Below, piece after piece: positions 1 to 64,000 of a stretch of 64,000 bases of DNA (the stretch's first letter is position 1; each line of letters opens with the position of its first letter). Both the position numbers and the translations under genes were made by a program. Origin of the DNA: Vicinamibacterales bacterium (GTDB lineage: Bacteria > Acidobacteriota > Vicinamibacteria > Vicinamibacterales > CAVVIG01). The notes below the pieces were generated by a model, which saw only the letters and a list, made by a program, of their open reading frames with translations, had not been told where the DNA came from and did not search any database. The DNA is taken from positions 3,432 through 67,431 of the forward strand of contig DATLRO010000068.1 in NCBI GenBank assembly GCA_035534615.1. The letters are read 5' to 3'.

Positions 1-11
1 ATCTGGGCCGG

Positions 12-1631
12 ATGGAGGACGAGCAGCGGCACGTGGAGCAGATCAAGGAGCTCCACTGGGCGACGATGGAGGCGCTCGAACTGGCCAAGCGGTCGGAGAA
101 GGCGCTGGCCTCGGAGAAGGAGCGGCTGGCGATCACGCTCCGGAGCATCGGTGACGGCGTCGTGACGATCGACACACGCGGTCAGATCGTCATGCTCAAC
201 AACATGGCGGAAGTGCTGACCGGCTGGTCGCAGGCGGAGGCGCTCGGCAAGCCGCTGGACGCCGTGCTGCACGTCCTGGACCCCGACACGCACGAGCGGC
301 TGGCGGACCCGCTGGTCGAGGTCGACGGGGCCGACCACCCGGACGGGCGCCGGCAGGCGCTGCTGCGGGCGCGCGACGGCGCGGAGCGGGTCATCGAGCG
401 GATCGCGACGCCGCTGCACGACAAGGACGGCGTGGTCGGCATGGTGCTCGTCATCCGGGACGTCACCGACGCGACGTCGCTCGAGCAGGAGCGGCTGAAG
501 GCGAGCAAGCTCGAGTCGCTCGGCATCCTGGCCGGTGGCATCGCCCACGATTTCAACAACATCCTGATGGCGGTCGTCGGCAACCTGTCGCTGGCGAGCA
601 TGGCCGCGGTCGACGAGAAGACCCGGAAGCGGCTCTCGGAGGCCGAAAAGGCGTGCGTGCGCGCCCGGAGCCTGACGCAGCAGCTGCTGACCTTCTCGAA
701 GGGGGGCGCGCCCGTGCGGAAGACGATGGCGGTCGGCGCGCTGCTCGAGGATTCGTCGCAGTTCGCGCTGCGCGGCGCCAACGTGAAGTGCGAGGTCGCG
801 ATCCCGCCGGACCTCTGGCAGGTGGATGCCGACGAAGGGCAGATGAACCAGGTCATCAACAACATCGTGCTGAACGCCAAGCAGGCCATGCCGAAGGGCG
901 GGACCGTGCGCGTCAGCGCCGACAACCTGGTCATCGGCCCGGACGACCGGCCGGCCGGCTTCGATCAGCCCGACGGGCGCTACGTCCGGCTGTCGATTGC
1001 CGACGAAGGCACCGGGATTCCGGAGGAAATCCGGCGCCGGATCTTCGATCCCTACTTCACGACCAAGCCGAAAGGCAGCGGGCTCGGCCTGGCGTCGTCG
1101 TACTCGATCATCCGGAAGCACGACGGCTGCATCGGCGTCGAGTCGCAGGTCGGTGTCGGCACGACGTTCCACATCTACCTCCCGGTCTCGGCGAAGCAGA
1201 TCCGGGCGGTGGCCGCGCCGCAGGAAACCATGGCGCGGGGCCGGGGGCGCGTGCTGCTCATGGACGACGAGGACGTCGTCCGGGACGTCGCCGGCGAGAT
1301 GCTCCAGTTCATCGGCTACGAGGTCGTCGCGGTCGCCGACGGGCGCGACGCCATCGAGACCTACAAGCGCGAGATGGCGGCCGGCCGGAGGTTCGACGCC
1401 GTCATCACCGACCTGACCGTGCCGGGCGGCATGGGCGGCAAGGACGCGGTCAGCGCCCTCCGGGAGTTCGACCCCGACGTGCACGCCATCGTGTCGAGCG
1501 GCTACGCCGACGATCCGGTCATGGCCGAATTCCGGCGGTACGGCTTCCGGGGCGTCGTGGCGAAGCCGTTCACGGTGAAGGAGCTGGCCAAGGTGCTCCA
1601 CACCGCCGAAGCGGCGGCCGCGGTGGCCTAG
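12..1631 (+). CDS. hybrid sensor histidine kinase / response regulator (N-terminus probably upstream of window)
   Basis: PAS-like segment, H-box IAHDFNNIL, HATPase boxes (DEGTGIP, GSGLGL), C-terminal receiver (LLMDDED..DLTVPG..KPF). The frame is open back to position 3. Confidence 0.85.
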   Translation: MEDEQRHVEQIKELHWATMEALELAKRSEKALASEKERLAITLRSIGDGVVTIDTRGQIVMLNNMAEVLTGWSQAEALGKPLDAVLHVLDPDTHERLADPLVEVDGADHPDGRRQALLRARDGAERVIERIATPLHDKDGVVGMVLVIRDVTDATSLEQERLKASKLESLGILAGGIAHDFNNILMAVVGNLSLASMAAVDEKTRKRLSEAEKACVRARSLTQQLLTFSKGGAPVRKTMAVGALLEDSSQFALRGANVKCEVAIPPDLWQVDADEGQMNQVINNIVLNAKQAMPKGGTVRVSADNLVIGPDDRPAGFDQPDGRYVRLSIADEGTGIPEEIRRRIFDPYFTTKPKGSGLGLASSYSIIRKHDGCIGVESQVGVGTTFHIYLPVSAKQIRAVAAPQETMARGRGRVLLMDDEDVVRDVAGEMLQFIGYEVVAVADGRDAIETYKREMAAGRRFDAVITDLTVPGGMGGKDAVSALREFDPDVHAIVSSGYADDPVMAEFRRYGFRGVVAKPFTVKELAKVLHTAEAAAAVA

Positions 1632-1730
1632 TCTGCGCGGCGTTCCGGTGTCCGATCCGGCGCCCTCCGGCGGCGCCCTCCCGGGTGCTATGCTCTACGC
1701 GACGGCGCCAGCCTCAACGCGGAGCACACC

Positions 1731-2690
1731 GTGGCCTTTCCCTACGAGCTGTTCGATCTGTCGGGAGTCCGGACCTATCCGCTGAAGTCGCGCGACAGCA
1801 AGGTCCGGGTCGAGGCGTTCGCCCGGCCGCACGCGGCCGGCCAGGGGGTCGGCGGGCTGCTGGCGTCGCTGCCCGACATCCTGGCCGGATCCGACTTCCG
1901 GGCGGTGGTCCGGGCCATCGTCGAGGCGCGGCGGGCCGACGGCGGGTTGCTCTGGGGGCTGGGGGCGCACGTCGTCAAGACCGGCCTCGGCCCGATCGTG
2001 ATCGACCTCATGGAGCGCGGGTTCGTCTCGGGCCTCGCGGTCAACGGCGCGACGATGATTCACGACTTCGAGGTGGCGCTGGTCGGCGCGACCTCGGAAG
2101 ACGTCGATGCGGCGCTCGGCCCGGGCCGGTTCGGCATGGCCGACGAGACCGGCCGGCTGCTGAACGGCGCGATCAACGACGGCGTGGCGGCGGGGCTCGG
2201 GATCGGCCAGGCGGCCGGCGCGTACCTGCTCGGGCGGCAGCCGCAGTATCTCCGGTACAGCGTGCTGGCGCAGGCCGCCCGGCTCGGCATTCCGGTCACC
2301 GTGCACGTGGCGATCGGCACCGACATCATCCACATGCATCCTGCCGCGTCGGGAGCGGCGCTCGGCGAAGGCAGCCTGCGCGACTTCCGATATTTCGCGT
2401 CGAACGTGGCGCGGCTGGACCGCGGGGTCTACCTCAACTGCGGATCGGCGGTCGTGCTGCCCGAGGTGTTCCTCAAGGCGATCGCGCTCGCGCGGAACCG
2501 GGGCGTGGCGTTCGCCGGCCTGACGACCGTGAACCTCGACTTCGCGAGGCTGTACCGGCCGCAGACGAACGTCGTGTCGCGACCGGTGGCCGGCGGCGGG
2601 CGGGGCTACGCGCTGGTCGGCCATCACGAGCTGCTGATCCCCCTGCTGGCCGCGGCGGTCATCGAGGAGGCGGGAGCGATCGGCGGCTGA
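1731..2690 (+). CDS. hypothetical protein, possibly deoxyhypusine-synthase-like fold
   Basis: 319-aa ORF with GTG start and GC3-rich codons. The segment AVNGATMIHDFEVALVG resembles the TTGANLxHDxxxALG region of DHS-family proteins; this is recognised from memory only. Confidence 0.5.
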   Translation: MAFPYELFDLSGVRTYPLKSRDSKVRVEAFARPHAAGQGVGGLLASLPDILAGSDFRAVVRAIVEARRADGGLLWGLGAHVVKTGLGPIVIDLMERGFVSGLAVNGATMIHDFEVALVGATSEDVDAALGPGRFGMADETGRLLNGAINDGVAAGLGIGQAAGAYLLGRQPQYLRYSVLAQAARLGIPVTVHVAIGTDIIHMHPAASGAALGEGSLRDFRYFASNVARLDRGVYLNCGSAVVLPEVFLKAIALARNRGVAFAGLTTVNLDFARLYRPQTNVVSRPVAGGGRGYALVGHHELLIPLLAAAVIEEAGAIGG

Positions 2691-2773
2691 TTGGAGGCGG
2701 GCGGGTGCCCGCGGTACCGTGGCGGGGCCCGTCCCGGAGACCGGCGCCGACTATGGTAAACTTGAAAGTTCAC

Positions 2774-2850
2774 GCCGGTGTAGCTCAGTTGGTTAGAGCA
2801 CGCGGCTCATATCCGCGGCGTCCGGGGTTCAAGTCCCTGCACCGGCACCA
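2774..2850 (+). tRNA. tRNA with CAU anticodon (elongator Met or lysidine-dependent Ile2), CCA encoded
   Basis: Manual cloverleaf: acceptor GCCGGTG/CACCGGC, D arm GCTC-AGTTGGTTA-GAGC, anticodon stem CGCGG/CCGCG with loop CTCATAT, 5-nt variable loop, T arm CGGGG-TTCAAGT-CCCTG, discriminator A, CCA. The G1-C72 pair argues against an initiator tRNA. Confidence 0.9.
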
Positions 2851-2857
2851 AATTCAT

Positions 2858-2874
2858 TCGGGGCTCTGCCCCGA
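2858..2874 (+). terminator. hairpin immediately 3' of the tRNA (processing or terminator stem-loop)
   Basis: tcggggc-tct-gccccga, a 7-bp GC-rich stem starting 8 nt after the CCA end. No U-tract follows. Confidence 0.35.
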
Positions 2875-3079
2875 GCCCGCGCCTTCGCGCGAAACGCTCC
2901 GGCGGGCCGCCGGAGCCTTGGCGAAGGCTGGCCGGCTCGCTTCACTGCGCTCGCGACGCTGGCTCGCTCCGTTCCGCTCGCGCCCCCTCGATGCCCTCAG
3001 GGCGCCTCGAGCTTGCCGAGAGGCGGGCGCGCGTTGCGCGCCGCCGCGCACGTCCTCGAGGCACGTGCGCGGTTTCGAG

Positions 3080-4503
3080 ATGGCGTCTCTCCTCGCCCGG
3101 GTGATCGGCACAATTCGGGAGCACGACCTGGCGCCGCGCGGGGCGGCCGTGCTGGCGGCGCTGTCGGGCGGGTCCGATTCGGTCGCGCTGGTGTCGCTGC
3201 TGCGCGAGGCGGAGGACGCCGGTGAGCTGCGGCTGGTCGGCCTCGCGCACTTTCATCACGGCCTGCGGCCCGGCGAGGCGGATGCCGACGAGCAGTTCTG
3301 CGTGGCACTGGCCGGGCGGATCGGCGTGCCGATCGACGTCGGCCGGGGCGACGTGGCCGCGCTCGCGCGGGCGCGCCGGCTGTCGATCGAGGACGCCGCG
3401 CGCGTCGCCCGCTACGCGTTCCTCGAGGAGGCGCGCCAGCGCGCCGGCGCGGCCGTGGTGGCCGTCGGGCACACCCGCGACGACCAGGCGGAGACGTTCC
3501 TGCTGCGCGTCGTCCGCGGCGCCGGCACCCGCGGGCTGGCGGCCATTCGTCCGCGCGCCGGCTGCGTCATCCGGCCGCTGCTGGACTGCGGGCGCGACGA
3601 GCTGCGGCGCCACCTCGCGGATCGCGGACTCTCCTTCCGCGACGATGCGACGAACGCCGATCGCCGGATTCCCCGCAACCGCGTCCGCCACGAGACCCTG
3701 CCGGCGCTGCGCCGGCATTTCAACCCCGAGGTGACCGCGGTCCTGGCCCGCGAGGCCACCCTCGCCCGCGACGATGCCGCGCTGCTGGAGCAGCTCGCCG
3801 GCGAGGCCTACGGCGCGCTCGTGACGGAAGGGGACGGGGAACTGCGCCTCCACGCGGACCGGCTCCGCCGGACGCCGCGCGCGCTGGCGCGGCGGGTGGC
3901 CCAGCAGGCGCTCGCGGCGACGGCCGGCGGGCGGTTCGTCGGCTTCCATCATGTCGAGGTGCTGCTCGCCCTGTGCGGGCCGGACGCCCGGGGCGGCGTG
4001 GATCTGCCGGGGCAGCGGGCGGAACGAAATGGCGGAGAGGTCGTCTTAGTGAGTAGGGCCGGCGGCGTCGCGCCACCGGCCACGGCCGCGTTTCAGTATC
4101 CGCTGGCCGTTCCGGGAACCGTGGAGGTCCCCGAGGCCGGCTGCCGGATTTCGGCGGTCCTGCCCGGGCCGGGCGGCGATCCGGCGGCCGACCCGGGCGC
4201 CTGGACCGGCCGCGGGCCGTGGGCGCTGGTGGCCGCGGGCCGGGTACGGCCCGGCCTGGGCGTCCGCAGCCGCCGGCCGGGCGACCGGTTTCAGCCGGCC
4301 GGATTCGGCGGGCACCGGAAACTGCAGGATTTCTTCGTTGATCACAAAATTGCCCGACCCGACCGCGATCGGGTGCCGCTGGTGGTCGACGCCGAGGACC
4401 GGATCGTCTGGGTGGCGGGCCACCGGCTGGCGGACGAGTTTCGTGTGACTGACCGCGCGGCAGGCATGGTAATCTTGAAGCTTGAGGCTCGGGGAGGCAC
4501 GGC

Positions 4504-4507
<4 letters not shown>
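3080..4507 (+). CDS. tilS: tRNA(Ile)-lysidine synthase
   Basis: PP-loop [19 protein letters not shown] motif, TilS C-terminal domain ([24 protein letters not shown]). The ATG at 3080 is in frame with the long 653..4507 ORF, whose upstream part is an Arg/Pro-rich artefact. Confidence 0.9.
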
Positions 4508-6414
<1,907 letters not shown>

Positions 6415-6486
6415 GCCCGGTTCTCTGCGCCCGCCGTCCGGCGCCGGCTTCGGCCGGCCCGGCGCGCCGGGTGCCGGGAGCCGGTC

Positions 6487-7368
6487 GTGATCTCCCGCCG
6501 ACACTACGACCTCCCGCTTCCCGGCGGCCGCCGGCTGGTGCTCGGCCCGCGGACGCTCGTCATGGGCGTGCTGAACGTCACTCCCGATTCCTTCGCCGAG
6601 GCGGTCCCGCGCCTGGATCCCGTCCAGGCGGCCGCCGACGCGCATCGGATGGAAGCCGAAGGGGCCGACCTGATCGACATCGGCGGCGAGTCGACGCGGC
6701 CCGGCGCCGGGCCGGTGACGGTCGAAGAGGAACTGGCGCGCGTCATGCCGGTGATCGACCGGCTGCGCGGGCGCATCGGCGTTCCGCTGGCGATCGACAC
6801 CAGCAAGGCGGCCGTGGCGCGCGCGGCGCTCGACGCGGGCGTCGCGATCGTCAATGACGTGAGCGGGCTGCGCGCCGACCCTGCGCTGGCCGGCGTGGTG
6901 GCCGCGCACGGGGCGGCCCTCGTGCTGATGCACTCGCGCGGCACGCCCCGCGACATGCATCACGAGGCGCGCTACGAGTCGCTCCTCGACGAGGTCGCGG
7001 CCGAGCTGCGGGCGGCGATGGCGCGGGCCGTCGAGGCCGGGGTGCCGGCGGCGCAGCTGATCCTCGACCCCGGAATCGGATTTGCCAAGCGGCCGGCGCA
7101 CAGCTATGGTGTGCTGGCGGGGTTGTCCGCCCTCACCCCGCTCGACCGGCCGCTCCTGGTCGGCCCGTCGCGCAAGTCGTTCCTGTGCACGGCGATTGGC
7201 GACGTGCCGGCCCCTGAGCGCGACTGGGCGACGGCGGCGGCCGTGACGGCTGCCGTCCTGGAGGGCGCCCATATCGTCCGCGTGCACGCGGTGCACGCCA
7301 TGGGACAGGTGGTGCGTGTCGCCGACGAGCTGCGGCGGCACGCGGACGCTTCGGCATGGACAGGCTGA
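6487..7368 (+). CDS. folP: dihydropteroate synthase
   Basis: GVLNVTPDSF, DIGGESTRPG, pterin-binding domain throughout. Confidence 0.93.
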   Translation: MISRRHYDLPLPGGRRLVLGPRTLVMGVLNVTPDSFAEAVPRLDPVQAAADAHRMEAEGADLIDIGGESTRPGAGPVTVEEELARVMPVIDRLRGRIGVPLAIDTSKAAVARAALDAGVAIVNDVSGLRADPALAGVVAAHGAALVLMHSRGTPRDMHHEARYESLLDEVAAELRAAMARAVEAGVPAAQLILDPGIGFAKRPAHSYGVLAGLSALTPLDRPLLVGPSRKSFLCTAIGDVPAPERDWATAAAVTAAVLEGAHIVRVHAVHAMGQVVRVADELRRHADASAWTG

Positions 7369-8165
7369 CCACTCTGCTGCATCGGCCGCCGGGCTGGGGG
7401 GACCTGGTCGACATCGCGGTCGTGGCGATTGCGATCTACCAGGGTTTGCTCCTCATTCGCGGGACGCGGGCCGTGCAGATGGCGCTCGGCAGCGCGTTCA
7501 TCGTGGCGCTGTACTACGTCTCGCGCTGGGGGCACCTCGACACCGTCAACTGGCTGATCCGCAATATGGTCGGCTACGTCGTGTTCGCCGCGATCGTCCT
7601 CTTCCAGTCGGACATCCGGCGGGCGCTCGCCCATCTGGGGCGCGCGCCGTTCTTCCGGCACTTCGCGAAAGCGGCGAGCCAGGACGAGACGATCGAGGAG
7701 CTGGTGGTCAGCGCCGGCATGCTGTCGGCGCAGCACGTCGGCGCCATCATCGTGGTCGAGCGCCAGATCGGGCTGCGGACGTACATCGAGAGCGGCATCC
7801 CGCTCGACGCCCGCCTGACCTACGATCTGCTGCTCAGCATCTTCCACACGTCGTCGCCGCTGCACGACGGCGCCGTCATCATCCAGGACGACCGGATTGC
7901 CGCGGCGGCCTGCTTCCTGCCGCTCACGGTCAACCCGGTGCTGAGCACGGAGCTCGGCTCGCGACACCGGGCCGCCATCGGCCTGAGCGAGGAAACCGAC
8001 GCCGTCGCCATCGTCGTGTCCGAGCGGACCGGGCGGATCTCGCTGGTCTGCGAAGGCGACATCGAGCGCGGCGTCGACCAGGACCGGCTGCGGGAGCGCC
8101 TGCGGACGCTGATGGCCGAACGGCCGGCGGCGGCCTCGCGGGCTTCACGGGACACCGAACGCTGA
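7356..8165 (+). CDS. cdaA: diadenylate cyclase CdaA (DisA_N domain, membrane-anchored)
   Basis: N-terminal TM helices, SPLHDGAVII, GSRHRAAIGLSEETDAVAIVVSERTG. Overlaps the folP stop by 13 nt. Confidence 0.9.
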   Translation: MDRLTTLLHRPPGWGDLVDIAVVAIAIYQGLLLIRGTRAVQMALGSAFIVALYYVSRWGHLDTVNWLIRNMVGYVVFAAIVLFQSDIRRALAHLGRAPFFRHFAKAASQDETIEELVVSAGMLSAQHVGAIIVVERQIGLRTYIESGIPLDARLTYDLLLSIFHTSSPLHDGAVIIQDDRIAAAACFLPLTVNPVLSTELGSRHRAAIGLSEETDAVAIVVSERTGRISLVCEGDIERGVDQDRLRERLRTLMAERPAAASRASRDTER

Positions 8166-9082
8166 TGCGCTATCGTTTCCGGCCGTTCCGGCATTTCGGG
8201 CTGAAGGTGCTGGCCGTCGTGCTGGCGTTCCTGCTGTGGCTGGTGGTCGCCGGCGAGGAGACGGTCGAGCGCAGCGTGCGCGTGCCGCTCGAGCTGCAGC
8301 AGGTGCCGGCCGGGCTCGATCTGGTCAGCGAGCCGCCGGCGACGGTGGACGTGCTCGTCCGCGGCGCCTCCGACGCCGTGAGCCGCATGTCGCCCGGCGA
8401 TCTGGTGGCCGTGCTCGACCTGCGCACCGCCCGCTCCGGCCGCCGGTTCTTTCCGCTGACGCCGGAGGAAGTGCGGGCGCCGTTCGGGGTCGACGTCGTC
8501 GAGGTCGTGCCGAACACCGTCGCGATCGTGTTCGAGAAGGAAGGCCGCAAGCTCGTGCCGATTGCCCCGTCGGTGGAGGGCCGCCCGGCCCCCGGCTACA
8601 TGATCGGGCAGATCACGTCGGACCCGGCGTCCGTCACCGTGATCGGCCCCGACAGCGTGCTCGACCGGCTGCCGGCGGCGATGACCGAGCCCGTGCTCGT
8701 CGCCGGCGCGAAGTCCCGGGTGCAGGAGGCGGTGACGGTCGGGGTGGCCGATCCGCACCTGCGGCTGCAGGCGCCGGTCACGGCGAAGGTGACGGTGAAT
8801 GTCATTCCCGCCCCGGCGGAGCGGACGCTGCTCCACGTCCCGGTCCGCATCCAGCACCTGGGCCCGGGGCTCGAGGCGCGGGCGCTCCCGCCGGTCGTGA
8901 AGGTGACCGTGCGCGGCAGCGAGACGGCGGTCAGGGCGCTGCGGGCCGATTCGATCATCGTCTCCGTCGATGCCAGCGGGCTCGGGGCCGGCCGCTACAC
9001 GCTGACGCCGCGCGCTGCGCCGCAGCGCGACACCGGGATCGTCCAGATCGAGCCGGCGGAAGTCCAGATTACAATCAGATAG
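8165..9082 (+). CDS. cdaR: CdaR / YbbR-domain regulator of CdaA
   Basis: The ATG overlaps the cdaA stop (TGATG). One TM segment followed by repeated YbbR-like beta-rich modules. Conserved position between cdaA and glmM. Confidence 0.75.
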   Translation: MRYRFRPFRHFGLKVLAVVLAFLLWLVVAGEETVERSVRVPLELQQVPAGLDLVSEPPATVDVLVRGASDAVSRMSPGDLVAVLDLRTARSGRRFFPLTPEEVRAPFGVDVVEVVPNTVAIVFEKEGRKLVPIAPSVEGRPAPGYMIGQITSDPASVTVIGPDSVLDRLPAAMTEPVLVAGAKSRVQEAVTVGVADPHLRLQAPVTAKVTVNVIPAPAERTLLHVPVRIQHLGPGLEARALPPVVKVTVRGSETAVRALRADSIIVSVDASGLGAGRYTLTPRAAPQRDTGIVQIEPAEVQITIR

Positions 9083-9105
9083 CGGGCGCGGCCCGCGACC
9101 TCGCC

Positions 9106-10443
<1,338 letters not shown>

Positions 10444-10463
10444 CGGAACGGAGCACGCGACAC

Positions 10464-11309
<846 letters not shown>

Positions 11310-11385
11310 GGCAGATCCTCCCTGATCGTCCCCTGCACTCCGCCTTCCCTCGCGTCCGGCCGGCTCGTGGGCGGCGGCGGTCCGC

Positions 11386-14217
11386 CTATTCTTCCAGCGC
11401 CAGCCTGCCGAAGAGCGGCTGTCCCGTGCGGGCGGCGTAGAAGCCGAAGCAGGTGATGCCGACGGCGAGCAGCAGGGCGATATTGCCCGACAGCGCCCAC
11501 CAGGCTCCGGGGGAGCGCGACAACGGCACCGAGGAGAGCAGGTTGTCGAAGAAGAGCGCCACGGTCACCGTGAGCAGACCGAAGCGGAACACGGCGACCG
11601 TGATCAGCAGGATCACCACCACGCCGACGAGGGCGACGGGCCACCCGTTGCTGATGTAGGCGCCGCTGTTGGAGGCCACCGTCACGATTGCCACGACGAG
11701 GGCAATGGCCAGCCAGGCGCGCCGCACCAGGAGCCGCAGGATGACGAAGAAGAGCGCCAGCAGCAGCGCGCTCTCCAGCGCGCTGTAGGCGACCTGCACC
11801 GCAGCGAGCGGCAGGGCGGCGGAGTGGGCCAGCAGATTCACCTGGTCGCCCAGGGGCGGGGTTCCCGCTTTCGTACCGCTCAGCGCCGGCGCGAGTCCCC
11901 GGGCCACTTCCGTCAACAGGAGCACGACGCCCAGGGCGGCGCCGGCGAGGATGTCGTGGCCGACCCGCGGATCGCGCAGGCGACCCGACATGAGGCGGCT
12001 CCAGCCCAGCAGGCCGTCCGGCCAGTAGCGGCGGGCGTAGGGCTCGATGGCGACGTACATCACCCAGACCTGGGCCACCTGCAGCAGGGCGATGCCGACG
12101 GCGACCAGGAGATGCTGCAGTTCGACGTACGGCGACGGCGTGTGGTGGGCGGCGAACAGCCAGCCGACCGTGATGCCGCCAAACAGCGCGAGGGTCAGTC
12201 GTGTGGCGGCGCGCCAGTCGGCACGGCGGGCGCGCACGTGCCGGTACGCAAGCAGCGCCGCGCCGAAGAGCGACAGGTTCCAGACCATCAGGTTGAAGAG
12301 ACCCGAGAGAAACTGCGCCGCGGACTGCCGGGCCGGCTCCGGCGGTTTCATCCACGGCCCGATGACGGAAAAGGCGGTCGGGCGGCCGCGGTAGGCGGCG
12401 GCTTCCACGCGCACCGTCACGCCGGGCCGATCGCCGAGCGGCCCTTCCCAGGCCTGGCGCACGTCGGCGAACGCCGGCGGCGTCCATTCGGGCGCCACCG
12501 GATGGAAGGCCGCCAGGTCCAGGCCGGCCGCGGTGAACAGCGGCTTCCACTGCGGGGCCGGCGCCGGCCCCGTGTCGGGCTCGAACGCGGGTGGCACGGC
12601 CTGGAACTCGACCAGGCGGCCCCGCGTGTCCGTGACGACGGTCTGCATGCCGGACGTGGTGGCCGGGGGATCGGTCAGTGAAATGTTCGACGTCGGCCCA
12701 CTGGGCGTCATCTGCTGCGGGCTGGTCCGGTACCAGAAGAGGAGGGCCGGCGGCTCGTCGCCGCGCAGGAGGTTCCACCATCCGGTCTGCCCGCTCGTGG
12801 TCCGAACCCAGGCCAGATTGGCCGACGGAATCTGGAAGTTGGACGCCGCGTCGGCCGGCGTCCCGTGGTAGCCGAACGACGCGGTCATCTGCTGAATCCG
12901 GTCGATCAGCACCGCAGGCGGCTTGTCGAGCGGCACGAGCGAGGGAAGCGACGCGCGCGGCCCGAGGACCGCGAAGGCCGCCAGCACGGCCAGCGAGGCG
13001 GCCGTCATCGCCAGCGCGCGGCCGAGCGGCATGGCCGGGCTCTCGCCGGCGGCGATGAGCAGCTCGGGCGACGGCGTCTCGCCGGCGGCGAGCGCCGCGG
13101 CGAGCGGATCGGCGCCCGGCATCGCGGCGGCGACGGCGAGCGCCGATGCCGGCCGCCGCGGCGGATCCTGTTCGAGGCACCGGAGGATGACGCGCTCGAT
13201 GGCCGGGTCCAGATCGGGGACGACCGCGCTCGGCACCGGGCGGCTGCCGCTCTCGTGCAGGGCGACGAGCTCGTGCAGCGATTTGGCCTCGTGCACGCGC
13301 CGGCCCGTGAAGATCTCGAACAGCACGAGCCCGAGGGCGTAGAGGTCGCTGGCGACCGATGCCGGCTCGCGCCTCAGCTGCTCCGGCGCCATGTACTGCG
13401 GCGTGCCGGCAAGCCCCTCCTCGCGTTCGCCGTCCATGGCCGCGAGGCCGAAGTCGGTGAGCCGCACGTTGCCGCGGCCGTCGATCATCACATTGGCCGG
13501 CTTCAGATCGCGGTGGAGCACGCCGCGCTCGTGCGCCGCGGCGAGGCCTGCGCACAGCTGCCGGGCCAGCTCGACGGCCTTATCCTGCGGCACCCGTCCG
13601 ATCCGGCGGAGCAGCGACGCGAGATCCTCGCCGTCGACGTACTCCATCGTAATGAACGGCCGGCCGTCGGCCTCGCCGAGGTCGTAGAGCCGGCAGACGT
13701 TCTTGTGCGACACCTGGCGGGCCACGCGCAGTTCCCCGTGGAACTGCGCCAGCCGCGCGGCGTCGTGTGCCACCTCTTCGGGGAGGAATTTCAGGGCGAC
13801 CGGCTGCCCCAGCGTCAGATCGTCGGCGCGGTAGACCTCGCCCATGCCGCCCCTGCCGAGCAGCGCGACCAGGCGGTAGCGTCCCGCCAGAATCGCGCCC
13901 GACTCGAAGCGGACGGTCGGCGGCCGGCGGTCGCCGGTGGACGCCGGCGTGACGCCCGGCGCGACGGTCCGGGTGGCGGCCGGGTCGTCGAGGCCGGGAG
14001 CGGACCCGGCCGCGGCCGGCGCGGGATCGACCGCGGCGCCGCACGATGGGCAGAACCGCGCGGCGGCCGGCCGGGCGGTGCCGCACGCGGGGCAACAGGG
14101 CACGGCGAGATTGTAGCGGAGATGTCCGGCGCCGCGCCCGCGCCGGAGAGCTCGGCCCTGCCGCCCCGTGCCGTCCGAAGGCGGGCACCGGCGGACGCGA
14201 CGCGTCCTCTTGCCCAC
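11386..14217 (-). CDS. Ser/Thr protein kinase with N-terminal zinc ribbon and large polytopic C-terminal membrane domain
   Basis: CPACG..CPSCG ribbon, GRGGMGEVY, HRDLKPANVM, DFGLA, GTPQYMAPE, then one TM segment, a ~300-aa segment and about 8 hydrophobic helices. The exact start is uncertain (GTG at 14217 or downstream). Confidence 0.85.
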   Translation of the reverse strand: MGKRTRRVRRCPPSDGTGRQGRALRRGRGAGHLRYNLAVPCCPACGTARPAAARFCPSCGAAVDPAPAAAGSAPGLDDPAATRTVAPGVTPASTGDRRPPTVRFESGAILAGRYRLVALLGRGGMGEVYRADDLTLGQPVALKFLPEEVAHDAARLAQFHGELRVARQVSHKNVCRLYDLGEADGRPFITMEYVDGEDLASLLRRIGRVPQDKAVELARQLCAGLAAAHERGVLHRDLKPANVMIDGRGNVRLTDFGLAAMDGEREEGLAGTPQYMAPEQLRREPASVASDLYALGLVLFEIFTGRRVHEAKSLHELVALHESGSRPVPSAVVPDLDPAIERVILRCLEQDPPRRPASALAVAAAMPGADPLAAALAAGETPSPELLIAAGESPAMPLGRALAMTAASLAVLAAFAVLGPRASLPSLVPLDKPPAVLIDRIQQMTASFGYHGTPADAASNFQIPSANLAWVRTTSGQTGWWNLLRGDEPPALLFWYRTSPQQMTPSGPTSNISLTDPPATTSGMQTVVTDTRGRLVEFQAVPPAFEPDTGPAPAPQWKPLFTAAGLDLAAFHPVAPEWTPPAFADVRQAWEGPLGDRPGVTVRVEAAAYRGRPTAFSVIGPWMKPPEPARQSAAQFLSGLFNLMVWNLSLFGAALLAYRHVRARRADWRAATRLTLALFGGITVGWLFAAHHTPSPYVELQHLLVAVGIALLQVAQVWVMYVAIEPYARRYWPDGLLGWSRLMSGRLRDPRVGHDILAGAALGVVLLLTEVARGLAPALSGTKAGTPPLGDQVNLLAHSAALPLAAVQVAYSALESALLLALFFVILRLLVRRAWLAIALVVAIVTVASNSGAYISNGWPVALVGVVVILLITVAVFRFGLLTVTVALFFDNLLSSVPLSRSPGAWWALSGNIALLLAVGITCFGFYAARTGQPLFGRLALEE

Positions 14218-14281
14218 GCGGATCCGGACCGATGGCCCGGGGCGAGCTGGACCGCCGGCCCGCCCGGGATGAATCGCCCGG

Positions 14282-14311
14282 TGGACTGGCTTCGGGAGTC
14301 ACTGCTATGAT
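14282..14311 (+). promoter_or_regulatory. candidate sigma70-type promoter upstream of the TPR/TRASH/BMC gene string
   Basis: TGGACT, 18 nt, TATGAT, about 95 nt upstream of the 14407 start. Motif match by eye only. Confidence 0.25.
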
Positions 14312-14406
14312 CGGGGCTTTCAGCGGGTGACAGCCCGGGTGCGCCGGTGCGTTCGCCGGGGCGCGGCGGGTCTCGAGACCTGAATCCGTCCGCGGCGAGC
14401 ATCTTT

Positions 14407-15069
14407 ATGAAGTCCGAATCGATTGTTTTCGGCCTTGCCGGCGTCTGTTTCGGCCTGATCGTCGGCTGGGTGATCGCGAACCAGCAGGTCCCGGGACGCC
14501 AGCCGGCCATCGCGGCCGCCAGCGCGTCGGCGTCGCAGCCGGCGCCGACCATGCCGGCGCAGGGGTCCGGCACGAGTGATCAGAGCACGAGCGCCAGCGG
14601 CGACCAGCCGGTCCCGCTCGACGCGAGCCGCGTGCAGGCGCTGACGGCCCAGGCGGCGCAGCACCCGAACGACGCCGGCCCGCGCATTCAGCTCGGCAAC
14701 ATGTACTTCGACGCCGAACAGTACCAGACCGCGATCAACTGGTACCAGCAGGCGCTCAAGCTGGCCCCGCGCGACGTCGACGTCAGCACCGACCTCGGCG
14801 TGTGCTTCTACTACACGAACCAGCCCGATCTCGCCCTGAAGCAGTTCAATTACTCCCTGTCGATCGATCCCCGGCACCTGAAGACGCTGTTGAACATCGG
14901 CGTCGTCCGCGCGTTCGGCAAGCAGGATCTGGAGGGCGCGGCCAGGGCGTGGCAGAAGCTGGTCGATATCGCGCCGAACAGTCCGGAGGGCCAGGCGGCG
15001 AAGAAGGCGCTGGAGAGCATGCGCCAGGCCCATCCTGGCCTCGGCACCGGCGGGGCGTCCGGCCCCTGA
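14407..15069 (+). CDS. TPR-repeat protein with N-terminal membrane anchor
   Basis: MKSESIVFGLAGVCFGLIVGWVIA TM segment, then TPR-like repeats (LGNMYFDAEQYQTAINWYQQALKLAP..). The ATG at 14407 is preferred over the 14347 track start. Confidence 0.7.
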   Translation: MKSESIVFGLAGVCFGLIVGWVIANQQVPGRQPAIAAASASASQPAPTMPAQGSGTSDQSTSASGDQPVPLDASRVQALTAQAAQHPNDAGPRIQLGNMYFDAEQYQTAINWYQQALKLAPRDVDVSTDLGVCFYYTNQPDLALKQFNYSLSIDPRHLKTLLNIGVVRAFGKQDLEGAARAWQKLVDIAPNSPEGQAAKKALESMRQAHPGLGTGGASGP

Positions 15070-15075
15070 GCCCCG

Positions 15076-15336
15076 ATGGTCCGGCTGCTGCTCCTGCTGC
15101 TGTTCCTGGTCTTCCTCGGGCGGGCCGTGTGGCGGTTCCTCCAGGGGGTCGTCGAGGGAGCGACGCGGCAGGGCGGGCGCCCGGGCACGCCGTCGCGCGG
15201 CGTCCAGATGGTCCGGGATCCGGTGTGCGGCACGTTCGTCGTGCCGGCCCGGGCGTACGCACTCGGCGAGGGCGATCGGCAGGTCTTCTTCTGTTCGGAA
15301 CGGTGCCGCGAGCAGTATCGCGCGGGAGCGCGGTGA
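15076..15336 (+). CDS. small membrane-anchored TRASH/YHS-like metal-binding domain protein
   Basis: Leu-rich TM segment, then DPVCGTFV..FFCSERCREQY, a Cys pattern typical of TRASH/YHS domains. Confidence 0.6.
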   Translation: MVRLLLLLLFLVFLGRAVWRFLQGVVEGATRQGGRPGTPSRGVQMVRDPVCGTFVVPARAYALGEGDRQVFFCSERCREQYRAGAR

Positions 15337-15354
15337 GCGGGTTGGGCAGGTCCG

Positions 15355-16221
15355 ATGGCTGAGCGGTCCGAAGCGCGCCTGCGCGCCGACATCGTCGAGA
15401 TCGGGCGGCGTCTCCACGAGCGGGGGTACGTCGCCTCGAACGACGGCAACATCAGCGCCCGGCTGGATGGCGCGCGCCTGCTGACGACCCCGAGAGGCGT
15501 GTCGAAGCGCGACATGACCCCCGACATGATGGTGGTCACGGATCTCGACGGGCGCAAGCTGGCCGGCGAGCGGACGGCCTCGTCGGAACTGCTGATGCAC
15601 CTCGAGGTCTACCGGAACCGGCCCGAGGTGGAGGCGGTCGTGCACGCGCATCCGCCCGCAGCCACGGGGTTCGCGGTGGCCGGCATCCCGCTGGACCGGG
15701 CGGTGCTCGCGGAAATCGTCACGACGCTCGGCAGCATTCCGATTGCGGCCTACGGCACGCCGTCGACGCAGGAACTGGCCGACGCGGTCCGCCAGTACAT
15801 CCGGGCGCACGACGGGCTGCTGCTGGCCAATCACGGCGCATTGACCGTCGGCGGCGATCTGTTCACCGCGTACTACAACATGGAGCGGGTCGAGCACTTC
15901 GCGCGCATCAGTCTGGTGGCGCGGCTGCTCGGGCGCGAGTATCTGCTGTCGCGCGAGGAAGTCGAGCGGCTGCAGGGCCTGCGCGGTGCGTACGGCGTGG
16001 CGGCTCCGGCGCCGATCTGCACGGACGGCAGCCAGGCGCCGGCCGCGGGCGAGGTCGCCAGCTGCCAGGTGATTCAGGCGCCGCCGGGGGGCGGCCTCCG
16101 GCTCGTGCCCGACGTCCCGGGGACGGCGGCCGGCGCGCCGCCGAGCGACGACACCGAAATTCGGTTAACATACCGCGAGCTGACGGCGCTCATCGAGGAC
16201 GCGGTCAGGAACCTGACATAA
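15355..16221 (+). CDS. class II (FucA/RhaD/AraD-family) aldolase with ~70-aa C-terminal extension
   Basis: [37 protein letters not shown] (metal His ligands). After about 215 aa comes a Pro/Gly/Ala linker and a terminal amphipathic helix, [19 protein letters not shown]. Confidence 0.9.
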
Positions 16222-16288
16222 TCCGCCTGCGCGTCGCGGGTGGCGGCCGGCGGCCGGCGTCAGCGCCGGCCATGGCCTGGAGGAGAGT

Positions 16289-16579
16289 ATGGGCGAGGCG
16301 CTCGGGATGATCGAGACGAAGGGACTTGTCGCGATGATCGAGGCGGCCGACGCCATGGTCAAGGCCGCGAAGGTCACGCTGGTGGGCTGGGAGAAGATCG
16401 GCGCCGGCTACGTCACGGCGCTCGTGCGCGGTGACGTCGCCGCCGTGAAGGCGGCGACCGACGCCGGGGCGGCCGCCGCCCGCCGCGTCGGCGAGCTCGT
16501 GTCGGTCCACGTCATTCCGCGCCCGCACGCGAGTCTCGAGGACACCCTGCCGATCGGCAGGTCGGGCGCCAAGAGCTAG
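16289..16579 (+). CDS. BMC-H shell protein (PF00936-type hexamer, PduA/EutM/CcmK-like)
   Basis: [34 protein letters not shown] pore loop, [28 protein letters not shown] before the ATG. Confidence 0.93.
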
Positions 16580-16603
16580 ACACGGGTTCCGATCGGCTCC
16601 CTC

Positions 16604-16873
16604 ATGATTCTGGCCAAAGTCGTCGGCACCGTGGTCGCGACCCGCAAAGATCCCCGCCTGGTCAGCCAGAAGCTGCTGGTCGCCCGACCGCTGGATCCGC
16701 GCGGCAAGCCGGAAGGCCACTACCTGGTCGCGGTCGACACCGTCGACGCCGGCTTCGGCGACATGGTGCTGATCGTCAACGGCAGCTCGGCGCGGATGGC
16801 GGCCGGCCTCAAGGACTGCCCGGTCGACGCCGCCATCGTCGGCGTCGTCGACACCGTCGAGCTCGACGAATAG
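16604..16873 (+). CDS. BMC-P vertex protein 1 (EutN/CcmL family, PF03319-type)
   Basis: MILAKVVGTVVATRKDPRLVSQKLLVARPLD..AVDTVDAG.GDMVLIV.GS.AR..VDAAIVGVVD. Confidence 0.9.
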   Translation: MILAKVVGTVVATRKDPRLVSQKLLVARPLDPRGKPEGHYLVAVDTVDAGFGDMVLIVNGSSARMAAGLKDCPVDAAIVGVVDTVELDE

Positions 16874-16886
16874 GGAAACGCCCGGC

Positions 16887-17165
16887 ATGCAGCTCGCGCG
16901 CGTCATCGGCGACGTGGTCACCACCAGGAAGGATCCGGCGCTGATCGGCCTGACCCTGCTGATCGTGCAGCCGCTCACGCCCGATCACCAGCCGATCGGC
17001 CGCGCGGTGATCGCCGCGGACACGGTCGGCGCCGGCGTGGGCGAAGAGGTGTTCTTCGTCCGGGGCAAAGAAGCCAGTTTCCCGTTCTTTCCCGCCGAGG
17101 TGCCCGTCGACGCGGGGATCGTCGGCATCATCGATTACTGGACCGTCGACGCCCCGCGTCCCTAG
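16887..17165 (+). CDS. BMC-P vertex protein 2 (EutN/CcmL family)
   Basis: MQLARVIGDVVTTRKDPALIGLTLLIVQPL..AADTVGAGVGEEVFFV.G..VDAGIVGIID. Confidence 0.9.
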   Translation: MQLARVIGDVVTTRKDPALIGLTLLIVQPLTPDHQPIGRAVIAADTVGAGVGEEVFFVRGKEASFPFFPAEVPVDAGIVGIIDYWTVDAPRP

Positions 17166-17177
17166 CCGGCCGCCGTC

Positions 17178-17474
17178 ATGCTGCTCGCCCGAGTCGTCGG
17201 CACCGTGGTCTCCACCCAGAAGCACCGGAAGTTCACCGGCGCCAAGCTGCTGCTCGTTCAGCCGCTGACGCTGGAGGAGACGCCCAGCGGCACGCCCGTG
17301 CTGGCGGTCGACGGGGTGGGCGCGGGCGTGCACGAGAAGGTGCTGATCGTCCTGGAAGGGCGGGCCGCCAGCGACGCCATCAGCCAGCGGGGCGCGCCGG
17401 TCGACGCCGCCATCGTCGGGATCGTGGACCACGTCGATCTGGGGACCGGCGCGGCTGCGGAGGCCGGCCGATGA
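17178..17474 (+). CDS. BMC-P vertex protein 3 (EutN/CcmL family)
   Basis: MLLARVVGTVVSTQKHRKFTGAKLLLVQPL..AVDGVGAGVHEKVLIV.EG..VDAAIVGIVD. Confidence 0.9.
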   Translation: MLLARVVGTVVSTQKHRKFTGAKLLLVQPLTLEETPSGTPVLAVDGVGAGVHEKVLIVLEGRAASDAISQRGAPVDAAIVGIVDHVDLGTGAAAEAGR

Positions 17475-17710
17475 CCGGCATGAGCGAGGAGGCGCTGCGC
17501 GCGCTCGTCCGCGACGTCGTGGCACGCGGCGCGGCGCAGGCCGGGGGCGCCGGCGGCTCGCTGGACACGACGGTCACGACCGTGGCGGCGGTGCTGGTGC
17601 ACGCCAGCCATCAGCGGTTCACGGCCCTGCCGCGCCCCGGCGACGCCTGTCTGATCGAGCCGGCCGTGCCGTGCACCCACTGCGGGTACTGCCAGTCGTA
17701 CGGCCACTGA
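17471..17710 (+). CDS. 79-aa Cys-rich protein with N-terminal amphipathic helix (putative encapsulated metal or Fe-S protein)
   Basis: The ATG overlaps the stop of BMC-P3 (ATGA). N-terminus EEALRALVRDVVARG, then a Gly/Ala linker. C-terminus C-x9-C-x2-C-x2-C (ACLIEPAVPCTHCGYCQSYGH). I recognise no family. Confidence 0.6.
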   Translation: MTGMSEEALRALVRDVVARGAAQAGGAGGSLDTTVTTVAAVLVHASHQRFTALPRPGDACLIEPAVPCTHCGYCQSYGH

Positions 17711-17725
17711 GCGACGCAAACGGTC

Positions 17726-18676
17726 ATGCCCAAACCAGCCCTGCTCGTCACGCGGCGGATTCCGGCGTCGGTGCTCGCCCGTCTCGAGCCGGTCTGCGAC
17801 ATCGATCTCTACACGGGCGACGCGGCCATCCCCCGCGGCGAGCTGCTCGAGCGCGTCCGCGGCAAGCAGGCGCTGATGTGCCTGCTGACCGATCGTATCG
17901 ACCGCGAGCTGCTCGAGGCGGGGCGCGACCTGCGGATCGTCGCGAACATCGCCGTCGGCTACAACAACGTCGACGTGGCCTCCGCGGCCGGGCGCGGCAT
18001 CATCGTCACCAACACGCCGGACGTGCTGACCGAGTCGGTGGCCGACTTCACCTGGGCGCTCATCCTCGCGCTGACCCGGCGCGTCTCGGAAGGCGAACGG
18101 GTGGTCCGCAGCGGCACGTGGAAGGGCTGGGCCCTCGACTTCATGCTGGGCACGGACGTCCGGGGCAAGCAGCTCGGGCTGATCGGCATGGGGCGGATCG
18201 CCCGGGCCGTCGCAGCGCGGGCGCCGGCGTTCGGCATGCGCGTGGCGTACGCCGACGAGCAGGCGGTCAGCGTGCCGGGTGCCGAGGCGATGTCGCTCGA
18301 TCGGCTGCTGACGACCTCGGACGTCGTGTCGCTGCACGTGCCGCTGACCGACGGCACCCGTCATCTGATCGACCGGCGGGCGCTGACCAGGATGAAGCGG
18401 TCCGCCTACCTGATCAACACGGCGCGCGGGCCGGTCGTCGACGAAGAGGCGCTCGCGTGGGCGCTCGGCCAGCATCTGATCGCCGGCGCCGCGCTGGACG
18501 TGTACGAGAACGAGCCGGCCATCCAGCCCGCCCTGATGACGATGGAACACGTGCTGCTGGTGCCGCACCTCGGCAGTGCCACGACCGAGACGCGGACGGC
18601 CATGGCGGATCTCGCGGCCAGCAACGTGCTGGCCGTTCTGGCGGGCAAGCCGGCGCTGACCGCCGTGCCGGCGTGA
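17726..18676 (+). CDS. D-isomer-specific 2-hydroxyacid dehydrogenase (glyoxylate/hydroxypyruvate reductase-like)
   Basis: VGYNNVDV, NTPDVLTESVADF, Rossmann GLIGMGRIARAVA, ..NTARG..VDE.AL, catalytic region LDVYENEP..PHLGSAT. Confidence 0.92.
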   Translation: MPKPALLVTRRIPASVLARLEPVCDIDLYTGDAAIPRGELLERVRGKQALMCLLTDRIDRELLEAGRDLRIVANIAVGYNNVDVASAAGRGIIVTNTPDVLTESVADFTWALILALTRRVSEGERVVRSGTWKGWALDFMLGTDVRGKQLGLIGMGRIARAVAARAPAFGMRVAYADEQAVSVPGAEAMSLDRLLTTSDVVSLHVPLTDGTRHLIDRRALTRMKRSAYLINTARGPVVDEEALAWALGQHLIAGAALDVYENEPAIQPALMTMEHVLLVPHLGSATTETRTAMADLAASNVLAVLAGKPALTAVPA

Positions 18677-18680
18677 CCCC

Positions 18681-19481
18681 ATGCCGGTGACTGCCGCGAG
18701 CGTCCCGGCCCGCCGCGGGCGCGGACCGCAGGCCCGGCGGCCGGCGGTGCCGCCACTGCCCTCGCCGGCCGCGGTCGACGCCGTGCTGCACACCCTCGCG
18801 AGGGCCATCACCGGCCTCGAACTGCCGGCGGTCGAGAAGATCGCCACCGACCAGGCGGAGGATCCGTTCCAGGTCCTCATCGCGACGCTGCTGTCGGCGC
18901 GGACGCAGGACGCGACGACGCTGGCGGCCTCGCGGCGGCTGTTCGGGGTGGCCCGCACGCCGGCCGCGATGGCGCGGCTGACGGTCCGCCGGATCGAGCG
19001 GCTGATCTATCCCGTCAGCTTCTACCGGCACAAGGCCCGCTTCGTCCGGGCGACCTGCCGGCTGCTGATGGCGCGGTACGGCGGGCGCGTGCCCGGGACG
19101 ATGGACGAACTGCTGCAGCTGCCGGGCGTGGGACGCAAGACGGCGAATCTGGTCCTGATCCTCGCCCACCGCAGCCAGGACAACATCTGCGTCGACACGC
19201 ACGTTCACCGGCTGGCCAACCGGCTGGGCTGGGTCCGGACGCGCGTGCCCGACGAGACGGAGCAGGCGTTGTACCGGGCGGTCGATCGCCGCTGGTGGCC
19301 GTACGTGAATCTCTATTTCGTCACGTGGGGGCAGAACGTCTGCCGGCCGATTGCGCCGCGATGCGGCGCCTGCCCGGTTCAGGAGGCGTGCCCGCGCATC
19401 GGGGTCACGCGTACGCGGCGCACGGTCGGGCCGGGAACGCCCGGCCGCGCGTCGCACTCAGCAAAGGGAGCCGAACGATGA
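18681..19481 (+). CDS. nth: endonuclease III family DNA glycosylase
   Basis: LSARTQD, HhH LPGVGRKTANLVL, DTHVHR, Fe-S loop CRPIAPRCGACPVQEAC. The N-terminal ~45 aa are Arg/Pro-rich, so the true start may be downstream. Confidence 0.85.
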   Translation: MPVTAASVPARRGRGPQARRPAVPPLPSPAAVDAVLHTLARAITGLELPAVEKIATDQAEDPFQVLIATLLSARTQDATTLAASRRLFGVARTPAAMARLTVRRIERLIYPVSFYRHKARFVRATCRLLMARYGGRVPGTMDELLQLPGVGRKTANLVLILAHRSQDNICVDTHVHRLANRLGWVRTRVPDETEQALYRAVDRRWWPYVNLYFVTWGQNVCRPIAPRCGACPVQEACPRIGVTRTRRTVGPGTPGRASHSAKGAER

Positions 19482-20047
19482 AGAACGTGTCTCGCGTTGT
19501 CTGGACCGCTGTGGCGGTCGTGTCCATGCTGGCCGTCAGCGGTCTCAAGGCGTCCGCCCAGGATCAGATTCCGACCGAGAAGGGGCCGATCCTGGTGGTG
19601 GAGACGGTCCGGGGGACCTTCGAGATCAAGACCTATCCCAAAGAGGCCCCGAAAACCGTCGCGCACATCGTCGCGCTCACCAAGCGCGGCTTCTACAACG
19701 GCCTGCGCTTTCACCGCGTCGTGCCGGGCTTCGTCATCCAGGTCGGCGACCCGCAGAGCCGCGACCTGTCGAAGCGGGCGCTCTGGGGCACCGGCGGCAG
19801 CGGCCATCCGATCGGCGTCGCCGAGTTCAGTCCGAAGCTGACGCACATCACGGGAGCCGTCGCCATGGCGTACGCCGGCACGCCGCAGTCGGCCGACAGC
19901 CAGTTCTACATCACGCTGGCCCCGCAGCACAGCCTCGACGGCAAGTACGTGGTGTTCGGCCAGGTGATCAAGGGCGACGACGTGCCGGCGAAGATCAAGG
20001 TGGGCGACCTGATCAAGAAGATGTACGTGAAACCCGGGACGGAGTAG
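19478..20047 (+). CDS. cyclophilin-type peptidyl-prolyl cis-trans isomerase, secreted
   Basis: AGGGAG RBS, signal peptide, FYNGLRFHRVVPGFVIQVGDP, SQFYIT. Confidence 0.9.
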   Translation: MKNVSRVVWTAVAVVSMLAVSGLKASAQDQIPTEKGPILVVETVRGTFEIKTYPKEAPKTVAHIVALTKRGFYNGLRFHRVVPGFVIQVGDPQSRDLSKRALWGTGGSGHPIGVAEFSPKLTHITGAVAMAYAGTPQSADSQFYITLAPQHSLDGKYVVFGQVIKGDDVPAKIKVGDLIKKMYVKPGTE

Positions 20048-20990
20048 TCGGCACGAAGGACGCCAGCTCGGGATACGCCGCGACGAACGCGGGCGGATAG
20101 TCGCCCGCGGTCGGCAGGCGGAGCCGGTGTTTGAGCATCAGGGCGTTGGCCGGCGCTTTGGCCGCGAAGTGGTTGTTCAGGTAGACGTACAGCTTCTTCA
20201 CCAGGCGACCGGCCGCGTCGATCGTCCGCGCGAACTCGTCCACCTCGGCCGGCGCGTACAGGTAGTTGTACCGGTCCTCCGCGTGCTCGTGCCGCCACCA
20301 GGCCGCCGCGTTCCGCCCGTGCAGCCGCAGGTAGTACGCCGTCGGCAGGTTCGGCAGCTCGTTCTGGCGGATCGAGAAGCGGAATTTCGGCTCGTCGATC
20401 TGGACCCACGCGGCGCCGAAGCCGTTGAGCAGCGCCAGCGTGTCGCCGAGGCGGTCGCTCCAGCTCCGATGGCGCAGCTCGACCGCCATCGGATAGCCGG
20501 CGAACGCCCGGAGCAGGCCGGCGAGGTGGTCGCGCGAGTCGGCGGCGTCCTTGAAGCTCGGCGGGAACTGCGCGAGCAGCATGCCGAGCCGGCCGGCGGC
20601 GGCGATCGGCTCGATCCCGGTCCGGAAGGCGTCGAGATCGGCCTGGGTGACGCGCGCCAGTTCGTCCAGGACGCCGGCCGGCACGTCGCCCGCCGGCACC
20701 CCGGGCAGCGCCGCCTGCCTGAACATCTCCGGGTGCGTGAACTTCCGGTACAGCTTGAGGGAGAACCGGAAGCCGGGCGGCGTGCGGGCCACCCACGAGC
20801 GGGCGATGGCGGCGCGCGGCTGTCCGTAGAACGTCGTGTTGACCTCGACGGTGTCGAAGCGCTCGGCGTAATAGGCGAGCTCGTCGAACGGTTTCGGGCG
20901 CGCGGCCGTGGCCGGGTAGAACAGGCCGGTCCACGTCCCCCGGCCGGTCGGATAGTTCCAGCCGGACGTCCCGATGTACAGATCACCCAT
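20013..20990 (-). CDS. DUF72 family protein
   Basis: YIGTSGWNYP, FDTVEVNTTFYG, RHRSW, typical DUF72 length. Converges on and overlaps the PPIase 3' end by 35 nt. Confidence 0.88.
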   Translation of the reverse strand: MGDLYIGTSGWNYPTGRGTWTGLFYPATAARPKPFDELAYYAERFDTVEVNTTFYGQPRAAIARSWVARTPPGFRFSLKLYRKFTHPEMFRQAALPGVPAGDVPAGVLDELARVTQADLDAFRTGIEPIAAAGRLGMLLAQFPPSFKDAADSRDHLAGLLRAFAGYPMAVELRHRSWSDRLGDTLALLNGFGAAWVQIDEPKFRFSIRQNELPNLPTAYYLRLHGRNAAAWWRHEHAEDRYNYLYAPAEVDEFARTIDAAGRLVKKLYVYLNNHFAAKAPANALMLKHRLRLPTAGDYPPAFVAAYPELASFVPTTPSRVSRTSS

Positions 20991-20996
20991 GACGGC

Positions 20997-21332
20997 TCAT
21001 CCGAGCGCGCGATACCGATCCTGGTCGAAGCCGAAGACGACCGTCGTCCCCTTGATGAGGATCGGCCGTTTGATCAGGTTCGGCTGCTGCAGCATGAGGT
21101 CGATCGCTTCCTTCTTCGTCGTGGGCAGCGGCCGGGTCTTGAACACCGGGCTCCGGCGGCTGACGAAGTCCAGGATGTGGTCCGCGTCGACGTGGCGCTC
21201 GAGAAACGCCCGATCCGGCGGCTGGCGGTTGATGTCGCGTTCTTCGACGTCGAGTCCGATCTGCTCCAGAAACCTTCTGGCGTGGCGGCAGGTCGTTCAC
21301 GTCGGCTTCCAGTAGAAGAGTGCGCGCGTCAT
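20997..21332 (-). CDS. ArsC/Spx/YffB-family thioredoxin-fold protein with in-frame UGA at the catalytic Cys position (candidate selenoprotein)
   Basis: Hand translation gives MTRALFYWKPT-[TGA]-TTCRHARRFLEQIGLDVEERDI...LMLQQPNLIKRPILIKGTTVVFGFDQDRYRALG*. It aligns with the YffB pattern LYGIKNCDTCKKARRWLE...IKRPLL..GF. The TGA is at 21297-21299. An SD-like AAGGGGGG lies upstream of the ATG. Absent from the ORF track because the TGA splits the frame. Confidence 0.7.
21266..21280 (-). promoter_or_regulatory. SECIS-like hairpin downstream of the in-frame UGA
   Basis: mRNA: UGA, 16 nt, then CCAGAA-GGU-UUCUGG (6-bp stem, apical GGU). Confidence 0.4.
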
Positions 21333-21450
21333 GGGCCCCCCTTGATGCCCATTGTAAAGGGGCGGGGGCGATCGGGACGCGGAAAACCCGGGCCGGGAGC
21401 CGGCCCGCGCGTGCGGGTACAATTGACCCGGTGGCGCAGCCGGAGCGATC

Positions 21451-22089
21451 TTGACGATCAACGAGATTTTCCATTCGATTCAGGGGGAATCGACCCACGC
21501 GGGGCGGCCCTGCGTCTTCGTCCGCCTGACGGCGTGCGACCTCCGCTGTACCTGGTGCGACACGCCGTACGCCTTCCACGAAGGCCGCCGGATGAGCGTG
21601 GACGAGGTCATGGCGGCGGTGGAGGCGTACGCCTGCCCGCTCGTCGAGATCACCGGCGGCGAGCCGCTGCTGCAGGAAGACGTCTACCCGCTGATGGACC
21701 GCCTGCTGGCGGCCGGCCGGACCGTACTGCTCGAGACCGGCGGTCACCGGAGCACCGCCCGCGTCCCGCCCGCCGTCGTCCGGGTCCTCGACGTGAAGTG
21801 TCCGGGCAGCGGCGAGGCGGCCCGCATGGACTGGCGCAATCTCGACGCGCTGGCGCCGCACGACGAGGTCAAGTTCGTGATCCGGGACCGCGACGACTAT
21901 CTGTTCGCCCGTGACGTCATCCGCCGGCATGCGCTCGTCGGGCGCTGCGCGGCCGTCCTGCTGTCGCCGGTGCACGGCGTGCTGGCGCCGCGCGAGCTGT
22001 CCGCCTGGGTGCTGGAGGACGCGCTGCCCGTGCGCGTGCAGCTCCAGGTGCACAAGTACATCTGGGGCGCGGACGTGAGAGGAGTGTGA
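21451..22089 (+). CDS. queE: 7-carboxy-7-deazaguanine synthase (radical SAM)
   Basis: [22 protein letters not shown] cluster motif. TTG start. Confidence 0.9.
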
Positions 22090-22096
22090 GCGCCCG

Positions 22097-22786
22097 GTGA
22101 ACGCGGTGGTGCTGCTCAGCGGCGGGCTCGACTCCTACACGGCCGCGGCCACGGCGAGGGCCGACGGCTTCACGCTGTACGCGCTGACGGTGCAGTACGG
22201 ACAGCGGCACGCGCAGGAACTGGACGCAGCCCGGCGGGTGGCGCGCCACCTCGACGTCGCGCGCCACCTCGAGCTGCGCGTGGACCTGTCGCGCATCGGC
22301 GGATCCGCGCTCACGGCCGATCTGCCCGTGCCGCGCGATCGTCCGATCGACGCGGCCGACATCCCGATCACCTACGTGCCGGCCCGCAACACCGTGTTCC
22401 TCTCGCTGGCGCTGGCGTGGGCGGAGGTGATCCCGGCGGCCGACATCGTCATCGGCGTCAACGCCCTCGACTACTCGGGCTATCCCGACTGCCGGCCCGA
22501 GTACCTGGAGGCGTTCGAACGCCTGGCCGCGCTGGCGACCAGAGCGGGCGTCGAGGGCACCCGATTCCGCATCCACGCACCGCTGCTGCGGCTGACCAAG
22601 GCGGGGATCATCCAGCGCGGCGTCGCGCTCGGGCTCGACTACGGCCTGACGCACAGCTGCTACGACCCGGAGCCGGACGGGCGGCCGTGCGGGCGGTGCG
22701 ACAGCTGCCGGCTGCGGGCGAAGGGATTCGAGGAGGCGGGCGTCACGGATCCGCTGATCGTGGCGTCCGGTCGTTCGACACGGTGA
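22097..22786 (+). CDS. queC: 7-cyano-7-deazaguanine synthase
   Basis: [12 protein letters not shown]-loop, C-terminal zinc Cys cluster C..C..C..C ([12 protein letters not shown]). Confidence 0.93.
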
Positions 22787-22838
22787 GCGGGCGCGTCGGC
22801 GCACGGTCGACGCCGGAGGAGGCCTCGTCCTGAGTCCG

Positions 22839-24683
22839 GTGCAGAACATCTTCACGCGACAGTCGCTCAGGCGTCAGGTCTTCATGGTCAGCGCGGCGCT
22901 CCTCCTGCCGCTCCTCGGGGCGATCGCCTGGTCGGCCACCCGGACCTATCGCGAACGCGAAGCCGACCTGCGCGAGCAGGCGTCGGTCGTCGTGGCCACC
23001 GCGGCGGCGTATCTGAACCAGCGGTTCGACAACCTGGACTCGCTCGCGGTCGTGCTGGGGCGCTATCCCGCCATCCGCACGCTGAACGCCGAGGCATCCC
23101 ACCGGCTGCTCGGGGCGCTGCTGTCGCGATATCCCTTCCTGCTCGACATCGTCGTCACCGACCCGACCGGACGCCTCCGCGGCTCGGGCCTCGCTCCGCC
23201 GCCCGGCGGGGCCCCTCCGTTCGAGGGGGCGTGCCTGCAGCAGGTCCTGCGCACGGACCGATCGTGCGCCAGCGATTACATGGTCGATGCCTCGACGCGC
23301 CGGCCCATCATCGTGCTGGCATATCCGATTCCGGGCGACGACGGGCGCCCGGTGGGCGTGCTGAACTTCGCGCTGAACCTGCTGTCGCTGCAGAACGCGT
23401 TCGCGGCGATCCCGCTCCCCAGCGGGTCGGTGATCACGCTCACCGATCGCACCAGCCGCGTGCTGGTGCGAAGCCGGGATGCGCTCGAGTACGTCGGCGT
23501 CCGGATCGACCCGCACCACGCGCTGGCGCCCGGCCGTGTCCCTCCCATCAGGGTCATGCGGGGGCTGGATGGCACCGAGGAAATCTTCGGCAACGCGGTG
23601 ATCGCGCGCGGTCCCTGGCTCCTGAGCGTCGGGATCCCGAAGTCGCTGGCCGTGGCGCGCGTCTGGCCGCTCTGGCGCCGTAATTTCCGCATCGCGGTCG
23701 GCGCCGTGCTCGCCAGCCTGATCTTCGCGCTGTTCCTCGCCCGCGGGCTCAGCCGGCCGCTCTCGGCCCTCACGACCGCGGCCCAGCGGATCGCCGGCGG
23801 CGACCTCAGCCCCCCCGCGCCGATGGTCGCGCCGAACCGCGAGCTCGCCCAGCTTCGCGACGCGTTCGGCACGATGGCGACGAACCTGGCCGAGGCCCGG
23901 GCCGCGCTCGACGCGCAGATTGCCCAGGAACGCCGGGCCCGCGAGGAGGTCGAGCTGCTGCAGGACCAGGTCGTCCGGCAGGAGCGGCTGGCGGCGGTCG
24001 GGCTGCTCGTGTCGGGCGTGGCCCACGAGCTGAACAATCCGCTGCAGGCGATCCTCGGTGCGACCGAGCTCATGCAGCAGCAGGCGCGGGTGGCCTTGCC
24101 GCCGCCGGTGCTGGACGAAATCGCCTTCATCCAGAAGGAGGGGGCGCGGGCGCGCGACATCATCCGCAACCTGTCGCGGTTTGCCCGCCAGGAGACCAGC
24201 CCCACCGCGGACGTCCGGCTGGCCGACGTCGTGGCAGCCGTGCTGCAGCTGCGCGAGCGCGATCTCACCCGGGCGGCGATCCGCTACCAGGTGGACATCC
24301 GATCCGATCGGCCGGTCGTCGCCGGATTCACCGAGCTGCAGCAGGTCGTGCTCAACTTCGTCGTCAACGCCGAACAGGCGATCGCCGAGGCCGGCCGACC
24401 GGACGGCCTGGTCGCCATCGACATCCACGACGTCGACCACCGCGTCCGACTGGAGGTCGCCGACAACGGGAACGGGGTTCCCGAGACGCACGAGCCGAAG
24501 CTGTTTCAGCCGTTCTTCACGACCAAGCCGGCCGGCTACGGCACCGGCCTGGGCCTGTCGGTGAGCTACGGCATCATCGATTCCTGTGGCGGAGCGATCG
24601 GGTACGCCCGGAACGAGTGGGGCGGCGCCACCTTCTACTTCGAACTGCCGGCCCGATCGGCTGGCACGGAGGCCGCCTCGTGA
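22839..24683 (+). CDS. sensor histidine kinase (periplasmic Cache-like domain, HAMP, HisKA, HATPase)
   Basis: TM segment, ~250-aa extracytoplasmic domain, second TM, HAMP, H-box VAHELNNPLQAI, DNGNGVP, GTGLGLS. Confidence 0.85.
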   Translation: MQNIFTRQSLRRQVFMVSAALLLPLLGAIAWSATRTYREREADLREQASVVVATAAAYLNQRFDNLDSLAVVLGRYPAIRTLNAEASHRLLGALLSRYPFLLDIVVTDPTGRLRGSGLAPPPGGAPPFEGACLQQVLRTDRSCASDYMVDASTRRPIIVLAYPIPGDDGRPVGVLNFALNLLSLQNAFAAIPLPSGSVITLTDRTSRVLVRSRDALEYVGVRIDPHHALAPGRVPPIRVMRGLDGTEEIFGNAVIARGPWLLSVGIPKSLAVARVWPLWRRNFRIAVGAVLASLIFALFLARGLSRPLSALTTAAQRIAGGDLSPPAPMVAPNRELAQLRDAFGTMATNLAEARAALDAQIAQERRAREEVELLQDQVVRQERLAAVGLLVSGVAHELNNPLQAILGATELMQQQARVALPPPVLDEIAFIQKEGARARDIIRNLSRFARQETSPTADVRLADVVAAVLQLRERDLTRAAIRYQVDIRSDRPVVAGFTELQQVVLNFVVNAEQAIAEAGRPDGLVAIDIHDVDHRVRLEVADNGNGVPETHEPKLFQPFFTTKPAGYGTGLGLSVSYGIIDSCGGAIGYARNEWGGATFYFELPARSAGTEAAS

Positions 24684-25891
24684 CCGAGCGTCTGTACTAT
24701 ACCGAGCCGTATCGGACCGAGTTCGACGCCGTCGTCCAGCGCGTCGAGCCGCACGACGCAGGACTGCTCGTCGTCCTGGATCGGACGGCGTTCTACCCGA
24801 CCTCGGGGGGACAGCCGTTCGACACGGGCCGTCTCGACGGCGTGCGGGTGATCGACGTCGTCGATCGCGATGATGGGGCCGTCGGCCACGTGATCGACGG
24901 GCGCCTGGCCGTCGGACAGGCCGTGCACGGCACCCTCGACTGGCCCCGCCGCTTCGATCACATGCAGCAGCACAGCGGCCAGCACGTGCTGTCGGCCGTC
25001 TTCGACCGCCTGCATCGCGCACGAACCATCAGCTTTCACCTCGGCAGCGCCGTGTCCACCATCGACCTGGAGCGCGAAGTCACGGCTGACGCGATCCGAT
25101 CGGCCGAAGACGAGGCGAACCGGGTCATCTGGCAGAACCTGCCGGTGGCGATCCGCTTCGCCTCGGCGGCGGAGGCGGCGGCCCTGCCGCTGCGCAAGGA
25201 ACCGACCCGGGACGGGACGCTGCGGCTGATCGCGATCGGCGACGTCGACCTCTCGGCCTGCGGCGGGACGCACGTGGCGCAGACCGGCGCCATCGGCTCG
25301 ATCATGATCCCGGCGTGGGAGCGGTTCAAGGGCGGGACGCGGATCGAGTTCGCCTGCGGCGGCCGCGCGCTCGACCTCTTCCGGTCCCTGCGCGACCAGA
25401 TGGCGGCGGCGATGCGGCTCCTGTCGGTCTCGGCGGCCGAGCTGCCCGAGGCGGTCGCCCGCCTGCAGACCGAGGCGCGGGACCTCCGGCGGGCCGGCAG
25501 GGGATTCCAGGAGGAACTGGCCGGACACCGCGCCGCGGCCCTCGTCGCGGCCGCGCCGGAGGTCGGAGGCTGCCGGCTTGTGGTCGATGCGCTCGAAGGC
25601 TGGGACGCGCCGGGGCTGAAGATGCTGGCGCAGGCGATTGCGGCGGCGCCGGGACAGGCGGCCGTGCTGCTGTCGCGCCCCGCGCCCGCGCTCGTCGTCA
25701 TCGCGCGCGCCGCCGGCGTCACGCTCGACGCGCGTCGCGTGCTCGAGGCGCTGACCGGGCGGTTCGGCGGGCGGGGCGGCGGGCGGCCCGACCTGGCCCA
25801 GGGCGGCGGCCTCGAGGGCTCGATCGACGAGATGCTGGCCGTCGCGCGCGCGGCGGCCGCGGCCGGCGCCACGGGTGCTGCCGGCGGTTAG
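24680..25891 (+). CDS. alanyl-tRNA editing protein (AlaX-L-like; AlaRS second additional domain)
   Basis: LYYTEPY, zinc motifs HMQQHSGQHVLS and CGGTHV. GTG start overlapping the kinase stop. Confidence 0.8.
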   Translation: MTERLYYTEPYRTEFDAVVQRVEPHDAGLLVVLDRTAFYPTSGGQPFDTGRLDGVRVIDVVDRDDGAVGHVIDGRLAVGQAVHGTLDWPRRFDHMQQHSGQHVLSAVFDRLHRARTISFHLGSAVSTIDLEREVTADAIRSAEDEANRVIWQNLPVAIRFASAAEAAALPLRKEPTRDGTLRLIAIGDVDLSACGGTHVAQTGAIGSIMIPAWERFKGGTRIEFACGGRALDLFRSLRDQMAAAMRLLSVSAAELPEAVARLQTEARDLRRAGRGFQEELAGHRAAALVAAAPEVGGCRLVVDALEGWDAPGLKMLAQAIAAAPGQAAVLLSRPAPALVVIARAAGVTLDARRVLEALTGRFGGRGGGRPDLAQGGGLEGSIDEMLAVARAAAAAGATGAAGG

Positions 25892-27423
25892 CGCGGCGGG
25901 AAGGCCGCCAGCCGGCGAACGGCCGCATCGATTGCGGCGTCGACGGCCAGCGGATCGCCGTCGAAGTTGTTGACCAGAATGGAGAAGACCAGCCGCCTGC
26001 CGTCCCGCGCCGTGACGTAGCCCGACAGCGCCCGGACGTGCATCATCGAGCCGGTCTTGGCGATGACGCGCGGGCCGGCGGCCCCCTCGAACCGATGGGC
26101 CAGCGTGCCGTCCACGCCGCCGATCGGGAGGGTCGCGGCGAAGTCGGCCGCACCCCGTGGATCGGCGGCGAGGTGCCGCAGCACGCCGGCCAGCAGGCCG
26201 GCCGTCACCAGGTCGTAGCGCGACAGGCCCGACCCGTCCGCGATCACGAAGCGGTCCGCCGGAAATCCCCAGCCCTCCAGCACCGCCCGTACCACGGCCG
26301 GCCCGTCCATGGCCGAGGTGCCGGCCTTCGCCCCGAGCGTGCGCAGCAGCGTTTCCGCGTACAGATTCTCGCTGACCTTCATCATCACCGTCGCGATCGC
26401 CGTGAGCGGCGGCGATCGGTGGTCGATTAGGACCGTGGCCGGCTGCGCGTCCGGTGCCGGGGGCGCGGCGTCGAGATCGACGGCATTGCCGCCGACCTCG
26501 ATGCCCCGGGCGACGAGCGCCGCCCGCAGCGCGCGCGCGAAGAAGGCCGGCGGATCGGGGACCGAGGCCGTCTCGTAGAGATCCGGGTGTCCGGCCGGGA
26601 CGGTTCCGTCGAGCTCCAGCGTGTCGGTCCCCGGCGCGCGCCGCAGGCCGACGACCGGGGCCGATCCGGCGGCGGTCGTCGTCAGCCGGTTCGCGAGCAC
26701 GAGGCCGCTCAGGTCCGGCATCATCTCGACGGTGGCAGGCGCCCCGGCGGACGGCCCCGGGTGGATCGTCAGTACGACGAGGTTGTCGTGATACTGCAGC
26801 GCGCTGATCGGCGCCGCAAAGCCATAGGGCAGATCGTCCCAGGCCCAGCCGGATCCGAAGCGCGGCTCGTCCAGGGCGCAGCCGTCGCCGATGATCCGCC
26901 CGTCGATCCGGCGGAGTCCGCTCTGCCACAGCGAGTCGGCCCAGCGGGCGAACAGATCGGTCGAGGCCGGATCGCGGCCGTCGATCGTCGGGTCGCCGCT
27001 GCCGATGACGAGCAGGTCGCCGTGCAGCGCGCCGTCGGCGATCGGCCCGGCGGCGACCAGTTTCGTCTCGTACGTGAAATTCCAGCCGAGACGATCGGCG
27101 GCGGCCGCCAGCGTGAGGATCTTCAGGTTGGACGCCGGCAGCAGGAGGGTGTCCGGGTGGCGCGCGTAGAGCACGGTCCCCGTGCGGGCGGTTTCCATGA
27201 CCGCGCCGACGATGGCATGCCGGAACGCGGGGCCGTCGAACAGGCGATTGAGATCGGCGTGGAGGCGCCGGAGCGGAGCGGCGGGAACGGTCGGGACGAG
27301 CCGGGGCGGGCGGTGTGTGCAGGCGGTGGCGAGCGCGAGGACCAGCAGGCTGGCGGCGGGGAGCCACCCGCGCCGCCGGCCGCCCGTCCTCGCGTCCGGA
27401 CTCGGATTATTTCGCCACGACAT
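25888..27423 (-). CDS. dacB: D-alanyl-D-alanine carboxypeptidase/endopeptidase (PBP4, peptidase S13)
   Basis: Signal/lipobox-like N-terminus, LPASNLKILT (SxxK), KTGSM-type KTG box. Confidence 0.85.
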   Translation of the reverse strand: MSWRNNPSPDARTGGRRRGWLPAASLLVLALATACTHRPPRLVPTVPAAPLRRLHADLNRLFDGPAFRHAIVGAVMETARTGTVLYARHPDTLLLPASNLKILTLAAAADRLGWNFTYETKLVAAGPIADGALHGDLLVIGSGDPTIDGRDPASTDLFARWADSLWQSGLRRIDGRIIGDGCALDEPRFGSGWAWDDLPYGFAAPISALQYHDNLVVLTIHPGPSAGAPATVEMMPDLSGLVLANRLTTTAAGSAPVVGLRRAPGTDTLELDGTVPAGHPDLYETASVPDPPAFFARALRAALVARGIEVGGNAVDLDAAPPAPDAQPATVLIDHRSPPLTAIATVMMKVSENLYAETLLRTLGAKAGTSAMDGPAVVRAVLEGWGFPADRFVIADGSGLSRYDLVTAGLLAGVLRHLAADPRGAADFAATLPIGGVDGTLAHRFEGAAGPRVIAKTGSMMHVRALSGYVTARDGRRLVFSILVNNFDGDPLAVDAAIDAAVRRLAAFPPR

Positions 27424-28750
27424 CGAGCGCCTTCATGGCGTCGTCGAACGCGCTCACCCCCAGCGTGGCGGCTCCGGGCTGGTCGGCGCGTTCGGCGTAG
27501 ACGTTCGACCCCTGCCGTCCGAATGTCACCGTTTCCTGTTTCCTGTCGTGCTCGAATTTGACGGACACCGTGGCGTACGGCTTGTCGAGACCGGTGTGCG
27601 CGGTCGAGGCGATCCACGACGAGGCGCGGAGGCCGGACAGCTTCGACAGGAAGTCCTCCATGTCGGCATCCTTGACCGTGCCGGCCGGCGACAGGCGGTG
27701 CCACTGGGGCGCGGCGTTCTTGCCCCGGCCCTTGACCTGCTGGAACGTCACGGTCCGGCCGTTGCGCCTGATCGAGATCCAGTCGGCGTTGTACGAGCGG
27801 AACGCGAACAGGTCCTTCTGCCGGAAGTCTGCCGGATCCTTGCGCAGGTCGTCGAGCAGGGATGCCTCGACGGTCACGATGCGGGGCCGCGACAGATCCC
27901 GGGCGTAGACGGTGCCGTCGGGCGACTTCGCGCCCAGCTCCAGCGTCGTCGTCGCGCTCCCGGCAGTCAGGCGGACGGTCACGGCCGGCTTGTCCAGGCC
28001 GTCCTTCTTCAGGTCCGCGGGGGTGGCCGTCTCCGTGACGATCGACTTCATCTTGGCGGTCTGCAGGCGGCCCAGCAGGTTCTCCGCCGCGAGATAGTCG
28101 CCCGGCGCGTGGAGCGGCGTCTGCATCATCCAGCTCGTCGTGCCGGTCTTGGTCAGCTCGACGGCGTGCTCCGGCGTGGTCACGTCGATGGTGTTGACCT
28201 TGTCGCGGTCGAACGTCAGCAGTGTCTTGTCGCGCAGCTGGAACGGCGTCAGGTTGAACGTCGTTTGCAGGTAGGCCGGAATCAGGAACACTTCCCTGGC
28301 GCCCTGCCGCTTCGCGTACAGGTCGATACCGGTCGCGTTCTTGTCGCCGATGAGCAGCCGGTGGGGCGTCGGGTCGCCCGCCGCCTGGAATCCGATCTCC
28401 ATGCGGGGGGTCGCCAGGCCGAACGGCGTCAGGTCGGACGGGTTCCTGGCGATCACGCGGGCGACCGTCAGCGACGACAGGCTCGTGGTGATGTCGTCGA
28501 CTTCGGACTCGTCGGCCGCGGCGTCCTGGGGCTGGACCAGGCGCCACTTGCCGTCGACCTGCTTCAGCGTGCTGGATTCGCCCGAGGTCGCCCGGACCGT
28601 CAGGCCGTCAATCTTGTCGGCCCGGACCGAGAAGACCTTGGGTTCGTTGGCGGCCGGGCTGGCCGGCTTCCGGGACCGGAGGAAGTAGACGTACCCCGCC
28701 AGGCCGAGAAAGATCACCACGAGAGCGAGCGTCGACCGTACCCCGCGCAT
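27407..28750 (-). CDS. DUF4340 domain protein
   Basis: N-terminal TM segment, repeated beta-rich DUF4340-like modules (GKWRLVQPQDAAADESEV). Conserved position after a GldG-like gene. Confidence 0.75.
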   Translation of the reverse strand: MRGVRSTLALVVIFLGLAGYVYFLRSRKPASPAANEPKVFSVRADKIDGLTVRATSGESSTLKQVDGKWRLVQPQDAAADESEVDDITTSLSSLTVARVIARNPSDLTPFGLATPRMEIGFQAAGDPTPHRLLIGDKNATGIDLYAKRQGAREVFLIPAYLQTTFNLTPFQLRDKTLLTFDRDKVNTIDVTTPEHAVELTKTGTTSWMMQTPLHAPGDYLAAENLLGRLQTAKMKSIVTETATPADLKKDGLDKPAVTVRLTAGSATTTLELGAKSPDGTVYARDLSRPRIVTVEASLLDDLRKDPADFRQKDLFAFRSYNADWISIRRNGRTVTFQQVKGRGKNAAPQWHRLSPAGTVKDADMEDFLSKLSGLRASSWIASTAHTGLDKPYATVSVKFEHDRKQETVTFGRQGSNVYAERADQPGAATLGVSAFDDAMKALDVVAK

Positions 28751-30334
28751 CTACCGTCTCCGCCACCAGGTGTAGACCCCGGAACCGAGGATGAACCCCG
28801 GGATGATGAGCAGCGCCAGCCACGTGATGTTGATCTGCTGGGCCGCCGTGAGCGTGACCGGCCGGTCGCCGGGCGGGTGCGGCCGGATGGAAATCAGGTC
28901 CTCCTGCTGCGTCAGCCAGTCGACGATGTTCAGGAACAGATCGCGGTTCCCCTGGATGCCGAGGGCGGCGTTCGATGCGAAATCCGAATCGCCCACCACC
29001 ACGACGCGCGTCTCCGGCTTCGGCGCGTCGGCCGCCGCCTTCGTCTTCGTCGTGGCGGCGGCCGCGATCGGCGCCGACACTTCGGCGGCGATCGAAATCG
29101 GTCCCTGCTGGTCGCCTTCGGCTGCGTCGAACTTCACCTGGCCGGTCGTCAGCACGGCCTTGACGTTGGCGTCCGCCCAGCTCCGCGGGCTCGTCTGGAT
29201 GAACGACTGGGCGAAGTGGCCGCCGACGCCGCCGGTGATCGGATCCGCCGAGCGCGCCAGCGGAAAGGCGGTCAGCAGGTTGAAGTGCCCGGTGATCGGG
29301 TTGGCCGGATAGCTGGCCGCGACCGGCACCGAGGCGTCGGTCCCGATGAGCTGCCCCATCCCGCTCACGTCGATGACGACGTTGTCGCCGACGGCGATGT
29401 CCCACTGATGGGCGAGGGCGATGAGCCGGGTGAGCGGCGGACTGTCGGGCTTGGCCGGCGGGTCGAGCAGCAGGAGCAGCTTGCCGCCGCGGGCCAGGTA
29501 CCGCGTGAGCGCGTCGATCTCCTGCGGGTAGAAGTCGGTCGTCGGGCCGGCGACGACGACGGCCGCCGCGTCGGCCGGCACGTCCGCCGTCTGCGCGAGC
29601 ACGAGCGGCGCCACCTGGTCGTTCTCGTCCTTCATGGCCGCGTCGATCGCGCTGTACCCGCTCCGGCCGGTGTCGCTGATGTTCTTCTCGCCGTGGCCAG
29701 TCGTGAAGTAGACCTTCGGCTGGTGCCCCGAGATCACCTTGAGCAGGGTGTTAGTCAGGTCCTGCTCGCCGTCGGAGGTCGTCTTCTCCGTCCGGCCCTT
29801 GTACTGGAACACGATCGTGCCGTACGACTGGACGCCGTACCGCTTGGTGAGGAGCGGCTGCTTGTCGGCGTCGACGTACTGCACGGAGACGCGCTTCGAG
29901 GCGTACTGGTACTCGCCGAGCCGGTCGCGGTACTGCTGGAACTGCGGCTCCTGGGCGAAGACCAGGATCTTGAGCGGCGCGTCGAGCTCGTCCAGGACCT
30001 TCTTGCTCTGGGGCGAGAGGCTGAACGCCTTGCTCGCCGTCAGGTCCCAGCGCTTGTCCTGTTTGACCGCGATGTAGTTGAGCGCGGCCAGGATGCCGAA
30101 GACGGCCAGGATGCTCGTCACCGCCAGGCTGCCGTAGCGGGCCTGCCGGCGCTGGAAGATCCGGACGAATTCCCGCCACTGGCTCAGCAGGTAGACGAGG
30201 ACGAGGACCAGGCCGGCCCAGGCGGTCCAGTAGGCGGCCTGATCCCACGCGGGCCGCACGAAGCGGATCGCCACGGCCCCGAACACCAGCAGGGTGCCGA
30301 GCCAGCCGATGGCGCCAAGGAATCTCTTCAGCAT
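28751..30334 (-). CDS. GldG-like ABC transporter auxiliary component
   Basis: TM helices at the N-terminus and one at the C-terminus, ABC_transp_aux-like central domain. Start adjacent to the permease stop. Confidence 0.8.
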   Translation of the reverse strand: MLKRFLGAIGWLGTLLVFGAVAIRFVRPAWDQAAYWTAWAGLVLVLVYLLSQWREFVRIFQRRQARYGSLAVTSILAVFGILAALNYIAVKQDKRWDLTASKAFSLSPQSKKVLDELDAPLKILVFAQEPQFQQYRDRLGEYQYASKRVSVQYVDADKQPLLTKRYGVQSYGTIVFQYKGRTEKTTSDGEQDLTNTLLKVISGHQPKVYFTTGHGEKNISDTGRSGYSAIDAAMKDENDQVAPLVLAQTADVPADAAAVVVAGPTTDFYPQEIDALTRYLARGGKLLLLLDPPAKPDSPPLTRLIALAHQWDIAVGDNVVIDVSGMGQLIGTDASVPVAASYPANPITGHFNLLTAFPLARSADPITGGVGGHFAQSFIQTSPRSWADANVKAVLTTGQVKFDAAEGDQQGPISIAAEVSAPIAAAATTKTKAAADAPKPETRVVVVGDSDFASNAALGIQGNRDLFLNIVDWLTQQEDLISIRPHPPGDRPVTLTAAQQINITWLALLIIPGFILGSGVYTWWRRR

Positions 30335-31108
30335 TTATCCCCGCCACCGTTCGCTGTCGACCGACTTCGCGGTCAGGAACAGCCCGAACGTGATGAAGCT
30401 CAGGTAGAAGACCAGGTGGGACAGATCCAGGACGCCCTTGGAGAAATCGTCGAAATGCTGGGTGATGGACAGGTAGTTCGTGATCGCGGCCACCGTCGGC
30501 CCCGAGAAGCTGCCGATCCAGTCGATCACCCAGAACAGCAGGAACACGGCGAAGGTGATCATGCCGGCCACGATCTGGTTTCTGGTGAGGCTGGAGATGA
30601 ACAGGCCGACGGAGATGAACGAGCCCCCCAGCAGCAGCAGGCCGAGGTAGCCGCAGGCGACCGTCTGCCACTGCGGATTGCCGTAGACGAACAGCAGGGC
30701 GATGTGGATGAAGGTCACCAGCAGCATCAGCGCGTAGAGCGCCATCGCGCCGATGAACTTGCCCATGATGATCTGGAAGTCGGTGACGGGCGAGGTCAGC
30801 AGCAGTTCGATCGTCCCGGACCGCTTCTCCTCCGAGTACGTCCGCATGGTGATCATCGGCATGATGAACAGGACCAGGACGCTCGTGTTGAGCAGCAGCG
30901 GCCGGATCATCTGCTCGTCCACGTTGACCGTCTGCGGGCCGCCCATGGCGAACTGGCCGGCCTGCATGCTCTCGCGCACGAAGAACGAGAGAATCGCGAC
31001 GTAGAAGTAGCCGAACAGGAGCGCGAAGAGCCCGATCACCACGAAGCCGATCGGCGAGGTGAAGTACGACCGCAGCTCCTTGCGGGCGATGGCGAGAACG
31101 TTACGCAT
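30335..31108 (-). CDS. ABC-2 type permease (GldF-like)
   Basis: Six predicted TM helices. Overlaps the ATPase gene by 8 nt. Confidence 0.85.
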   Translation of the reverse strand: MRNVLAIARKELRSYFTSPIGFVVIGLFALLFGYFYVAILSFFVRESMQAGQFAMGGPQTVNVDEQMIRPLLLNTSVLVLFIMPMITMRTYSEEKRSGTIELLLTSPVTDFQIIMGKFIGAMALYALMLLVTFIHIALLFVYGNPQWQTVACGYLGLLLLGGSFISVGLFISSLTRNQIVAGMITFAVFLLFWVIDWIGSFSGPTVAAITNYLSITQHFDDFSKGVLDLSHLVFYLSFITFGLFLTAKSVDSERWRG

Positions 31109-32069
31109 GCGTGGCCTCCGCGGGCTCCTTCTCTTCTTCGGTGGTGAGGTGCAGGAAGATCTCCTCCAGGCTCATCCGCATCGGGCGCAGCTCCAGCAGC
31201 CCCCAGCCGTGGGTCACCACCGCGCGCGCCAGCTCCCGCCGCACGTCCTCGCCCTGCGCGCTCTGCACCTCGTAGCCGGTGCCGGCACCGGTGCCGGGCG
31301 CCTCGCCGGCCGCCACCCGCGTCACGCCCGGCACGCCCGCGAGCGTGGCCGTGACGTCGACGCCGCCGGCGTCCACCTGCAGGTAGAGCGTCTCGGATCC
31401 GCGCAGCCGGTGCATCAGGTTGTCCGGCGTGTCGACCGCCACGACCCGGCCGTGGTTGATGATCACCACCCGCTGGCAGGTCTGCGACACCTCGGGGAGG
31501 ATGTGGGTGCTCAGGATGATCGTGTGCGTGCCGGCGAGATCCTTGATGAGCTGCCGCGTCTCGATGATCTGCTTCGGATCGAGGCCCGCCGTCGGCTCGT
31601 CGAGAATCAGCACGTCCGGGTTGTGCAGGATCGCCTGCGCCAGCCCGACGCGCTGCCGGTAGCCTTTCGACAGCTTCCCGCAGTGGCGGGCCGCCATGTC
31701 GGCGACGCTCGTCCGCGCCATCGCCTCCGACACGCGGCGGCTCCGATCGCCGGGCGCGATCCCCTTGATGCTCGCGACGAACGTCAGATACTCCCGCACG
31801 GTCATGTCGGGGTAGAGCGGCGGCGTCTCGGGAAGGTAGCCCGTCCGGCGCTTGGCTTCGAGCGGCTGGTCGAACACGTCGAACCCGGCGACCACTGCCT
31901 TGCCGGCCGTGGCCGGCATGTAGCCCGTCAGGATCCGCATCGTGGTCGTCTTGCCCGCCCCGTTGGGGCCGAGGAAGCCGAGGATCTCGCCCCGCTCCAC
32001 GCGGAAGCTCACGTCCTCGACGGCGGTCACCCGGCCGTAGCGTTTCGTGAGGTGCTGAACCTCAATCAC
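31101..32069 (-). CDS. ABC transporter ATP-binding protein (GldA-like)
   Basis: Walker A GPNGAGKTT, signature LSKGYRQR, Walker B ILDEPT. Confidence 0.93.
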   Translation of the reverse strand: MIEVQHLTKRYGRVTAVEDVSFRVERGEILGFLGPNGAGKTTTMRILTGYMPATAGKAVVAGFDVFDQPLEAKRRTGYLPETPPLYPDMTVREYLTFVASIKGIAPGDRSRRVSEAMARTSVADMAARHCGKLSKGYRQRVGLAQAILHNPDVLILDEPTAGLDPKQIIETRQLIKDLAGTHTIILSTHILPEVSQTCQRVVIINHGRVVAVDTPDNLMHRLRGSETLYLQVDAGGVDVTATLAGVPGVTRVAAGEAPGTGAGTGYEVQSAQGEDVRRELARAVVTHGWGLLELRPMRMSLEEIFLHLTTEEEKEPAEATHA

Positions 32070-32459
32070 AACAGATATCTCCTGGGTGAACGGACGTGGC
32101 CATGGCTGCGGAGCGTGCGAGAGACCGGATCGGACGCAGCGTGCAGGACGCGAACGCAGGCATCAGTCGCAGGCGGGAAAGCGTCGTGACGACGCGCCCA
32201 GGCCCGATCCTAATCGAACGGCCCGCGACGGGCAAGTCGCGCGGCCGCCGAGCTCGGCCGTGCGCGGGGCGCACCGGCTCGCACACCTCCGTTTGGACGA
32301 CGGACCCGCGCCGCCGGCCGGGGCCCGTTCCGGCCCCGGTTGCCAAGGCCTCCCGTGCTAGGCGATGCTTGAGGGTCGGCGTGTCGTCGGCGCACCCTGC
32401 GGAGCGCGCCCGCCCGGAGGCGGCGGGCCGCCGCTCCACATTCGTCATCTGGAGGATTC

Positions 32460-32927
32460 ATGGCTGTCACCGTCGGAACGAAGGCCCCCGATTTCACCCT
32501 GCCCGATCAGGATCTCAAGCCGGTCACGCTGAGCACCGAAGCGGGCGTGCACAACGTGGTGCTGGCGTTCTTCCCCGCCGCGTTCACGTCGGTCTGCACG
32601 AAGGAGCTGTGCACGTTCCGCGACTCGCTCGCCAGACTGAACGGCGCCAGCGCGGCCGTGTACGGCATCAGCGTCGACACCCCGTTCAGCCTGAAGAAGT
32701 TCGCCGCCGAACAGCAGCTGAACTTCCCGCTGCTGAGCGACTTCAACAAGGAGGTCATCCGCCGGTACGACGTGGTGATCGACGACCTGCTCGGCCTGAA
32801 AGGCCTCGCGAAGCGGGCGGTGTTCGTGATCGACAAGGGCGGGATGGTGCGCCATGCCGAAGTGCTGGCCGACGCCCGCAACGAGCCGGACTACGCCAGG
32901 GTGCACGCCGCGCTCGCCGCGCTCTGA
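32460..32927 (+). CDS. peroxiredoxin (AhpC/TSA family)
   Basis: GGAGGA RBS; FFPAAFTSVCTKELC peroxidatic Cys motif. Confidence 0.9.
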   Translation: MAVTVGTKAPDFTLPDQDLKPVTLSTEAGVHNVVLAFFPAAFTSVCTKELCTFRDSLARLNGASAAVYGISVDTPFSLKKFAAEQQLNFPLLSDFNKEVIRRYDVVIDDLLGLKGLAKRAVFVIDKGGMVRHAEVLADARNEPDYARVHAALAAL

Positions 32928-32973
32928 CGCGGATCGGCGGCGGGCCGGCCGGCCCGCCGCCGGCCTCGCCCGC

Positions 32974-34323
32974 TCAGGCCTCCGGCCGCTCGTCCGGCGG
33001 GGCCTCCCCCTCGTGCTCCGGCGACAGCCAGACGCGCGCGACCCGCAGCCCGTCCAGCGTTTCCACCCGCAGCGTCCGCCGTTCCACGTCGATCGTGTCG
33101 CCCACGGCCGCGCGGCGGCCGAGCCGCCCCAGCACGTAGCCGCCGATCGTGGCGTACATCGTCTCGTCGATGTGCAGGTCGAACTGCTCGTTCACGTCCG
33201 TGATGAGCGTGAGGCCGTCGACGTACGCCGCGCCGTTGTCGAGCGTCAGGATCCGGGCGGGCGTGCCCCCGAACTCCCCGCCGATGTCGCCGACGATCCG
33301 CTCCATCAGCCGCTCGAAGGTCACCAGGCCGGCGGTGCCGCCGTACTCGTCGATCACGATCGCCTGGCGGGTCCGCCGCCGGCGCATCTCCGCCAGCAGA
33401 TCGTCCGCCTTCATCGTCTCCGGGACGACGAGCGCCTCCCGCGTGAGCGCCGCCAGGCTGAAGTGCGCCGACGGCGCCGTCATGGCGCGGAACAGATCGG
33501 TCACGAGCAGCACGCCGATGATGTCGTCGAGGCTGTCGCGGTACACGGGCAGGCGGGTGTGCGGGCCGCGCGAGAGGCGATCGATCACCTGCGCGAGCGG
33601 CATGTCCGCCGGCAGCGCGACCATCTCCGTCCGCGGCACCATGATCCGCCCGGCGGTCAGATCGGCGAAGTCGAACACCCGGTGCAGCATCCGCTCCTCG
33701 CCTTCCTCGAGGACGCCCGCTTCCTGGCTGGCCGTGACGAGCATCTTCAGCTCTGCCTCCGAGTGCACCAGCGAGTGCCGGCTCGGCGCCCGCAGGCCGA
33801 TGGCCGACACCACGGCGCGGCCCATCGCGTTCAGCAGCGCGATGAACGGCCAGAACAGCTTCATGAACAGTTCGGTCGGCTTGATGACCCACAGCGCCGT
33901 CCGCTCGGAGTACTGCAGCGCGACCGTCTTCGGCGCGAGCTCCCCGAGCACCACCTGCAGCGACGTGATGAGCGCGAACGCCAGCGACACCGCCACGCTG
34001 TGCGCGGTCGCCTCCGCGATGTGCGTCGGCAGGAAGCCGAACCCCGGCTCGATCAGCGACGCGAGCGCCGGCTCCCCGATCCAGCCCAGGCCGAGGCTGG
34101 CCATCGTGATGCCGAGCTGCGTGGCGGCGATGTAGCTGTCCGGACTGGTGGTCGCGCGCCGCAGCGTGCGGGCCATCCGGTTGCCCTCCGCGATGAGCTG
34201 GTCGATGCGGGTCTTGCGGACGGTGACGAGCGAGAACTCGGCGGCCACGAAGAAGCCGTTGGCGAAGACGAGCGCCAGGATTGCGAGCAGCCGCATCCCG
34301 ATGTGCAGGGGCGCAGGGTCCAT
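32974..34323 (-). CDS. hemolysin-family / CNNM-CBS-CorC membrane protein
   Basis: DUF21 TM domain (FFVAAEFSLV), CBS pair, CorC_HlyC C-terminal domain. The ATG at 34323 is chosen inside the longer track ORF. Confidence 0.88.
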   Translation of the reverse strand: MDPAPLHIGMRLLAILALVFANGFFVAAEFSLVTVRKTRIDQLIAEGNRMARTLRRATTSPDSYIAATQLGITMASLGLGWIGEPALASLIEPGFGFLPTHIAEATAHSVAVSLAFALITSLQVVLGELAPKTVALQYSERTALWVIKPTELFMKLFWPFIALLNAMGRAVVSAIGLRAPSRHSLVHSEAELKMLVTASQEAGVLEEGEERMLHRVFDFADLTAGRIMVPRTEMVALPADMPLAQVIDRLSRGPHTRLPVYRDSLDDIIGVLLVTDLFRAMTAPSAHFSLAALTREALVVPETMKADDLLAEMRRRRTRQAIVIDEYGGTAGLVTFERLMERIVGDIGGEFGGTPARILTLDNGAAYVDGLTLITDVNEQFDLHIDETMYATIGGYVLGRLGRRAAVGDTIDVERRTLRVETLDGLRVARVWLSPEHEGEAPPDERPEA

Positions 34324-34399
34324 GGAAGGCCTCCCAGCGCGACTGTACCGGACGCAAGGCCGCCGCCGCAAACGCCCCCGCGGCGCGCGGCCGCCGCCC

Positions 34400-35113
34400 T
34401 CACGCGTCGGCGCCGCCGGCGTGGGCGTCCACGAACGCGTCGACCGCCCGCCGGGCCGCGGGATCCAGCCGGGTGAACTGCACCCCCATGCCCGTCCGCT
34501 GATCCGCCCAGGCCACCCGCGCGTCAACTTCCAGGTCGGTGTCTCCCCCGGGCAGCCGGAACCGCAGCCGGACCGCCGTGCCCGCGTCGACCACCGTCGC
34601 CGTGCGGAGCCCCATCCCGCCCCGGCTGATGTCGAACGCGATCCCGGCGACGACCGCGTCGCCGGCCCGGCAGGCGACCGCCGCGCCCAGCGTGACCCGC
34701 GGGCTGCCGCGGCGGTTGAAGCGGTCGGGGAAGAGGTGCGGCGCCAGCGCCGGCAGGATCTGCTGCGCGGTGCTGTGCTCGTTGACGTAGCCGGCGATCC
34801 CCAGCGCCGCCAGGGTCCGGACCTCCGCGGCGCCGGTCACCGACCCGCTGAAGACGACGATCGGCAGCGCCCGCGCGATCGGCCGGACGGCCTGCACGAG
34901 ATCCGCGCCGGTCGGGCGCGGCAGCCGGAGATCGAGCAGCAGCAGGTCGACCGGCGCCGCACCGGGCGCGAGGTGCGCGAGCAGGGCGTCGCCGGTCGCC
35001 ACCGCCACGGCCCGATGACCCGCGCCGTCGAGCGCCGCGACGAACCGGTCGCGCACGCTCCCGTCGTGGCCGGCGACGAGGACGGTCCTGCTGATGCCTG
35101 TGTGCGTGAGCAT
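34400..35113 (-). CDS. response regulator receiver fused to PilZ domain
   Basis: REC domain (VLVAGHD..LLLDLRLP..), then a C-terminal RxxxR / D.S.GG PilZ signature (RRGSPR..FDISRGGMG). The start at 35113 lies inside a spurious 601-aa ORF. Confidence 0.8.
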   Translation of the reverse strand: MLTHTGISRTVLVAGHDGSVRDRFVAALDGAGHRAVAVATGDALLAHLAPGAAPVDLLLLDLRLPRPTGADLVQAVRPIARALPIVVFSGSVTGAAEVRTLAALGIAGYVNEHSTAQQILPALAPHLFPDRFNRRGSPRVTLGAAVACRAGDAVVAGIAFDISRGGMGLRTATVVDAGTAVRLRFRLPGGDTDLEVDARVAWADQRTGMGVQFTRLDPAARRAVDAFVDAHAGGADA

Positions 35114-35157
35114 GGCTGCGAGCCCCGATTTTCCGTGCGTCCGTACCCCGGGGCGCG

Positions 35158-35187
35158 TTGCAGAATTTATCAGGTTCTCGCTATAAT
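35158..35187 (+). promoter_or_regulatory. candidate sigma70-type promoter for the lysW-like/larE-like pair
   Basis: TTGCAG, 18 nt, TATAAT, in a locally AT-richer patch about 100 nt upstream of 35286. Confidence 0.4.
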
Positions 35188-35285
35188 TCGAACGCGTATT
35201 CTCTGCCGTGGCACGTACCGTGCCGCGCGTCTGAACGTCGGATCCCACACCGGAAAAGGACACTGCTGAGACCGCCGAGGAGATT

Positions 35286-35525
35286 ATGGCCACCTGCCCC
35301 GAATGCGACGCCGAGATCGAGATCGACGAGTTTGACGTCGACAAGGGCGATATCCTGACCTGTCCGGACTGTGGCTCCACTCTCGAGGTGATTGGCGTGT
35401 CCCCCCTCGAACTCGAAATCGCGTCGGACGACGAAGACGACGAACTGGATGAGGATCTGGAAGAAGAGGAAGAGGGCGACGACGAGGAGGAAGACGAGGA
35501 CGAGGACGAGGACGAGGAGGAATGA
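35286..35525 (+). CDS. LysW/ArgW-like zinc-ribbon protein with long poly-Asp/Glu C-terminal tail
   Basis: CPECDAEIEI..GDILTCPDCGSTLEVIGVSPLELE matches the LysW pattern CPECGAEL..GELVVCEDCGAELEVVGLDPLRLE (from memory). The tail DDEDDELDEDLEEEEEGDDEEEDEDEDEDEEE replaces the usual short EDWGE end. GAGGAG RBS. Confidence 0.7.
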   Translation: MATCPECDAEIEIDEFDVDKGDILTCPDCGSTLEVIGVSPLELEIASDDEDDELDEDLEEEEEGDDEEEDEDEDEDEEE

Positions 35526-36382
35526 GTGACATGCCGGCGGTCGGGGTGACGTCCATCGACGCCCGCCTGCTGGCGGCCAAGGCGCGGACGCTTCACGACC
35601 TGCTGAGCGGCCTGCAGTCGGTTCTGGTCGCCTACAGCGGGGGGGTCGACAGCGCCTACCTCGCTTGGGCCGCCACGGCCGCGCTCGGCGATCGCGCCCT
35701 CTGCGTGACCGCCGAGAGTCCCAGCTATCCCGAGCACCACCGGCAGCTCGCCGTGCAGGTGGCGGAGGTGGCCGGGCTGCGTCACGAGTTCATCCACACG
35801 GACGAGCTCGAGCGGCCCGACTATCGCGCGAACCCCGCGAACCGCTGCTACTTCTGCAAGCAGGAGCTCTACACGCATCTGACTGCCTTGGCCCGGGCCC
35901 GCGGCTTCGCGGCCGTCGTCGACGGCAACAACGCCGACGACCGGGGCGACTACCGGCCGGGCCGGCAGGCCGCCCGCGAGTTCGGCGTCCGCAGCCCGCT
36001 GGACGAAGCCGGCCTCAGGAAGGCCGAGATCCGCGAGCTGTCGCGTCGCGCCGGGCTGCCGACGTGGGACGAGCCGGCGTCCGCGTGTCTGTCCTCGCGT
36101 ATTCCGTATCACAGCGAAGTGACCGGCGAGAAGCTGCGCCGGATCGAGCAGGCCGAGCAGGTGCTGCGGGATCTCGGCTTCCGCGTGTGCCGCGTCCGCC
36201 ATCACGACGCGGTCGCGCGTCTGGAAATCGCGCGCGATGAGATGGCGCGGGCGCTCGACCCCGGCATCGCCGCCGCGATCGTCAGGGCCTTCCAGGCGAT
36301 CGGCTACAGCTACGTCAGCCTCGATCTTCAGGGGTACCGCAGCGGCAGTCTCAACGAGCCGCTCCGCCTGCGACCGATCTGA
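35522..36382 (+). CDS. larE: LarE-family PP-loop ATP pyrophosphatase (TIGR00268-like)
   Basis: PP-loop SGGVDS, CYFCK, SACLSSRIPY. The ATG overlaps the stop of the upstream gene (ATGA). Confidence 0.85.
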   Translation: MSDMPAVGVTSIDARLLAAKARTLHDLLSGLQSVLVAYSGGVDSAYLAWAATAALGDRALCVTAESPSYPEHHRQLAVQVAEVAGLRHEFIHTDELERPDYRANPANRCYFCKQELYTHLTALARARGFAAVVDGNNADDRGDYRPGRQAAREFGVRSPLDEAGLRKAEIRELSRRAGLPTWDEPASACLSSRIPYHSEVTGEKLRRIEQAEQVLRDLGFRVCRVRHHDAVARLEIARDEMARALDPGIAAAIVRAFQAIGYSYVSLDLQGYRSGSLNEPLRLRPI

Positions 36383-36664
36383 GATCGGCGCCAGGCCTGG
36401 CCCGCGATGCGCGGCGGCGGAGCCGCCGTCGGGTCTCGGGCGTTTCGGAGCACGGTCCGACCATGGACGTGGCAGTCGCCCGGACGCGATCCGGGCGGCA
36501 CGAACGACCAGCCTCCCACCACGCGGCTGACCTGTTCCTTCAACGGCTGAGTTTCGACCGTCGTGCGCGCGCCGGCGGTGCGGCGGAGCCGCAGCCGCTG
36601 CACCTCAGCGGTCACCGTCGCGGCGTGCAGCTGATCCATGGACCGTGACGCCGCCGTTGATCCA

Positions 36665-36693
36665 TTGACAGAGCGTCGACGGGAAACTAAGCT
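36665..36693 (+). promoter_or_regulatory. candidate promoter upstream of pal
   Basis: TTGACA, 17 nt, TAAGCT, about 35 nt upstream of the pal ORF. Confidence 0.3.
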
Positions 36694-36728
36694 CCAATCG
36701 ACTCGAAAGGTCGATCTCCCTCAGGAGA

Positions 36729-37316
36729 ATGATGATAATGACTCGCGTTCGCCGTAGTCTTCTCGTGGGCTCCCTCTGCGTCGGCGTTGGACTGGCTGCG
36801 CTCGGTTGTCACAAGCGCATTCCGCCACCGGCCGCGCCACCACCACCACCGCCTGCGGCCGCACCGGCTCCGCCGCCGCCACCGCCGCCACCACCACCGC
36901 CGGCTCCTGCGCCCGCGCCGAAGCCGCTGACCGAAGAGCAGATCTTCGCTCAGAAGTCACTGGCCGAACTGAATGCGGAGAAGCCGCTGGAAGATGTGTT
37001 CTTCGACTTCGACAAGTCCGAGCTGCGCGCCGACGGACGGGAGGCGCTGCAGAAGGACGCGCAGTGGCTGCAGAAGTGGACGAGCACGAAGATCACCGTT
37101 GAAGGACATTGCGACGAACGGGGAACCGCCGAATACAACCTGGCGCTGGGCCAGCGGCGTGCGGCGGCCGTGAAGGACTACCTCGTGAGCCTCGGCGTCG
37201 ACGGCGACCGGATCACCGTCGTGAGCAAGGGGAAGGAAGATCCGTTCTGCACCGAGCATACCGAGAGCTGCTGGCAGCGGAACCGCCGCGGGCACTTCAT
37301 CATCACCGCGAAGTGA
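36729..37316 (+). CDS. pal: peptidoglycan-associated lipoprotein (OmpA family) with poly-Pro linker
   Basis: Lipobox LAALGC, ~40-aa Pro/Ala linker, OmpA-like domain (FDFDKSEL, EGHCDERGT.EYNLALGQRRA). Confidence 0.88.
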   Translation: MMIMTRVRRSLLVGSLCVGVGLAALGCHKRIPPPAAPPPPPPAAAPAPPPPPPPPPPPAPAPAPKPLTEEQIFAQKSLAELNAEKPLEDVFFDFDKSELRADGREALQKDAQWLQKWTSTKITVEGHCDERGTAEYNLALGQRRAAAVKDYLVSLGVDGDRITVVSKGKEDPFCTEHTESCWQRNRRGHFIITAK

Positions 37317-37351
37317 CGGCGGCCGCTCGTCCGTAGCACCGCGAAGACCGG

Positions 37352-37390
37352 CGTGGAAGCGGTGGCCGGCGCACCGGCGCCGCTTCCACG
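37352..37390. terminator. strong hairpin between convergent pal and glutaredoxin-like genes (possible bidirectional terminator)
   Basis: cgtggaagcgg / ccgcttccacg, an 11-bp stem with a 17-nt partly paired loop. No U-tract. Confidence 0.4.
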
Positions 37391-37394
37391 TCCC

Positions 37395-37685
37395 TCACCC
37401 GTCGGCGTCCCGGTTTCGGGAGGCCCGCGTCAATCCCTCGACCAGCCCGGCGTCGGTGATCCGGTGACGGGCGAGTTCCCGTCCGCCGGCGAGGAGCACC
37501 GGCACCTCCGTCCCGTATCGGGTCGTCAGCGCAGGGTCGGTCGTGATGTCGATCTCGTCGAGCGTGAGCGGCACGCGTGCCGCGGCGCGCCACACGGCGT
37601 CCCGCATCAGATCGCACAGGTGACAGCCCGGCCGCGTGTAGAGCGTCAGGCGGACGGGCAGGGCCTGTCCGCTCACGGCCGGCAC
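37395..37685 (-). CDS. glutaredoxin-like thioredoxin-fold protein (DUF836-like)
   Basis: [13 protein letters not shown] (CxxC), followed by VPVL. Confidence 0.75.
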
Positions 37686-38392
37686 TCGCGAACGAGCGCC
37701 TCGGCGGCGGCCCGCGGGTCGGCGGCCGCGATGATCGGCCGGCCGACGACGAGGTAGTCGGCGCCGGCGGCGATCGCCCCGGCGGCCGAGAGCGTGCGGC
37801 TCTGGTCGTCCGGTGCCGGCGCGGCGTCCGGCCGTGCGGCACCGCGGATGCCCGGCGTGACGATCGTGAAGCCAGGACCGCAGCGGCGGCGGATCAGCGC
37901 GGTCTCGAGCGGCGAGGCGACGACGCCGTCGAGGCCCGACTCGCGCGCGAGCTGTGCGAGCGCCTCGACCTGGTCCGGCGCCCGCCGCGGCACGCCGATC
38001 TCGATCAGGGCCGCGTCGTCCAGGCTGGTCAGCACCGTGACCGCGATGACGAGCGGCGGCGTGACGCCGAGGCGCGCGGCTTCCGCGGCGGCAGCGTCGC
38101 GCGCCGCGCGCATCATGGCGCCGCCGCCCGAGGCATGCACGTTCACCATCCAGACGCCGAGGCGGACGGCGGCCGTCACCGCGCCGGCGACCGTGTTGGG
38201 GATGTCGTGGAACTTCAGATCCAGGAAGACCCGGTCGCCGCGCGCGACGAGCTGGCGGACGAACGACGGGCCTTCCGCCGTGAAGAGGCGGCTGCCGACC
38301 TTGAGGCCGCCGGCCACGCCGCGCAGCTGGTCGGCCAGCGCCAGCGCCCCGGCCGCCGTGTCGACATCCAGCGCGACTAGGAGCTGATCCAT
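37673..38392 (-). CDS. pyrF: orotidine 5'-phosphate decarboxylase
   Basis: [22 protein letters not shown] at 38392 inside the longer track ORF. Confidence 0.9.
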
Positions 38393-39315
38393 TCCTGGTC
38401 CCGGGCCCGCGTGTCGATCGCCCCCACCAGATCGGCGACGCGCGCGATCCGGTGCCGCGTGAGATAGTCCTCGAGGCCGGCCAGCAGCTTCGTCCAGATG
38501 AACGGGTCGACGAAGTTCGCCGTGCCGACCTGCACCGCCGACGCGCCGGCCAGCAGGAACTCGATGACGTCGCGGGCGTCCATGATGCCGCCCATGCCGA
38601 CGATCGGGATCTTCACCGTCTGGCGGCACTCGTACACCATGCGGACCGCGATCGGCCGGATCGCGGGCCCGCTCAACCCGCCGACGATGTTCGACAGCTT
38701 CGGGCGGCGCGTCTCGATGTCGATCACCATCGCGAGGAACGTGTTGACCAGCGAGACCGCGTCGGCGCCTGCCTCCTCCGACGCGCGCGCGAACGACGCC
38801 ACGTCGGTGACGTTCGGCGTGAGCTTCGGAATGATCGGCAGCGACGTCACGCGGCGGACGGCGTGCACGACGTCGTAGGTGCCGGTCAGGCTGCAGCCGA
38901 ACGTGATCCCGCCTTCCTTGATGTTCGGACAGGAGATGTTCAGCTCGAGCGCCCCCACCCCCTCCACGTCCGAGAGGATCCGCGCCAGCTCGACGTACTC
39001 GTCGAGCGTGCTGCCGCAGATGTTCACGATGACCGTGGCGCGCCGCGCGCGCAGCTCGGGCATCTTCTCGCGGATGAACCGGTGGACGCCGATCCCCTGC
39101 AGGCCGATGGCGTTGAGCATGCCGGCCGGCGTCTCGACGATCCGGGGGGGCGGATGACCCTCGCGGGGATTGAGGAACAGCCCCTTGACGGCGACGCCGC
39201 CGAGCGTCGCCAGGTCGACCGCGTCGGCGTATTCGACGCCGTAGCCGAAACAGCCGCTCGCCGCGATCAGCGGATTGGCGAGGCGCAGCGATCCGATCTG
39301 GACGGAGAGATCCAT
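38377..39315 (-). CDS. pyrD: dihydroorotate dehydrogenase, class 1B catalytic subunit
   Basis: [39 protein letters not shown]. Confidence 0.93.
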
Positions 39316-40127
39316 CAGTCCCACACCACCTGGTCGCCGGCGAAGACCGGGCCGGCGATGCACGAGCGGACGAAGTGGGGCCGGCCGTCGTCTCCGCGGA
39401 CCGGAATCACGCAGCTGTAGCAGCCCCCCATCCCGCATCCCATCACGCGTTCGACGGAGACCTGCGAGGGCCGGCCGGCGCGGGCGGCGACGCGGGCGGC
39501 GGCCGCCAGCATCCCCTCCGGCCCGCACGCGTAGACCATGACCGGCGCGTCGGGCGCCAGCGCCGCCAGTTCGCGGTCGAGCGGCACCGTCACGCGGCCG
39601 CGCTCGCCCCCGCTGCCGTCGTCGGTCGTCAGGATGACGCGGACGCCGAGTCGCTCGAAGAAATCGAGATAGAAGTGCTCTGCCGCGGTGCGCGCGCCGT
39701 AGAAGAGCGTCATCGGCGTGCCGCGGGCATGCAGCGCCTCGGCGAGCAGCGCGAACGGCGCCAGCCCGACGCCGCCGGCCACCATCCAGGCCCGGTCCGG
39801 CGGATCGACCGGCGCGAACGGCCGGCCGAGCGGGCCCAGGCAGGCGATCCGCTCGCCGGGGGTCGCGTCGAACAGCCGGCTCGTCGAGACGCCGATCTGC
39901 TTGTTGAGCAGCGTCAGGCCGGTCGGCTGGCCCGTTGCGTCTCGCAGCACCTCGAAGACGGAGAACGGCCGGCGGAGCAGCGGGTCCTGGCCGAGGCCCG
40001 ATTTCACCATCACGAACTGGCCGGGCTGCGCGCAGGCGGCGATCTCGGGCGCGGCGAGCGCCAGCACGTTGTAGTCGCTCGACAGCCGGCGATTCTCGAT
40101 CACCGGTGCGTTCACGTCGATCGGCAT
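39315..40127 (-). CDS. pyrK: dihydroorotate dehydrogenase electron-transfer subunit
   Basis: RRPFSV FAD motif, GGVGLAP, C-terminal 2Fe-2S cluster [10 protein letters not shown]. The stop overlaps the pyrD start. Confidence 0.9.
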
Positions 40128-40265
40128 CGGGAAAGTATACCTGACTCGGTGCTCGGGGCTCGGAGGGCCGGGAATCGTCACTCGCCACTCATTCCTCCCT
40201 CGAGGCCCAGCGCCCTGATGCCTGCGCGGGACCCGGCCGAAGGATGCTATACTCGCTGACGGACT

Positions 40266-40298
40266 CTTTAACCGCGGTCCTGCGAGGCCGCAAAGAGG
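40266..40298 (+). promoter_or_regulatory. PyrR-binding RNA hairpin in the pyrR-pyrB-pyrC leader
   Basis: CUCUUU-AAC-CGCGG-UCCUGCGAGG-CCGC-AAAGAG: a lower stem, an AA-containing bulge, and an upper stem with a UCC..GAGG loop, resembling the conserved PyrR binding loop (UCCAGAGAGG). Confidence 0.55.
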
Positions 40299-40301
40299 TG
40301 A

Positions 40302-41999
<1,698 letters not shown>

Positions 42000-42016
<17 letters not shown>

Positions 42017-43310
42017 GGGGGGGCGGGTCGTCGACCCGGCCGGCGGGCGCGACGGCGCGTTCGACGTGCTGATCGAGGACGGGCGCATCGCGCGGGTCGG
42101 CCGGGACCTGCCGGCGGGCGACGCGGTCGTCCTGCCGGTGCCGGCCGGCTGCATCGTCTGTCCCGGCCTGATCGACATGCACGTGCACCTGCGCGAGCCG
42201 GGTCAGGAGCACAAGGAGACCGTGGCGACCGGCGCGGCCGCCGCCGTGGCGGGCGGCTTCACCGCCGTCGCCTGCATGCCGAACACGACGCCGGTCAACG
42301 ACAATGCCGGCGTGACCGCCTACATGCGGCAGAAGGCGGCGGAGGCCGGCCTCGCGCGCGTCTATCCGATCGGCGCCGTGTCGAAGGGATCGGCCGGCGA
42401 GGAGCTGGCCGACATCGGCGAGCTGCACGCGGCCGGCTGCGTCGCGATTTCCGACGACGGCCGGCCCGTCGCGACGGCGCTGCTGATGCGGCGCGCGCTG
42501 GAGTACGCGGAGATGTTCGGCATGCCCGTCATCGACCACTGCGAAGACCCGAGCCTGAAGGGCGAGGGGGTGGCGCACGAGGGGTACCACGCGTCGCTGC
42601 TCGGGCTGCGCGGCATTCCCAATGCGTCCGAGGAGATCATCGTCCACCGGGACATCGTCCTGGCCGGGCTGACCGGCGCCGCCTTCCACGTCGCGCACAT
42701 GAGCGCGCGCGGCTCGCTCGACGCGGTCCGGTACGGGAAGGCGCGCGGCGTCCGGGTGACGTGCGAGGTGACGCCGCACCACTTCGTGCTGACCGACGAG
42801 GCGCTCGCCCGGCCGGTGCCGTACGACACCAACGTGAAGATGAATCCGCCGCTGTGCGAGGCCGAGGACCGGGACGCGATGCTGCAGGGGATCGCCGACG
42901 GCACCATCGACGCCATCGCGACGGACCACGCGCCCCACCACGCCGACGAGAAGAACGTCGAGTTCGACAGGGCGCCGTTCGGCATCGTCGGACTGGAGAC
43001 CGCCGTGCCGCTGGTGTTCGACCGGCTCGTGCATCCCGGCCACATCACCCTGCGCCGCATGGTCGAGCTGCTGTCGACGAATCCGGCGCGGATCCTCCGC
43101 GTGCCGGGCGGCACGCTGGCCGAAGGCGCGCCGGCCGACATCACGATCCTCGCGCCCGACCTGACCGTGTCGGTGGCGGCGGCGCGGCTGCGCTCGAAAT
43201 CCAGGAATACCCCGTTCGACGGCTGGCGCCTGCGCGGCGGCGTGGCGGCCACGATCGTCGGCGGCCGCACGGTGTGGGTGAACGACGGCATGGCGGCGCT
43301 GGGCGCCTGA
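42000..43310 (+). CDS. pyrC: dihydroorotase (long, allantoinase-like class)
   Basis: [23 protein letters not shown]. Confidence 0.93.
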
Positions 43311-43323
43311 GAGGACGGCCTGG

Positions 43324-43947
43324 GTGGCGACACGACGCGACGAGATCCGCGAGAAGGCGCTGCACGACCTGCAGCGCTTCGAGGTGCTCATGCTCGACGG
43401 GCACTTCGATTACGGCAACGGCTTCCACGGCCGGGTGTACCTGAACCCGCACCAGCTGTTCCGCTCCCCGTCGACCATCTGGCGGTTCGCCCAGGATCTG
43501 CTCGATCTCCTGCCCGCCGAACTCATCGAGCGCACCGAGGTCGTCGCCGGGCCCGCCACCGGCGGCGCGCTCCTCGCGCACACCATTGCCGGCCTGATGG
43601 ACAGCCGCCGCCGCCTCGGCCACCCGGCGTGCAGCTTCGCGCCGTTCTCCGTCGATCCGCTCGAAGGCCCGACGCTCCGCCGCTTCTACCGCGACCTCAT
43701 GTCCGGCCGGCAGGTGCTGCTCGCCGACGACGTCCGGAACACCGGCCAGACGTTCCAGCGCTGCGCCGCGGCAATCGCCGAAGCGGGCGGGACCCTGATC
43801 GCCACGGTCGAGATCTACGACCGGTGCGAGGCGATGGTGGATCTCGGCGTGCCGAATTTCTCCCTGGCGGAGTACGGGGCCACCGAGAACTATCCGGCCG
43901 ACGACTGCCCGCTCTGCCGCGCCGGCGTGGACATCACGGCGTTCTGA
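43324..43947 (+). CDS. divergent type-I phosphoribosyltransferase (PyrE-like paralog)
   Basis: DGHFDYGNGFHGRVYLNPHQLF (compare pyrE EGHFRLSSGLHSPGYLQ), PRPP loop VLLADDVRNTGQT, C-terminal CPLC. Confidence 0.75.
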   Translation: MATRRDEIREKALHDLQRFEVLMLDGHFDYGNGFHGRVYLNPHQLFRSPSTIWRFAQDLLDLLPAELIERTEVVAGPATGGALLAHTIAGLMDSRRRLGHPACSFAPFSVDPLEGPTLRRFYRDLMSGRQVLLADDVRNTGQTFQRCAAAIAEAGGTLIATVEIYDRCEAMVDLGVPNFSLAEYGATENYPADDCPLCRAGVDITAF

Positions 43948-43970
43948 CGTTCCGAAGCAGGAAGCCAGAC

Positions 43971-44870
43971 GTGAGCCGCGAGAACGACCCGCTGAAGACC
44001 GCGCTCGACCGGGCATACGCCGCCTTCAATGCATCCGATGCCGCGCTCGATCCGATTCAGGTGGTGCGCCGGTACGCGGATCCGCGGGACCGCGAGATCG
44101 CCGGATTCTGCGCCGCCGGCCTGGCGTTCGGCCGCGTGGCGAGCGTGCTCCAGTCGGTCGACCGGCTGCTGGCGGTGATGGGGCGCTCGCCGGCGGCGTT
44201 CGTGGCCCGCTTCGACCCGGCGCGCGACCGTGACCGCCTGGCGGCGCTGGGCCACCGCTGGACCCGCAGCGTCGATCTGGTGGCGCTCCTGTGGGTGCTG
44301 CGATCGATGGTCGAGCGGTCCGGGTCGATCGAAGACTTCTTCCTGGAAGGACACGACCCCGGCGCCCCGGACATCGAGGCGGCGCTCGAGGCGTTCTCGG
44401 CCCGGGCCCTGGCGACCGATCTGCGGCCCGCCTACGGGCGCGTGCCGCCCCGGCCGGGCGTGGCGTTCTTCTTTCCGCGCCCGGCGGCCGGCAGCGGCTG
44501 CAAGCGGCTGAACCTGTTCCTGCGATGGATGGTGCGCCACGATGCAGTCGACCTCGGCGTCTGGCGCGGCGTCCGGCCGGCCCAGCTCGTCGTCCCGCTC
44601 GACACGCACGTCATCCGGCTGGGGCAGTGCCTCCGCCTGACGCGCTACCGCAGTCCCGGATGGCCGATGGCGCGCGAAATCACCGCCTCGTTGCGCGCGC
44701 TCGATCCGGCCGATCCCGTCCGCTACGATTTCTCGCTCTGCCACCTCGGCATGATGAACGCCTGCGGCTTCAGGCGCCCGCAGGCGGACGCGCAGTGCCC
44801 GCTGCGCGGCGCCTGCCGGCCACGCGGGCGTAGACCTGCGCGGTCTCCTCGACCATCCGCTCGACGCTGA
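43971..44870 (+). CDS. TIGR02757 / DUF2400 family protein
   Basis: DPIQVVRRYADPRDREIAGFCAAGLAFGRV, PLDTHV, C-terminal Cys cluster. GTG start. The 3' tail overlaps the convergent GT4 gene. Confidence 0.75.
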   Translation: MSRENDPLKTALDRAYAAFNASDAALDPIQVVRRYADPRDREIAGFCAAGLAFGRVASVLQSVDRLLAVMGRSPAAFVARFDPARDRDRLAALGHRWTRSVDLVALLWVLRSMVERSGSIEDFFLEGHDPGAPDIEAALEAFSARALATDLRPAYGRVPPRPGVAFFFPRPAAGSGCKRLNLFLRWMVRHDAVDLGVWRGVRPAQLVVPLDTHVIRLGQCLRLTRYRSPGWPMAREITASLRALDPADPVRYDFSLCHLGMMNACGFRRPQADAQCPLRGACRPRGRRPARSPRPSARR

Positions 44871-45900
44871 ACTGTTCGCGCACGCGCGCCAGGCCGGCGT
44901 CGCCCAGCCGCGTGCGCAGCGCCGCGTCGGTCAGCAGCCGCACGATGGCGGCCGCCAGCGCGCGGTGGTCGTGCGGCGGCACCAGCAGGCCGGTGTCGCC
45001 GTCCGCGACCACTTCCGGAATCCCGCCGGCGGTCGTGGCGACGATGGCGCGCCCGCAGGCCATGGCGTCCAGCAGCGACGTGCCCAGCCCCTCGGTGACC
45101 GAGCTCATCACGAACAGGTCGAACGCCTTGATCAGGTTCGGCACGTCCTGCCGGAAGCCGGCGAAGAAGACGTGCTTCTCGACGTGCAGCTCGTGGACGC
45201 GCCGCTCGAGCGCCCCGCGCAGCTCGCCGTCGCCGACGATGACGAAGCGGGCGTCTGGCACCGACCGGAGGACGATCGGGACCGCCTCGATCAGGTGACG
45301 CTGGCCCTTGTGCGGCACGAGGGCCGCCACGTTGCCGACGATCGGCGCGTCGGCCGGCAGCCAGAACTCCTGGTGGATGTTCGCGCGCGGCGCGCCGGCC
45401 ACCCGGTCGACGTCGATGCCCTCGTGCACCGTCACCACGTCGCCCGGCGCCACGCCGTCGCCGATGAGCATCCGGCGAATCGCCTCGGAGGCCGCGATGA
45501 AGCAGTCGACCTGGCGGTACTTCCAGCGGGAGAACGAATGGCCCTTGAGGTGAAAGTCGACGCGACGGGCCGCGATCAGCGGGACCTCCCCCCCGGGACC
45601 GGCGAGCGAGCGCGCCAGCGCCGCCATCGCGACGCCGTGAGGATCGTGGGCGTGGATGACGTCGGGACGGAGCCGCCGCAGCACCCGCGCGAGGCGCCAG
45701 GCGGCCGCCAGGTCCATTTCGGTCCGGGGCGCCACCGGAATGAGCTCGAGCCCCTCGGCCGCCCGGCGGCGCAGCTCGCCGCTCGGGTGGGCGACCAGCG
45801 CCGCGCGGTCGCCGCGCGCGCGCAGACCGTTCACGGTGAGCAGCACCTGGTTCTGCCCGCCGCGCCACGTCCGCGCCGTGTCAATGTGAAGGGAGAACAC
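44770..45900 (-). CDS. glycosyltransferase family 4 (GT-B)
   Basis: GGQNQV, VGDG, EGLGTSLLDAMACG..GGIPEVV. Confidence 0.88.
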   Translation of the reverse strand: MFSLHIDTARTWRGGQNQVLLTVNGLRARGDRAALVAHPSGELRRRAAEGLELIPVAPRTEMDLAAAWRLARVLRRLRPDVIHAHDPHGVAMAALARSLAGPGGEVPLIAARRVDFHLKGHSFSRWKYRQVDCFIAASEAIRRMLIGDGVAPGDVVTVHEGIDVDRVAGAPRANIHQEFWLPADAPIVGNVAALVPHKGQRHLIEAVPIVLRSVPDARFVIVGDGELRGALERRVHELHVEKHVFFAGFRQDVPNLIKAFDLFVMSSVTEGLGTSLLDAMACGRAIVATTAGGIPEVVADGDTGLLVPPHDHRALAAAIVRLLTDAALRTRLGDAGLARVREQFSVERMVEETAQVYARVAGRRRAAGTARPPAGA

Positions 45901-45927
45901 AGGCTGTTTTCACAGGTCAGGATGAGG

Positions 45928-46020
45928 AAGAAGGAATGAGGAATGAGGAATGAGGGATGAGGCACGGGCAATTCCACTCATTCCACTCGGTCCACTCATC
46001 CCTCATTCCTCATTCCTTCT
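45928..46020. repeat. tandem heptamer array (GGAATGA-type) forming a long inverted repeat
   Basis: Left arm ggaatgaggaatgaggaatgagggatgag. Right arm ctcatccctcattcctcattcc. At least 22 bp are perfectly complementary (45940-45961 with 45995-46016). The 33-nt loop itself carries ttccact repeats. Locally AT-richer than its surroundings. Confidence 0.75.
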
Positions 46021-46766
46021 TGTTTCCCTTCCATCTCCCACAGCTTCGCGAATTTCAGCAGCACGTAGTGCGCGTTCATCGCCGACACGATCAGGCCGGG
46101 CAGGCCGTCCCGGAACCCGCCCTTGATCAGATAGTTTCGCAGGAACGCCAGCGGCGGATGCACGGCGAGATCGATGAAGCCGGCGCGCCGGCCGTCTTCG
46201 TGCATCTGCTGCGCGGCCAGCGTCGTGTACCGATCCATCGTCTCCAGGTGATCGGCGATGCCGCGGTACGCGAAGTGCTGCAGCTCCTGCCGCAGGCGTC
46301 CGATCGTGCCGTTCACCCGCACGCCCTCGTGGACGTACCGGCCCGTCCATTCGGCAACACGCCGGTCGTACAGGCGGAGCTGATAGTCGGGGTACCAGTC
46401 GGTGGACCGGATCCAGCGCCCCAGGTGCCACGTGACCCGCGGAATCCGGTACGCCTGGTGGGGGGGCGCCCCGTCGAGCAGCGCGCGGATCTCGCCGGCG
46501 AGCCTAGGCGTGACCCGCTCGTCGGCGTCGAGCGACAGGATCCAGTCGTGGCTGGCGAGCGAGGCGGCGAAGTTCTTCTGGGCGACGTACCCGGGCCAGG
46601 GACGGACGACGACGCGGCCGGTCGCGCGGCTCGCGCGGGCGACCGTGTCGTCGTCGCTCTCCGCGTCGACCACGACGATCTCGTCCGCCCAGGCGACCGA
46701 CGCGAGGGCCGCCTCGATGTCGGCCGACTCGTTCTTCGTGATGATCGTGACCGACAGCTTCGGCAC
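45996..46766 (-). CDS. glycosyltransferase family 2
   Basis: LSVTIITKNE, VVVDAESDDDT, LSLDADE. GTG start at 46766 inside the spurious 840-aa ORF. The last ~8 codons are encoded by the repeat arm. Confidence 0.85.
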   Translation of the reverse strand: MPKLSVTIITKNESADIEAALASVAWADEIVVVDAESDDDTVARASRATGRVVVRPWPGYVAQKNFAASLASHDWILSLDADERVTPRLAGEIRALLDGAPPHQAYRIPRVTWHLGRWIRSTDWYPDYQLRLYDRRVAEWTGRYVHEGVRVNGTIGRLRQELQHFAYRGIADHLETMDRYTTLAAQQMHEDGRRAGFIDLAVHPPLAFLRNYLIKGGFRDGLPGLIVSAMNAHYVLLKFAKLWEMEGKQEGMRNEG

Positions 46767-46876
46767 GGCGGGAGTGTAGCACCAGGCGTGCGCGTTCGGG
46801 GACCCGGGGGGGCGTCGAGGACCGGTGGGGGAGCGGGACCGGCAGCCGGGACAGCCGGCGCCGGTCCCACGGAGTG

Positions 46877-48571
46877 CTACTGCACGCCGCCCGACGTGGT
46901 GCCGGTAGTGGTGCCCGTGGTCGAGCCGAACGACGTGCCGGACGTCCCGGTCAGCGGGCCGGCGATCACGATGGAGCCGCCGTTCCCGGCCAGCGCCGCC
47001 TGCTGCACGCTCTCGAAGTCGACGACCGACTTGTTGTAGTCGAGGATGGCCTGGATCTCGTCGTTCCGGGCCGACGCCAGGTCGCGCTGCGCCTGGAAGA
47101 CCTGGAAATTGGTCGACATGCCGGCCGTGAACTTCTTCTGCTCCGCGTCGAGCTTCTCCTTGGACAGGACTTCGGCCGCCCGCGCCGAGGCGACGCGCTG
47201 AATGTTCGTGTTGACCTGACGGGCCGCGTCCCGCACCTGCGCCGCCACCTGCAGCTCGAGATTCTTGAGCTCGACCTTTGCCTGTTCGTCCTGCAGTCTG
47301 GCCTGGGCCAGGCTCGCCTGCGCGGCGCTGCGGCCCAGCGGGTAGTCGAGCTGCACGCCGACCGTCCAGGTCGGGAAGTTGCTGTGCAGCAGCTCGCTCA
47401 GCACGGATCCGAAGCTCTGATTGACCTGGCCGATGATCGGGCCCGGCAGCCCGGGGCCGCGGATGAACTCCGTGCCGCCAAGGCCGACCATGCCGTAGTT
47501 GACCTGGGCGTTCACGGCCGGCAGGAGCTGGTTTCTGAAGTAGCGGATGTTGATGCCGTTCGCCTCGAGGCTCTTCTGCGCCTGCTCGATGTCCGTCCGC
47601 TTCGCCAGGGCGTTCCGCACCGCCGCATCGACGTCGACCGGCTGCGTCCGGAAGGTGGGCGAGTCGGTCGGAATCAGGTCGATGTGCCAGAAATCGGGGG
47701 TCGTCGGGTCGAGAATCTGCGTCCGCAGCTGATCCTCCGCCTGCTTGATGGCCGCCTGCGCGACGATGACCGCCTCCTCGCGGCTCGCCATCTCGGCCTG
47801 GGCCTCGACGATGTCGATCGGGGCCATCGTGCCGATCTGGACCCGCTTCTCGTTGTCCTGGAGCGACTGCTTCGCCAGATCCAGCGACTCCCGCTGCACT
47901 TTCAGCGAGCTGATCGCGTACGACAGGTTCCAGTACGCGTCCTTGACGTTGCGGACCGTCTGCACCACCGTCTGCCGGAGCTGCGCGTCGGAAATCTCCC
48001 GGTTCTTGCGGCTGACCAGCAGCTCGTCGCGGGTCGCGTCGATCCCGAAGTTCCGCAGCAGCGGCTGCGTGTAGGTCATCGACAGCGTCGACTGGAGCAC
48101 CGGGTTGACGCTCTGAAAGATGCTGTCGGTCGTCGACCGCTGGCTGTCCCAGGCGATGTTGTAGTTGCCGCCCCACGGCAGCAGCTGGCTGACGCCCACG
48201 TTGGTCCCGAACTGGCTGCTGCTGACCGAGTTCTGGCCGCCGGCCAGGACGCTGCTCACCGGTTGCAGGTTGCTGTTGTTCGAGAAGGTCGACTGCAGCT
48301 GCGGCGTCCAGTTGGTCCGGGCCAGGGCGACGTTCAGATCCTGGATCTGCGGGTTCAGGCGCTGCACCTGGATGTCGAGATTGTGCTCGAGGGCGAGCTG
48401 CACGGCATCGTTGATCGACAGTCGGCGCACCGGGCCGCTCGCCTGCTCGGACGCTGCCGCCGCGGGCGGCTGAGCCCCCATGGAGGTCTGGGCGGACGCC
48501 GACACCGCCACGCTGCACACAACGACGGCGGCGGACAACAGGCGCGCGCCACGCAAGAGGTCCTGACGCAT
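46877..48571 (-). CDS. TolC-family outer-membrane efflux protein
   Basis: Signal peptide, two OEP repeats (LSINDAVQLALEHNLD.., ..AQRDL), Gly/Thr/Ser-rich C-terminal tail. Confidence 0.88.
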   Translation of the reverse strand: MRQDLLRGARLLSAAVVVCSVAVSASAQTSMGAQPPAAAASEQASGPVRRLSINDAVQLALEHNLDIQVQRLNPQIQDLNVALARTNWTPQLQSTFSNNSNLQPVSSVLAGGQNSVSSSQFGTNVGVSQLLPWGGNYNIAWDSQRSTTDSIFQSVNPVLQSTLSMTYTQPLLRNFGIDATRDELLVSRKNREISDAQLRQTVVQTVRNVKDAYWNLSYAISSLKVQRESLDLAKQSLQDNEKRVQIGTMAPIDIVEAQAEMASREEAVIVAQAAIKQAEDQLRTQILDPTTPDFWHIDLIPTDSPTFRTQPVDVDAAVRNALAKRTDIEQAQKSLEANGINIRYFRNQLLPAVNAQVNYGMVGLGGTEFIRGPGLPGPIIGQVNQSFGSVLSELLHSNFPTWTVGVQLDYPLGRSAAQASLAQARLQDEQAKVELKNLELQVAAQVRDAARQVNTNIQRVASARAAEVLSKEKLDAEQKKFTAGMSTNFQVFQAQRDLASARNDEIQAILDYNKSVVDFESVQQAALAGNGGSIVIAGPLTGTSGTSFGSTTGTTTGTTSGGVQ

Positions 48572-48842
48572 TGGTTACGTACTCCCGTTACAAAGGGTCC
48601 GGGTCATGCGGGGGTGGACCGGCAGGGTCCCGGGGGCCTGCGGCCGCTCTCCGAAGAATAGACGAGAGGAAGGGGAAGCCGGTTCGAATGCGTGTCGGAA
48701 TTGTATACTAACCCTCCGCGCCGGTCGCCCCGGGGCGGCCAGGCGCCGGCACGGGGCCGGGGCCCCCGTTCCGGCAGGAGACGGGTGAAGGCGGCCGGTG
48801 GCCGTCGCCGGGCGCCGGCGTCGTTGACTCAGCAGGTTGGCC

Positions 48843-49430
48843 ATGGAAATCACGCGCGACGCGCTGCTCGACATGTTCCGCCGCTCCGGCGGCCTGCTCG
48901 AAGGCCACTTCCGGCTCTCGTCCGGGCTCCACAGCCCGGGCTATCTGCAGTCGGCCCTCGTGCTCCAGCATCCCGACAAGGCGGAGGCGCTCGGTGCGGC
49001 GCTCGCCGCGAAGCTCCGGCACCTCCGCCCGACGGTCGTGCTCTCGCCCGCGCTCGGCGGCATCGTCATCGGCCAGGAGGTCGGACGGGCGCTGGGCGTC
49101 CGGGCCATCTTCGCCGAGCGGCAGGAGGGGGGGCTCACCCTCCGCCGCGGTTTCGTCATCAGCGAGAACGATCGCGTCCTCGTCATCGAAGACGTGCTCA
49201 CCACCGGCGGCTCCACGCGGGAGACGATGCAGGTCGCGCGGGCGGCCGGCGGCACGATCGTCGGTGCAGGCGCCCTCGTGGATCGCAGCGGCGGCAAGGC
49301 GTCGCTGGACGTGCCGTTCGCCGCGCTGCTGGACATGTCGCTGCCAACCTACGAGCCGGACCGCTGCCCGCTGTGCGCGAGCGGCCTGGCCATCATCAAG
49401 CCCGGATCGCGGCCGACGCCGGCCACCTGA
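48843..49430 (+). CDS. pyrE: orotate phosphoribosyltransferase
   Basis: EGHFRLSSGLHS, VLVIEDVLTTGGS, C-terminal CPLC. The ATG at 48843 is preferred to the TTG at 48837. Confidence 0.9.
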   Translation: MEITRDALLDMFRRSGGLLEGHFRLSSGLHSPGYLQSALVLQHPDKAEALGAALAAKLRHLRPTVVLSPALGGIVIGQEVGRALGVRAIFAERQEGGLTLRRGFVISENDRVLVIEDVLTTGGSTRETMQVARAAGGTIVGAGALVDRSGGKASLDVPFAALLDMSLPTYEPDRCPLCASGLAIIKPGSRPTPAT

Positions 49431-49460
49431 GCGCCCGCGCGCCCGAGCGCCCGAGCGCCT
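49431..49460. repeat. short tandem octamer repeat (GCCCGAGC-type)
   Basis: gcgcccgcgcgcccgagcgcccgagcgcct, between pyrE and truA. Shares gcccgagcgcc with 58227-58237. Confidence 0.5.
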
Positions 49461-49463
49461 GCC

Positions 49464-50279
49464 ATGAATCGAACTCCCGTGCCCGCTTCCCGCACGCTCA
49501 AGCTGACGCTCGCGTACGACGGCACGGCCTACGTCGGCTGGCAGCGGCAGCTCAACGGCCTGTCCGTGCAGGCGCGACTCGAGGAGGCGCTCGCCCGGCT
49601 CGAAGGCCAGCCGGTTGCCGCGGCCGCCGCCGGCCGGACCGACGCCGGCGTCCACGCCGTGGGGCAGGTCGTCGGCGTGACGCTGGTCCGCCCGATGGAG
49701 GAGGAGGCGCTGGCGCGCGCGCTGAACGGGCTGCTGCCGGCCGACATCCGCGTGCTGGCGATCGAGCCGGTGCCGCCGGCCTTTCACGCCCGCTATTCCG
49801 CACGGGCGAAGACCTACCAGTACCGCATCATGAACGGCGGCGTGATCGGGCCGTTCGAGCGGCCGTACGTCTGGGCTGTCGCGCCACCGCTCGACGTCGC
49901 GGCCATGGCGGCCGCCGCGCGCCGTCTCGAAGGCCGTCACGACTTCGCGTCGTTCCAGGCGGCCGGCAGCGGCGTCCAGGACACGGTCCGCACGATCGCC
50001 TGGTCGCGCGTCCTCGGTGCGGAGGATCGGCTGGCCCCGGCTGCGGCCGCTCCGTGCGGATGGCTGCACGCCGGAACCGGCCGGCTGCTCGTCTATGAGA
50101 TCACCGGCGACGGGTTTCTGCGTCACATGGTGCGCGCGATCGTCGGGACCCTGGTGGAGGTGGGGACCGGACGCCGGACGCCGGCCTCAGTGGACGAGCT
50201 GCTGACGGTGCGCGATCGCGCACGCGCCGGGCCGACGGCCCCTCCCCAGGGCCTGTGCCTGGTCCGGGTGGACTACTGA
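49464..50279 (+). CDS. truA: tRNA pseudouridine(38-40) synthase
   Basis: YDGT.Y.GWQRQ, GRTDAGVHA. Confidence 0.93.
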   Translation: MNRTPVPASRTLKLTLAYDGTAYVGWQRQLNGLSVQARLEEALARLEGQPVAAAAAGRTDAGVHAVGQVVGVTLVRPMEEEALARALNGLLPADIRVLAIEPVPPAFHARYSARAKTYQYRIMNGGVIGPFERPYVWAVAPPLDVAAMAAAARRLEGRHDFASFQAAGSGVQDTVRTIAWSRVLGAEDRLAPAAAAPCGWLHAGTGRLLVYEITGDGFLRHMVRAIVGTLVEVGTGRRTPASVDELLTVRDRARAGPTAPPQGLCLVRVDY

Positions 50280-50363
50280 CCGGCGGCGGCGCGGGGCGGC
50301 GCGCTTGCGGGTCTGGTCTAAAAGACTGTAACATTGAGGGTTACTTCACTCAGGAACTCCGGC

Positions 50364-51155
50364 ATGTCGCTTGAGCAGCTTCTCGCCTGGATCCCGACCG
50401 GCTCGCCCGACGAGGCGCTCGCCCGTCAGATCAATCCGGACCTCCTCCCGGTTCACGTCGCCATCATCATGGATGGCAACGGGCGGTGGGCGGCGCGGCG
50501 TCATCTGCCACGGGTCGAGGGGCATCGGGCCGGCATCGAGTCGGTGCGGGACACCGTGGAGACGTCCGCCCGTCTCGGCCTGGGTGTGCTGACGCTCTGG
50601 GCTTTTTCGGTGGACAACTGGAAGCGCCCGCGCGCCGAAGTCACCACGCTGATGCGGCTGCTGAAGCGGTACCTGCGGCTCGAGCTCGGGACGCTGATGG
50701 CGAACAACATCCGCTTCCGGGTCATCGGCCGGCAGGACGAGCTGGCGCCCGACATCCAGCGCGAGCTGCAGATCGCGGAGGCGCGGACGGCCGGCAACAC
50801 CGGCATGCTGTTCAACATCGCGCTCAACTACGGCGGGCGCGCGGAAATCATCGATGCGGTGCGGCGCCTGATGGCCGCCGGCGTGGCCCCGGCCGATCTC
50901 GACGAGCAGCGGTTCAGCGATTTTCTGTACACGGCGGGCCAGCCGGATCCCGATCTGGTGATCCGCACCAGCGGGGAGATGCGCCTCAGCAATTTCCTGT
51001 TGTGGCAGGTGGCGTATTCGGAGATCTGGGTGACGGAGACGCTCTGGCCGGACTTCCGGTGCCGGCATCTGCTCGACGCGATTCTCGCCTACCAGAAGCG
51101 CGATCGCCGGTACGGCGGCATCAAGCCTCCGGCCGTCGTCCTGGGAGCCAAGTGA
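50364..51155 (+). CDS. uppS: isoprenyl transferase (undecaprenyl-diphosphate synthase)
   Basis: HVAIIMDGNGRWA, FS.DNWKRP, RTSGE.RLSNFLLWQ. Confidence 0.93.
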   Translation: MSLEQLLAWIPTGSPDEALARQINPDLLPVHVAIIMDGNGRWAARRHLPRVEGHRAGIESVRDTVETSARLGLGVLTLWAFSVDNWKRPRAEVTTLMRLLKRYLRLELGTLMANNIRFRVIGRQDELAPDIQRELQIAEARTAGNTGMLFNIALNYGGRAEIIDAVRRLMAAGVAPADLDEQRFSDFLYTAGQPDPDLVIRTSGEMRLSNFLLWQVAYSEIWVTETLWPDFRCRHLLDAILAYQKRDRRYGGIKPPAVVLGAK

Positions 51156-51243
51156 GTCCACGTTCTGCCGTCCCAGCCTGCCGGCCGGACGCCACCGGAG
51201 CACCCGCGCGGTGGACGGCGCGCGGCGCCGCGCCTCGATCCCG

Positions 51244-52053
51244 ATGACCCGGGTGCTGAGCGGGGCGGTGCTCGTCGCGGTGGTCGTCTCGGCCATCTGG
51301 TTTCTCGGCCCGATGCCGCTTCTGGTGCTGACCGAGGCGGTGCTCGTGCTGGCGGTGCATGAGTATGGCCGCCTGGCCCGTGGCTTGCAGCTGCGAATCC
51401 CGACCGTGGCCGCCGGCGCCGCCGCCATGCTGACCTGCGCGGCGGTGGCCGTTCCCGGCGCGCCGCTCGACGCGGTGCTCGTGGCGGCGCTCGTCGCGCT
51501 CGGGACGCTGTCGCTGGCCGAGCCGCCCGGACCGGCTGCGCTCGGCGAGGTGTCCGCCGCCCTGTTCGCGTCGATCTATCTCGGTCTGTCGCTCGGCGCG
51601 CTGGTGGCCATCCGCAGCCTCGCGGGGCGGGACGCGCTGCTGCTCCTGCTGGCGACGGTCGTGGTGAGCGACACGAGCCAGTACTACAGCGGCCGGCTGT
51701 TCGGCCGCCGTCGGCTGGCGCCGGCCATCAGCCCGGGCAAGACGGTCGAGGGGGCGATCGGCGGCTTCGTCGGCGGCGTCGCGTGCATGGTGGCGCTCGG
51801 ACGATGGGGGCTGCCGGGCGTGCCGGCGGCGCCGCGTGCGCTGCTGGGGGTGGCGCTGGTCGCGCTGGGCATCGCCGGCGATCTGTTCGAGTCGCGGCTG
51901 AAGCGGGGCGCCGGCCTCAAGGACAGTTCCGCGCTGATTCCCGGGCACGGCGGCGTGCTCGACCGGATCGACGCGCTGCTGTTCGCGGCGCCGGCCTATT
52001 ACCTGTTCGTGCGGTATGGCCTCGGGTTCTGGCGCGGCGCCGGCCCGGGCTAG
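51244..52053 (+). CDS. cdsA: phosphatidate cytidylyltransferase
   Basis: Polytopic membrane protein; ESRLKRGAGLKDSSALIPGHGGVLDRIDA signature. Confidence 0.9.
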   Translation: MTRVLSGAVLVAVVVSAIWFLGPMPLLVLTEAVLVLAVHEYGRLARGLQLRIPTVAAGAAAMLTCAAVAVPGAPLDAVLVAALVALGTLSLAEPPGPAALGEVSAALFASIYLGLSLGALVAIRSLAGRDALLLLLATVVVSDTSQYYSGRLFGRRRLAPAISPGKTVEGAIGGFVGGVACMVALGRWGLPGVPAAPRALLGVALVALGIAGDLFESRLKRGAGLKDSSALIPGHGGVLDRIDALLFAAPAYYLFVRYGLGFWRGAGPG

Positions 52054-52100
52054 GACGGATGCGGCGGCCGGCTGAGCGGACGCCGCGCGGATGGACGGAC

Positions 52101-53270
52101 ATGAAACGGATTGCGATTCTCGGGTCCACCGGATCCATCGGGCGCAGCGCGCTGTCGGTCGTCGAGCAGCAGGCGGACCGGCTGCAGGTGGTCGGCCTCG
52201 CCGGCGGGGCGAACGCCGGGCTCCTGGCGGCGCAGATCGAACGGTTCCGCCCGGCGGCGGCGGCCATGGCGACGCCGGGCGCCGTCGACGCGCTGCGGCA
52301 GCTGGCGCCGGCCGGGCTGCCGTCCGACATCGGCGTCGGGCGGGAAGGGCTGGTCGCGGTGGCCACGCATCCCGGTGTGGACATCGTGCTGTGCGCGTCG
52401 GCCGGGACCGACGGCCTGGAGGCGGTGCTGGCGGCGATCGAGGCGGGCAAGACGATCGCCCTGGCCAACAAGGAAGTGCTCGTGATGGCGGGCGCGATCG
52501 TCACGGCCGCGGCCGCGCGGCGCGGCGTGCGCCTGCTGCCGGTCGACAGCGAGCACAACGCCATTCACCAGTGCCTGCACGGCCGGGCGCCCGCCGAGGT
52601 GCGCCGGCTGGTGCTCACGGCGTCGGGCGGGCCGTTCCGCGGGCGGGCGGCGGCCGAGCTGCGGCGCGTCACCCCCGAGGACGCGCTCAGGCACCCGACG
52701 TGGCGCATGGGCCGGAAGATCACCATCGATTCGGCGACCCTGATGAACAAGGGGCTGGAGGTGATCGAGGCGCGCTGGCTGTTCGACATGCCGGCCGACC
52801 GGATCGACGTCGTCGTGCATCCGCAGTCGGTCGTGCATTCCATGGTGGAGTACGTGGACGGATCGGTCATCGCGCAGCTGGGCGTCACCGACATGCGGCT
52901 GCCGATCCAGTACGCGTTCTCGTATCCGGAGCGCTGGTCGGCGCCCGTGCCCCGGCTCGATCTCGTGCGGTGCGGCCGGCTGGAGTTCGACGAGCCCGAC
53001 CGGGAGAACTTCCCGTGCCTGGGCCTGGCGTATCGCGCGCTGCAGGGGGACGCCGGCCTGCCCGTCGTGCTCAATGCCGCCAACGAAGTCGCCGTCGCGT
53101 CGTTCCTCGAGGGGCAGATCCCGTTCATGGCGATTGCCGAGCTGATCGCCGAGGCGATCGACGCCTACCGACCCCGGCCGGTGCAGACGCTCGCGGAAGT
53201 CCGCGGGGTGGACGCCTGGGCGCGGGCCCATTCCCAGGAGCTGGTCCGGCGCCTGGAACTGAAGCGATGA
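52101..53270 (+). CDS. dxr: 1-deoxy-D-xylulose 5-phosphate reductoisomerase
   Basis: ILGSTGSIG, LANKE, DSEH.A, HP.W.MG.KI.IDSAT. Confidence 0.95.
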   Translation: MKRIAILGSTGSIGRSALSVVEQQADRLQVVGLAGGANAGLLAAQIERFRPAAAAMATPGAVDALRQLAPAGLPSDIGVGREGLVAVATHPGVDIVLCASAGTDGLEAVLAAIEAGKTIALANKEVLVMAGAIVTAAAARRGVRLLPVDSEHNAIHQCLHGRAPAEVRRLVLTASGGPFRGRAAAELRRVTPEDALRHPTWRMGRKITIDSATLMNKGLEVIEARWLFDMPADRIDVVVHPQSVVHSMVEYVDGSVIAQLGVTDMRLPIQYAFSYPERWSAPVPRLDLVRCGRLEFDEPDRENFPCLGLAYRALQGDAGLPVVLNAANEVAVASFLEGQIPFMAIAELIAEAIDAYRPRPVQTLAEVRGVDAWARAHSQELVRRLELKR

Positions 53271-53280
53271 GGTTGTTCCG

Positions 53281-54597
53281 GTGATTACTCTGCTCGCCTT
53301 CGCGTTCGTCATCGGTGTGCTGGTGTTCGTGCACGAGTTCGGCCACTTCCTGATGGCCCGCCGCGTCGGCGTCCGCGTGGTCACCTTTTCGCTGGGCTTC
53401 GGACCCAAGCTGCTGAAGACCACGCGCGGCGACACGGAGTACTGCATCAGCGCCATTCCGCTCGGCGGCTACGTCAAGATGGCGGGCGACAACCCGGAGG
53501 AGGAGCGGAGCGGGGCGCCCGACGAGTTCCTGTCCAAGACGAAGTGGCAGCGGTTCCAGGTGCTCGTGATGGGCCCCGCCATGAACATCCTGCTGGCGGT
53601 CGTCCTCCTGGCCATCGTCCTGATGAACGGGGCGACCGTGCCGGCGTACCAGGACCAGCCGCCGGTGGTCGGGACGGTCGCGGCCGGCTCCCCGGCGGCG
53701 ACCGTCGGGATCCAGCCCGGCGATCGGATCCTGTCGGTCGACGGCAACCGGGTGGACACGTGGGATGCGTTCTACACGGCCGTCGGCACGCATGCGAACC
53801 GTGCGATCCCGATCGTCGTGCTGCGGCACGGCCAGCCGATCTCCCTGCAGATCACGCCGCAGGGACGGACCGAGTTCGAGATCGGCGAGATCGGCGTCCT
53901 GCCGGACGTGCATCCGTTCATCCAGTCGGTGCTCCCCGGCGATCCCGCCGCACGGGCCGGCCTGCAGCCGGGCGACGTCGTGATCGCCGTCGACGGCAAG
54001 ACGATTACGTTCGCGCAGCAGCTGTCGGCCGCCATCTCGCCGCACGCCGGCGAGCCGGTCACGCTGACCGTCGACCGGCACGGCGCCCGCCGGGACGTCC
54101 AGGTGACGCCGAAGCCGCAGGGGAAGGTCGGTCTGATCGGCGTGACGATCGGCGACGCGGTGAAGACGTTCAAACCCGGACCGCTCCAGGCCATCGGCCT
54201 GAGCTTCGAGAAGAACTACCAGTACTCGATCCTGATCGGCCAGACGGTGTGGGGGCTGATCACCCGCCAGATCTCGGCGAAGCAGCTGATGGGGCCGGTG
54301 GCGATTGCCCAGCTGTCGGGTGAATCCGCGCGCGCCGGCTGGATTGCGCTCTTCAGCCTGATGGCCTCCATCAGCCTCAACCTCGGCCTGCTCAACCTGC
54401 TGCCGATCCCCGTGCTCGACGGCGGGCACATCTTCGTCATGCTGCTCGAGGGGATCGCCCGCCGCGATTTCAGCGTCCGGGTCAAGGAGAAGATCTTCCT
54501 CGCGGGCTTCGCCTTCCTGATGATGCTGATGGTCACCGTCATCTACAACGACCTGACCCGCATCCCCTGGATCGACCGCTTCCTGCCGTGGAAGTGA
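53281..54597 (+). CDS. rseP: RIP metalloprotease RseP (site-2 protease)
   Basis: HEFGHF, PDZ domains, NLLPIPVLDGGH. GTG start. Confidence 0.92.
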   Translation: MITLLAFAFVIGVLVFVHEFGHFLMARRVGVRVVTFSLGFGPKLLKTTRGDTEYCISAIPLGGYVKMAGDNPEEERSGAPDEFLSKTKWQRFQVLVMGPAMNILLAVVLLAIVLMNGATVPAYQDQPPVVGTVAAGSPAATVGIQPGDRILSVDGNRVDTWDAFYTAVGTHANRAIPIVVLRHGQPISLQITPQGRTEFEIGEIGVLPDVHPFIQSVLPGDPAARAGLQPGDVVIAVDGKTITFAQQLSAAISPHAGEPVTLTVDRHGARRDVQVTPKPQGKVGLIGVTIGDAVKTFKPGPLQAIGLSFEKNYQYSILIGQTVWGLITRQISAKQLMGPVAIAQLSGESARAGWIALFSLMASISLNLGLLNLLPIPVLDGGHIFVMLLEGIARRDFSVRVKEKIFLAGFAFLMMLMVTVIYNDLTRIPWIDRFLPWK

Positions 54598-54717
54598 GGC
54601 GGGCCGCCGGGTCGCGCCCATCCGGAACGGGCAGGCGGGCGCCCGGGGCGCGCCCCGCGGGGGTATGATGGGAAAGCGGCGTCAGTCCTCATCCTGACCA
54701 TATCGACAGAGGTTTCC

Positions 54718-55647
54718 ATGCGACGACTGCATTTCGCCTTCGGACTTGCCGTGGTGCTGGGGCTCGGCGTGGCCGCGCCGCGGGCGATGGCGCGCAGCGG
54801 GGCGCAGGCCGGTGTCGCGGCGGTGAGCCGCGCCGACATCCAGAGACTTCAGGACAAGGTCGTCGAGATCCGGCACGAGATCGTCAAGGTGCGCGGGACC
54901 GACGCCGTCACGGCCGATCAGCTGCTGACGCGCCTCGATCATCTGCACGACGACGTGATCTACCTGCAGGTCAAATTGCGCAAGGAAGGGCGGGTCACGC
55001 ACCAGGAATACGGCGATCTGAACGGCCGTCTCGAGGACCTGCGCGCCGCGGTGCTCGCGGCCGGGCACCCCGCGCCGCCGCCCGCCGCGGCCCCGGCGCC
55101 CGCCCCCGCCGCCGAGGCGCCGTCATCGGTCTCCCGGCAGGTCTTCCGTGAGGTGCCGGTCGGCACCGAGCTCGATGCGCGGCTGGAAACGACGCTCAGT
55201 TCCGGCACGGCGGAGGTCGAAGACAAGGTCGAAGCGACGACCGAGGTCGATCTCAGCGGGAACGGCCGCGTGCTGATCCCGGCCGGCTCCGTCATGCGGG
55301 GCGTCGTGTCGGCGGTCACCAAGGCGACCCGGCTGGATCGCAAGGGGCAGCTCACGCTCAGCTTCGACCGGATCACGATCAACGGCGTGACCTACGAGAT
55401 GCACGGCGTCGTGACGAAGGCGAGCGACGGGTTGAAGGGGGAGGCCGGCAAGATCGGGACCGGCGCCGGCGTCGGCGCCATCATCGGCGGCCTGCTCGGC
55501 GGCTTCAAGGGGGTGCTCGCCGGCGTGCTGATCGGCGGCGGCGGCATGGTGGCCGCCACGCCGGGCAAGGACGTCGAGCTGCCGGCCGGCACGATCCTCC
55601 GCGTGCGCATCGACTCGCCGCTGACGGTGGTGCCGCAGAAGAACTGA
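54718..55647 (+). CDS. secreted hypothetical protein with C-terminal glycine-zipper
   Basis: Signal peptide ..APRAMA, coiled-coil-like N-terminal half, Ala/Pro linker, GAGVGAIIGGLLGGFKGVLAGVLIGGGG. Confidence 0.6.
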   Translation: MRRLHFAFGLAVVLGLGVAAPRAMARSGAQAGVAAVSRADIQRLQDKVVEIRHEIVKVRGTDAVTADQLLTRLDHLHDDVIYLQVKLRKEGRVTHQEYGDLNGRLEDLRAAVLAAGHPAPPPAAAPAPAPAAEAPSSVSRQVFREVPVGTELDARLETTLSSGTAEVEDKVEATTEVDLSGNGRVLIPAGSVMRGVVSAVTKATRLDRKGQLTLSFDRITINGVTYEMHGVVTKASDGLKGEAGKIGTGAGVGAIIGGLLGGFKGVLAGVLIGGGGMVAATPGKDVELPAGTILRVRIDSPLTVVPQKN

Positions 55648-55679
55648 CGCGGATGACGCGAGCAGCGAAAATCCGCCGC

Positions 55680-56978
55680 TCACGTCCTCAGGCTCTCTCG
55701 CATCGCGTCCCGTGCCGCCGCGACGGTCAGGTCGATGTCCTTGACCGTGTGCGCGGCCGACAGGAACCAGGCTTCGAACTGTGACGGCGGCGGATAGACG
55801 CCGCGGGCCAGCATGCCCTGGAAGAACCGGCCGTAGGCGGCGGCGTCGGCGGTGAGCGCCGAGCGATAGTCGCGCACCGGGCGGTCGGTGAAGAACGGCG
55901 TCAGGACCGAGCCGAAGGCGTTCACCTGCAAGGCGACGCCCGCCCCGCGCGCGGCCTCCGCCAGGCCGCCGGCGAGGCGCTCGCCGAGGCGGGCGAGGTG
56001 GCGGTAGAGCGCCGGCTTCAGCTGATTCAGGCTCCAGAGCCCCGCGGTCATCGCCAGCGGATTCCCCGACAGCGTGCCGGCCTGATAGACCGGTCCGGAC
56101 GGCGCCACCTGCGCCATCAGATCGGCGCGGCCCCCGTAGGCGCCGACCGGAAGCCCGCCGCCGATGATCTTGCCCAGGCAGGTCAGGTCGGGCTTCACCC
56201 CCGCAATCCGCTGCGCGCCGCCGGCGGACGCGCGGAACCCGGAAATCACTTCGTCGAAGATGAGCAGCAGGCCGTGCGCGTCGCACAGCTGCCGCAGGCC
56301 GGCCAGGAAGCCGGCCGCCGGCGGCACGACCCCCATGTTGCCGGCGATCGGCTCGACGATGATCGCGGCAATCGTGCCCCGGTGCCGCTCGCAGAGCGCG
56401 CGGCACCCGTCGAGATCGTTGTAGTCGGCCAGCAGCGTGTCGCCGATCGCGCCGGCCGGCACCCCCGGGCTGGTCGGGACGCCGAGCGTCGTCGCCCCCG
56501 ACCCGGCCTGGACGAGGAACGGATCGCCGTGGCCGTGGTAGCAGCCGGCGAACTTGACGATGCGGTCGCGGCCGGTGGCCGCGCGGGCGAGCCGGACCGC
56601 GCTCATCGCCGCCTCGGTGCCGGAATTCACGAAGCGGACCCGCTCGATCGACGGCATCAGCCTGCGGACCTGCTCGCCGAGCTCCACCTCGAGCGCCGTC
56701 GGCGCGCCGTAGCTCGTGCCGCGCCGCACGGCGGCCGTCAGCGCGCGCACCAGCCCTTTCGGCGCGTGGCCGTGGATGAGCGGCCCCCACGACATGACGT
56801 AGTCGACGTAGCGGTTGCCGTCGACGTCCGTGAGGCGGGCGCCCGAGGCGCTGGCGATGAACAGCGGCGTGCCGCCGACCGCCGTGAAGGCCCGGACCGG
56901 GCTGTCGACGCCGCCCGGCAGAATCTTCCGGGCGCGGGTGAAGAGCTTCGCAGACTGACGCGTGCGCAGACGAGGCAT
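55680..56978 (-). CDS. hemL: glutamate-1-semialdehyde 2,1-aminomutase
   Basis: LPGGVDSPVRAF, DEV.SGFR, K-containing PLP site (LGKIIGGG). ATG at 56978 inside the longer track ORF. Confidence 0.95.
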   Translation of the reverse strand: MPRLRTRQSAKLFTRARKILPGGVDSPVRAFTAVGGTPLFIASASGARLTDVDGNRYVDYVMSWGPLIHGHAPKGLVRALTAAVRRGTSYGAPTALEVELGEQVRRLMPSIERVRFVNSGTEAAMSAVRLARAATGRDRIVKFAGCYHGHGDPFLVQAGSGATTLGVPTSPGVPAGAIGDTLLADYNDLDGCRALCERHRGTIAAIIVEPIAGNMGVVPPAAGFLAGLRQLCDAHGLLLIFDEVISGFRASAGGAQRIAGVKPDLTCLGKIIGGGLPVGAYGGRADLMAQVAPSGPVYQAGTLSGNPLAMTAGLWSLNQLKPALYRHLARLGERLAGGLAEAARGAGVALQVNAFGSVLTPFFTDRPVRDYRSALTADAAAYGRFFQGMLARGVYPPPSQFEAWFLSAAHTVKDIDLTVAAARDAMRESLRT

Positions 56979-57000
56979 GGGGAAACGATAACACGGTCGT

Positions 57001-57192
57001 CGGTCTACGGCCTTCGGTCTACGGTCCAATCCGTCTCCAGTCGTCAGTCTGCGGTCAACGGTCCAATCCGTCTCCAGTCTCCGGTCTCCGGTCCTGGAAC
57101 GGATCTGACGCAACGCATGGAGGAGAAGCTGGCCCTCGAACGAGCACCAGCCTCAGGACCGTAGACGGGAGACCGGAGACGGGAGACCGGGG
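57001..57192. repeat. intergenic array of CGGTCT(A/C)C-type short tandem repeats with inverted partner array
   Basis: Direct repeats: cggtctacgg x2, acggtccaatccgtctccagt x2 (57021-57041 and 57058-57078), gtctccg x2. The right end ggaccgtagacgggagaccggagacgggagaccgg is the approximate reverse complement. An 11-bp pairing joins 57017-57027 with 57156-57166. Confidence 0.65.
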
Positions 57193-57193
57193 A

Positions 57194-58186
57194 TCATCGA
57201 AGCCCCCGCGCGGCCTCTCTCGCGTAGTAGGTGATGATCATGTCGGCGCCGGCGCGATGGATCGCGGTGAGCGTCTCCATCATGGCGCGCGGCTCGTCGA
57301 TCCAGCCGTTGCGGGCGGCCGCCTTCAGCATGCTGTATTCGCCGCTCACGTGGTACGCCGCGGTCGGGTAGCCGAACTCCGCCTTCACGCGCGTGATGAC
57401 GTCGAGGTAGGTGACGGCCGGCTTCACCATGACGATGTCGGCCCCTTCCTCGATGTCCTGTTCGACCTCGCGGAGCGCTTCCTCCGCGTTCGCCGGATCC
57501 ATCTGGTGCGTCCGCCGGTCGCCGAATTTCGGCGCCGAGCCGGCCGCGTCGCGGAACGGCCCGTAGAAGGCCGACCAGTACTTCGCCGCGTACGACATGA
57601 TCGCCACGCGCGTGAAGCCGCGCGCGTCGAGCGCCTCGCGGATGGCGCCCACCCGGCCGTCCATCATGTCGGACGGCGCCACGACGTCCGCCCCGGCCTC
57701 GGCGTGCGAGACCGCCGCACGGACGAGCTGGGCCACGGTCGGATCGTTCACGATCTCGCCGTGCTCGACGATGCCGCAGTGGCCGTGCGACGTGTACTCG
57801 CACAGGCAGACGTCGGTCATCACGACCGTCTCCGGCGACGCCCGCTTGATGGCCCGGACCGCCGCCTGCACGGGGGCCCCGGCCGCGTAGGCGGCCGATC
57901 CGATCTCGTCCTTCTCGTCGGGGATGCCGAAGAGGATCACCGCCGGCACGCCGTCGGCCCGCGCCGCCTCCGCTTCGCGGACGGCTTCGTCGACCGACAG
58001 CTGGAACACGCCCGGCATCGACGGCACTTCCCGCCGCACCCCTTCGCCCTCGCAGACGAACAGCGGGTAGATGAACATCTCCGGTGACAGCCGCGTCTCG
58101 CGCACGAGCGCCCGCAGCCCGGCCGACTGCCGGAGCCGGCGGTGGCGGCGGGAAAGCTGGAGGCTGGTGCGAATATCGATCGCCAT
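57194..58186 (-). CDS. hemB: porphobilinogen synthase
   Basis: [21 protein letters not shown] zinc site, [17 protein letters not shown]. Confidence 0.95.
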
Positions 58187-58212
58187 GAAACACCCTTGTT
58201 CCCTGTGAGTCT

Positions 58213-58257
58213 GCGAACGCCCGAACGCCCGAGCGCCGAGCCCTGAGTCCCGAGTCC
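58213..58257. repeat. short tandem 7-8 nt repeats (CGAACGCC / GAGTCCC)
   Basis: gcgaacgcc cgaacgcc cgagcgcc gagccc tgagtccc gagtccc, between hemB and cobA/hemD. Confidence 0.5.
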
Positions 58258-59796
58258 CTACGTTCTCACCCCCGCATAATGCGCGACGATGGCGTCCACC
58301 AGATCCGGCACGGTGTAGCGGGCCGGCATGATGTCGGTCCGGATGCCGTACTCGGCCGCGGCGTCGGCGGTCACCGGGCCGATCGCCGCCACCAGCGTCG
58401 TCTGCAGCAGGTCGGCCACCTGCTCGGCGCCGATCTGCCGCACGAAGCTCCGGACGGTCGACGCGCTGGTGAACGTGACGACGTCGATCCGCCGGTCCAG
58501 CAGCATCCGGTAGAGATCCGGCTGGCCCTCGGCGTCCGGCTCGACCGGCAGCGTGCGGTAGGCCTTGACCTCGGTGACGTCCGCGCCGAGCCGGCGCAGC
58601 TCCTCGGCCAGCAGTTCGCGCGCGATGTCGGCGCGCGGGAGCAGAATCCGGCGCCCCGTGAGATCGCCGGTGGCGGCCAGCGCCTCGACGACCGCCTCGG
58701 CGCGGTACTCGGCCGGCGTCAGGTCGACCTTGAGGCCGAGCTGCGCGATCCGCGCGGCCGTCGCCGGTCCGATGGCGCACAGCCGTACGCCCTTCAGATC
58801 GCGCAGGTCGCCCGGTCCGGCCAGCAGGCGCTCGAAGAACCGCGCCACGCCGTTCGCGCTCGTGAACACGATCCAGTCGAACCCGCCGGCGCGGCGGCAC
58901 GCCTCGTCCAGCGGCGCCTCGTCGTCCGGAGGGACGATCCGGATGAGCGGGGCCTCGATGGTGTCCGCGCCGAAATCCTCCAGCAGTTCGACCAGCTCGC
59001 CCGCCTGCTCGCGCGGCCGCGTCACGGCGATGCGGCGCCCGAAGAGCGGGCGGGCGTCGAACCAGCGGAGATGGTCCCGCAGGCCGACCACGCGGCCGAC
59101 CACGAGCAGCGCCGGCCGGCGCTGGCCCGGCTGCGCGGCCGCGGCCGCGATGTCGGCGAGCGAGCCCTGGATCGTCTGCTGGCCCGCGAGGGTGCCGCTG
59201 TAGATGAGCGCGGCCGTTTCGTCCGGCGGCCGGCCGTGGGCGAGGAGCGCCTCGGCGATGCCCGGCAGCTGGTGCGCGCCCGCGTAGCAGGCGAGCGTGC
59301 CGTCCAGGCGGGCGAGGCTGTGCCAGTCGACCTCCGGCAGCGTCCGGCCTTCGCCTTCGTGTCCGCGAATCAGGGTGACCGTGTCCCCGCCGCCGGGGTG
59401 GCTCAGCGGAATGCCGGCATAGGCGGCCGCGCCCACGTCGGCAGGCACGCCGGGAATCACCTCGAAGCGGACGCCCTGTTCGTGCAGGAACAGCGCCTCC
59501 TCGCCGGTCGTCCCGAAAACGAACGGATCGCCCCACTTGAGGCGCGCCACCCGCCGGCCCTCGCCCGCCTTTTCCAGCAGGAGGTAGCAGATCGCTTCCT
59601 GATCGAGCGGCTGCGGCGCCGTCAGGCCGACGTCGATCAGCTCGGCGTCCGCGCGCGCTTCGCGCAGCAGCTTTGGATGGACGAGGTGATCGTGCAGCAC
59701 GACGTCGGCGGTCCGGAGGACGCGCAGGCCGCGTGCGGTGATGAGGTCCGGTGCGCCCGGGCCGGCGCCGATCAGAAATACCTGGGCGCCGCTCAC
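58258..59796 (-). CDS. fused uroporphyrinogen-III C-methyltransferase / uroporphyrinogen-III synthase
   Basis: N-terminal half [20 protein letters not shown] (CobA/SUMT). C-terminal half HemD-like. GTG start overlapping the hemC stop. Confidence 0.9.
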
Positions 59797-60770
59797 GGCT
59801 GCAGTCCTTCGATGGCCGCCTGCGCGCGCCGCACCTCGGCCAGCAGCTCGCCGGCGCCGTCCTTCAGCAGCGCCTCCGCCACCCGGGCCCCGAGGCCTTC
59901 CGGATCGTCCTTCGGCCCGCGCGCGCGGTGGTGCAGGGCGCGGGCGCCGTCGATCGACAGGACGACGGCCCGCAGGTCCAGGTCGTCGCCGGCGGCCTGC
60001 GCCAGCGCCCCGAGCGGCATCTGGCAGCCGCCGCCGAGCGCGCGGACGAGCGCCCGCTCGGCCGCCAGCGCCCGAGAAGTCACCGCATCGTCGATCGACG
60101 AGACCGCGGCGTGCGTGCGGCCGTCGCCCGCGCGGATCTCGACGGCGATGATCCCCTGGCCCGGCGCCGGGACGCAGGCGGAGGCCGGCAGGGGGGCGGT
60201 GATGCGGGAGGCGAATCCGAGCCGGTACAGGCCGGCGGCGGCCAGCACGAGGGCGTCGTGCTGGCCCTCGTCCAGCTTCCGGAGGCGGGTGTCGAGATTG
60301 CCGCGGACGCCGGCGAACTGCGCGTTCGGCGCGAGGCGGCGCAGCTGGGCCACGCGGCGGACGCTGCCGGTGCCGATGCGCGGCGCGCCTCCCAGCGCGG
60401 CGACGAGCGCGTCGAGCGTGGGCGACGCCGGCACGGCGGCCCCCGCCGGCAGCACCAGGGCATCGCGCGGGTCCTCGCGCGGCAGCACGGCCGCGATTGC
60501 CAGCCCGTCGGGCAGCACGGCCGGCATGTCCTTGCTGCTGTGCACCGCCAGGTCGATCCGGTCGCCGAGCAGCGCGTCTTCGAGCTCCTTGACGAACAGG
60601 CGCTTGCCGCCCACGTCGGCCAGCGGGGCGTCCTGCAGCCGGTCGCCGCTGGTCTGGATGATGACCACCTCGCAGGCCGGGCCGCCGGCCGCGGCGATGC
60701 GCGCCGCCACCGTCCGGGCCTGGTACCTGGCGAGCTGGCTGCCGCGCGTCCCCAGGCGCAGGCTACTCAT
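59793..60770 (-). CDS. hemC: hydroxymethylbilane synthase
   Basis: [27 protein letters not shown]. Confidence 0.95.
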
Positions 60771-62139
60771 CGTCCGCTCCCGGGAAGGCGCGGCTCCGTC
60801 CGGGGTAGCGCCGGGCGCGGTGTCGATCGGCCGGGTCCCCGGCCTCGTCCGGCGGCGTGGCGGCGCCGGCCCCGTCGTGGTCGAGGTCGAACAGGTGGCT
60901 GACCGCGTCGGCGTACAGCGTCATCGTCTCGGAGTCGGGCAACGCCTTGAGCTGCTCGGTCGGGCCGATGAGGAGTTTCTCGACCAGCAGCCGCGTGATC
61001 TCGTCGACGCGGGCGCGCGCGTCGGGCGGCAGGCCGGCGAGCTTCGGCTCGAGCCGCTGCAGCTCCGAGCGCCGGATCGCCTCGAACCGCTGCCGCAGGG
61101 CGACGACGGTCGGCACGGCGCTGCGCGCGCGCAGCCACGCGGCGAACCGGCCGACTTCCTCGTCCACGATCGTCTCGGCGCTCGTCACTTCCCCTGACCG
61201 CCGCGACAGGTTCTCCTGCACGATCGCCTGCAGGTCGTCGATGTTGTAGAGGAACACCTGCTCGAGGCTGCCGGTCGTGGGATCGACGTCGCGCGGCAGC
61301 GCGATGTCGATGATGAACAGCGGCCGGTTCCGGTGCGGCCCCATCGCACCGGCCACCTGCGCGCGGTCGAGGATCGGCGTGGCCGAGCCGGTCGCCGTCA
61401 CGACGATGTCGGCCTCCGTCAGGGCCGCGGGCAGCGCCTCCCACGGCACGCCCACCGCCCCGTCGATCTGGTCGACCAGGGCGCTGGCGTGCGCGGCGGT
61501 CCGGCTCGTGATGACGATCTCGCGGATGCCCTGGCTCTTCAGATGAAGGGCGGTCAGCTTGCCCATCTCTCCCGCGCCGATCACCAGCACGCGCCGCCCT
61601 TTCAGATCCCCGAAGATCTTCCGGGCCAGCGAGACCGCGGCGTAACTGACCGAGACGGCCCCCTCCGCCAGCCCCGTCTCGGAGCGCACGCGCTTGCCGA
61701 CGGCGAACGAGGAATGGAACAGGCGTGTCAGGAGCGGGCCGGCGACCTGCTCCTCGGCGGCGGTGGCGAACGCCTCCTTCACCTGGCCCAGAATCTGCGG
61801 CTCGCCGACCACGAGGGAATCGAGGCCGGATGCGACCCGGAAGAGGTGCCGCACGGCGTCGGCGTCGAGCTGGTCGTAGAGATGCGGCGACAGTTCGGCG
61901 GCCGGCACGCCGTGGAACGCGCTCATGAACGCCACCAGATCCGCCTTCGCGCGCTCGGGGCTCTCGCACGCGACGTACAGCTCCGCCCGGTTACAGGTCG
62001 ACAGGACCACCGCCTCGCGGCTGGCGGGCCGCGCCGCGAGGGCCTGGAGCGCCGGCTTCAGGCGCGTCGAGAAATCGATCCGCTCCCGCATCTCGATGGG
62101 GGCCGTCCGATAACTGACGCCGACAAGCAGGATCTGCAT
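60763..62139 (-). CDS. hemA: glutamyl-tRNA reductase
   Basis: VGVSYRTAP, LSTCNRAELY, GAGEMG. ATG at 62139 inside the longer track ORF. Confidence 0.93.
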   Translation of the reverse strand: MQILLVGVSYRTAPIEMRERIDFSTRLKPALQALAARPASREAVVLSTCNRAELYVACESPERAKADLVAFMSAFHGVPAAELSPHLYDQLDADAVRHLFRVASGLDSLVVGEPQILGQVKEAFATAAEEQVAGPLLTRLFHSSFAVGKRVRSETGLAEGAVSVSYAAVSLARKIFGDLKGRRVLVIGAGEMGKLTALHLKSQGIREIVITSRTAAHASALVDQIDGAVGVPWEALPAALTEADIVVTATGSATPILDRAQVAGAMGPHRNRPLFIIDIALPRDVDPTTGSLEQVFLYNIDDLQAIVQENLSRRSGEVTSAETIVDEEVGRFAAWLRARSAVPTVVALRQRFEAIRRSELQRLEPKLAGLPPDARARVDEITRLLVEKLLIGPTEQLKALPDSETMTLYADAVSHLFDLDHDGAGAATPPDEAGDPADRHRARRYPGRSRAFPGADDE

Positions 62140-62198
62140 GCGTTGAGAGGGCCCGGGGGCGGCCGCCGCCGGAGCGGCCGCGCCGGGGGGCCCGCCGT

Positions 62199-63023
62199 TC
62201 AGAAGGTGTGGCTCGTGGTCAGGAAGTAGCTGATCGGCACGAGATTCACCAGCACGATCACGAATCCGATGATGGAGAGCCAGGCGGTGCGCCGGCCGCT
62301 CCACCCCGACATGTGCAGCGCCACGACCTCGAACGAATAGACCGCCCAGCAGACCAGCGCGGCGAAGATCTTCGGATCGCCGAGCGACATCGCCTGCACG
62401 CGCGGGTCGGTCGGATCGATGATCCGCGCCTGCGCGGCCCAGATGGTCCCCACGATGATGCCGACCGTCAGGAAGATCCAGCCGACGACGACCGCGCGGC
62501 GGTTCATGACGTCGAGCACCTGCAGCGACGGCAGGCGCTCGTAGAAGACGCCCAGATGCTTGGCCTTGATTTCCTTGAACAGGAGCATGTACGTGACGCC
62601 GATCACGCACGCCAGCGCGAAGCTCGCGTAGGCGAACAGCAGCGACGACACGTGCACGCCGAACCACGGGCTGTGAAGGACCGCCGCCTGATCTTCGTGG
62701 CCCGGGTGCAGCGCCGGGATCGCCTGCATCACGACGATCAGCGGCAGGATGAACACGCCCATCGCCCGCTCGCCGGTGGTCACCTCGGTGTACAGGTAGG
62801 CGAGGGCCAGCAGCCAGACGAAGGTCGACACGGCCGGCGAGGCCCCCGCCACGGGAATGTGTCCGCTCGTGACGGTCTGCATCCCGATGATGAACGTGTG
62901 CGCCAGCGCCCCCGCCATCAGCAGCATCGTGGCGGCCCGGCCGGCGCCCGCCGAGCGGCGCGCGAAGTGGCGCCCGTAGGCCAGGGCGGCCGCCGCATAG
63001 AGCATCAGGGGGACGACATTCAT
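62199..63023 (-). CDS. CcsA-like cytochrome c assembly family membrane protein (HemX-type, upstream of hemA)
   Basis: Eight hydrophobic helices, degenerate Trp-rich region (GTIWAAQA..DPK). Its position upstream of hemA matches the Bacillus hemAXCDBL-type cluster. Confidence 0.8.
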   Translation of the reverse strand: MNVVPLMLYAAAALAYGRHFARRSAGAGRAATMLLMAGALAHTFIIGMQTVTSGHIPVAGASPAVSTFVWLLALAYLYTEVTTGERAMGVFILPLIVVMQAIPALHPGHEDQAAVLHSPWFGVHVSSLLFAYASFALACVIGVTYMLLFKEIKAKHLGVFYERLPSLQVLDVMNRRAVVVGWIFLTVGIIVGTIWAAQARIIDPTDPRVQAMSLGDPKIFAALVCWAVYSFEVVALHMSGWSGRRTAWLSIIGFVIVLVNLVPISYFLTTSHTF

Positions 63024-63052
63024 CCGATGGTCACCTCGAGCCGCGCCCGGCG

Positions 63053-64000
63053 CTACTTCGTCGGCGCATAGTAGCCCGGCTTGGTCCGGACGATGGCGTC
63101 GGGCCGATCCACCTGCACCACGATCCGCCGCCAGGCCCCGTCGCGGAGCGGGTTGCCGGACGTGTAGCCGAGACGGTACTGACTCGACAGTTCCGTCGCG
63201 ATCTGCTGGTAGACCGTGTTCAGGTCCTTCAGCTGCTCAGGGAAGAACGCCCGCCCGCCCGTCTGCGCCGCCAGCTGGCGCAGCACGTAGGTCGACTCGT
63301 CGTAGCCGCCCCGCGCGATCGTCAGGCCTTCCGGCGAGCGGAGTCCGATCGTGTAGATCGCCGTCTCCGATCGCTTCGCGAGATCGAGCGCCTCGTCGAA
63401 CGTCACCAGGCTCGACGTGTCGTCGCCGTCCGACAGCAGGATGATCGCCTGGCGCCGCACGTCGTTCGGGTGCTCCCGGATCACCTTCTTCAGCTCGTTC
63501 AGCGCGATGTAGACGGCGTTGTAGAGCGCCGTGGAGCCGCCCGCCGACGTCTGCAGAATCGCGCGATCGAGCACCTGCCGGTCGTCGGTGAACGGCGCCA
63601 GTATCTGCACGCGGCTGTCGAAATCGATGACTTCGGCCAGATCCTGCGGCCGGAGCTGCCTGACGAAGCCGATGGCGGCCTGCTGCGCCGTCGGCAGCTT
63701 CTCCTCCATGCTGGCGCTGGTGTCGAGCAGCAGCGCCAGCGCGACCGGCAGCTTCGTCGCGTCGAAGTAGGTCAGGTTCTGACGGACGCCGTCCTCGTAG
63801 ACCTGGAAGTCCTTCTCGCCCAGACCGGTGAGGTAATGTCCCGTCGGGTCGGTCACCGTGACGTTCAGCGAGACGACCTCGACGCCCGCCCGGAACGACG
63901 GCAGCTGCGAAGGCACCTGCCGGGCGCCCGCCTGCGCCTGGACGTCGCGCGGACCGGCGACCGCGAGCGCGCAGGCCGCCAGCAGGGCCGCGACCGCCGG
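63053..64000 (-). CDS. VWA domain protein (TIGR03436-like), N-terminus beyond window
   Basis: FRAGVEVVSLNVTVTD..G.Y..GL...DF.VYEDG..Q, MIDAS LLLDTSASM. The frame stays open to the window edge, where it encodes a signal-peptide-like AVAALLAACALAVA. Confidence 0.8.
   Translation of the reverse strand, partial: PAVAALLAACALAVAGPRDVQAQAGARQVPSQLPSFRAGVEVVSLNVTVTDPTGHYLTGLGEKDFQVYEDGVRQNLTYFDATKLPVALALLLDTSASMEEKLPTAQQAAIGFVRQLRPQDLAEVIDFDSRVQILAPFTDDRQVLDRAILQTSAGGSTALYNAVYIALNELKKVIREHPNDVRRQAIILLSDGDDTSSLVTFDEALDLAKRSETAIYTIGLRSPEGLTIARGGYDESTYVLRQLAAQTGGRAFFPEQLKDLNTVYQQIATELSSQYRLGYTSGNPLRDGAWRRIVVQVDRPDAIVRTKPGYYAPTK

Follow-up and report, generated by a model that had tools for sequence, protein, structure and literature searches.

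Sequence-based assignment of an aldolase-containing microcompartment locus of a Vicinamibacterales bacterium to the ACI type

The analysed stretch of DNA, hereafter the window, comprised 64,000 nucleotides from an uncultured Vicinamibacterales (Acidobacteriota) bacterium. Judged by its gene content, it carries a real bacterial microcompartment (BMC) main locus. Seven plus-strand open reading frames (ORFs) were confirmed at positions 15355-18676 by an ORF check of the window, with gaps of 67, 24, 13, 12, -4 (an ATGA overlap) and 15 bp between successive ORFs. The gene identities named in the first-pass annotation, including the start codon of the 79-aa protein overlapping the preceding gene, were confirmed by ORFs and Pfam, and the profiles it had proposed for checking (PF00936, PF03319, PF00596 and PF00389/PF02826) all matched significantly. 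That annotation ended the unit at these seven genes, whereas the conserved unit also includes two upstream genes, for a TPR protein and an 86-aa protein (s86), and spans window positions 14407-18676. The features are:

14282..14311, plus strand: promoter-like site TGGACT-18-TATGAT, with TG; consensus match only, 5' of the TPR gene
14407..15069, plus strand: TPR protein, 220 aa, with N-terminal hydrophobic anchor (TPR Pfam matches; public gene call)
15076..15336, plus strand: s86, YHS-like protein, 86 aa, with N-terminal hydrophobic helix and YHS/TRASH-like C-terminal domain
15355..16221, plus strand: class II aldolase, 288 aa (PF00596, 5.8e-50)
16289..16579, plus strand: BMC-H hexamer shell protein, EutM-like, 96 aa (PF00936, 2.8e-30)
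16604..16873, plus strand: BMC-P pentamer paralogue 1, 89 aa (PF03319, 4.6e-32)
16887..17165, plus strand: BMC-P pentamer paralogue 2, 92 aa (PF03319, 9.8e-28)
17178..17474, plus strand: BMC-P pentamer paralogue 3, 98 aa (PF03319, 4e-28)
17471..17710, plus strand: s79, Cys-rich protein, 79 aa (without Pfam or NCBIfam match)
17726..18676, plus strand: D-isomer 2-hydroxyacid dehydrogenase (HADH), GyaR/glyoxylate-hydroxypyruvate reductase-like, 316 aa (PF02826, 5.8e-57; PF00389, 1e-29)

Two promoter-like sites were observed, with 0.2 expected in shuffles, and the site at 14282..14311 is a possible start of the transcription unit. The longest ORF of the TPR gene started at position 14347. No terminator-like site separated genes within the block, and the Rfam search gave no match. 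The TPR gene was located directly 5' of the block in 52/52 full-length related loci, and s86 was present in 94% of the related loci. Insertions of more than 500 bp occurred between TPR and s86 in 0/67 loci, compared with 28/63 between pdxJ and TPR. The linkage of TPR and s86 could nevertheless be phylogenetic inertia, because the block was surrounded by the same housekeeping genes in relatives and the whole neighbourhood was syntenic. The C-terminal domain of s86 held three conserved cysteines (DPvCG...FCS..C). The protein s86 matched the NCBIfam model PP0621_fam weakly, as did its orthologues PF04945. It had 920 homologues, many of which carried the JGI name 'YHS domain-containing protein'.

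Relatives of s79 were present in 292 species-level GTDB genomes. Among the best 80 of these, 75 were labelled as Acidobacteriota, Vicinamibacterales or other Acidobacteriota. The remaining five were MAGs labelled Bifidobacteriaceae, Betaproteobacteria or Acidimicrobiia, which were probably mis-binned since they held the same gene block at similar identity. The gene order TPR-s86-aldolase-H-P-P-P-s79-HADH-nth was found in 57/87 loci, and most of the others were truncated or frameshifted. In the nearest relative, MFD02416.bin.2.81, aldolase and HADH were 80% and 84% identical, respectively. All block genes were under purifying selection, with a median dN/dS of 0.06 for BMC-H, measured at a dS of about 0.7, and 0.17-0.36 for the others. 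The conservation of the block was far above chance.

BMC-H was 74% identical to EutM of E. coli, contained KAAK and PRPH interface motifs and showed 85-97% identity across relatives. The three BMC-P paralogues were 45-49% identical to one another, and orthologues of paralogue 1 showed 74-87% identity. The facets of the shell would be formed by the EutM-like BMC-H and its vertices by the three divergent BMC-P paralogues. No shell genes beyond these four were found elsewhere in the window.

The aldolase consisted of a FucA-like core (residues 1-214), an extension with the invariant C222 and C237, and a C-terminal amphipathic helix. FucA/DrdA-type aldolases ranked first in a PDB profile search, and the fold family was shared with E. 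coli FucA (PDB 1FUA) and the Bacillus/Streptococcus FucA/DrdA-type enzymes 6BTD and 4C24. Identity to E. coli FucA was 29%. The three-His zinc ligands, the catalytic Glu, the phosphate-binding Asn/Thr/Gly/Ser-Ser and the C-terminal Tyr were shared with FucA; in the alignment, N32, T45, G48, S76 and S77 corresponded to FucA N29, T43, G44, S71 and S72, and E78, H97, H99, H160 and Y213 to FucA E73, H92, H94, H155 and Y209. Unlike FucA, the protein carried a 74-aa C-terminal extension with the two invariant cysteines and a predicted encapsulation peptide (EP). FucA Y113, F131 and F206, which we take from the FucA mutagenesis literature to line the aldehyde pocket, were replaced by E120, P136 and R210, invariant in the aligned family, whereas the Tyr and Phe were kept in the closest solved homologues. 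The substitutions suggest that the aldehyde is more likely small and polar, of the glycolaldehyde/glyoxylate type, than L-lactaldehyde, a reading that depends on these three positions and on an alignment that was gapped around Y113. The best NCBIfam match was the OtnC decarboxylase with 127.6 bits against a cut-off of 250; FucA models reached 116 bits, and every NCBIfam aldolase match was far under its curated cut-off. JGI labelled the orthologues as L-fuculose-phosphate aldolase.

The EP of the aldolase was predicted as the helix of residues 273-286 (nt 16171-16212), following a disordered linker. The hydrophobic moment of the protein peaked at 273-287 and the tail alignment showed a conserved C-terminal segment behind a variable linker; the AF2 model of the aldolase was poor, with a mean pLDDT of 61. 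An amphipathic helix of the pattern L-x-A-L-I/V-x-D-x-V was common to the C-terminus of the aldolase and the N-terminus of s79, and these were the only two occurrences of an EP-like motif in the six-frame translation of the window. In s79, the EP helix (residues 6-25, AF2 pLDDT about 90) was followed by a disordered linker and a C-terminal knuckle, C60-x7-C68-x2-C71-x2-C74. H70 and H79 were invariant beside these four cysteines. Searches for s79 relatives yielded 202 homologues and 268 clusters at 50% identity, a family of small proteins with 56-135 aa among the members listed. The motif resembled the structural-zinc lobe of the MDR alcohol dehydrogenase 5vm2 over a short similarity (E 0.0036), and Foldseek with s79 returned no match. 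Most likely, s79 would be a zinc-binding, less likely an Fe-S-binding, lumenal adaptor or scaffold.

HADH scored 349.5 bits against the NCBIfam glyoxylate reductase, under the cut-off of 455, and aligned end to end with the glyoxylate reductase structures 6bii, 5aov and 2dbq (1e-78 to 1e-80). Relative to these GyaR structures it had no N- or C-terminal extension, and it was without an EP-like motif. It adjoined the block in about 93% of related loci, with insertions 3' but not 5' of it, and was cleanly absent from seven otherwise intact loci. It is predicted to act most likely outside the shell on a pathway-linked 2-oxo or 2-hydroxy acid, and glyoxylate/glycolate or hydroxypyruvate/glycerate are candidate substrate pairs.

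Genes for aldehyde dehydrogenase (AldDH), phosphotransacylase (PTAC), alcohol dehydrogenase (ADH), RuBisCO and carbonic anhydrase were absent from the 64-kb window in Pfam searches of essentially all sizeable ORFs, and E. coli EutE, EutG and EutD gave no tblastn match to the window even at E<5, which upholds the corresponding statement of the first-pass annotation. AldDH, PTAC and ADH were also absent within 10 kb of 86 related main loci. A canonical metabolosome, with signature enzyme, PF00171 AldDH, PF06130 PTAC and ADH in one locus, was rejected on the missing companions, and a carboxysome on the absence of RuBisCO and carbonic anhydrase Pfam families from the window. BMCs of the PVM type (Planctomycetes/Verrucomicrobia, fucose/rhamnose) share a class II aldolase as aldehyde-generating signature enzyme and multiple BMC-P genes with the locus. 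In PVM loci, AldDH, PTAC, acetate kinase and lactaldehyde reductase are encoded together with the shell genes. The PVM type was rejected because these four enzymes were absent from the locus and the FucA residues Y113, F131 and F206 were not conserved, so that the aldehyde pocket departs from FucA.

By its sequence features, the locus belongs to the already catalogued ACI type of soil Acidobacteria (Sutter, Melnicki, Schulz, Woyke and Kerfeld 2021, Nat Commun 12:3809, Supplementary Data 2; PMC8217296), whose entry comprises 125 loci, from Acidobacteria only and mainly from Subdivisions 4 and 6. An Acidobacteria-restricted, aldolase-containing BMC type had been mentioned in the first-pass annotation, and the ACI entry is that type. 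Shared with it were a PF00596 aldolase with C-terminal EP, a PF00389/PF02826 HADH, an adjacent BMC-P triplet, one BMC-H, a Cys protein of about 80 aa with N-terminal EP, the absence of an AldDH from the main locus and the Acidobacteria-restricted range (Subdivision 6, Vicinamibacterales). [quoted passage not shown] The entry describes three proteins of unknown function, one with three conserved His, whereas here one such protein lay between the shell genes and HADH, with the YHS-like protein upstream. It states three conserved Cys, while s79 had four invariant ones. The constant TPR/YHS-like linkage and the occasional loss of HADH do not form part of the ACI description as given in that entry. 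The earlier statement that the locus lacks known signature enzymes was too strong, as the catalogue lists the PF00596 aldolase as the signature enzyme of PVM and PVM-like BMCs and also in GRM5. The BMC-P triplet is likewise characteristic of the HO/MIC3 type of Haliangium ochraceum. The catalogue finds the closest counterparts of the ACI aldolase in HO/MIC3, and a relative of the ACI AldDH in MIC3 only. By their description, HO loci are set apart from the window's locus by a BMC-T(dp), an AldDH within the locus and their occurrence in Myxobacteria.

The catalogue entry places the ACI AldDH consistently on a satellite locus, in most ACI genomes, and gives it an EP close to the C-terminus with a domain of about 50 aa behind it (PMC8217296). 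Satellites were searched for with a degenerate DNA pattern for acylating-AldDH motifs, which yielded high-GC contigs. The satellites on them consisted of two genes, a BMC-H 74-84% identical to that of the window and, directly following, a PF00171 protein of 580-600 aa. At the C-terminus, most of the complete AldDHs carried an amphipathic helix (GISAEALSRRIDQFL) followed by a linker and a domain of about 50 aa, FVCEDDVR...TIVTPAARD. Clusters of the satellite BMC-H at 90% identity included NCBI proteins named Vicinamibacterales bacterium, and the gene pair was also found in the NCBI assemblies GCA_035537875.1 and GCA_035557875.1. Satellite pair and main loci occurred in the same metagenome samples (ERZ25039586 and JGI 3300066187). 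Their co-occurrence in one genome is taken from the catalogue (PMC8217296); here, it was seen at the level of clade and samples. An AldDH elsewhere was found for the Vicinamibacterales clade, not for the window's own genome, of which a 71-kb contig was available.

Our preferred explanation, with a probability of roughly 0.6, is that the ACI main locus encodes an aldolase-initiated, PVM-like metabolosome with a satellite-encoded AldDH. The aldolase would cleave a ketose-1-phosphate inside the shell to DHAP and a reactive aldehyde, more likely a small and polar one than L-lactaldehyde judging from the pocket residues. The EP-bearing acylating AldDH, which related Vicinamibacterales encode next to a second BMC-H in a remote two-gene satellite, would then oxidise the aldehyde. 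Neither PTAC nor alcohol dehydrogenase was found in any main or satellite locus, the satellites holding AldDH only, so the model leaves cofactor and CoA recycling unaccounted for.

A rival explanation is a compartment for L-fuculose- or L-rhamnulose-phosphate, functionally equivalent to PVM and releasing lactaldehyde. The JGI label of the orthologues fits such a compartment, and the catalogue, in which the PF00596-containing PVM, PVM-like and GRM5 types process fuculose- or rhamnulose-phosphate, proposes a role in carbohydrate degradation (PMC8217296). The lactaldehyde compartment is unlikely given that the three pocket residues of FucA are lost, the closest solved homologues retaining Tyr and Phe, and that genes for fucose/rhamnose isomerase, kinase, transporter or lactaldehyde reductase were absent from the loci inspected. 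The same substitutions to Glu, Pro and Arg would suit a charged group. Together with the acid substrates of the adjoining HADH and the NCBIfam ranking, in which 3-oxo-tetronate 4-phosphate decarboxylase came first and a ribulose-5-P 4-epimerase subfamily next, they are consistent with a decarboxylase, epimerase or dehydratase, for example OtnC-like, that handles an acid-sugar phosphate without aldehyde release. This was considered distinctly unlikely, as the scores were far under the curated cut-offs with FucA models nearly equal, aldolases led the PDB profile search, tetronate kinase or isomerase genes were absent nearby and the EP-bearing AldDH of the system points to an aldehyde intermediate.

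The first-pass annotation had proposed a self-sufficient minimal organelle that confines the aldolase product with HADH as the only NAD(P)-dependent enzyme and without AldDH. The lack of AldDH, PTAC and ADH in the window and around related loci, the close linkage of HADH to the block and the detection of AldDH in the clade rather than in the window's own genome agree with it. The proposal is quite improbable and its inference unsupported, because HADH lacks both an EP-like extension and such a motif and is missing from the seven intact loci, and because the satellite AldDH is present in the clade, on Vicinamibacterales contigs here and in most ACI genomes of the catalogue; moreover, the substrates of the HADH family are 2-oxo or 2-hydroxy acids, not aldehydes. 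Reduction of a formerly larger BMC locus to a decaying or non-functional remnant would explain the compactness, the absence of BMC-T and of core enzymes nearby and the housekeeping surroundings. All ORFs were intact, however, the order was kept across hundreds of species and the BMC-H dN/dS was low, and a remnant is effectively refuted by these conservation data.

The locus is of a kind already known, the ACI type catalogued in 2021. As a whole, it is doubtful that ACI compartments represent a distinct chemistry rather than fucose/rhamnose-type metabolosomes. Under such a chemistry, the aldolase, with E120, P136 and R210 lending its aldehyde pocket a polar or charged character, may release a glycolaldehyde- or glyoxylate-type product. 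The EP-tagged, free-standing Cys4/His2 metal knuckle may serve as a lumenal scaffold or as a redox or metal cofactor, and the membrane-anchored TPR and YHS-like partners may tether or metal-load the organelle. Some lineages, possibly including that of the window, might work without AldDH or without HADH.

Seven co-directional open reading frames were found at 15355–18676, where the first-pass annotation had placed them. The window is part of a public metagenome contig of 70.9 kb (ENA ERZ27256799, k141_681020). A Pfam search matched six of their products to PF00596, PF00936, PF03319 (three times) and PF02826/PF00389, and the 79-aa protein had no match.

Genes of the seven-gene block, with Pfam E-values
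15355–16221, + strand, class II aldolase, 288 aa (PF00596, 5.8e-50)
16289–16579, + strand, shell protein BMC-H, 96 aa (PF00936, 2.8e-30)
16604–16873, + strand, shell protein BMC-P (P1), 89 aa (PF03319, 4.6e-32)
16887–17165, + strand, shell protein BMC-P (P2), 92 aa (PF03319, 9.8e-28)
17178–17474, + strand, shell protein BMC-P (P3), 98 aa (PF03319, 4e-28)
17471–17710, + strand, Cys-rich protein s79, 79 aa (no Pfam match)
17726–18676, + strand, 2-hydroxyacid dehydrogenase HADH, 316 aa (PF02826, 5.8e-57; PF00389, 1e-29)

The s79 ATG and the P3 stop codon overlapped. Housekeeping genes filled the rest of the window: ftsH, folP, glmM, pdxJ, a Ser/Thr kinase, nth, PPIase, queE/queC, ABC transporter and pyrimidine genes, uppS, cdsA, dxr, rseP and hemA/C/D. 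In tblastn searches of the 64 kb, E. coli EutE, EutG and EutD retrieved no aldehyde dehydrogenase (AldDH), Fe-ADH or Pta even at E<5, and EutM and EutN retrieved no shell genes other than the four listed. An Rfam scan found no riboswitch upstream of or within the locus. A haem biosynthesis cluster (hemA, hemC and fused cobA/hemD) with a cytochrome c assembly gene lay at the far end of the window (58258–63030, − strand) and has no relation to the microcompartment locus.

The locus was placed in a published classification of microcompartment loci. The sections of that catalogue on the Acidobacteria type (ACI) describe 125 loci, exclusively from Acidobacteria and mainly from Subdivisions 4 and 6 (Sutter et al. 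2021, PMC8217296). According to the same sections, the ACI main locus holds a PF00596 aldolase that bears an encapsulation peptide (EP) at its C-terminus, a hydroxyacid dehydrogenase (PF00389/PF02826), a BMC-P triplet and one or more BMC-H, and its proteins of unknown function include one of about 80 aa that has an EP at the N-terminus as well as conserved cysteines (PMC8217296). All main-locus features that could be compared were present in the window. Judged by its sequence features, the locus belongs to the ACI type, and the satellite feature of that type, a distant gene pair of BMC-H and AldDH, was found for the clade. A class II aldolase is also used by PVM, but membership in PVM was rejected because its companion enzymes were missing from the window locus and the aldehyde pocket differed.

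The s79 protein had 202 homologues in a set of 5.8 billion proteins, with lengths of 69–88 aa among the 120 listed. In a scan with one genome per GTDB species, relatives were present in 292 genomes, and 75 of the best 80 of these were labelled Acidobacteriota, Vicinamibacterales or another Acidobacteriota name. The closest relative among those listed, MAG MFD02416.bin.2.81, shared 80% identity in the aldolase, 94% in BMC-H, 84% in HADH and 86% in nth. Five MAGs with the labels Bifidobacteriaceae, Betaproteobacteria or Acidimicrobiia (loci L012, L059, L076, L077 and L082) carried a Vicinamibacterales-type block at typical identities, most likely because contigs were mis-binned in these public MAGs. 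The order TPR, 86-aa protein, aldolase, BMC-H, P1, P2, P3, s79, HADH and nth was complete in 57 of 87 loci, and most of the others were interrupted by contig ends or frameshifts. Because the whole neighbourhood was syntenic in 83–100% of 52 full-length loci (folP-dac-ybbR-glmM-pdxJ upstream, nth-PPIase-DUF72-queE-queC-alaX downstream), gene order indicates that the locus is an old, vertically inherited core-genome feature and no island.

Insertions of more than 500 bp were present at the junction of pdxJ and the TPR gene in 28 of 63 loci and at the junction of HADH and nth in 7 of 70, but at every junction between the TPR gene and HADH in only 0 or 1 loci. Since the insertions fall outside this block, the predicted functional unit is widened from seven to nine genes (14407–18676). 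The products of the two added genes, directly 5′ of the aldolase gene (14407–15336), are a TPR protein anchored in the membrane and a YHS/TRASH-like protein of 86 aa (s86) with three conserved cysteines; no insertion was seen between this pair and the BMC genes. Between pdxJ and the TPR gene, the window carried a gene (11386–14217, − strand) for a Ser/Thr protein kinase of 905 aa with numerous transmembrane segments; it is a lineage-specific insertion beside the block, because it was found at this position in just 3 of 52 related loci. Median dN/dS against relatives was 0.06 for BMC-H, 0.17 for P1 and 0.27–0.48 for the other genes, as rough NG86 values from a genome with very high GC3.

The N-terminal helix predicted for s79 (residues 6–25, pLDDT about 90) led into a disordered linker. 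The motif L-x-A-L-I/V-x-D-x-V was common to the helices of s79 and the aldolase and was absent elsewhere in the six-frame translation of the 64 kb. Within the window, putative targeting helices are confined to two proteins, the aldolase and s79 with its putative metal knuckle. The C-terminal motif of s79, C60-LIEPAV-x-C68-x-H70-C71-G-Y-C74-...-G78-H79 (residues 60–79, window 17648–17707), was invariant. The s79 model had no Foldseek match in the PDB, and the only database similarity of the knuckle was to an MDR alcohol dehydrogenase, in its structural-zinc lobe (PDB 5vm2, IEPGVPCGHCRYC, E 0.0036). The fourth Cys lies downstream in that lobe, whereas that of s79 lies upstream. Binding of Zn is favoured for s79, and Fe-S is a less likely candidate.

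The aldolase core (residues 1–214) aligned over its full length with FucA/DrdA-type aldolases. A 74-aa extension past the C-terminal Tyr-Gly of FucA comprised conserved APAPIC and CQV...RLV elements, a variable linker and the terminal helix. C222 in APAPIC and C237 in CQV were invariant (residues 221–238, window 16015–16068, between the catalytic core and the EP) and could make up a metal site or a disulfide, perhaps jointly with s79. The YHS/TRASH-like protein, s79 and these cysteines give the locus a putative metal-binding theme. The Zn ligands, catalytic Glu, phosphate-binding residues and C-terminal Tyr of E. coli FucA (N29, T43, G44, S71, S72, E73, H92, H94, H155 and Y209) were kept as N32, T45, G48, S76, S77, E78, H97, H99, H160 and Y213. 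FucA Y113, F131 and F206, which we take from the mutagenesis literature to line the aldehyde pocket, corresponded in this alignment, gapped at Y113, to E120, P136 and R210. The three replacements were invariant among aligned family members; the closest solved homologues of the aldolase retain Tyr and Phe. Because of these replacements, a polar C2/C3 aldehyde may be a likelier product than L-lactaldehyde. This suggestion is weak owing to the gap at Y113 and to NCBIfam aldolase-family matches that all lay far under their cut-offs, a decarboxylase model being marginally best.

The first-pass annotation had read the locus as a minimal organelle lacking AldDH, in which the aldolase product is confined with HADH as the single NAD(P)-dependent enzyme. 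Metagenome contigs were scanned with a high-GC degenerate DNA pattern for AldDH (G-x-G-N-x-P, 21 codons, F-D-N-[N/G]), validated on E. coli eutE. About 15–20 of 120 pattern matches formed a distinct class on contigs of 58–73% GC, where a BMC-H 73–84% identical to that of the window adjoined, usually directly upstream, a gene for a 580–600-aa PF00171 protein with 29–33% identity to EutE. In most of the complete examples, this protein ended in an amphipathic helix (e.g. GISAEALSRRIDQFLASRGF), a Pro/Ala-rich linker and a conserved domain of about 50 aa, FVCE(D/E)DVRxAxxxGRKxxxxERxIVTPAARDxGE, which had no match in Pfam or the PDB. The catalogue sections on ACI place the AldDH consistently on a satellite locus and describe it as having an EP near the C-terminus followed by a domain of unknown function of about 50 aa (PMC8217296). 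By sequence, the pair is the published ACI satellite. Homology of the tail domain to s79 was rejected: among 1.84 billion representatives, s79 had 268 clusters, of which the best 150 were all 56–135 aa long and none was fused to a larger domain. Homology to s86 was likewise rejected, with only proteins of about 82–110 aa among the 120 matches listed.

The satellite neighbourhood was constant in many assemblies (contigs L099, L102, L125, L154, L208 and L215–L240): T2SS-E, T2SS-F, a protein of about 295 aa on the opposite strand, SLT and SLT-LysM, where the pair had a fixed address, flanked by the genes for type II secretion (T2SS-F) and for lytic transglycosylase (SLT/LysM). The 90%-identity clusters of satellite BMC-H proteins included NCBI entries named 'Vicinamibacterales bacterium'. 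The pair was present in NCBI assemblies GCA_035537875.1 and GCA_035557875.1 and in samples that also gave main loci (ERZ25039586 and JGI 3300066187); it was seen in marine (Tara) contigs too. Neither DATLLJ01 nor DATMDI01, the WGS prefixes of the NCBI MAGs with the satellite, was among the best 80 of the 292 main-locus genomes. Co-occurrence was thus observed here at the sample level, and the presence of main and satellite loci in one genome follows the catalogue sections.

Residues 3–309 of HADH aligned with glyoxylate reductases from archaea (1e-78 to 1e-80), and the protein had no terminal extension. It was cleanly missing from related loci L012, L049, L053, L056, L061 and L093, where nth followed s79 within about 60–135 bp, and from L072, which was cut off upstream; one locus without HADH sits on a complete 5.1-Mb chromosome (OY969918.1). 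Some lineages dispense with HADH, which probably acts outside the shell. With a satellite BMC-H and AldDH recovered for the clade and an HADH that is dispensable and has no EP, the minimal organelle was not supported.

Shell genes, two cargo proteins with putative EPs, conserved catalytic residues and, for the clade, a satellite AldDH were identified. The compartment would be an aldolase-initiated metabolosome. A ketose-1-phosphate would be split in the lumen into DHAP and an aldehyde, which the acylating AldDH would oxidise. A glycolaldehyde or glyoxylate-type product would provide the neighbouring GyaR-like enzyme with a function outside the shell. Neither PTAC nor ADH was seen that would account for recycling of the cofactor.

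The finding is real but already known in kind, and the window adds no new kind of system. Small additions are the nine-gene unit, the similarity between s79 and a structural-zinc lobe, two invariant cysteines in the aldolase tail, the dispensability of HADH, a changed aldehyde pocket and a satellite with a fixed place in the genome. The literature searched contained no experiments that characterise ACI. In soil, the Vicinamibacterales and related Acidobacteria belong to the most abundant bacteria and, to our knowledge, their sole microcompartment type has no assigned substrate. The analysis narrows the substrate panel and the constructs for an experimental assignment of ACI function.

Follow-up and report, generated by a model that had tools for sequence, protein, structure and literature searches.

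A gene at 17471..17710 (+, stop codon included) in the 64,000-nucleotide stretch of Vicinamibacterales DNA that we analysed, here called the window, encodes the 79-aa small protein of the ACI microcompartment (BMC). The ORF is a real, strongly conserved gene, more than chance, and it occurs only inside ACI shell-gene clusters. The protein is a known unknown that was already catalogued in 2021, not a discovery. We tentatively read it as an encapsulation peptide (EP) tethering a four-cysteine (Cys4) knuckle in the ACI compartment, serving as an adaptor or assembly factor and not as an enzyme; this is the account we favour, although we hold it at a little short of even confidence.

Several observations establish that the ORF is a gene. 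The sequence-only reading of this DNA had the frame right, and 17471-17710 (+) encodes the same 79-aa protein that it gave. An identical protein is annotated as a gene on 8 public contigs, and the GC content at codon positions 1/2/3 (0.73/0.58/0.96) resembles that of the neighbouring genes. We found 203 homologues at E<=0.01 in a 90%-identity database and 270 clusters at E<=0.001 when 1.84 billion 50%-identity representatives were searched by profile. The cysteines are invariant among them, contrary to the outcome that the earlier reading had named as fatal to its proposal, an absence of homologues with conserved cysteine positions. Across the homologues, C60, C68, C71, C74, E63, P64 and G78 are 98-100% conserved, H70 is 94% conserved and H79 is 97% conserved.

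Members of this family are uniformly small, with a median length of 76 aa and a 5-95% range of 70-105 aa. All of them are built alike, from a helix at the N-terminus, a linker whose length varies and a near-invariant C-terminus. The best 150 of the 270 profile matches are all <=135 aa, and none of those 150 is fused to an enzyme. These 150 thus give no sign that the knuckle is homologous to the small domain found after the EP in the aldehyde dehydrogenases of ACI systems. Neither a Pfam nor an NCBIfam model matches the protein, and scans down to E=10 with the protein and 30 family members gave nothing meaningful. The earlier reading did not recognise the family, but exactly this protein is described in ACI loci by Sutter et al. 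2021 (PMC8217296, Supplementary Data 2). Our literature searches on ACI compartments and on the small protein returned nothing later than that catalogue.

The surrounding genes have the composition of an ACI main locus, which comprises a class II aldolase with a C-terminal EP, a BMC-H, a BMC-P triplet and a 2-hydroxyacid dehydrogenase (Sutter et al. 2021, PMC8217296). The class II aldolase lies at 15355..16221 (+; Pfam Aldolase_II, 5.8e-50) and carries an extension of ~100 aa, in which two cysteines are invariant, and a C-terminal EP (16156-16218) that is conserved in all related loci. An aldolase of this form is a defining ACI component (Sutter et al. 2021, PMC8217296). The shell genes occupy 16289..17474 (+) and consist of BMC-H (16289-16579; Pfam BMC, 2.8e-30) and three BMC-P genes (16604-16873, 16887-17165 and 17178-17474; EutN_CcmL, 4.6e-32, 9.8e-28 and 4e-28), the last of which we call BMC-P3. 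Downstream of the small gene, at 17726..18676 (+), is a D-2-hydroxyacid dehydrogenase with neither a terminal extension nor an EP (Pfam 2-Hacid_dh_C, 5.8e-57); its nearest NCBIfam model, glyoxylate reductase, scores below cutoff. A gene for a TRASH/YHS-like protein lies just upstream in the locus. A Pfam scan of ten long ORFs of the window found no aldehyde dehydrogenase among them, in agreement with the published location of this enzyme on a satellite locus in ACI systems (Sutter et al. 2021, PMC8217296).

Linkage of the small gene to shell genes, which the sequence-only reading had proposed, held at every locus that could be evaluated. BMC genes are present at 80/80 loci of GTDB species-representative genomes, wherever upstream DNA exists, and BMC-P3 lies directly upstream of the small gene in 64/66 evaluable loci of a metagenome set. 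The order aldolase-EP, BMC-H, three BMC-P genes and small gene is kept in related loci with flanking sequence. GTDB species representatives contain 292 loci, and the best 80 are nearly all labelled Acidobacteriota or Vicinamibacterales; the few loci with other labels have identical synteny and are probably mis-binned. Because the loci all belong to a single narrow lineage (mostly Vicinamibacterales) and the wider neighbourhood is syntenic too, the conserved gene order partly reflects inheritance and not selection. For the downstream endonuclease III, an Fe-S protein, we rejected a functional tie to the small protein, since other genes separate the two at several loci and the entire region is housekeeping DNA with conserved synteny. 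Farther along, 3.7 kb downstream, a radical-SAM gene at 21451-22089 adjoins a QueC-family gene; by its size and this adjacency it is probably QueE.

The start of the small gene is joined to the end of BMC-P3. As the earlier reading noted, the two genes overlap by ATGA, with the ATG at 17471-17473 and the BMC-P3 stop TGA at 17472-17474. The whole junction spans 17459..17474 (+): a GGAGG at 17459-17463 and a 7-nt spacer precede the ATG. This -4 overlap recurs in 60/83 related loci, and the small gene overlaps BMC-P3 in any manner in 67/83. Translational coupling of the small gene to BMC-P3 is thus conserved, which is new here. With a second in-frame ATG, at 17480, the protein would have the family-typical N-terminus M-x-E-E-x-L-R, and the start is for this reason uncertain by 3 codons.

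The N-terminus has the form of a BMC encapsulation peptide, that is, a 15-20-residue terminal amphipathic helix followed by a poorly conserved, flexible linker. The EP helix covers residues 5-25 (17483..17545, +), with its core at L9-V17 (17495-17521). AF2 predicts a helix at residues 6-25 with a pLDDT of 85-93, and the family consensus is xEExLRALVRDAVAR. Hydrophobic residues are spaced i, i+3, i+4, i+7, i+8 (L9, L12, V13, V16, V17), although the Eisenberg hydrophobic moment of the helix 16-mer was not significantly above that of shuffles. The motif of the core, L-x-A-L-[VI]-x-D-[AV]-V, recurs in the C-terminal EP of the aldolase of the same operon. Across all six frames of the window the motif occurs only in these two places, and a profile-profile comparison (hhalign) of the small-protein helix with the aldolase EP gave P=3.7e-4. 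When an HMM of the family's N-terminal helix was run against the six frames of the window, it found only the small protein itself and no further EP-bearing gene, but this HMM is too narrow to recover even the aldolase EP. The EP-like helix of the earlier reading (S5-G20) is therefore borne out by the AF2 helix and the aldolase-EP motif, and Sutter et al. 2021 also call an EP here. Together, these data support the view that the N-terminus behaves as an encapsulation peptide, with a putative role in targeting.

Behind the helix lies a low-complexity, flexible linker (residues 26-43; 17546..17599, +) of low pLDDT and variable length and sequence. The Gly/Ala stretch described earlier is present at residues 21-30, and pLDDT falls below 50 at linker residues 29-41. 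Linkers are 15-43 aa long in related loci and reach about 80 aa in database members; they are rich in Ala, Pro, Gly and Ser.

After the linker comes a pre-knuckle segment (17600..17647, +), H-A-S-H followed by xRFxxLPxxGDA. The HASH element of the sequence-only reading is present, at residues 44-47. S46 and H47 are >=90% conserved among close relatives, and HxSH is found in 215/270 members. This segment also separates an 'LP..SDG' subfamily from an 'LVN' subfamily. The Cys4 knuckle, a C-terminal module of ~20 residues, follows at 17648..17707 (+) and reads C60-LIEPAVP-C68-TH-C71-GY-C74-QSYG-H79-COOH. The corresponding family C-terminus, C-[LVI]-I-E-P-x-V-x-C-x-H-C-G-[YF]-C-x-S-x-G-H-COOH, is almost invariant. 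All four C are 100% conserved, as is the last G, and the other columns are nearly as constant (I 94%, E 99%, P 98%, V 96%, H70 94%, G 95%, Y/F 99%, S/T 98%, terminal H 97%). Exactly 5 residues follow the last Cys in 265/267 members. The four C-terminal cysteines reported earlier, C60, C68, C71 and C74, are thus present and invariant in the family, but the C-x9-C-x2-C-x2-C spacing given for them was wrong: the actual spacing is C-x7-C-x2-C-x2-C, with x7 in 267/270 members. That the four Cys are invariant and the C-terminal Gly-His obligatory is new here.

The same reading had called the cysteine motif ferredoxin-like, a likeness that our searches did not demonstrate. Neither Fer4 nor any other Pfam model matches, and the sole similarity in a structure database is to a zinc site. 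PDB sequence matches fall only on the structural-zinc lobe of MDR polyol dehydrogenases (IEPgVPCxxCxxC, E=8e-4 to 2), and the profile matches 5vm2, 1e3j, 7y9p and 3m6i all align over IEPxVxCxxCxxC. The similarity spans only 13-19 residues, with a best E of 8e-4, and the lobe's fourth Cys, at +8, has no counterpart in a protein that ends at +5. This weak local resemblance, suggested by the alignments, is likewise new here. In Foldseek searches, neither the full-length AF2 model nor one built from the last 42 residues alone matched any PDB entry (0 matches for each). Both models are of moderate confidence; pLDDT is 74-83 over the Cys4 region in AF2, and the 42-residue model is no better, at 65.6. 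CxxCG, here C68-x2-C71-G72, is a classic knuckle. A rubredoxin or zinc-ribbon fold was rejected because only this one CxxCG is present, the other two Cys do not form a CxxC pair, and neither Pfam nor Foldseek gave a match. A ferredoxin-type [4Fe-4S] domain was also rejected: there is no CxxxCP, only 5 residues follow the third Cys of CxxCxxC, and Fer4 is not found at E<=10 with 30 members.

In the account that we favour, the helix would take the small protein into the compartment lumen, where it would dock on the inner face of the shell or co-aggregate with the aldolase EP, and the linker would serve as a tether. The Cys4 module may fold round a single metal ion, most likely as a structural Zn(Cys)4 knuckle comparable to the C-x2-C-x2-C zinc lobe of polyol dehydrogenases. 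The invariant residues that are not ligands (E63, P64, G72, Y73, S76, G78 and H79-COOH) would then form a partner-binding surface. Every ACI system would possess this partner, which could be the aldolase, the shell or the aldehyde dehydrogenase of the satellite locus; the 2-hydroxyacid dehydrogenase encoded next door would not be its specific partner. Judging by the coupling to BMC-P3, the protein may be synthesized in step with a low-copy shell component.

A rival account makes the protein an encapsulated redox centre. Here the cysteines, possibly with H70 or H79, would bind Fe(Cys)4, [4Fe-4S] or [2Fe-2S] and make the protein a tethered electron carrier or redox sensor, loosely like PduS/PduT. 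A compact four-Cys loop can indeed hold [4Fe-4S], as the similarly spaced C-x6-C-x2-C-x5-C of endonuclease III does. The small protein has CxxCxxC and a fourth Cys within 15 residues, all invariant, with conserved His beside them (H70 94%, H79 97%). Sutter et al. 2021 (PMC8217296) note that PduS/PduT homologues are occasional in ACI genomes and that three His are conserved in another ACI protein. Against this stand the lack of a match to Fer4, rubredoxin or other Fe-S families even at E<=10 across 30 members, the absence of the ferredoxin-type CxxxCP, and a conserved locus that encodes no redox partner such as a flavoprotein or Fe-S enzyme; the only database similarity of the module is, again, to zinc. 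H77, which a Rieske-like CxxHG box would need, is only 49% conserved. We rejected a Rieske-type [2Fe-2S] site because of this and because C68-x-H70 and C74-x-x-H77-G are adjacent and not 15-17 residues apart; a mitoNEET-like Cys/His reading fails on spacing and on the same poorly conserved H77. We consider the redox account unlikely. To our knowledge, no tethered mini-metalloprotein redox component has been described for any microcompartment, and the version in which a targeting peptide tethers an iron or iron-sulfur mini-metalloprotein that is made in fixed ratio with a vertex protein, as an electron carrier or redox sensor, also seems rather improbable to us. In a related proposal, the protein acts in the lumen as a chaperone or buffer for metal, providing or storing the divalent ion that the encapsulated class II aldolase needs. 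Class II aldolases of the FucA type depend on Zn2+ or a comparable ion, and the aldolase is the enzyme of this locus that carries a conserved EP. Metal is a theme there, given the TRASH/YHS-like protein and the two invariant Cys of the aldolase extension. This case is purely circumstantial, however; Cys4 sites usually bind zinc too tightly for donation, and the near-100% conservation of residues that are not ligands suggests a fixed interface, not a transfer site. We judge it very unlikely.

Gene content bears on the remaining alternatives. The sequence-only reading had suggested a dedicated adaptor that carries the EP-less 2-hydroxyacid dehydrogenase into the compartment. The enzyme's lack of a terminal extension fits this idea, as does the position of its gene directly downstream in about 77/85 loci of the first set (median gap 27 nt), and clades that have the dehydrogenase differ in the pre-knuckle segment from those that lack it. 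However, although the dehydrogenase adjoins the small gene in most 'LP'-type loci, it is absent from most 'LVN'-type loci. In the 'LVN' subclade, endonuclease III is directly downstream in 30 loci and the dehydrogenase in 7, yet neither the EP nor any invariant residue of the knuckle has been lost; these genomes could carry a dehydrogenase gene at another place. This subclade, which retains the small gene without an adjacent dehydrogenase, is new here, and the adaptor idea is weakened because of it. The coupling, too, is to the upstream BMC-P3 gene and not to the dehydrogenase. Overall, we regard a dehydrogenase-specific adaptor as decidedly unlikely. The accompanying premise, one dehydrogenase with no partner for cofactor recycling, was off: the ACI aldehyde dehydrogenase sits on the satellite locus, and the 2-hydroxyacid dehydrogenase may thus itself be the NAD-recycling enzyme. 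It is scarcely credible that the ORF has no function of its own as a protein, whether as a spurious frame or as a ribosomally made peptide precursor that undergoes processing. The ORF is short, and its Cys-rich C-terminus behind a helical 'leader' is superficially like a peptide-natural-product precursor, but it is kept in >270 clusters in which linker length varies while the reading frame is maintained and the termini are invariant. GC3 is of the coding type, and the RiPP-precursor reading was ruled out because no maturase is nearby.

ACI compartments occur only in Acidobacteria, a phylum abundant in soil, and the small protein is one of their few ACI-specific components. Its tiny size and extreme conservation make it easy to work with in metal analysis or pull-downs, or as a targeting tag. 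Should the knuckle prove to be an interaction module, its partner would reveal the arrangement of vertex proteins or of cargo that has no EP; a redox-active knuckle would give metabolosome biology an element that handles electrons inside the compartment.

The closest known counterpart is the ACI ~80-aa EP protein catalogued by Sutter, Melnicki, Schulz, Woyke & Kerfeld (2021, Nat Commun 12:3809, Supplementary Data 2), which has the same size, locus, phylum, N-terminal EP and conserved C-terminal cysteines. Nothing essential differs, and each trait given in the catalogue was found in our protein: ~80 aa, a place in the ACI main locus, an N-terminal EP, C-terminal Cys and restriction to Acidobacteria. 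The catalogue gives three conserved Cys, whereas four are invariant in 267/270 sequences here. The same authors suggested that metal binding is important in this locus type (PMC8217296).

Other likenesses are more partial. The zinc lobe of MDR polyol/sorbitol-type dehydrogenases has the motif [IV]-E-P-x-V-x-C-x-x-C-x-[YF]-C in common with the small protein, and the match takes in a strand and, after it, the first three of the zinc-binding Cys. The lobe (C-x2-C-x2-C-x7-C) lies in an ADH_N, GroES-like domain and has a fourth Cys at +8; the small protein has neither and instead carries an invariant upstream Cys at -8, a mirror-image spacing. We therefore rejected membership in the lobe family, and the relation is one of resemblance. 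PduS/PduT Fe-S components are similarly BMC-associated and have cysteine-ligated metal centres, but PduT belongs to the shell and PduS is a flavo-Fe-S enzyme of ~450 aa, and neither has a sequence relationship to the small protein. CcmN is the beta-carboxysome protein whose EP links cargo to shell. CcmN-type adaptors are like our protein, if our reading is right, in being non-enzymatic, in having a terminal EP joined through a linker to a part that binds a partner, and in being encoded among shell genes. CcmN contains a beta-helix domain of ~130 aa and bears its EP at the C-terminus, whereas the small protein has a Cys4 module of 20-35 residues and an N-terminal EP, with no sequence similarity between the two.

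The small gene (17471-17710, + strand) encodes a 79-residue protein, MTGMSEEALRALVRDVVARGAAQAGGAGGSLDTTVTTVAAVLVHASHQRFTALPRPGDACLIEPAVPCTHCGYCQSYGH. Its ATG shares bases with the TGA of the preceding gene, BMC-P3 (ATGA, 17471-17474), as the sequence-only reading had noted, and GGAGG lies 7 nt 5' of this ATG. A second in-frame ATG at 17480 would give the N-terminus that is commonest in the family, which leaves a three-codon uncertainty in the start. GC content at codon positions 1, 2 and 3 (0.73, 0.58 and 0.96) agrees with that of the flanking genes. Reading the sequence again bore out the earlier description of the gene apart from its cysteine spacing, which is C-x7-C-x2-C-x2-C and not C-x9-C-x2-C-x2-C.

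A search of a 90%-identity protein database returned 203 homologues at E<=0.01 (69-88 aa among the 120 matches listed). Searched with a profile, 1.84 billion 50%-identity representatives gave a family of 270 clusters; the best 150 are 56-135 aa long and include no enzyme fusion. The spacing C-x7-C-x2-C-x2-C is present in 267 of the 270 family sequences, the last Cys stands exactly five residues from the C-terminus in 265 of those 267, and 258 of the 270 end in Gly-His. Within the last 20 alignment columns, the four cysteines are each 100% conserved, as is G78; [LVI] after the first Cys reaches 94%, I 94%, E 99%, P 98%, V 96%, H70 94%, G72 95%, Y/F 99%, S/T 98% and the terminal H 97%. The N-terminus is conserved too (xEExLRALVRDAVAR), and the middle segment varies freely in length and sequence with the reading frame preserved. 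No Pfam or NCBIfam model matched the protein, even at E=10 across 30 members. These data indicate that the ORF belongs to a real family, with the homologues of conserved cysteine positions that the sequence-only reading had proposed to look for.

This family is not new. Acidobacteria-type (ACI) microcompartment loci have been described as a type of 125 loci, exclusively in Acidobacteria, with a pfam00596 aldolase bearing a C-terminal encapsulation peptide (EP), a hydroxyacid dehydrogenase, a BMC-P triplet, one or more BMC-H and an aldehyde dehydrogenase encoded at a satellite locus (Sutter et al. 2021, PMC8217296). Our protein, earlier called unrecognised, is almost certainly one already in that catalogue, and our literature searches returned nothing on it later than that paper. 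The finding thus correctly re-identifies a protein that had already been catalogued. It would not surprise a specialist; the increments are modest, namely four cysteines versus three, the obligatory Gly-His end, conserved coupling, zinc-lobe similarity and independence from the dehydrogenase.

We examined linkage to microcompartment genes in two sets of loci. Scanning one genome per GTDB species yielded 292 loci, and nearly every one of the best 80 carries an Acidobacteriota or Vicinamibacterales label; wherever a locus includes upstream DNA, its genes run TPR, TRASH-like, aldolase, BMC-H, three BMC-P, small gene. Among 80 metagenome loci picked around a divergent subfamily, the 66 that could be evaluated have BMC-P3 immediately upstream of the small gene in 64 cases and BMC-H in two. 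Of 83 loci, 67 show some overlap between the small-gene start and the BMC-P3 stop, and in 60 it is exactly 4 nt. Because so many loci share the 4-nt overlap, the small gene's translational coupling to BMC-P3, the third pentamer gene, is conserved and no accident of the window. The wider neighbourhood is also syntenic (cdaA-ybbR-glmM-pdxJ upstream; endonuclease III, PPIase, DUF72, queE and queC downstream) within a narrow lineage, and therefore gene order alone overstates functional linkage. At one long-read MAG locus (L019, 5704-7263), the small gene comes straight after BMC-H and is itself followed by the dehydrogenase, with no aldolase or BMC-P at the site; this locus is either reduced or rearranged. 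Six contigs with Vicinamibacterales-type ACI synteny (L006, L053, L070, L071, L076 and L077) are labelled Bifidobacteriaceae, Betaproteobacteria, Acidimicrobiia or Solibacteraceae and are most likely mis-binned or mislabelled.

In the window, the small gene belongs to a tight series on the + strand: a TPR protein (14347-15069), an 86-aa membrane-anchored TRASH/YHS-like protein (15076-15336), a class II aldolase whose long C-terminal extension ends in an EP (15355-16221), BMC-H (16289-16579), three BMC-P genes (16604-16873, 16887-17165 and 17178-17474), the small gene, a D-2-hydroxyacid dehydrogenase without any extension (17726-18676) and endonuclease III (18681-19481). A sigma-70-like promoter match (14282-14311, +; TG-extended, TGGACT, 18 nt, TATGAT) precedes the TPR gene by 36 nt, and no terminator-like site was found inside the series or between 14.5 and 20.5 kb. 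Together these fit, and weakly indicate, a single long transcript that starts with TPR and runs on across the BMC genes. Ten long ORFs in other parts of the window included no aldehyde dehydrogenase.

Several neighbours have features of their own. The TRASH/YHS-like ORF, which nearly all related loci have directly 5' of the aldolase, combines an N-terminal hydrophobic helix with a conserved RDPVCG...(21 residues)...FCSxxC (C-x21-C-x3-C); it matches the NCBIfam 'PP0621 family' below cutoff, a homologue weakly matches Pfam YHS, and it may be among the ACI proteins that Sutter et al. mention as 'unknown' and metal-related. Within the last ~90 residues of the aldolase (15955-16221, +), a conserved extension between catalytic domain and EP has two invariant cysteines (APAP[IL]C ... 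CQ[VT]VxAP) and an RL[VI]PD motif. It could bind metal, form a disulfide or serve for docking, and might conceivably partner the small protein. The window (~7300-25900) and related loci L081-L088 have the BMC operon set within a block of housekeeping genes, the syntenic ones named above; the block's order is conserved across the lineage, and its radical-SAM gene is probably queE. In the window, a Ser/Thr kinase gene (11386-14217, minus strand) sits between pdxJ and the TPR gene and is absent from L084, L086 and L087.

The N-terminal helix was earlier proposed to be EP-like, and the analysis supports this. AF2, run with a 30-sequence alignment, places a helix at residues 6-25 (block pLDDT 85-93), with residues 29-41 below 50 and the C-terminal region at 74-83. 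Across all six frames of the 64-kb window there are exactly two copies of the motif L-x-A-L-[VI]-x-D-[AV]-V, one in the small protein (17495-17521, +) and one in the aldolase EP (16180-16206, +), and 200 residue shuffles gave none; since both sequences served to define the pattern, the count is an illustration of their likeness and not independent evidence. When the two helix families were aligned profile to profile, P was 3.7e-4 over 16 columns. The Eisenberg hydrophobic moment of the helix 16-mer was not above shuffles, so the EP assignment is based instead on position and linker, on conservation, on likeness to the EP of the aldolase and on published work.

We infer, tentatively, that the small protein is an EP-tethered Cys4 knuckle, probably binding Zn, which would reside in the ACI compartment, be made in step with BMC-P3 and function as a small adaptor or assembly factor. 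An adaptor specific for the EP-less dehydrogenase, as previously suggested, would fit the roughly 77 of 85 first-set loci where that gene adjoins the small gene. In one subfamily ('LVN'), the segment before the first knuckle Cys reads ...LYVxLVNxxDA-C in place of ...RYxLPxSDGP-C, and the next gene is endonuclease III in 30 loci versus the dehydrogenase in 7. Because the EP and knuckle invariants all remain intact there, the core function is independent of the adjacent dehydrogenase gene, and we consider a dedicated adaptor decidedly improbable. The 'LVN' loci (dehydrogenase-less examples include L047, L055, L087-L089, L133-L135, L146, L149 and L151) appear to be an ACI variant without the dehydrogenase. 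The correlated segment change could stem from loss of a secondary contact or from clades simply diverging, and it carries no statistic because one or a few evolutionary events probably account for it. The small protein's constant companion is the shell, joined at nearly every locus by the aldolase; a metal chaperone serving that enzyme would suit this, and we regard it as very unlikely. A spurious ORF or a peptide precursor is scarcely credible given the family's conservation. Apart from the cysteine spacing, the sequence-only reading was sound in what it observed; its interpretation is partly supported and gave way on novelty and the dehydrogenase adaptor.

The metal must also be considered. 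His47, His70 and His77 are each substituted in some members, and the terminal His is occasionally Tyr or Phe, which argues that the four cysteines would be the obligatory ligands. The near-total conservation of non-ligand residues and the fixed distance to the free C-terminus point to a module presenting a specific interface. A redox-active Fe or Fe-S centre is unlikely overall, with Fe(Cys)4 or a cluster possible from the motif; endonuclease III holds a [4Fe-4S] cluster on a similarly compact C-x6-C-x2-C-x5-C loop. We favour a single tetrahedral Cys4 site, most simply structural zinc, because of the CxxCG knuckle (C68-x2-C71-G72, a classic metal knuckle) and the similarity to a known zinc lobe. 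Family profiles matched solved structures of medium-chain polyol dehydrogenases only (5vm2, E=8e-4; 1e3j, 0.026; 7y9p, 0.23; 3m6i, 2.2), every alignment covering [IV]EPxVxCxxCxxC, which in their structural-zinc lobe comprises the strand and the first three Cys. This resemblance spans 13-19 residues. The fourth Cys of the lobe has no counterpart because the small protein ends there; its own invariant Cys lies eight residues upstream instead, a mirror image of the zinc-lobe spacing.

Follow-up and report, generated by a model that had tools for sequence, protein, structure and literature searches.

The window analysed here, a 64-kb stretch of Vicinamibacterales DNA, carries on its minus strand a frame of the ArsC/Spx/YffB family in which the only internal in-frame stop is a TGA at codon 12 (Table 1). 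The frame translates as MTRALFYWKPT*TTCRHARRFLE...NLIKRPILIKG..VVFGF. A gene for a DUF72 protein lies directly downstream on the same strand, and its ATG is separated from the stop of the ArsC-family gene by six bases (20991-20996). The positions given in the initial annotation for the frame, its internal and terminal TGA codons and the 6-bp gap to the DUF72 gene all hold. A scan of positions 20900-21520 for promoters and terminators returned no sites.

Table 1. Features of the ArsC-family locus, in window coordinates.
Feature	Position	Strand	Remarks
Full-length CDS, ArsC/Spx/YffB-family (seleno)protein	20997..21332	-	ATG 21332-21330; terminal TGA 20999-20997; 111 codons + TGA stop; proposed Sec = codon 12
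Shine-Dalgarno-like run AAGGGGGG	21336..21343	-	3 nt upstream of ATG 21330-21332; read from the sequence
In-frame UGA, proposed Sec codon	21297..21299	-	position 1 of the U-T-T-C redox motif
TGC = Cys15, proposed resolving cysteine of UxxC	21288..21290	-	invariant in alignment A1
SECIS-like element GCCAGAAGGUUUCUGG	21266..21281	-	5' arm CCAGA(A) 21280-21275; loop with G-U 21275-21271; 3' arm (U)UCUGG 21271-21266
DUF72 gene	20013..20990	-	Pfam PF01904, E=6e-56

Gene finders miss most of this gene. For this gene the ORF list of the window has nothing longer than a 49-aa fragment of the C-terminal part (20997..21146) and a 54-aa piece upstream of it, and the same 49-aa fragment appears in the public gene calls of three independent assemblies. 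The claim that both automated annotation and the ORF list truncate the gene is borne out by these calls. The gene is cut short by gene finders at the codon-12 UGA, and this is an annotation error.

When U is replaced by C, the protein matches the Pfam ArsC profile (PF03960) with E=4.9e-14 and 52.8 bits, against a cut-off of 24, and its sequence matches in the PDB are to Spx and YffB (E=4e-10 to 2e-7). As a stand-in for the window protein we used the AlphaFold model of a 76%-identical Cys orthologue, P0001 (pLDDT 93). The best structural matches of this model are 3l78, 1rw1 (TM 0.83) and Spx, and its top PDB matches all belong to the ArsC/Spx/YffB group. Profile score and the family fold of the P0001 model both place the window protein in the ArsC family. 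The gene product is very probably a ~12-kDa thioredoxin-fold protein of the ArsC/Spx/YffB family with Sec as its N-terminal redox residue (Sec12-Thr-Thr-Cys15).

Orthologues were examined in two sets, 80 loci from species-representative Vicinamibacterales/Acidobacteriota genomes and 80 loci from metagenomes. The codon-12 column reads TGA in 76/80 genome loci (TGC in 4/80) and in 72/80 metagenome loci (TGC in 7/80); the orthologues are related, and these locus counts are not counts of independent events. The initial annotation had placed the TGA at the first position of the CxxC of an ArsC/Spx/YffB-family frame, correctly, as Cys stands at the UGA column in 114/120 best database homologues, a pattern far beyond chance. 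Another five of the 120 show Trp ('W') at this column, and the one checked in DNA (P0012) has a TGA codon there. A Sec/Cys pair at the N-terminal CxxC had also been proposed, and Cys-containing orthologues with 60-76% identity do align C with the window UGA; the other UGA-containing orthologues that had been called for are the TGA loci counted above. For the second redox position, Cys15, 71 of 78 Sec forms use TGC and the other 7 use TGT. The gene thus combines a UGA aligned with a redox-position Cys and conservation, among orthologues, of both the UGA and its flanking coding sequence.

A search for a hairpin suited to selenocysteine insertion next to the UGA had been proposed, and one is found there at an appropriate distance; as set out below, it is kept by rare synonymous codons and largely lost in Cys forms. 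Its consensus comprises 15 nt, CCAGA-AGKUW-UCUGG, and the window copy is CCAGA-AGGUU-UCUGG (21280-21266). The stem starts 16 nt from the UGA and the loop lies 21-22 nt away. Apical loops of bacterial SECIS elements lie 16-37 nt from the UGA (PMC10778597), and a minimal 5/6-bp hairpin has been described as a bacterial SECIS form (PMC4607533). The element in the window has the corresponding features, namely a conserved hairpin of 5-6 bp located 3' of the UGA at this distance, with G-U in its loop.

RNAalifold, run on the orthologues, selects exactly this 5-bp helix, and 96.5% of alignment cells are paired in the stem versus 26-63% in slid controls. Four of the pairs are invariant. The variation seen consists of two G-U pairs and, in orthologue L082, one compensatory change from A-U to G-C; a stem that hardly varies leaves minimal covariation. 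G-U is present in all loop variants seen. The hairpin is intact in 134/134 distinct TGA forms versus 1/10 TGC forms (Fisher p=2e-13, uncorrected for phylogeny). The 64-kb window contains a single copy, with 0.05 expected by chance.

Codon choice within the hairpin departs strongly from that of the same genes elsewhere. AGA is used in 75/78 Sec forms versus 1.8% of Arg codons in the same-gene background, AGT for 67/67 Ser (8% in the background), TTT for 59/60 Phe (17%) and TAT for 16/16 Tyr (16%), and GCC and CTG each occur in 78/78 Sec forms. Codons 13, 14 and 16 are free to vary in Sec forms, and residue 20 is unconstrained in Cys-form proteins, where it is D, A, E, R, S, G or T. Judged from this codon usage, the hairpin is maintained by synonymous codons seldom used in these GC-rich genes.

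Rfam searches of the entire window (gathering thresholds) and of positions 21150-21400 (E<=10) matched neither SECIS nor any other family; as this hairpin is not modelled in Rfam, the null result is uninformative. As a single sequence, the window copy with its surroundings folds no better than shuffled controls, with z=-0.5 over 91 nt and z=-1.3 over 45 nt, and its minimum-free-energy fold adopts a shifted register. An extended lower stem, copied from the fold of one orthologue (L007), has 65% of cells paired and weak covariation, and we do not claim it.

UGA serves as the ordinary stop of 26/39 window genes, the ArsC-family gene included, and is therefore not reassigned. From the comparisons of orthologues, the codon-12 UGA is almost certainly read through as selenocysteine. 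The ribosome would start at the ATG at 21332 and reach the UGA at codon 12, where the mRNA hairpin within the coding sequence would recruit a SelB-type elongation factor carrying Sec-tRNA(Sec). Sec would then be inserted and translation would run on to the TGA at 20997. The resulting protein would most likely act as a selenol/thiol oxidoreductase that cycles via a Sec12-Cys15 selenenylsulfide.

Decoding by SelB and tRNA-Sec is what this mechanism predicts, and Sec users exist among Acidobacteriota (PMC1794560, PMC12013277). ARAGORN and Rfam found no tRNA-Sec in the 64 kb of the window or in the flanks fetched around it, and when the window and 82 loci were translated in six frames, no credible SelA, SelD or GTPase motif turned up that would point to selA, selB or selD. 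A literature search on Vicinamibacter or Luteitalea with selenocysteine or sel genes found nothing relevant. Eight in-frame TGA candidates for other selenoproteins in the window were also considered; all look like the end of one gene followed by the next gene in frame, and all were rejected.

The explanation that competes best with selenocysteine is that the UGA is recoded to another residue. Cys could be delivered by a tRNA-Sec-like tRNA(Cys) with a SelB-type factor, or a suppressor or near-cognate tRNA could insert Trp, Cys or Arg while the hairpin promotes read-through. SelB-dependent Cys recoding systems exist; what the conserved UGA and its hairpin prove is recoding, not the identity of the residue, and sel genes are not seen in the window or flanks. 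Cys and TGA forms also interchange easily, as illustrated by one Cys-form gene (L011) that retains the hairpin and shares 93% identity with a Sec form. Against this, the UGA falls exactly on the nucleophile of a CxxC redox motif, where Sec is classically found, the distance of the hairpin and its G-U loop are as in bacterial SECIS elements, and UxxC ArsC-like selenoproteins have already been described. Moreover, a plain TGC would give Cys without the cost of keeping rare codons. We regard insertion of a residue other than Sec as improbable.

Gene callers treat the gene as broken and report the 49-aa fragment only, as they would for a pseudogene created by a nonsense mutation. Decayed or frameshifted orthologues would be expected in that case, as the initial annotation had pointed out, and none were seen: the same TGA is present in ~148 orthologues (62-78% protein identity), which show no second stop or frameshift, and there is exactly one internal stop in 145/145 distinct Sec-form genes. 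Among Sec-form orthologues, the protein is conserved before as well as after the TGA. Synonymous variation shows purifying selection on the protein; it extends to the W-K-P-T codons before the UGA, so both sides of the UGA are translated in one frame. The conserved TGA and the intact frames refute the pseudogene reading, whose probability we put as very low.

A similarly low probability attaches to a true stop at codon 12, which would yield an 11-residue peptide and a separate downstream product and would give the hairpin some other regulatory role. A GTG at codon 63 does open the 49-aa ORF that is usually called, but it is present in only 62/145 genes, and no in-frame start is conserved anywhere in codons 13-79. 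A product starting at codon 63 would have neither the redox motif nor the first beta-alpha-beta of the fold. Residues 1-11 (FYWKPT) are part of the first strand of the domain and conserved as protein sequence, and an ATG stands 11 codons before the UGA in 135/145 distinct Sec-form genes. With no start conserved in codons 13-79 across the 145 genes, we rejected an internal start. Finally, misreading or misassembly of a TGC or TGT codon as TGA, which the initial annotation had listed for checking and which has nothing beyond prior possibility in its favour, is practically eliminated: the gene is identical with zero mismatches, TGA included, in three independent assemblies from different runs (SRR8554501, SRR8554483, SRR8554485), and orthologues carry the TGA too.

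The neighbouring DUF72 gene is a constant feature of these loci. A DUF72 homologue was found in 80/80 loci giving tblastn hits, and in 78 of the 79 genome loci among them it follows the ArsC-family gene directly, in the same orientation. The DUF72 gene is probably co-expressed with the ArsC-family gene as its operon partner. A broader proposal is that these genes form an undescribed clade of YffB/Spx-like selenoproteins, the default state across Vicinamibacterales and invisible in annotations, which in a fixed two-gene module would serve as dedicated selenol/thiol reductant or redox partner of the DUF72 protein. We consider this proposal as a whole rather unlikely. If true, it would open a first way into the function of DUF72, and selenium would be a requirement for a dominant group of bacteria in soil.

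Reading the codon-12 UGA as selenocysteine corrects a systematic annotation error that affects ~90% of the Vicinamibacterales loci examined (76/80 genome, 72/80 metagenome). In databases, the Sec-form gene is not called, is reduced to the 49-aa fragment, or is given Trp at the Sec position, and as a result protein databases show the minority Cys forms only. The finding implies that Sec decoding may be a widespread trait in Vicinamibacterales, a very common soil order of Acidobacteriota. The compact 15-nt SECIS-like element, with ~150 natural variants, should be useful for training selenoprotein finders, and these variants include apparent Sec-to-Cys switches caught midway (L011).

Among characterized members of the family, Spx/MgsR proteins (1z3e, 3gfk, 3l78) are the best PDB sequence matches (E=4e-10 to 2e-8). 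The redox motif is at the same position (CTSCRKARAWLE in Spx/MgsR, UTTCRHARRFLE in the window protein), and Arg60 and the RRP motif are kept. The Spx/MgsR model TIGR01617 gives the U->C protein 73.4 bits, a borderline score just under the cut-off of 75.05. The UxxC is present, but Spx Gly52 aligns with His, and the Spx C-terminal tail of ~15-20 residues is absent, the window protein stopping about 20 residues short of the Spx end; Gly52 and the tail are traits specific to Spx. The host is an Acidobacterium, not a Firmicute.

The fold is also shared with ArsC of the R773/chromosomal E. coli type (1i9d, TM 0.72). R773 ArsC has Cys12 and the triad Arg60, Arg94 and Arg107. The nucleophile of the window protein aligns with ArsC Cys12 and Arg94 is kept as Arg89, whereas Arg107 is replaced by Phe102 and Arg60 by Ser58, which lies beside Arg59-Arg60. 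ArsC has CGTS and not CxxC. The score against the model for glutaredoxin-dependent ArsC (TIGR00014) is 31 bits, far below the cut-off of 106, and no ars genes occur near the ArsC-family gene at the window locus or at the orthologue loci. The window protein is not a classical arsenate reductase, nor is it an Spx regulator of the Firmicute type.

P. aeruginosa YffB (PA3664, 1rw1) superimposes on the modelled orthologue P0001 with TM 0.83 and an rmsd of 2.2 Å (3gkx reaches a TM of 0.84), and YffB and the window protein share a length of ~110-118 aa, the IKRP motif and a G-F motif near the C-terminus. The YffB-type model NF008107 gives 35.5 bits against a cut-off of 121, although 1rw1 is among the two best structural matches. 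E. coli YffB (b2471) has a single Cys, in C-D-T-I, where the window protein has U-T-T-C, and its gene adjoins dapE, without DUF72. A further ArsC model, NF041106 (ArsC_rel_Se_1, 'ArsC family (seleno)protein'), is flagged by NCBI as including selenoproteins, which shows that selenoproteins of this kind are already curated; at 25.3 bits against a cut-off of 85, the window protein is not a member, and its clade stays below the cut-off of every NCBIfam model that allows for selenoproteins.

The hairpin resembles the minimal E. coli fdhF SECIS: both are short, lie within the ORF immediately 3' of the UGA and carry G-U in the apical loop. The GGUC loop of fdhF lies 18 nt after the UGA, compared with 21-22 nt for the window hairpin, both within the published 16-37 nt. 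The sequences differ, and the window hairpin has no evident bulged U, 5-6 conserved base pairs and a weak lower stem.

ArsC-like selenoproteins themselves have a longer history. An 'ArsC-like' selenoprotein was listed in the survey of Zhang et al. 2006 (PMC1794560), the GOS survey reported 42 sequences of a UxxC 'Arsenate reductase 2' (cd03032; PMC2398784), and a 2022 review includes a UxxC 'Arsenate reductase-like protein' of COG1393 (PMC9312934). The initial annotation's statement that such proteins are known from metagenomic surveys was right (PMC2398784, PMC1794560, PMC9312934). UxxC proteins of this kind have thus been described since 2006-2008, and the gene studied here represents no new mechanism or kind of protein. 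Compared by the survey descriptions, the window protein shares with them the Pfam/COG family (PF03960), a UxxC with N-terminal Sec, and Sec/Cys pairing with homologues. The surveyed proteins come from Deltaproteobacteria and marine metagenomes, whereas the clade described here belongs to Vicinamibacterales of soil and sediment, in whose loci the Sec form is the majority state.

Re-reading and translating the minus-strand frame of the ArsC/Spx/YffB family reproduced every coordinate in the gene description of the initial annotation. The translation reads MTRALFYWKPT, a stop, TTCRHARRFLEQIGLDVEERDINRQPPDRAFLERHVDADHILDFVSRRSPVFKTRPLPTTKKEAIDLMLQQPNLIKRPILIKGTTVVFGFDQDRYRALG and a terminal stop. 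Substituting C for U gives a protein that matches Pfam ArsC (PF03960, E=4.9e-14), which makes it an ArsC-family member. The proposal that the in-frame UGA specifies selenocysteine (Sec) is supported by UGA conservation, a Sec/Cys pair, a hairpin and codon constraint, and codon 12 is very probably read in this way. Annotation truncates the gene, as had been claimed: the mechanical ORF list offers no more than 49 aa from the C-terminus and a separate 54-aa ORF upstream, and public gene calls on three independent contigs again give just the 49-aa "ArsC" fragment. The Sec form is systematically mis-annotated: gene callers pass over this majority, which leaves protein databases with the Cys minority alone.

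Features of the ArsC-like locus and of other parts of the window
Feature	Position	Strand	Remarks
ArsC-like frame	21332..20997	-	
Start ATG	21332-21330	-	AAGGGGGG upstream at 21336-21343
Internal TGA	21299-21297	-	codon 12, sole internal stop
SECIS-like element GCCAGAAGGUUUCUGG	21281-21266	-	single occurrence in window
Terminal TGA	20999-20997	-	6 nt ahead of DUF72 gene ATG
DUF72 gene	20990..20013	-	PF01904, E=6e-56
GC-rich hairpin GGGCCGG-CUC-CCGGCCC, then GGGUUUU	21383-21406	-	~50 nt upstream of ArsC-like start
Microcompartment shell cluster	15355-17474	+	
Class II aldolase	15355-16221	+	PF00596
BMC-H shell protein	16289-16579	+	PF00936
Two EutN/CcmL pentamer genes	16604-16873, 17178-17474	+	
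AhpC/TSA peroxiredoxin	32460-32927	+	PF00578, E=4e-38
tRNA-Ala(cgc) call	34021-34091	-	ARAGORN, 71 nt, anticodon at unusual position 29
Long GC3-rich ORF	32974-34527	-	contains the tRNA-Ala(cgc) call

A sequencing or assembly error at the TGA is ruled out. The neighbouring DUF72 protein was found on contigs assembled independently from runs SRR8554501, SRR8554483 and SRR8554485, and all three carry the window's version of the ArsC-like gene (0 mismatches), with TGA rather than TGC or TGT. Of the 39 window ORFs that are confidently coding, 26 have TGA as their ordinary stop, the ArsC-like gene itself among them, so TGA has not been reassigned across the genome.

A protein search of ~5.8 billion sequences gave 2316 matches, of which the best 120 were analysed. 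These are ~110 aa long, show 59-76% identity and are named ArsC/Spx/MgsR, some being from Vicinamibacterales. Cys-containing orthologues, predicted by the initial annotation, do align at the UGA column: it holds Cys (CTTC) in 114 of the best 120 and 'W' in five. One 'W' protein, P0012, has TGA there on both contigs at the DNA level; 'W' is therefore a gene-caller artefact and P0012 another UGA form. The 'W' homologues include P0008 and P0012 (loci L001:1142-1144 and L002:105-107; TGA was read for P0012), and some metagenome gene calls have rendered UGA as Trp, producing spurious 'W' selenoprotein variants in protein databases. Other UGA-containing orthologues are abundant. Scanning one genome per species, with hits confirmed by tblastn, gave 80 loci, none of them from the window's own genome; all lie in Vicinamibacterales or Acidobacteriota MAGs and are 63-78% identical to the window protein, with TGA in 76 and TGC in four. 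In JGI metagenomes, scanned likewise, 72 of 80 loci had TGA and seven had TGC, with one codon unresolved. The Sec form is thus the majority state, at ~90% of Vicinamibacterales loci examined. One MAG, GS_HAYS_MAG_00036, carries two different TGA-form copies (L049, JBKPNQ010000163.1; L059, JBKPNQ010000124.1), each with the full syntenic neighbourhood, either because the region is duplicated or because the bin is mixed.

All 145 distinct TGA-form genes have exactly one internal stop; their lengths cluster at 108-111 aa, and in 135 of them an ATG lies exactly 11 codons before the UGA. Just 5' of the UGA, the W-K-P-T codons of the Sec-form alignment show synonymous variation but encode the same amino acids, so both sides of the UGA are translated in one frame. 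This excludes termination followed by an independent downstream product. An internal start is excluded on the same ground, together with the finding of no conserved in-frame start codon from codon 13 to 79 in the 145 genes. A pseudogene is excluded by the one-frame translation and the single stop per orthologue; the decayed or frameshifted relatives that had been named as evidence against a selenoprotein are not borne out.

Across 76 aligned Sec forms, the region 3' of the UGA has a common ACGACCTGCCGCAACG followed by CCAGAAG[T/G]T[T/A]TCTGG. From this alignment RNAalifold predicts a single helix, in which CCAGA (columns 32-36) pairs with UCUGG (columns 42-46). Four pairs are invariant and the fifth is A-U in 73, G-U in two and G-C in one (locus L082, a compensatory change); a sixth pair, A-U, forms in 59 of 76. 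Paired cells reach 96.5%, versus 26-63% with the 3' arm slid by 1-3 columns. Covariation is weak because the stem hardly varies, and the strong evidence for the hairpin is codon-level constraint. Set against codon use elsewhere in these 78 Sec-form genes (GC3 = 0.81), the hairpin used GCC for Ala in 78/78 (background 35% of Ala codons), AGA for Arg in 75/78 (1.8%), AGT for 67/67 Ser (8%), TTT for 59/60 Phe (17%), TAT for 16/16 Tyr (16%) and CTG for Leu in 78/78 (44%), unlike codons 13, 14 and 16, which vary freely at synonymous sites. The constraint shows even in the protein sequence: Sec forms have S, R or G at residue 20 (AGT, AGG, GGT), and Cys forms have D, A, E, R, S, G or T.

Counted as intact when all five pairs are standard and the loop contains GU, the hairpin is intact in 134/134 distinct TGA forms versus 1/10 TGC forms (Fisher p=2e-13, uncorrected for phylogeny). 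In the window copy the stem starts 16 nt past the UGA and the loop 21-22 nt past it, within the published UGA-to-loop range of 16-37 nt (PMC10778597), and the hairpin fits the "minimal" bacterial SECIS of 5/6 bp that has been described (PMC4607533). The SECIS-like signal anticipated 3' of the UGA is therefore present, and the SECIS of this clade is very short and rigidly conserved. The window copy alone folds no better than shuffled sequence, its minimum-free-energy fold using a shifted register; a longer lower stem is just 65% paired, and no Rfam family matches the region.

Several Sec/Cys switches are visible: for ten Cys forms the nearest neighbour is a Sec form. The one hairpin-intact Cys form, L011, is 93% identical to the TGA form L106 and retains the full hairpin with its rare codons (L011:3034-3078) despite TGC, which suggests a recent Sec-to-Cys switch. 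Locus L018 has kept the stem and lost the G-U loop.

From this gene-level signature, the UGA would be decoded by SelB and tRNA-Sec; insertion of a residue other than Sec has a small probability. ARAGORN and Rfam scans of the 64-kb window found no tRNA-Sec, and neither the window nor the retrieved flanking sequence has a SelA, SelD or SelB-type motif. The window holds no second selenoprotein candidate. Peroxiredoxins often occur as selenoproteins elsewhere; the AhpC/TSA peroxiredoxin here is an uninterrupted ORF without in-frame TGA, and therefore not a second selenoprotein. The tRNA-Ala(cgc) call, under the gathering score of the Rfam tRNA model, is probably a false positive. Some Acidobacteriota use Sec, with four selenoproteins in three families (PMC1794560), three selenoproteins in Occallatibacter riparius (PMC12013277) and [NiFeSe] hydrogenase variants (PMC13582414); we found no literature on Sec use in Vicinamibacterales.

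On its divergent side the ArsC-like gene is flanked by QueE, QueC and an AlaX-like gene. On the other side DUF72 shares its strand, followed on the opposite strand by cyclophilin, an EndoIII-type glycosylase and a 2-hydroxyacid dehydrogenase. This neighbourhood is conserved: its members are present in about 61-80 of the 80 loci with tblastn hits, and in 78 of the 79 genome loci among these DUF72 immediately follows the gene on its strand (exception L057). The 6-nt spacing suggests an operon, and synteny conserved inside one order may simply be inherited. The annotated neighbourhood contains no ars genes. In the divergent intergenic region common with queE, a GC-rich hairpin spotted by eye, and not called by the terminator scan, could be a 5'-UTR structure. 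Elsewhere, the aldolase-associated microcompartment in a Vicinamibacterales-like genome is possibly worth separate study.

The confident AlphaFold model of P0001, a 76%-identical Cys orthologue (pLDDT 93.1, pTM 0.82), has a thioredoxin-like beta-alpha-beta core, and its CxxC sits at the N-terminal end of helix 1. Its best PDB structural matches are all ArsC/Spx/YffB: 3gkx (TM 0.84), YffB PA3664 (1rw1, TM 0.83), SMU.1142c (3l78), Spx, and E. coli ArsC (TM about 0.72); sequence-level PDB matches are Spx (E=4e-10 to 2e-8) and YffB (2e-7). We aligned the protein with E. coli ArsC and YffB (from MG1655) and with a B. subtilis Spx sequence that is consistent with the printed PDB-match alignment. The nucleophile Cys12 of ArsC and Cys10 of Spx align with the UGA, and Sec12 and Cys15 would most likely form a selenenylsulfide redox couple, judging by family and motif. 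ArsC Arg94 is retained as Arg89 (in IKRP). A bona fide arsenate reductase is rejected: TIGR00014 gives 31 bits against a cut-off of 106, Arg107 is replaced by Phe102 within a GF motif also found in Spx and YffB, and the motif is CxxC-type, like that of Spx, rather than CGTS. A Spx orthologue is likewise rejected (TIGR01617, Spx/MgsR, 73.4 versus 75.05 bits; no C-terminal tail; His aligned with Gly52), as is membership of the curated ArsC family (seleno)protein model NF041106 (25.3 versus 85 bits); the YffB-type model NF008107 gives 35.5 against 121. The Pfam match therefore places the protein in the ArsC family, yet as neither arsenate reductase, Spx orthologue nor NF041106 member.

Compared with known systems, the E. 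coli yffB gene lacks the DUF72 neighbour, and the GGUC loop of E. coli fdhF, read here from sequence, lies 18 nt past its UGA, versus 21-22 nt in the window. As the initial annotation stated, ArsC-like selenoproteins are already established: the NCBIfam model NF041106 covers such proteins, and surveys list "ArsC-like" proteins in Desulfotalea and Desulfuromonas (PMC1794560), the UxxS-type "Arsenate reductase (ArsC) 1" and the UxxC-type "Arsenate reductase 2" (cd03032, with 42 sequences) from GOS data (PMC2398784), and an "Arsenate reductase-like protein" (COG1393, UxxC) in a 2022 review (PMC9312934). The window gene adds one more of that kind, and probably belongs to a distinct clade of them.
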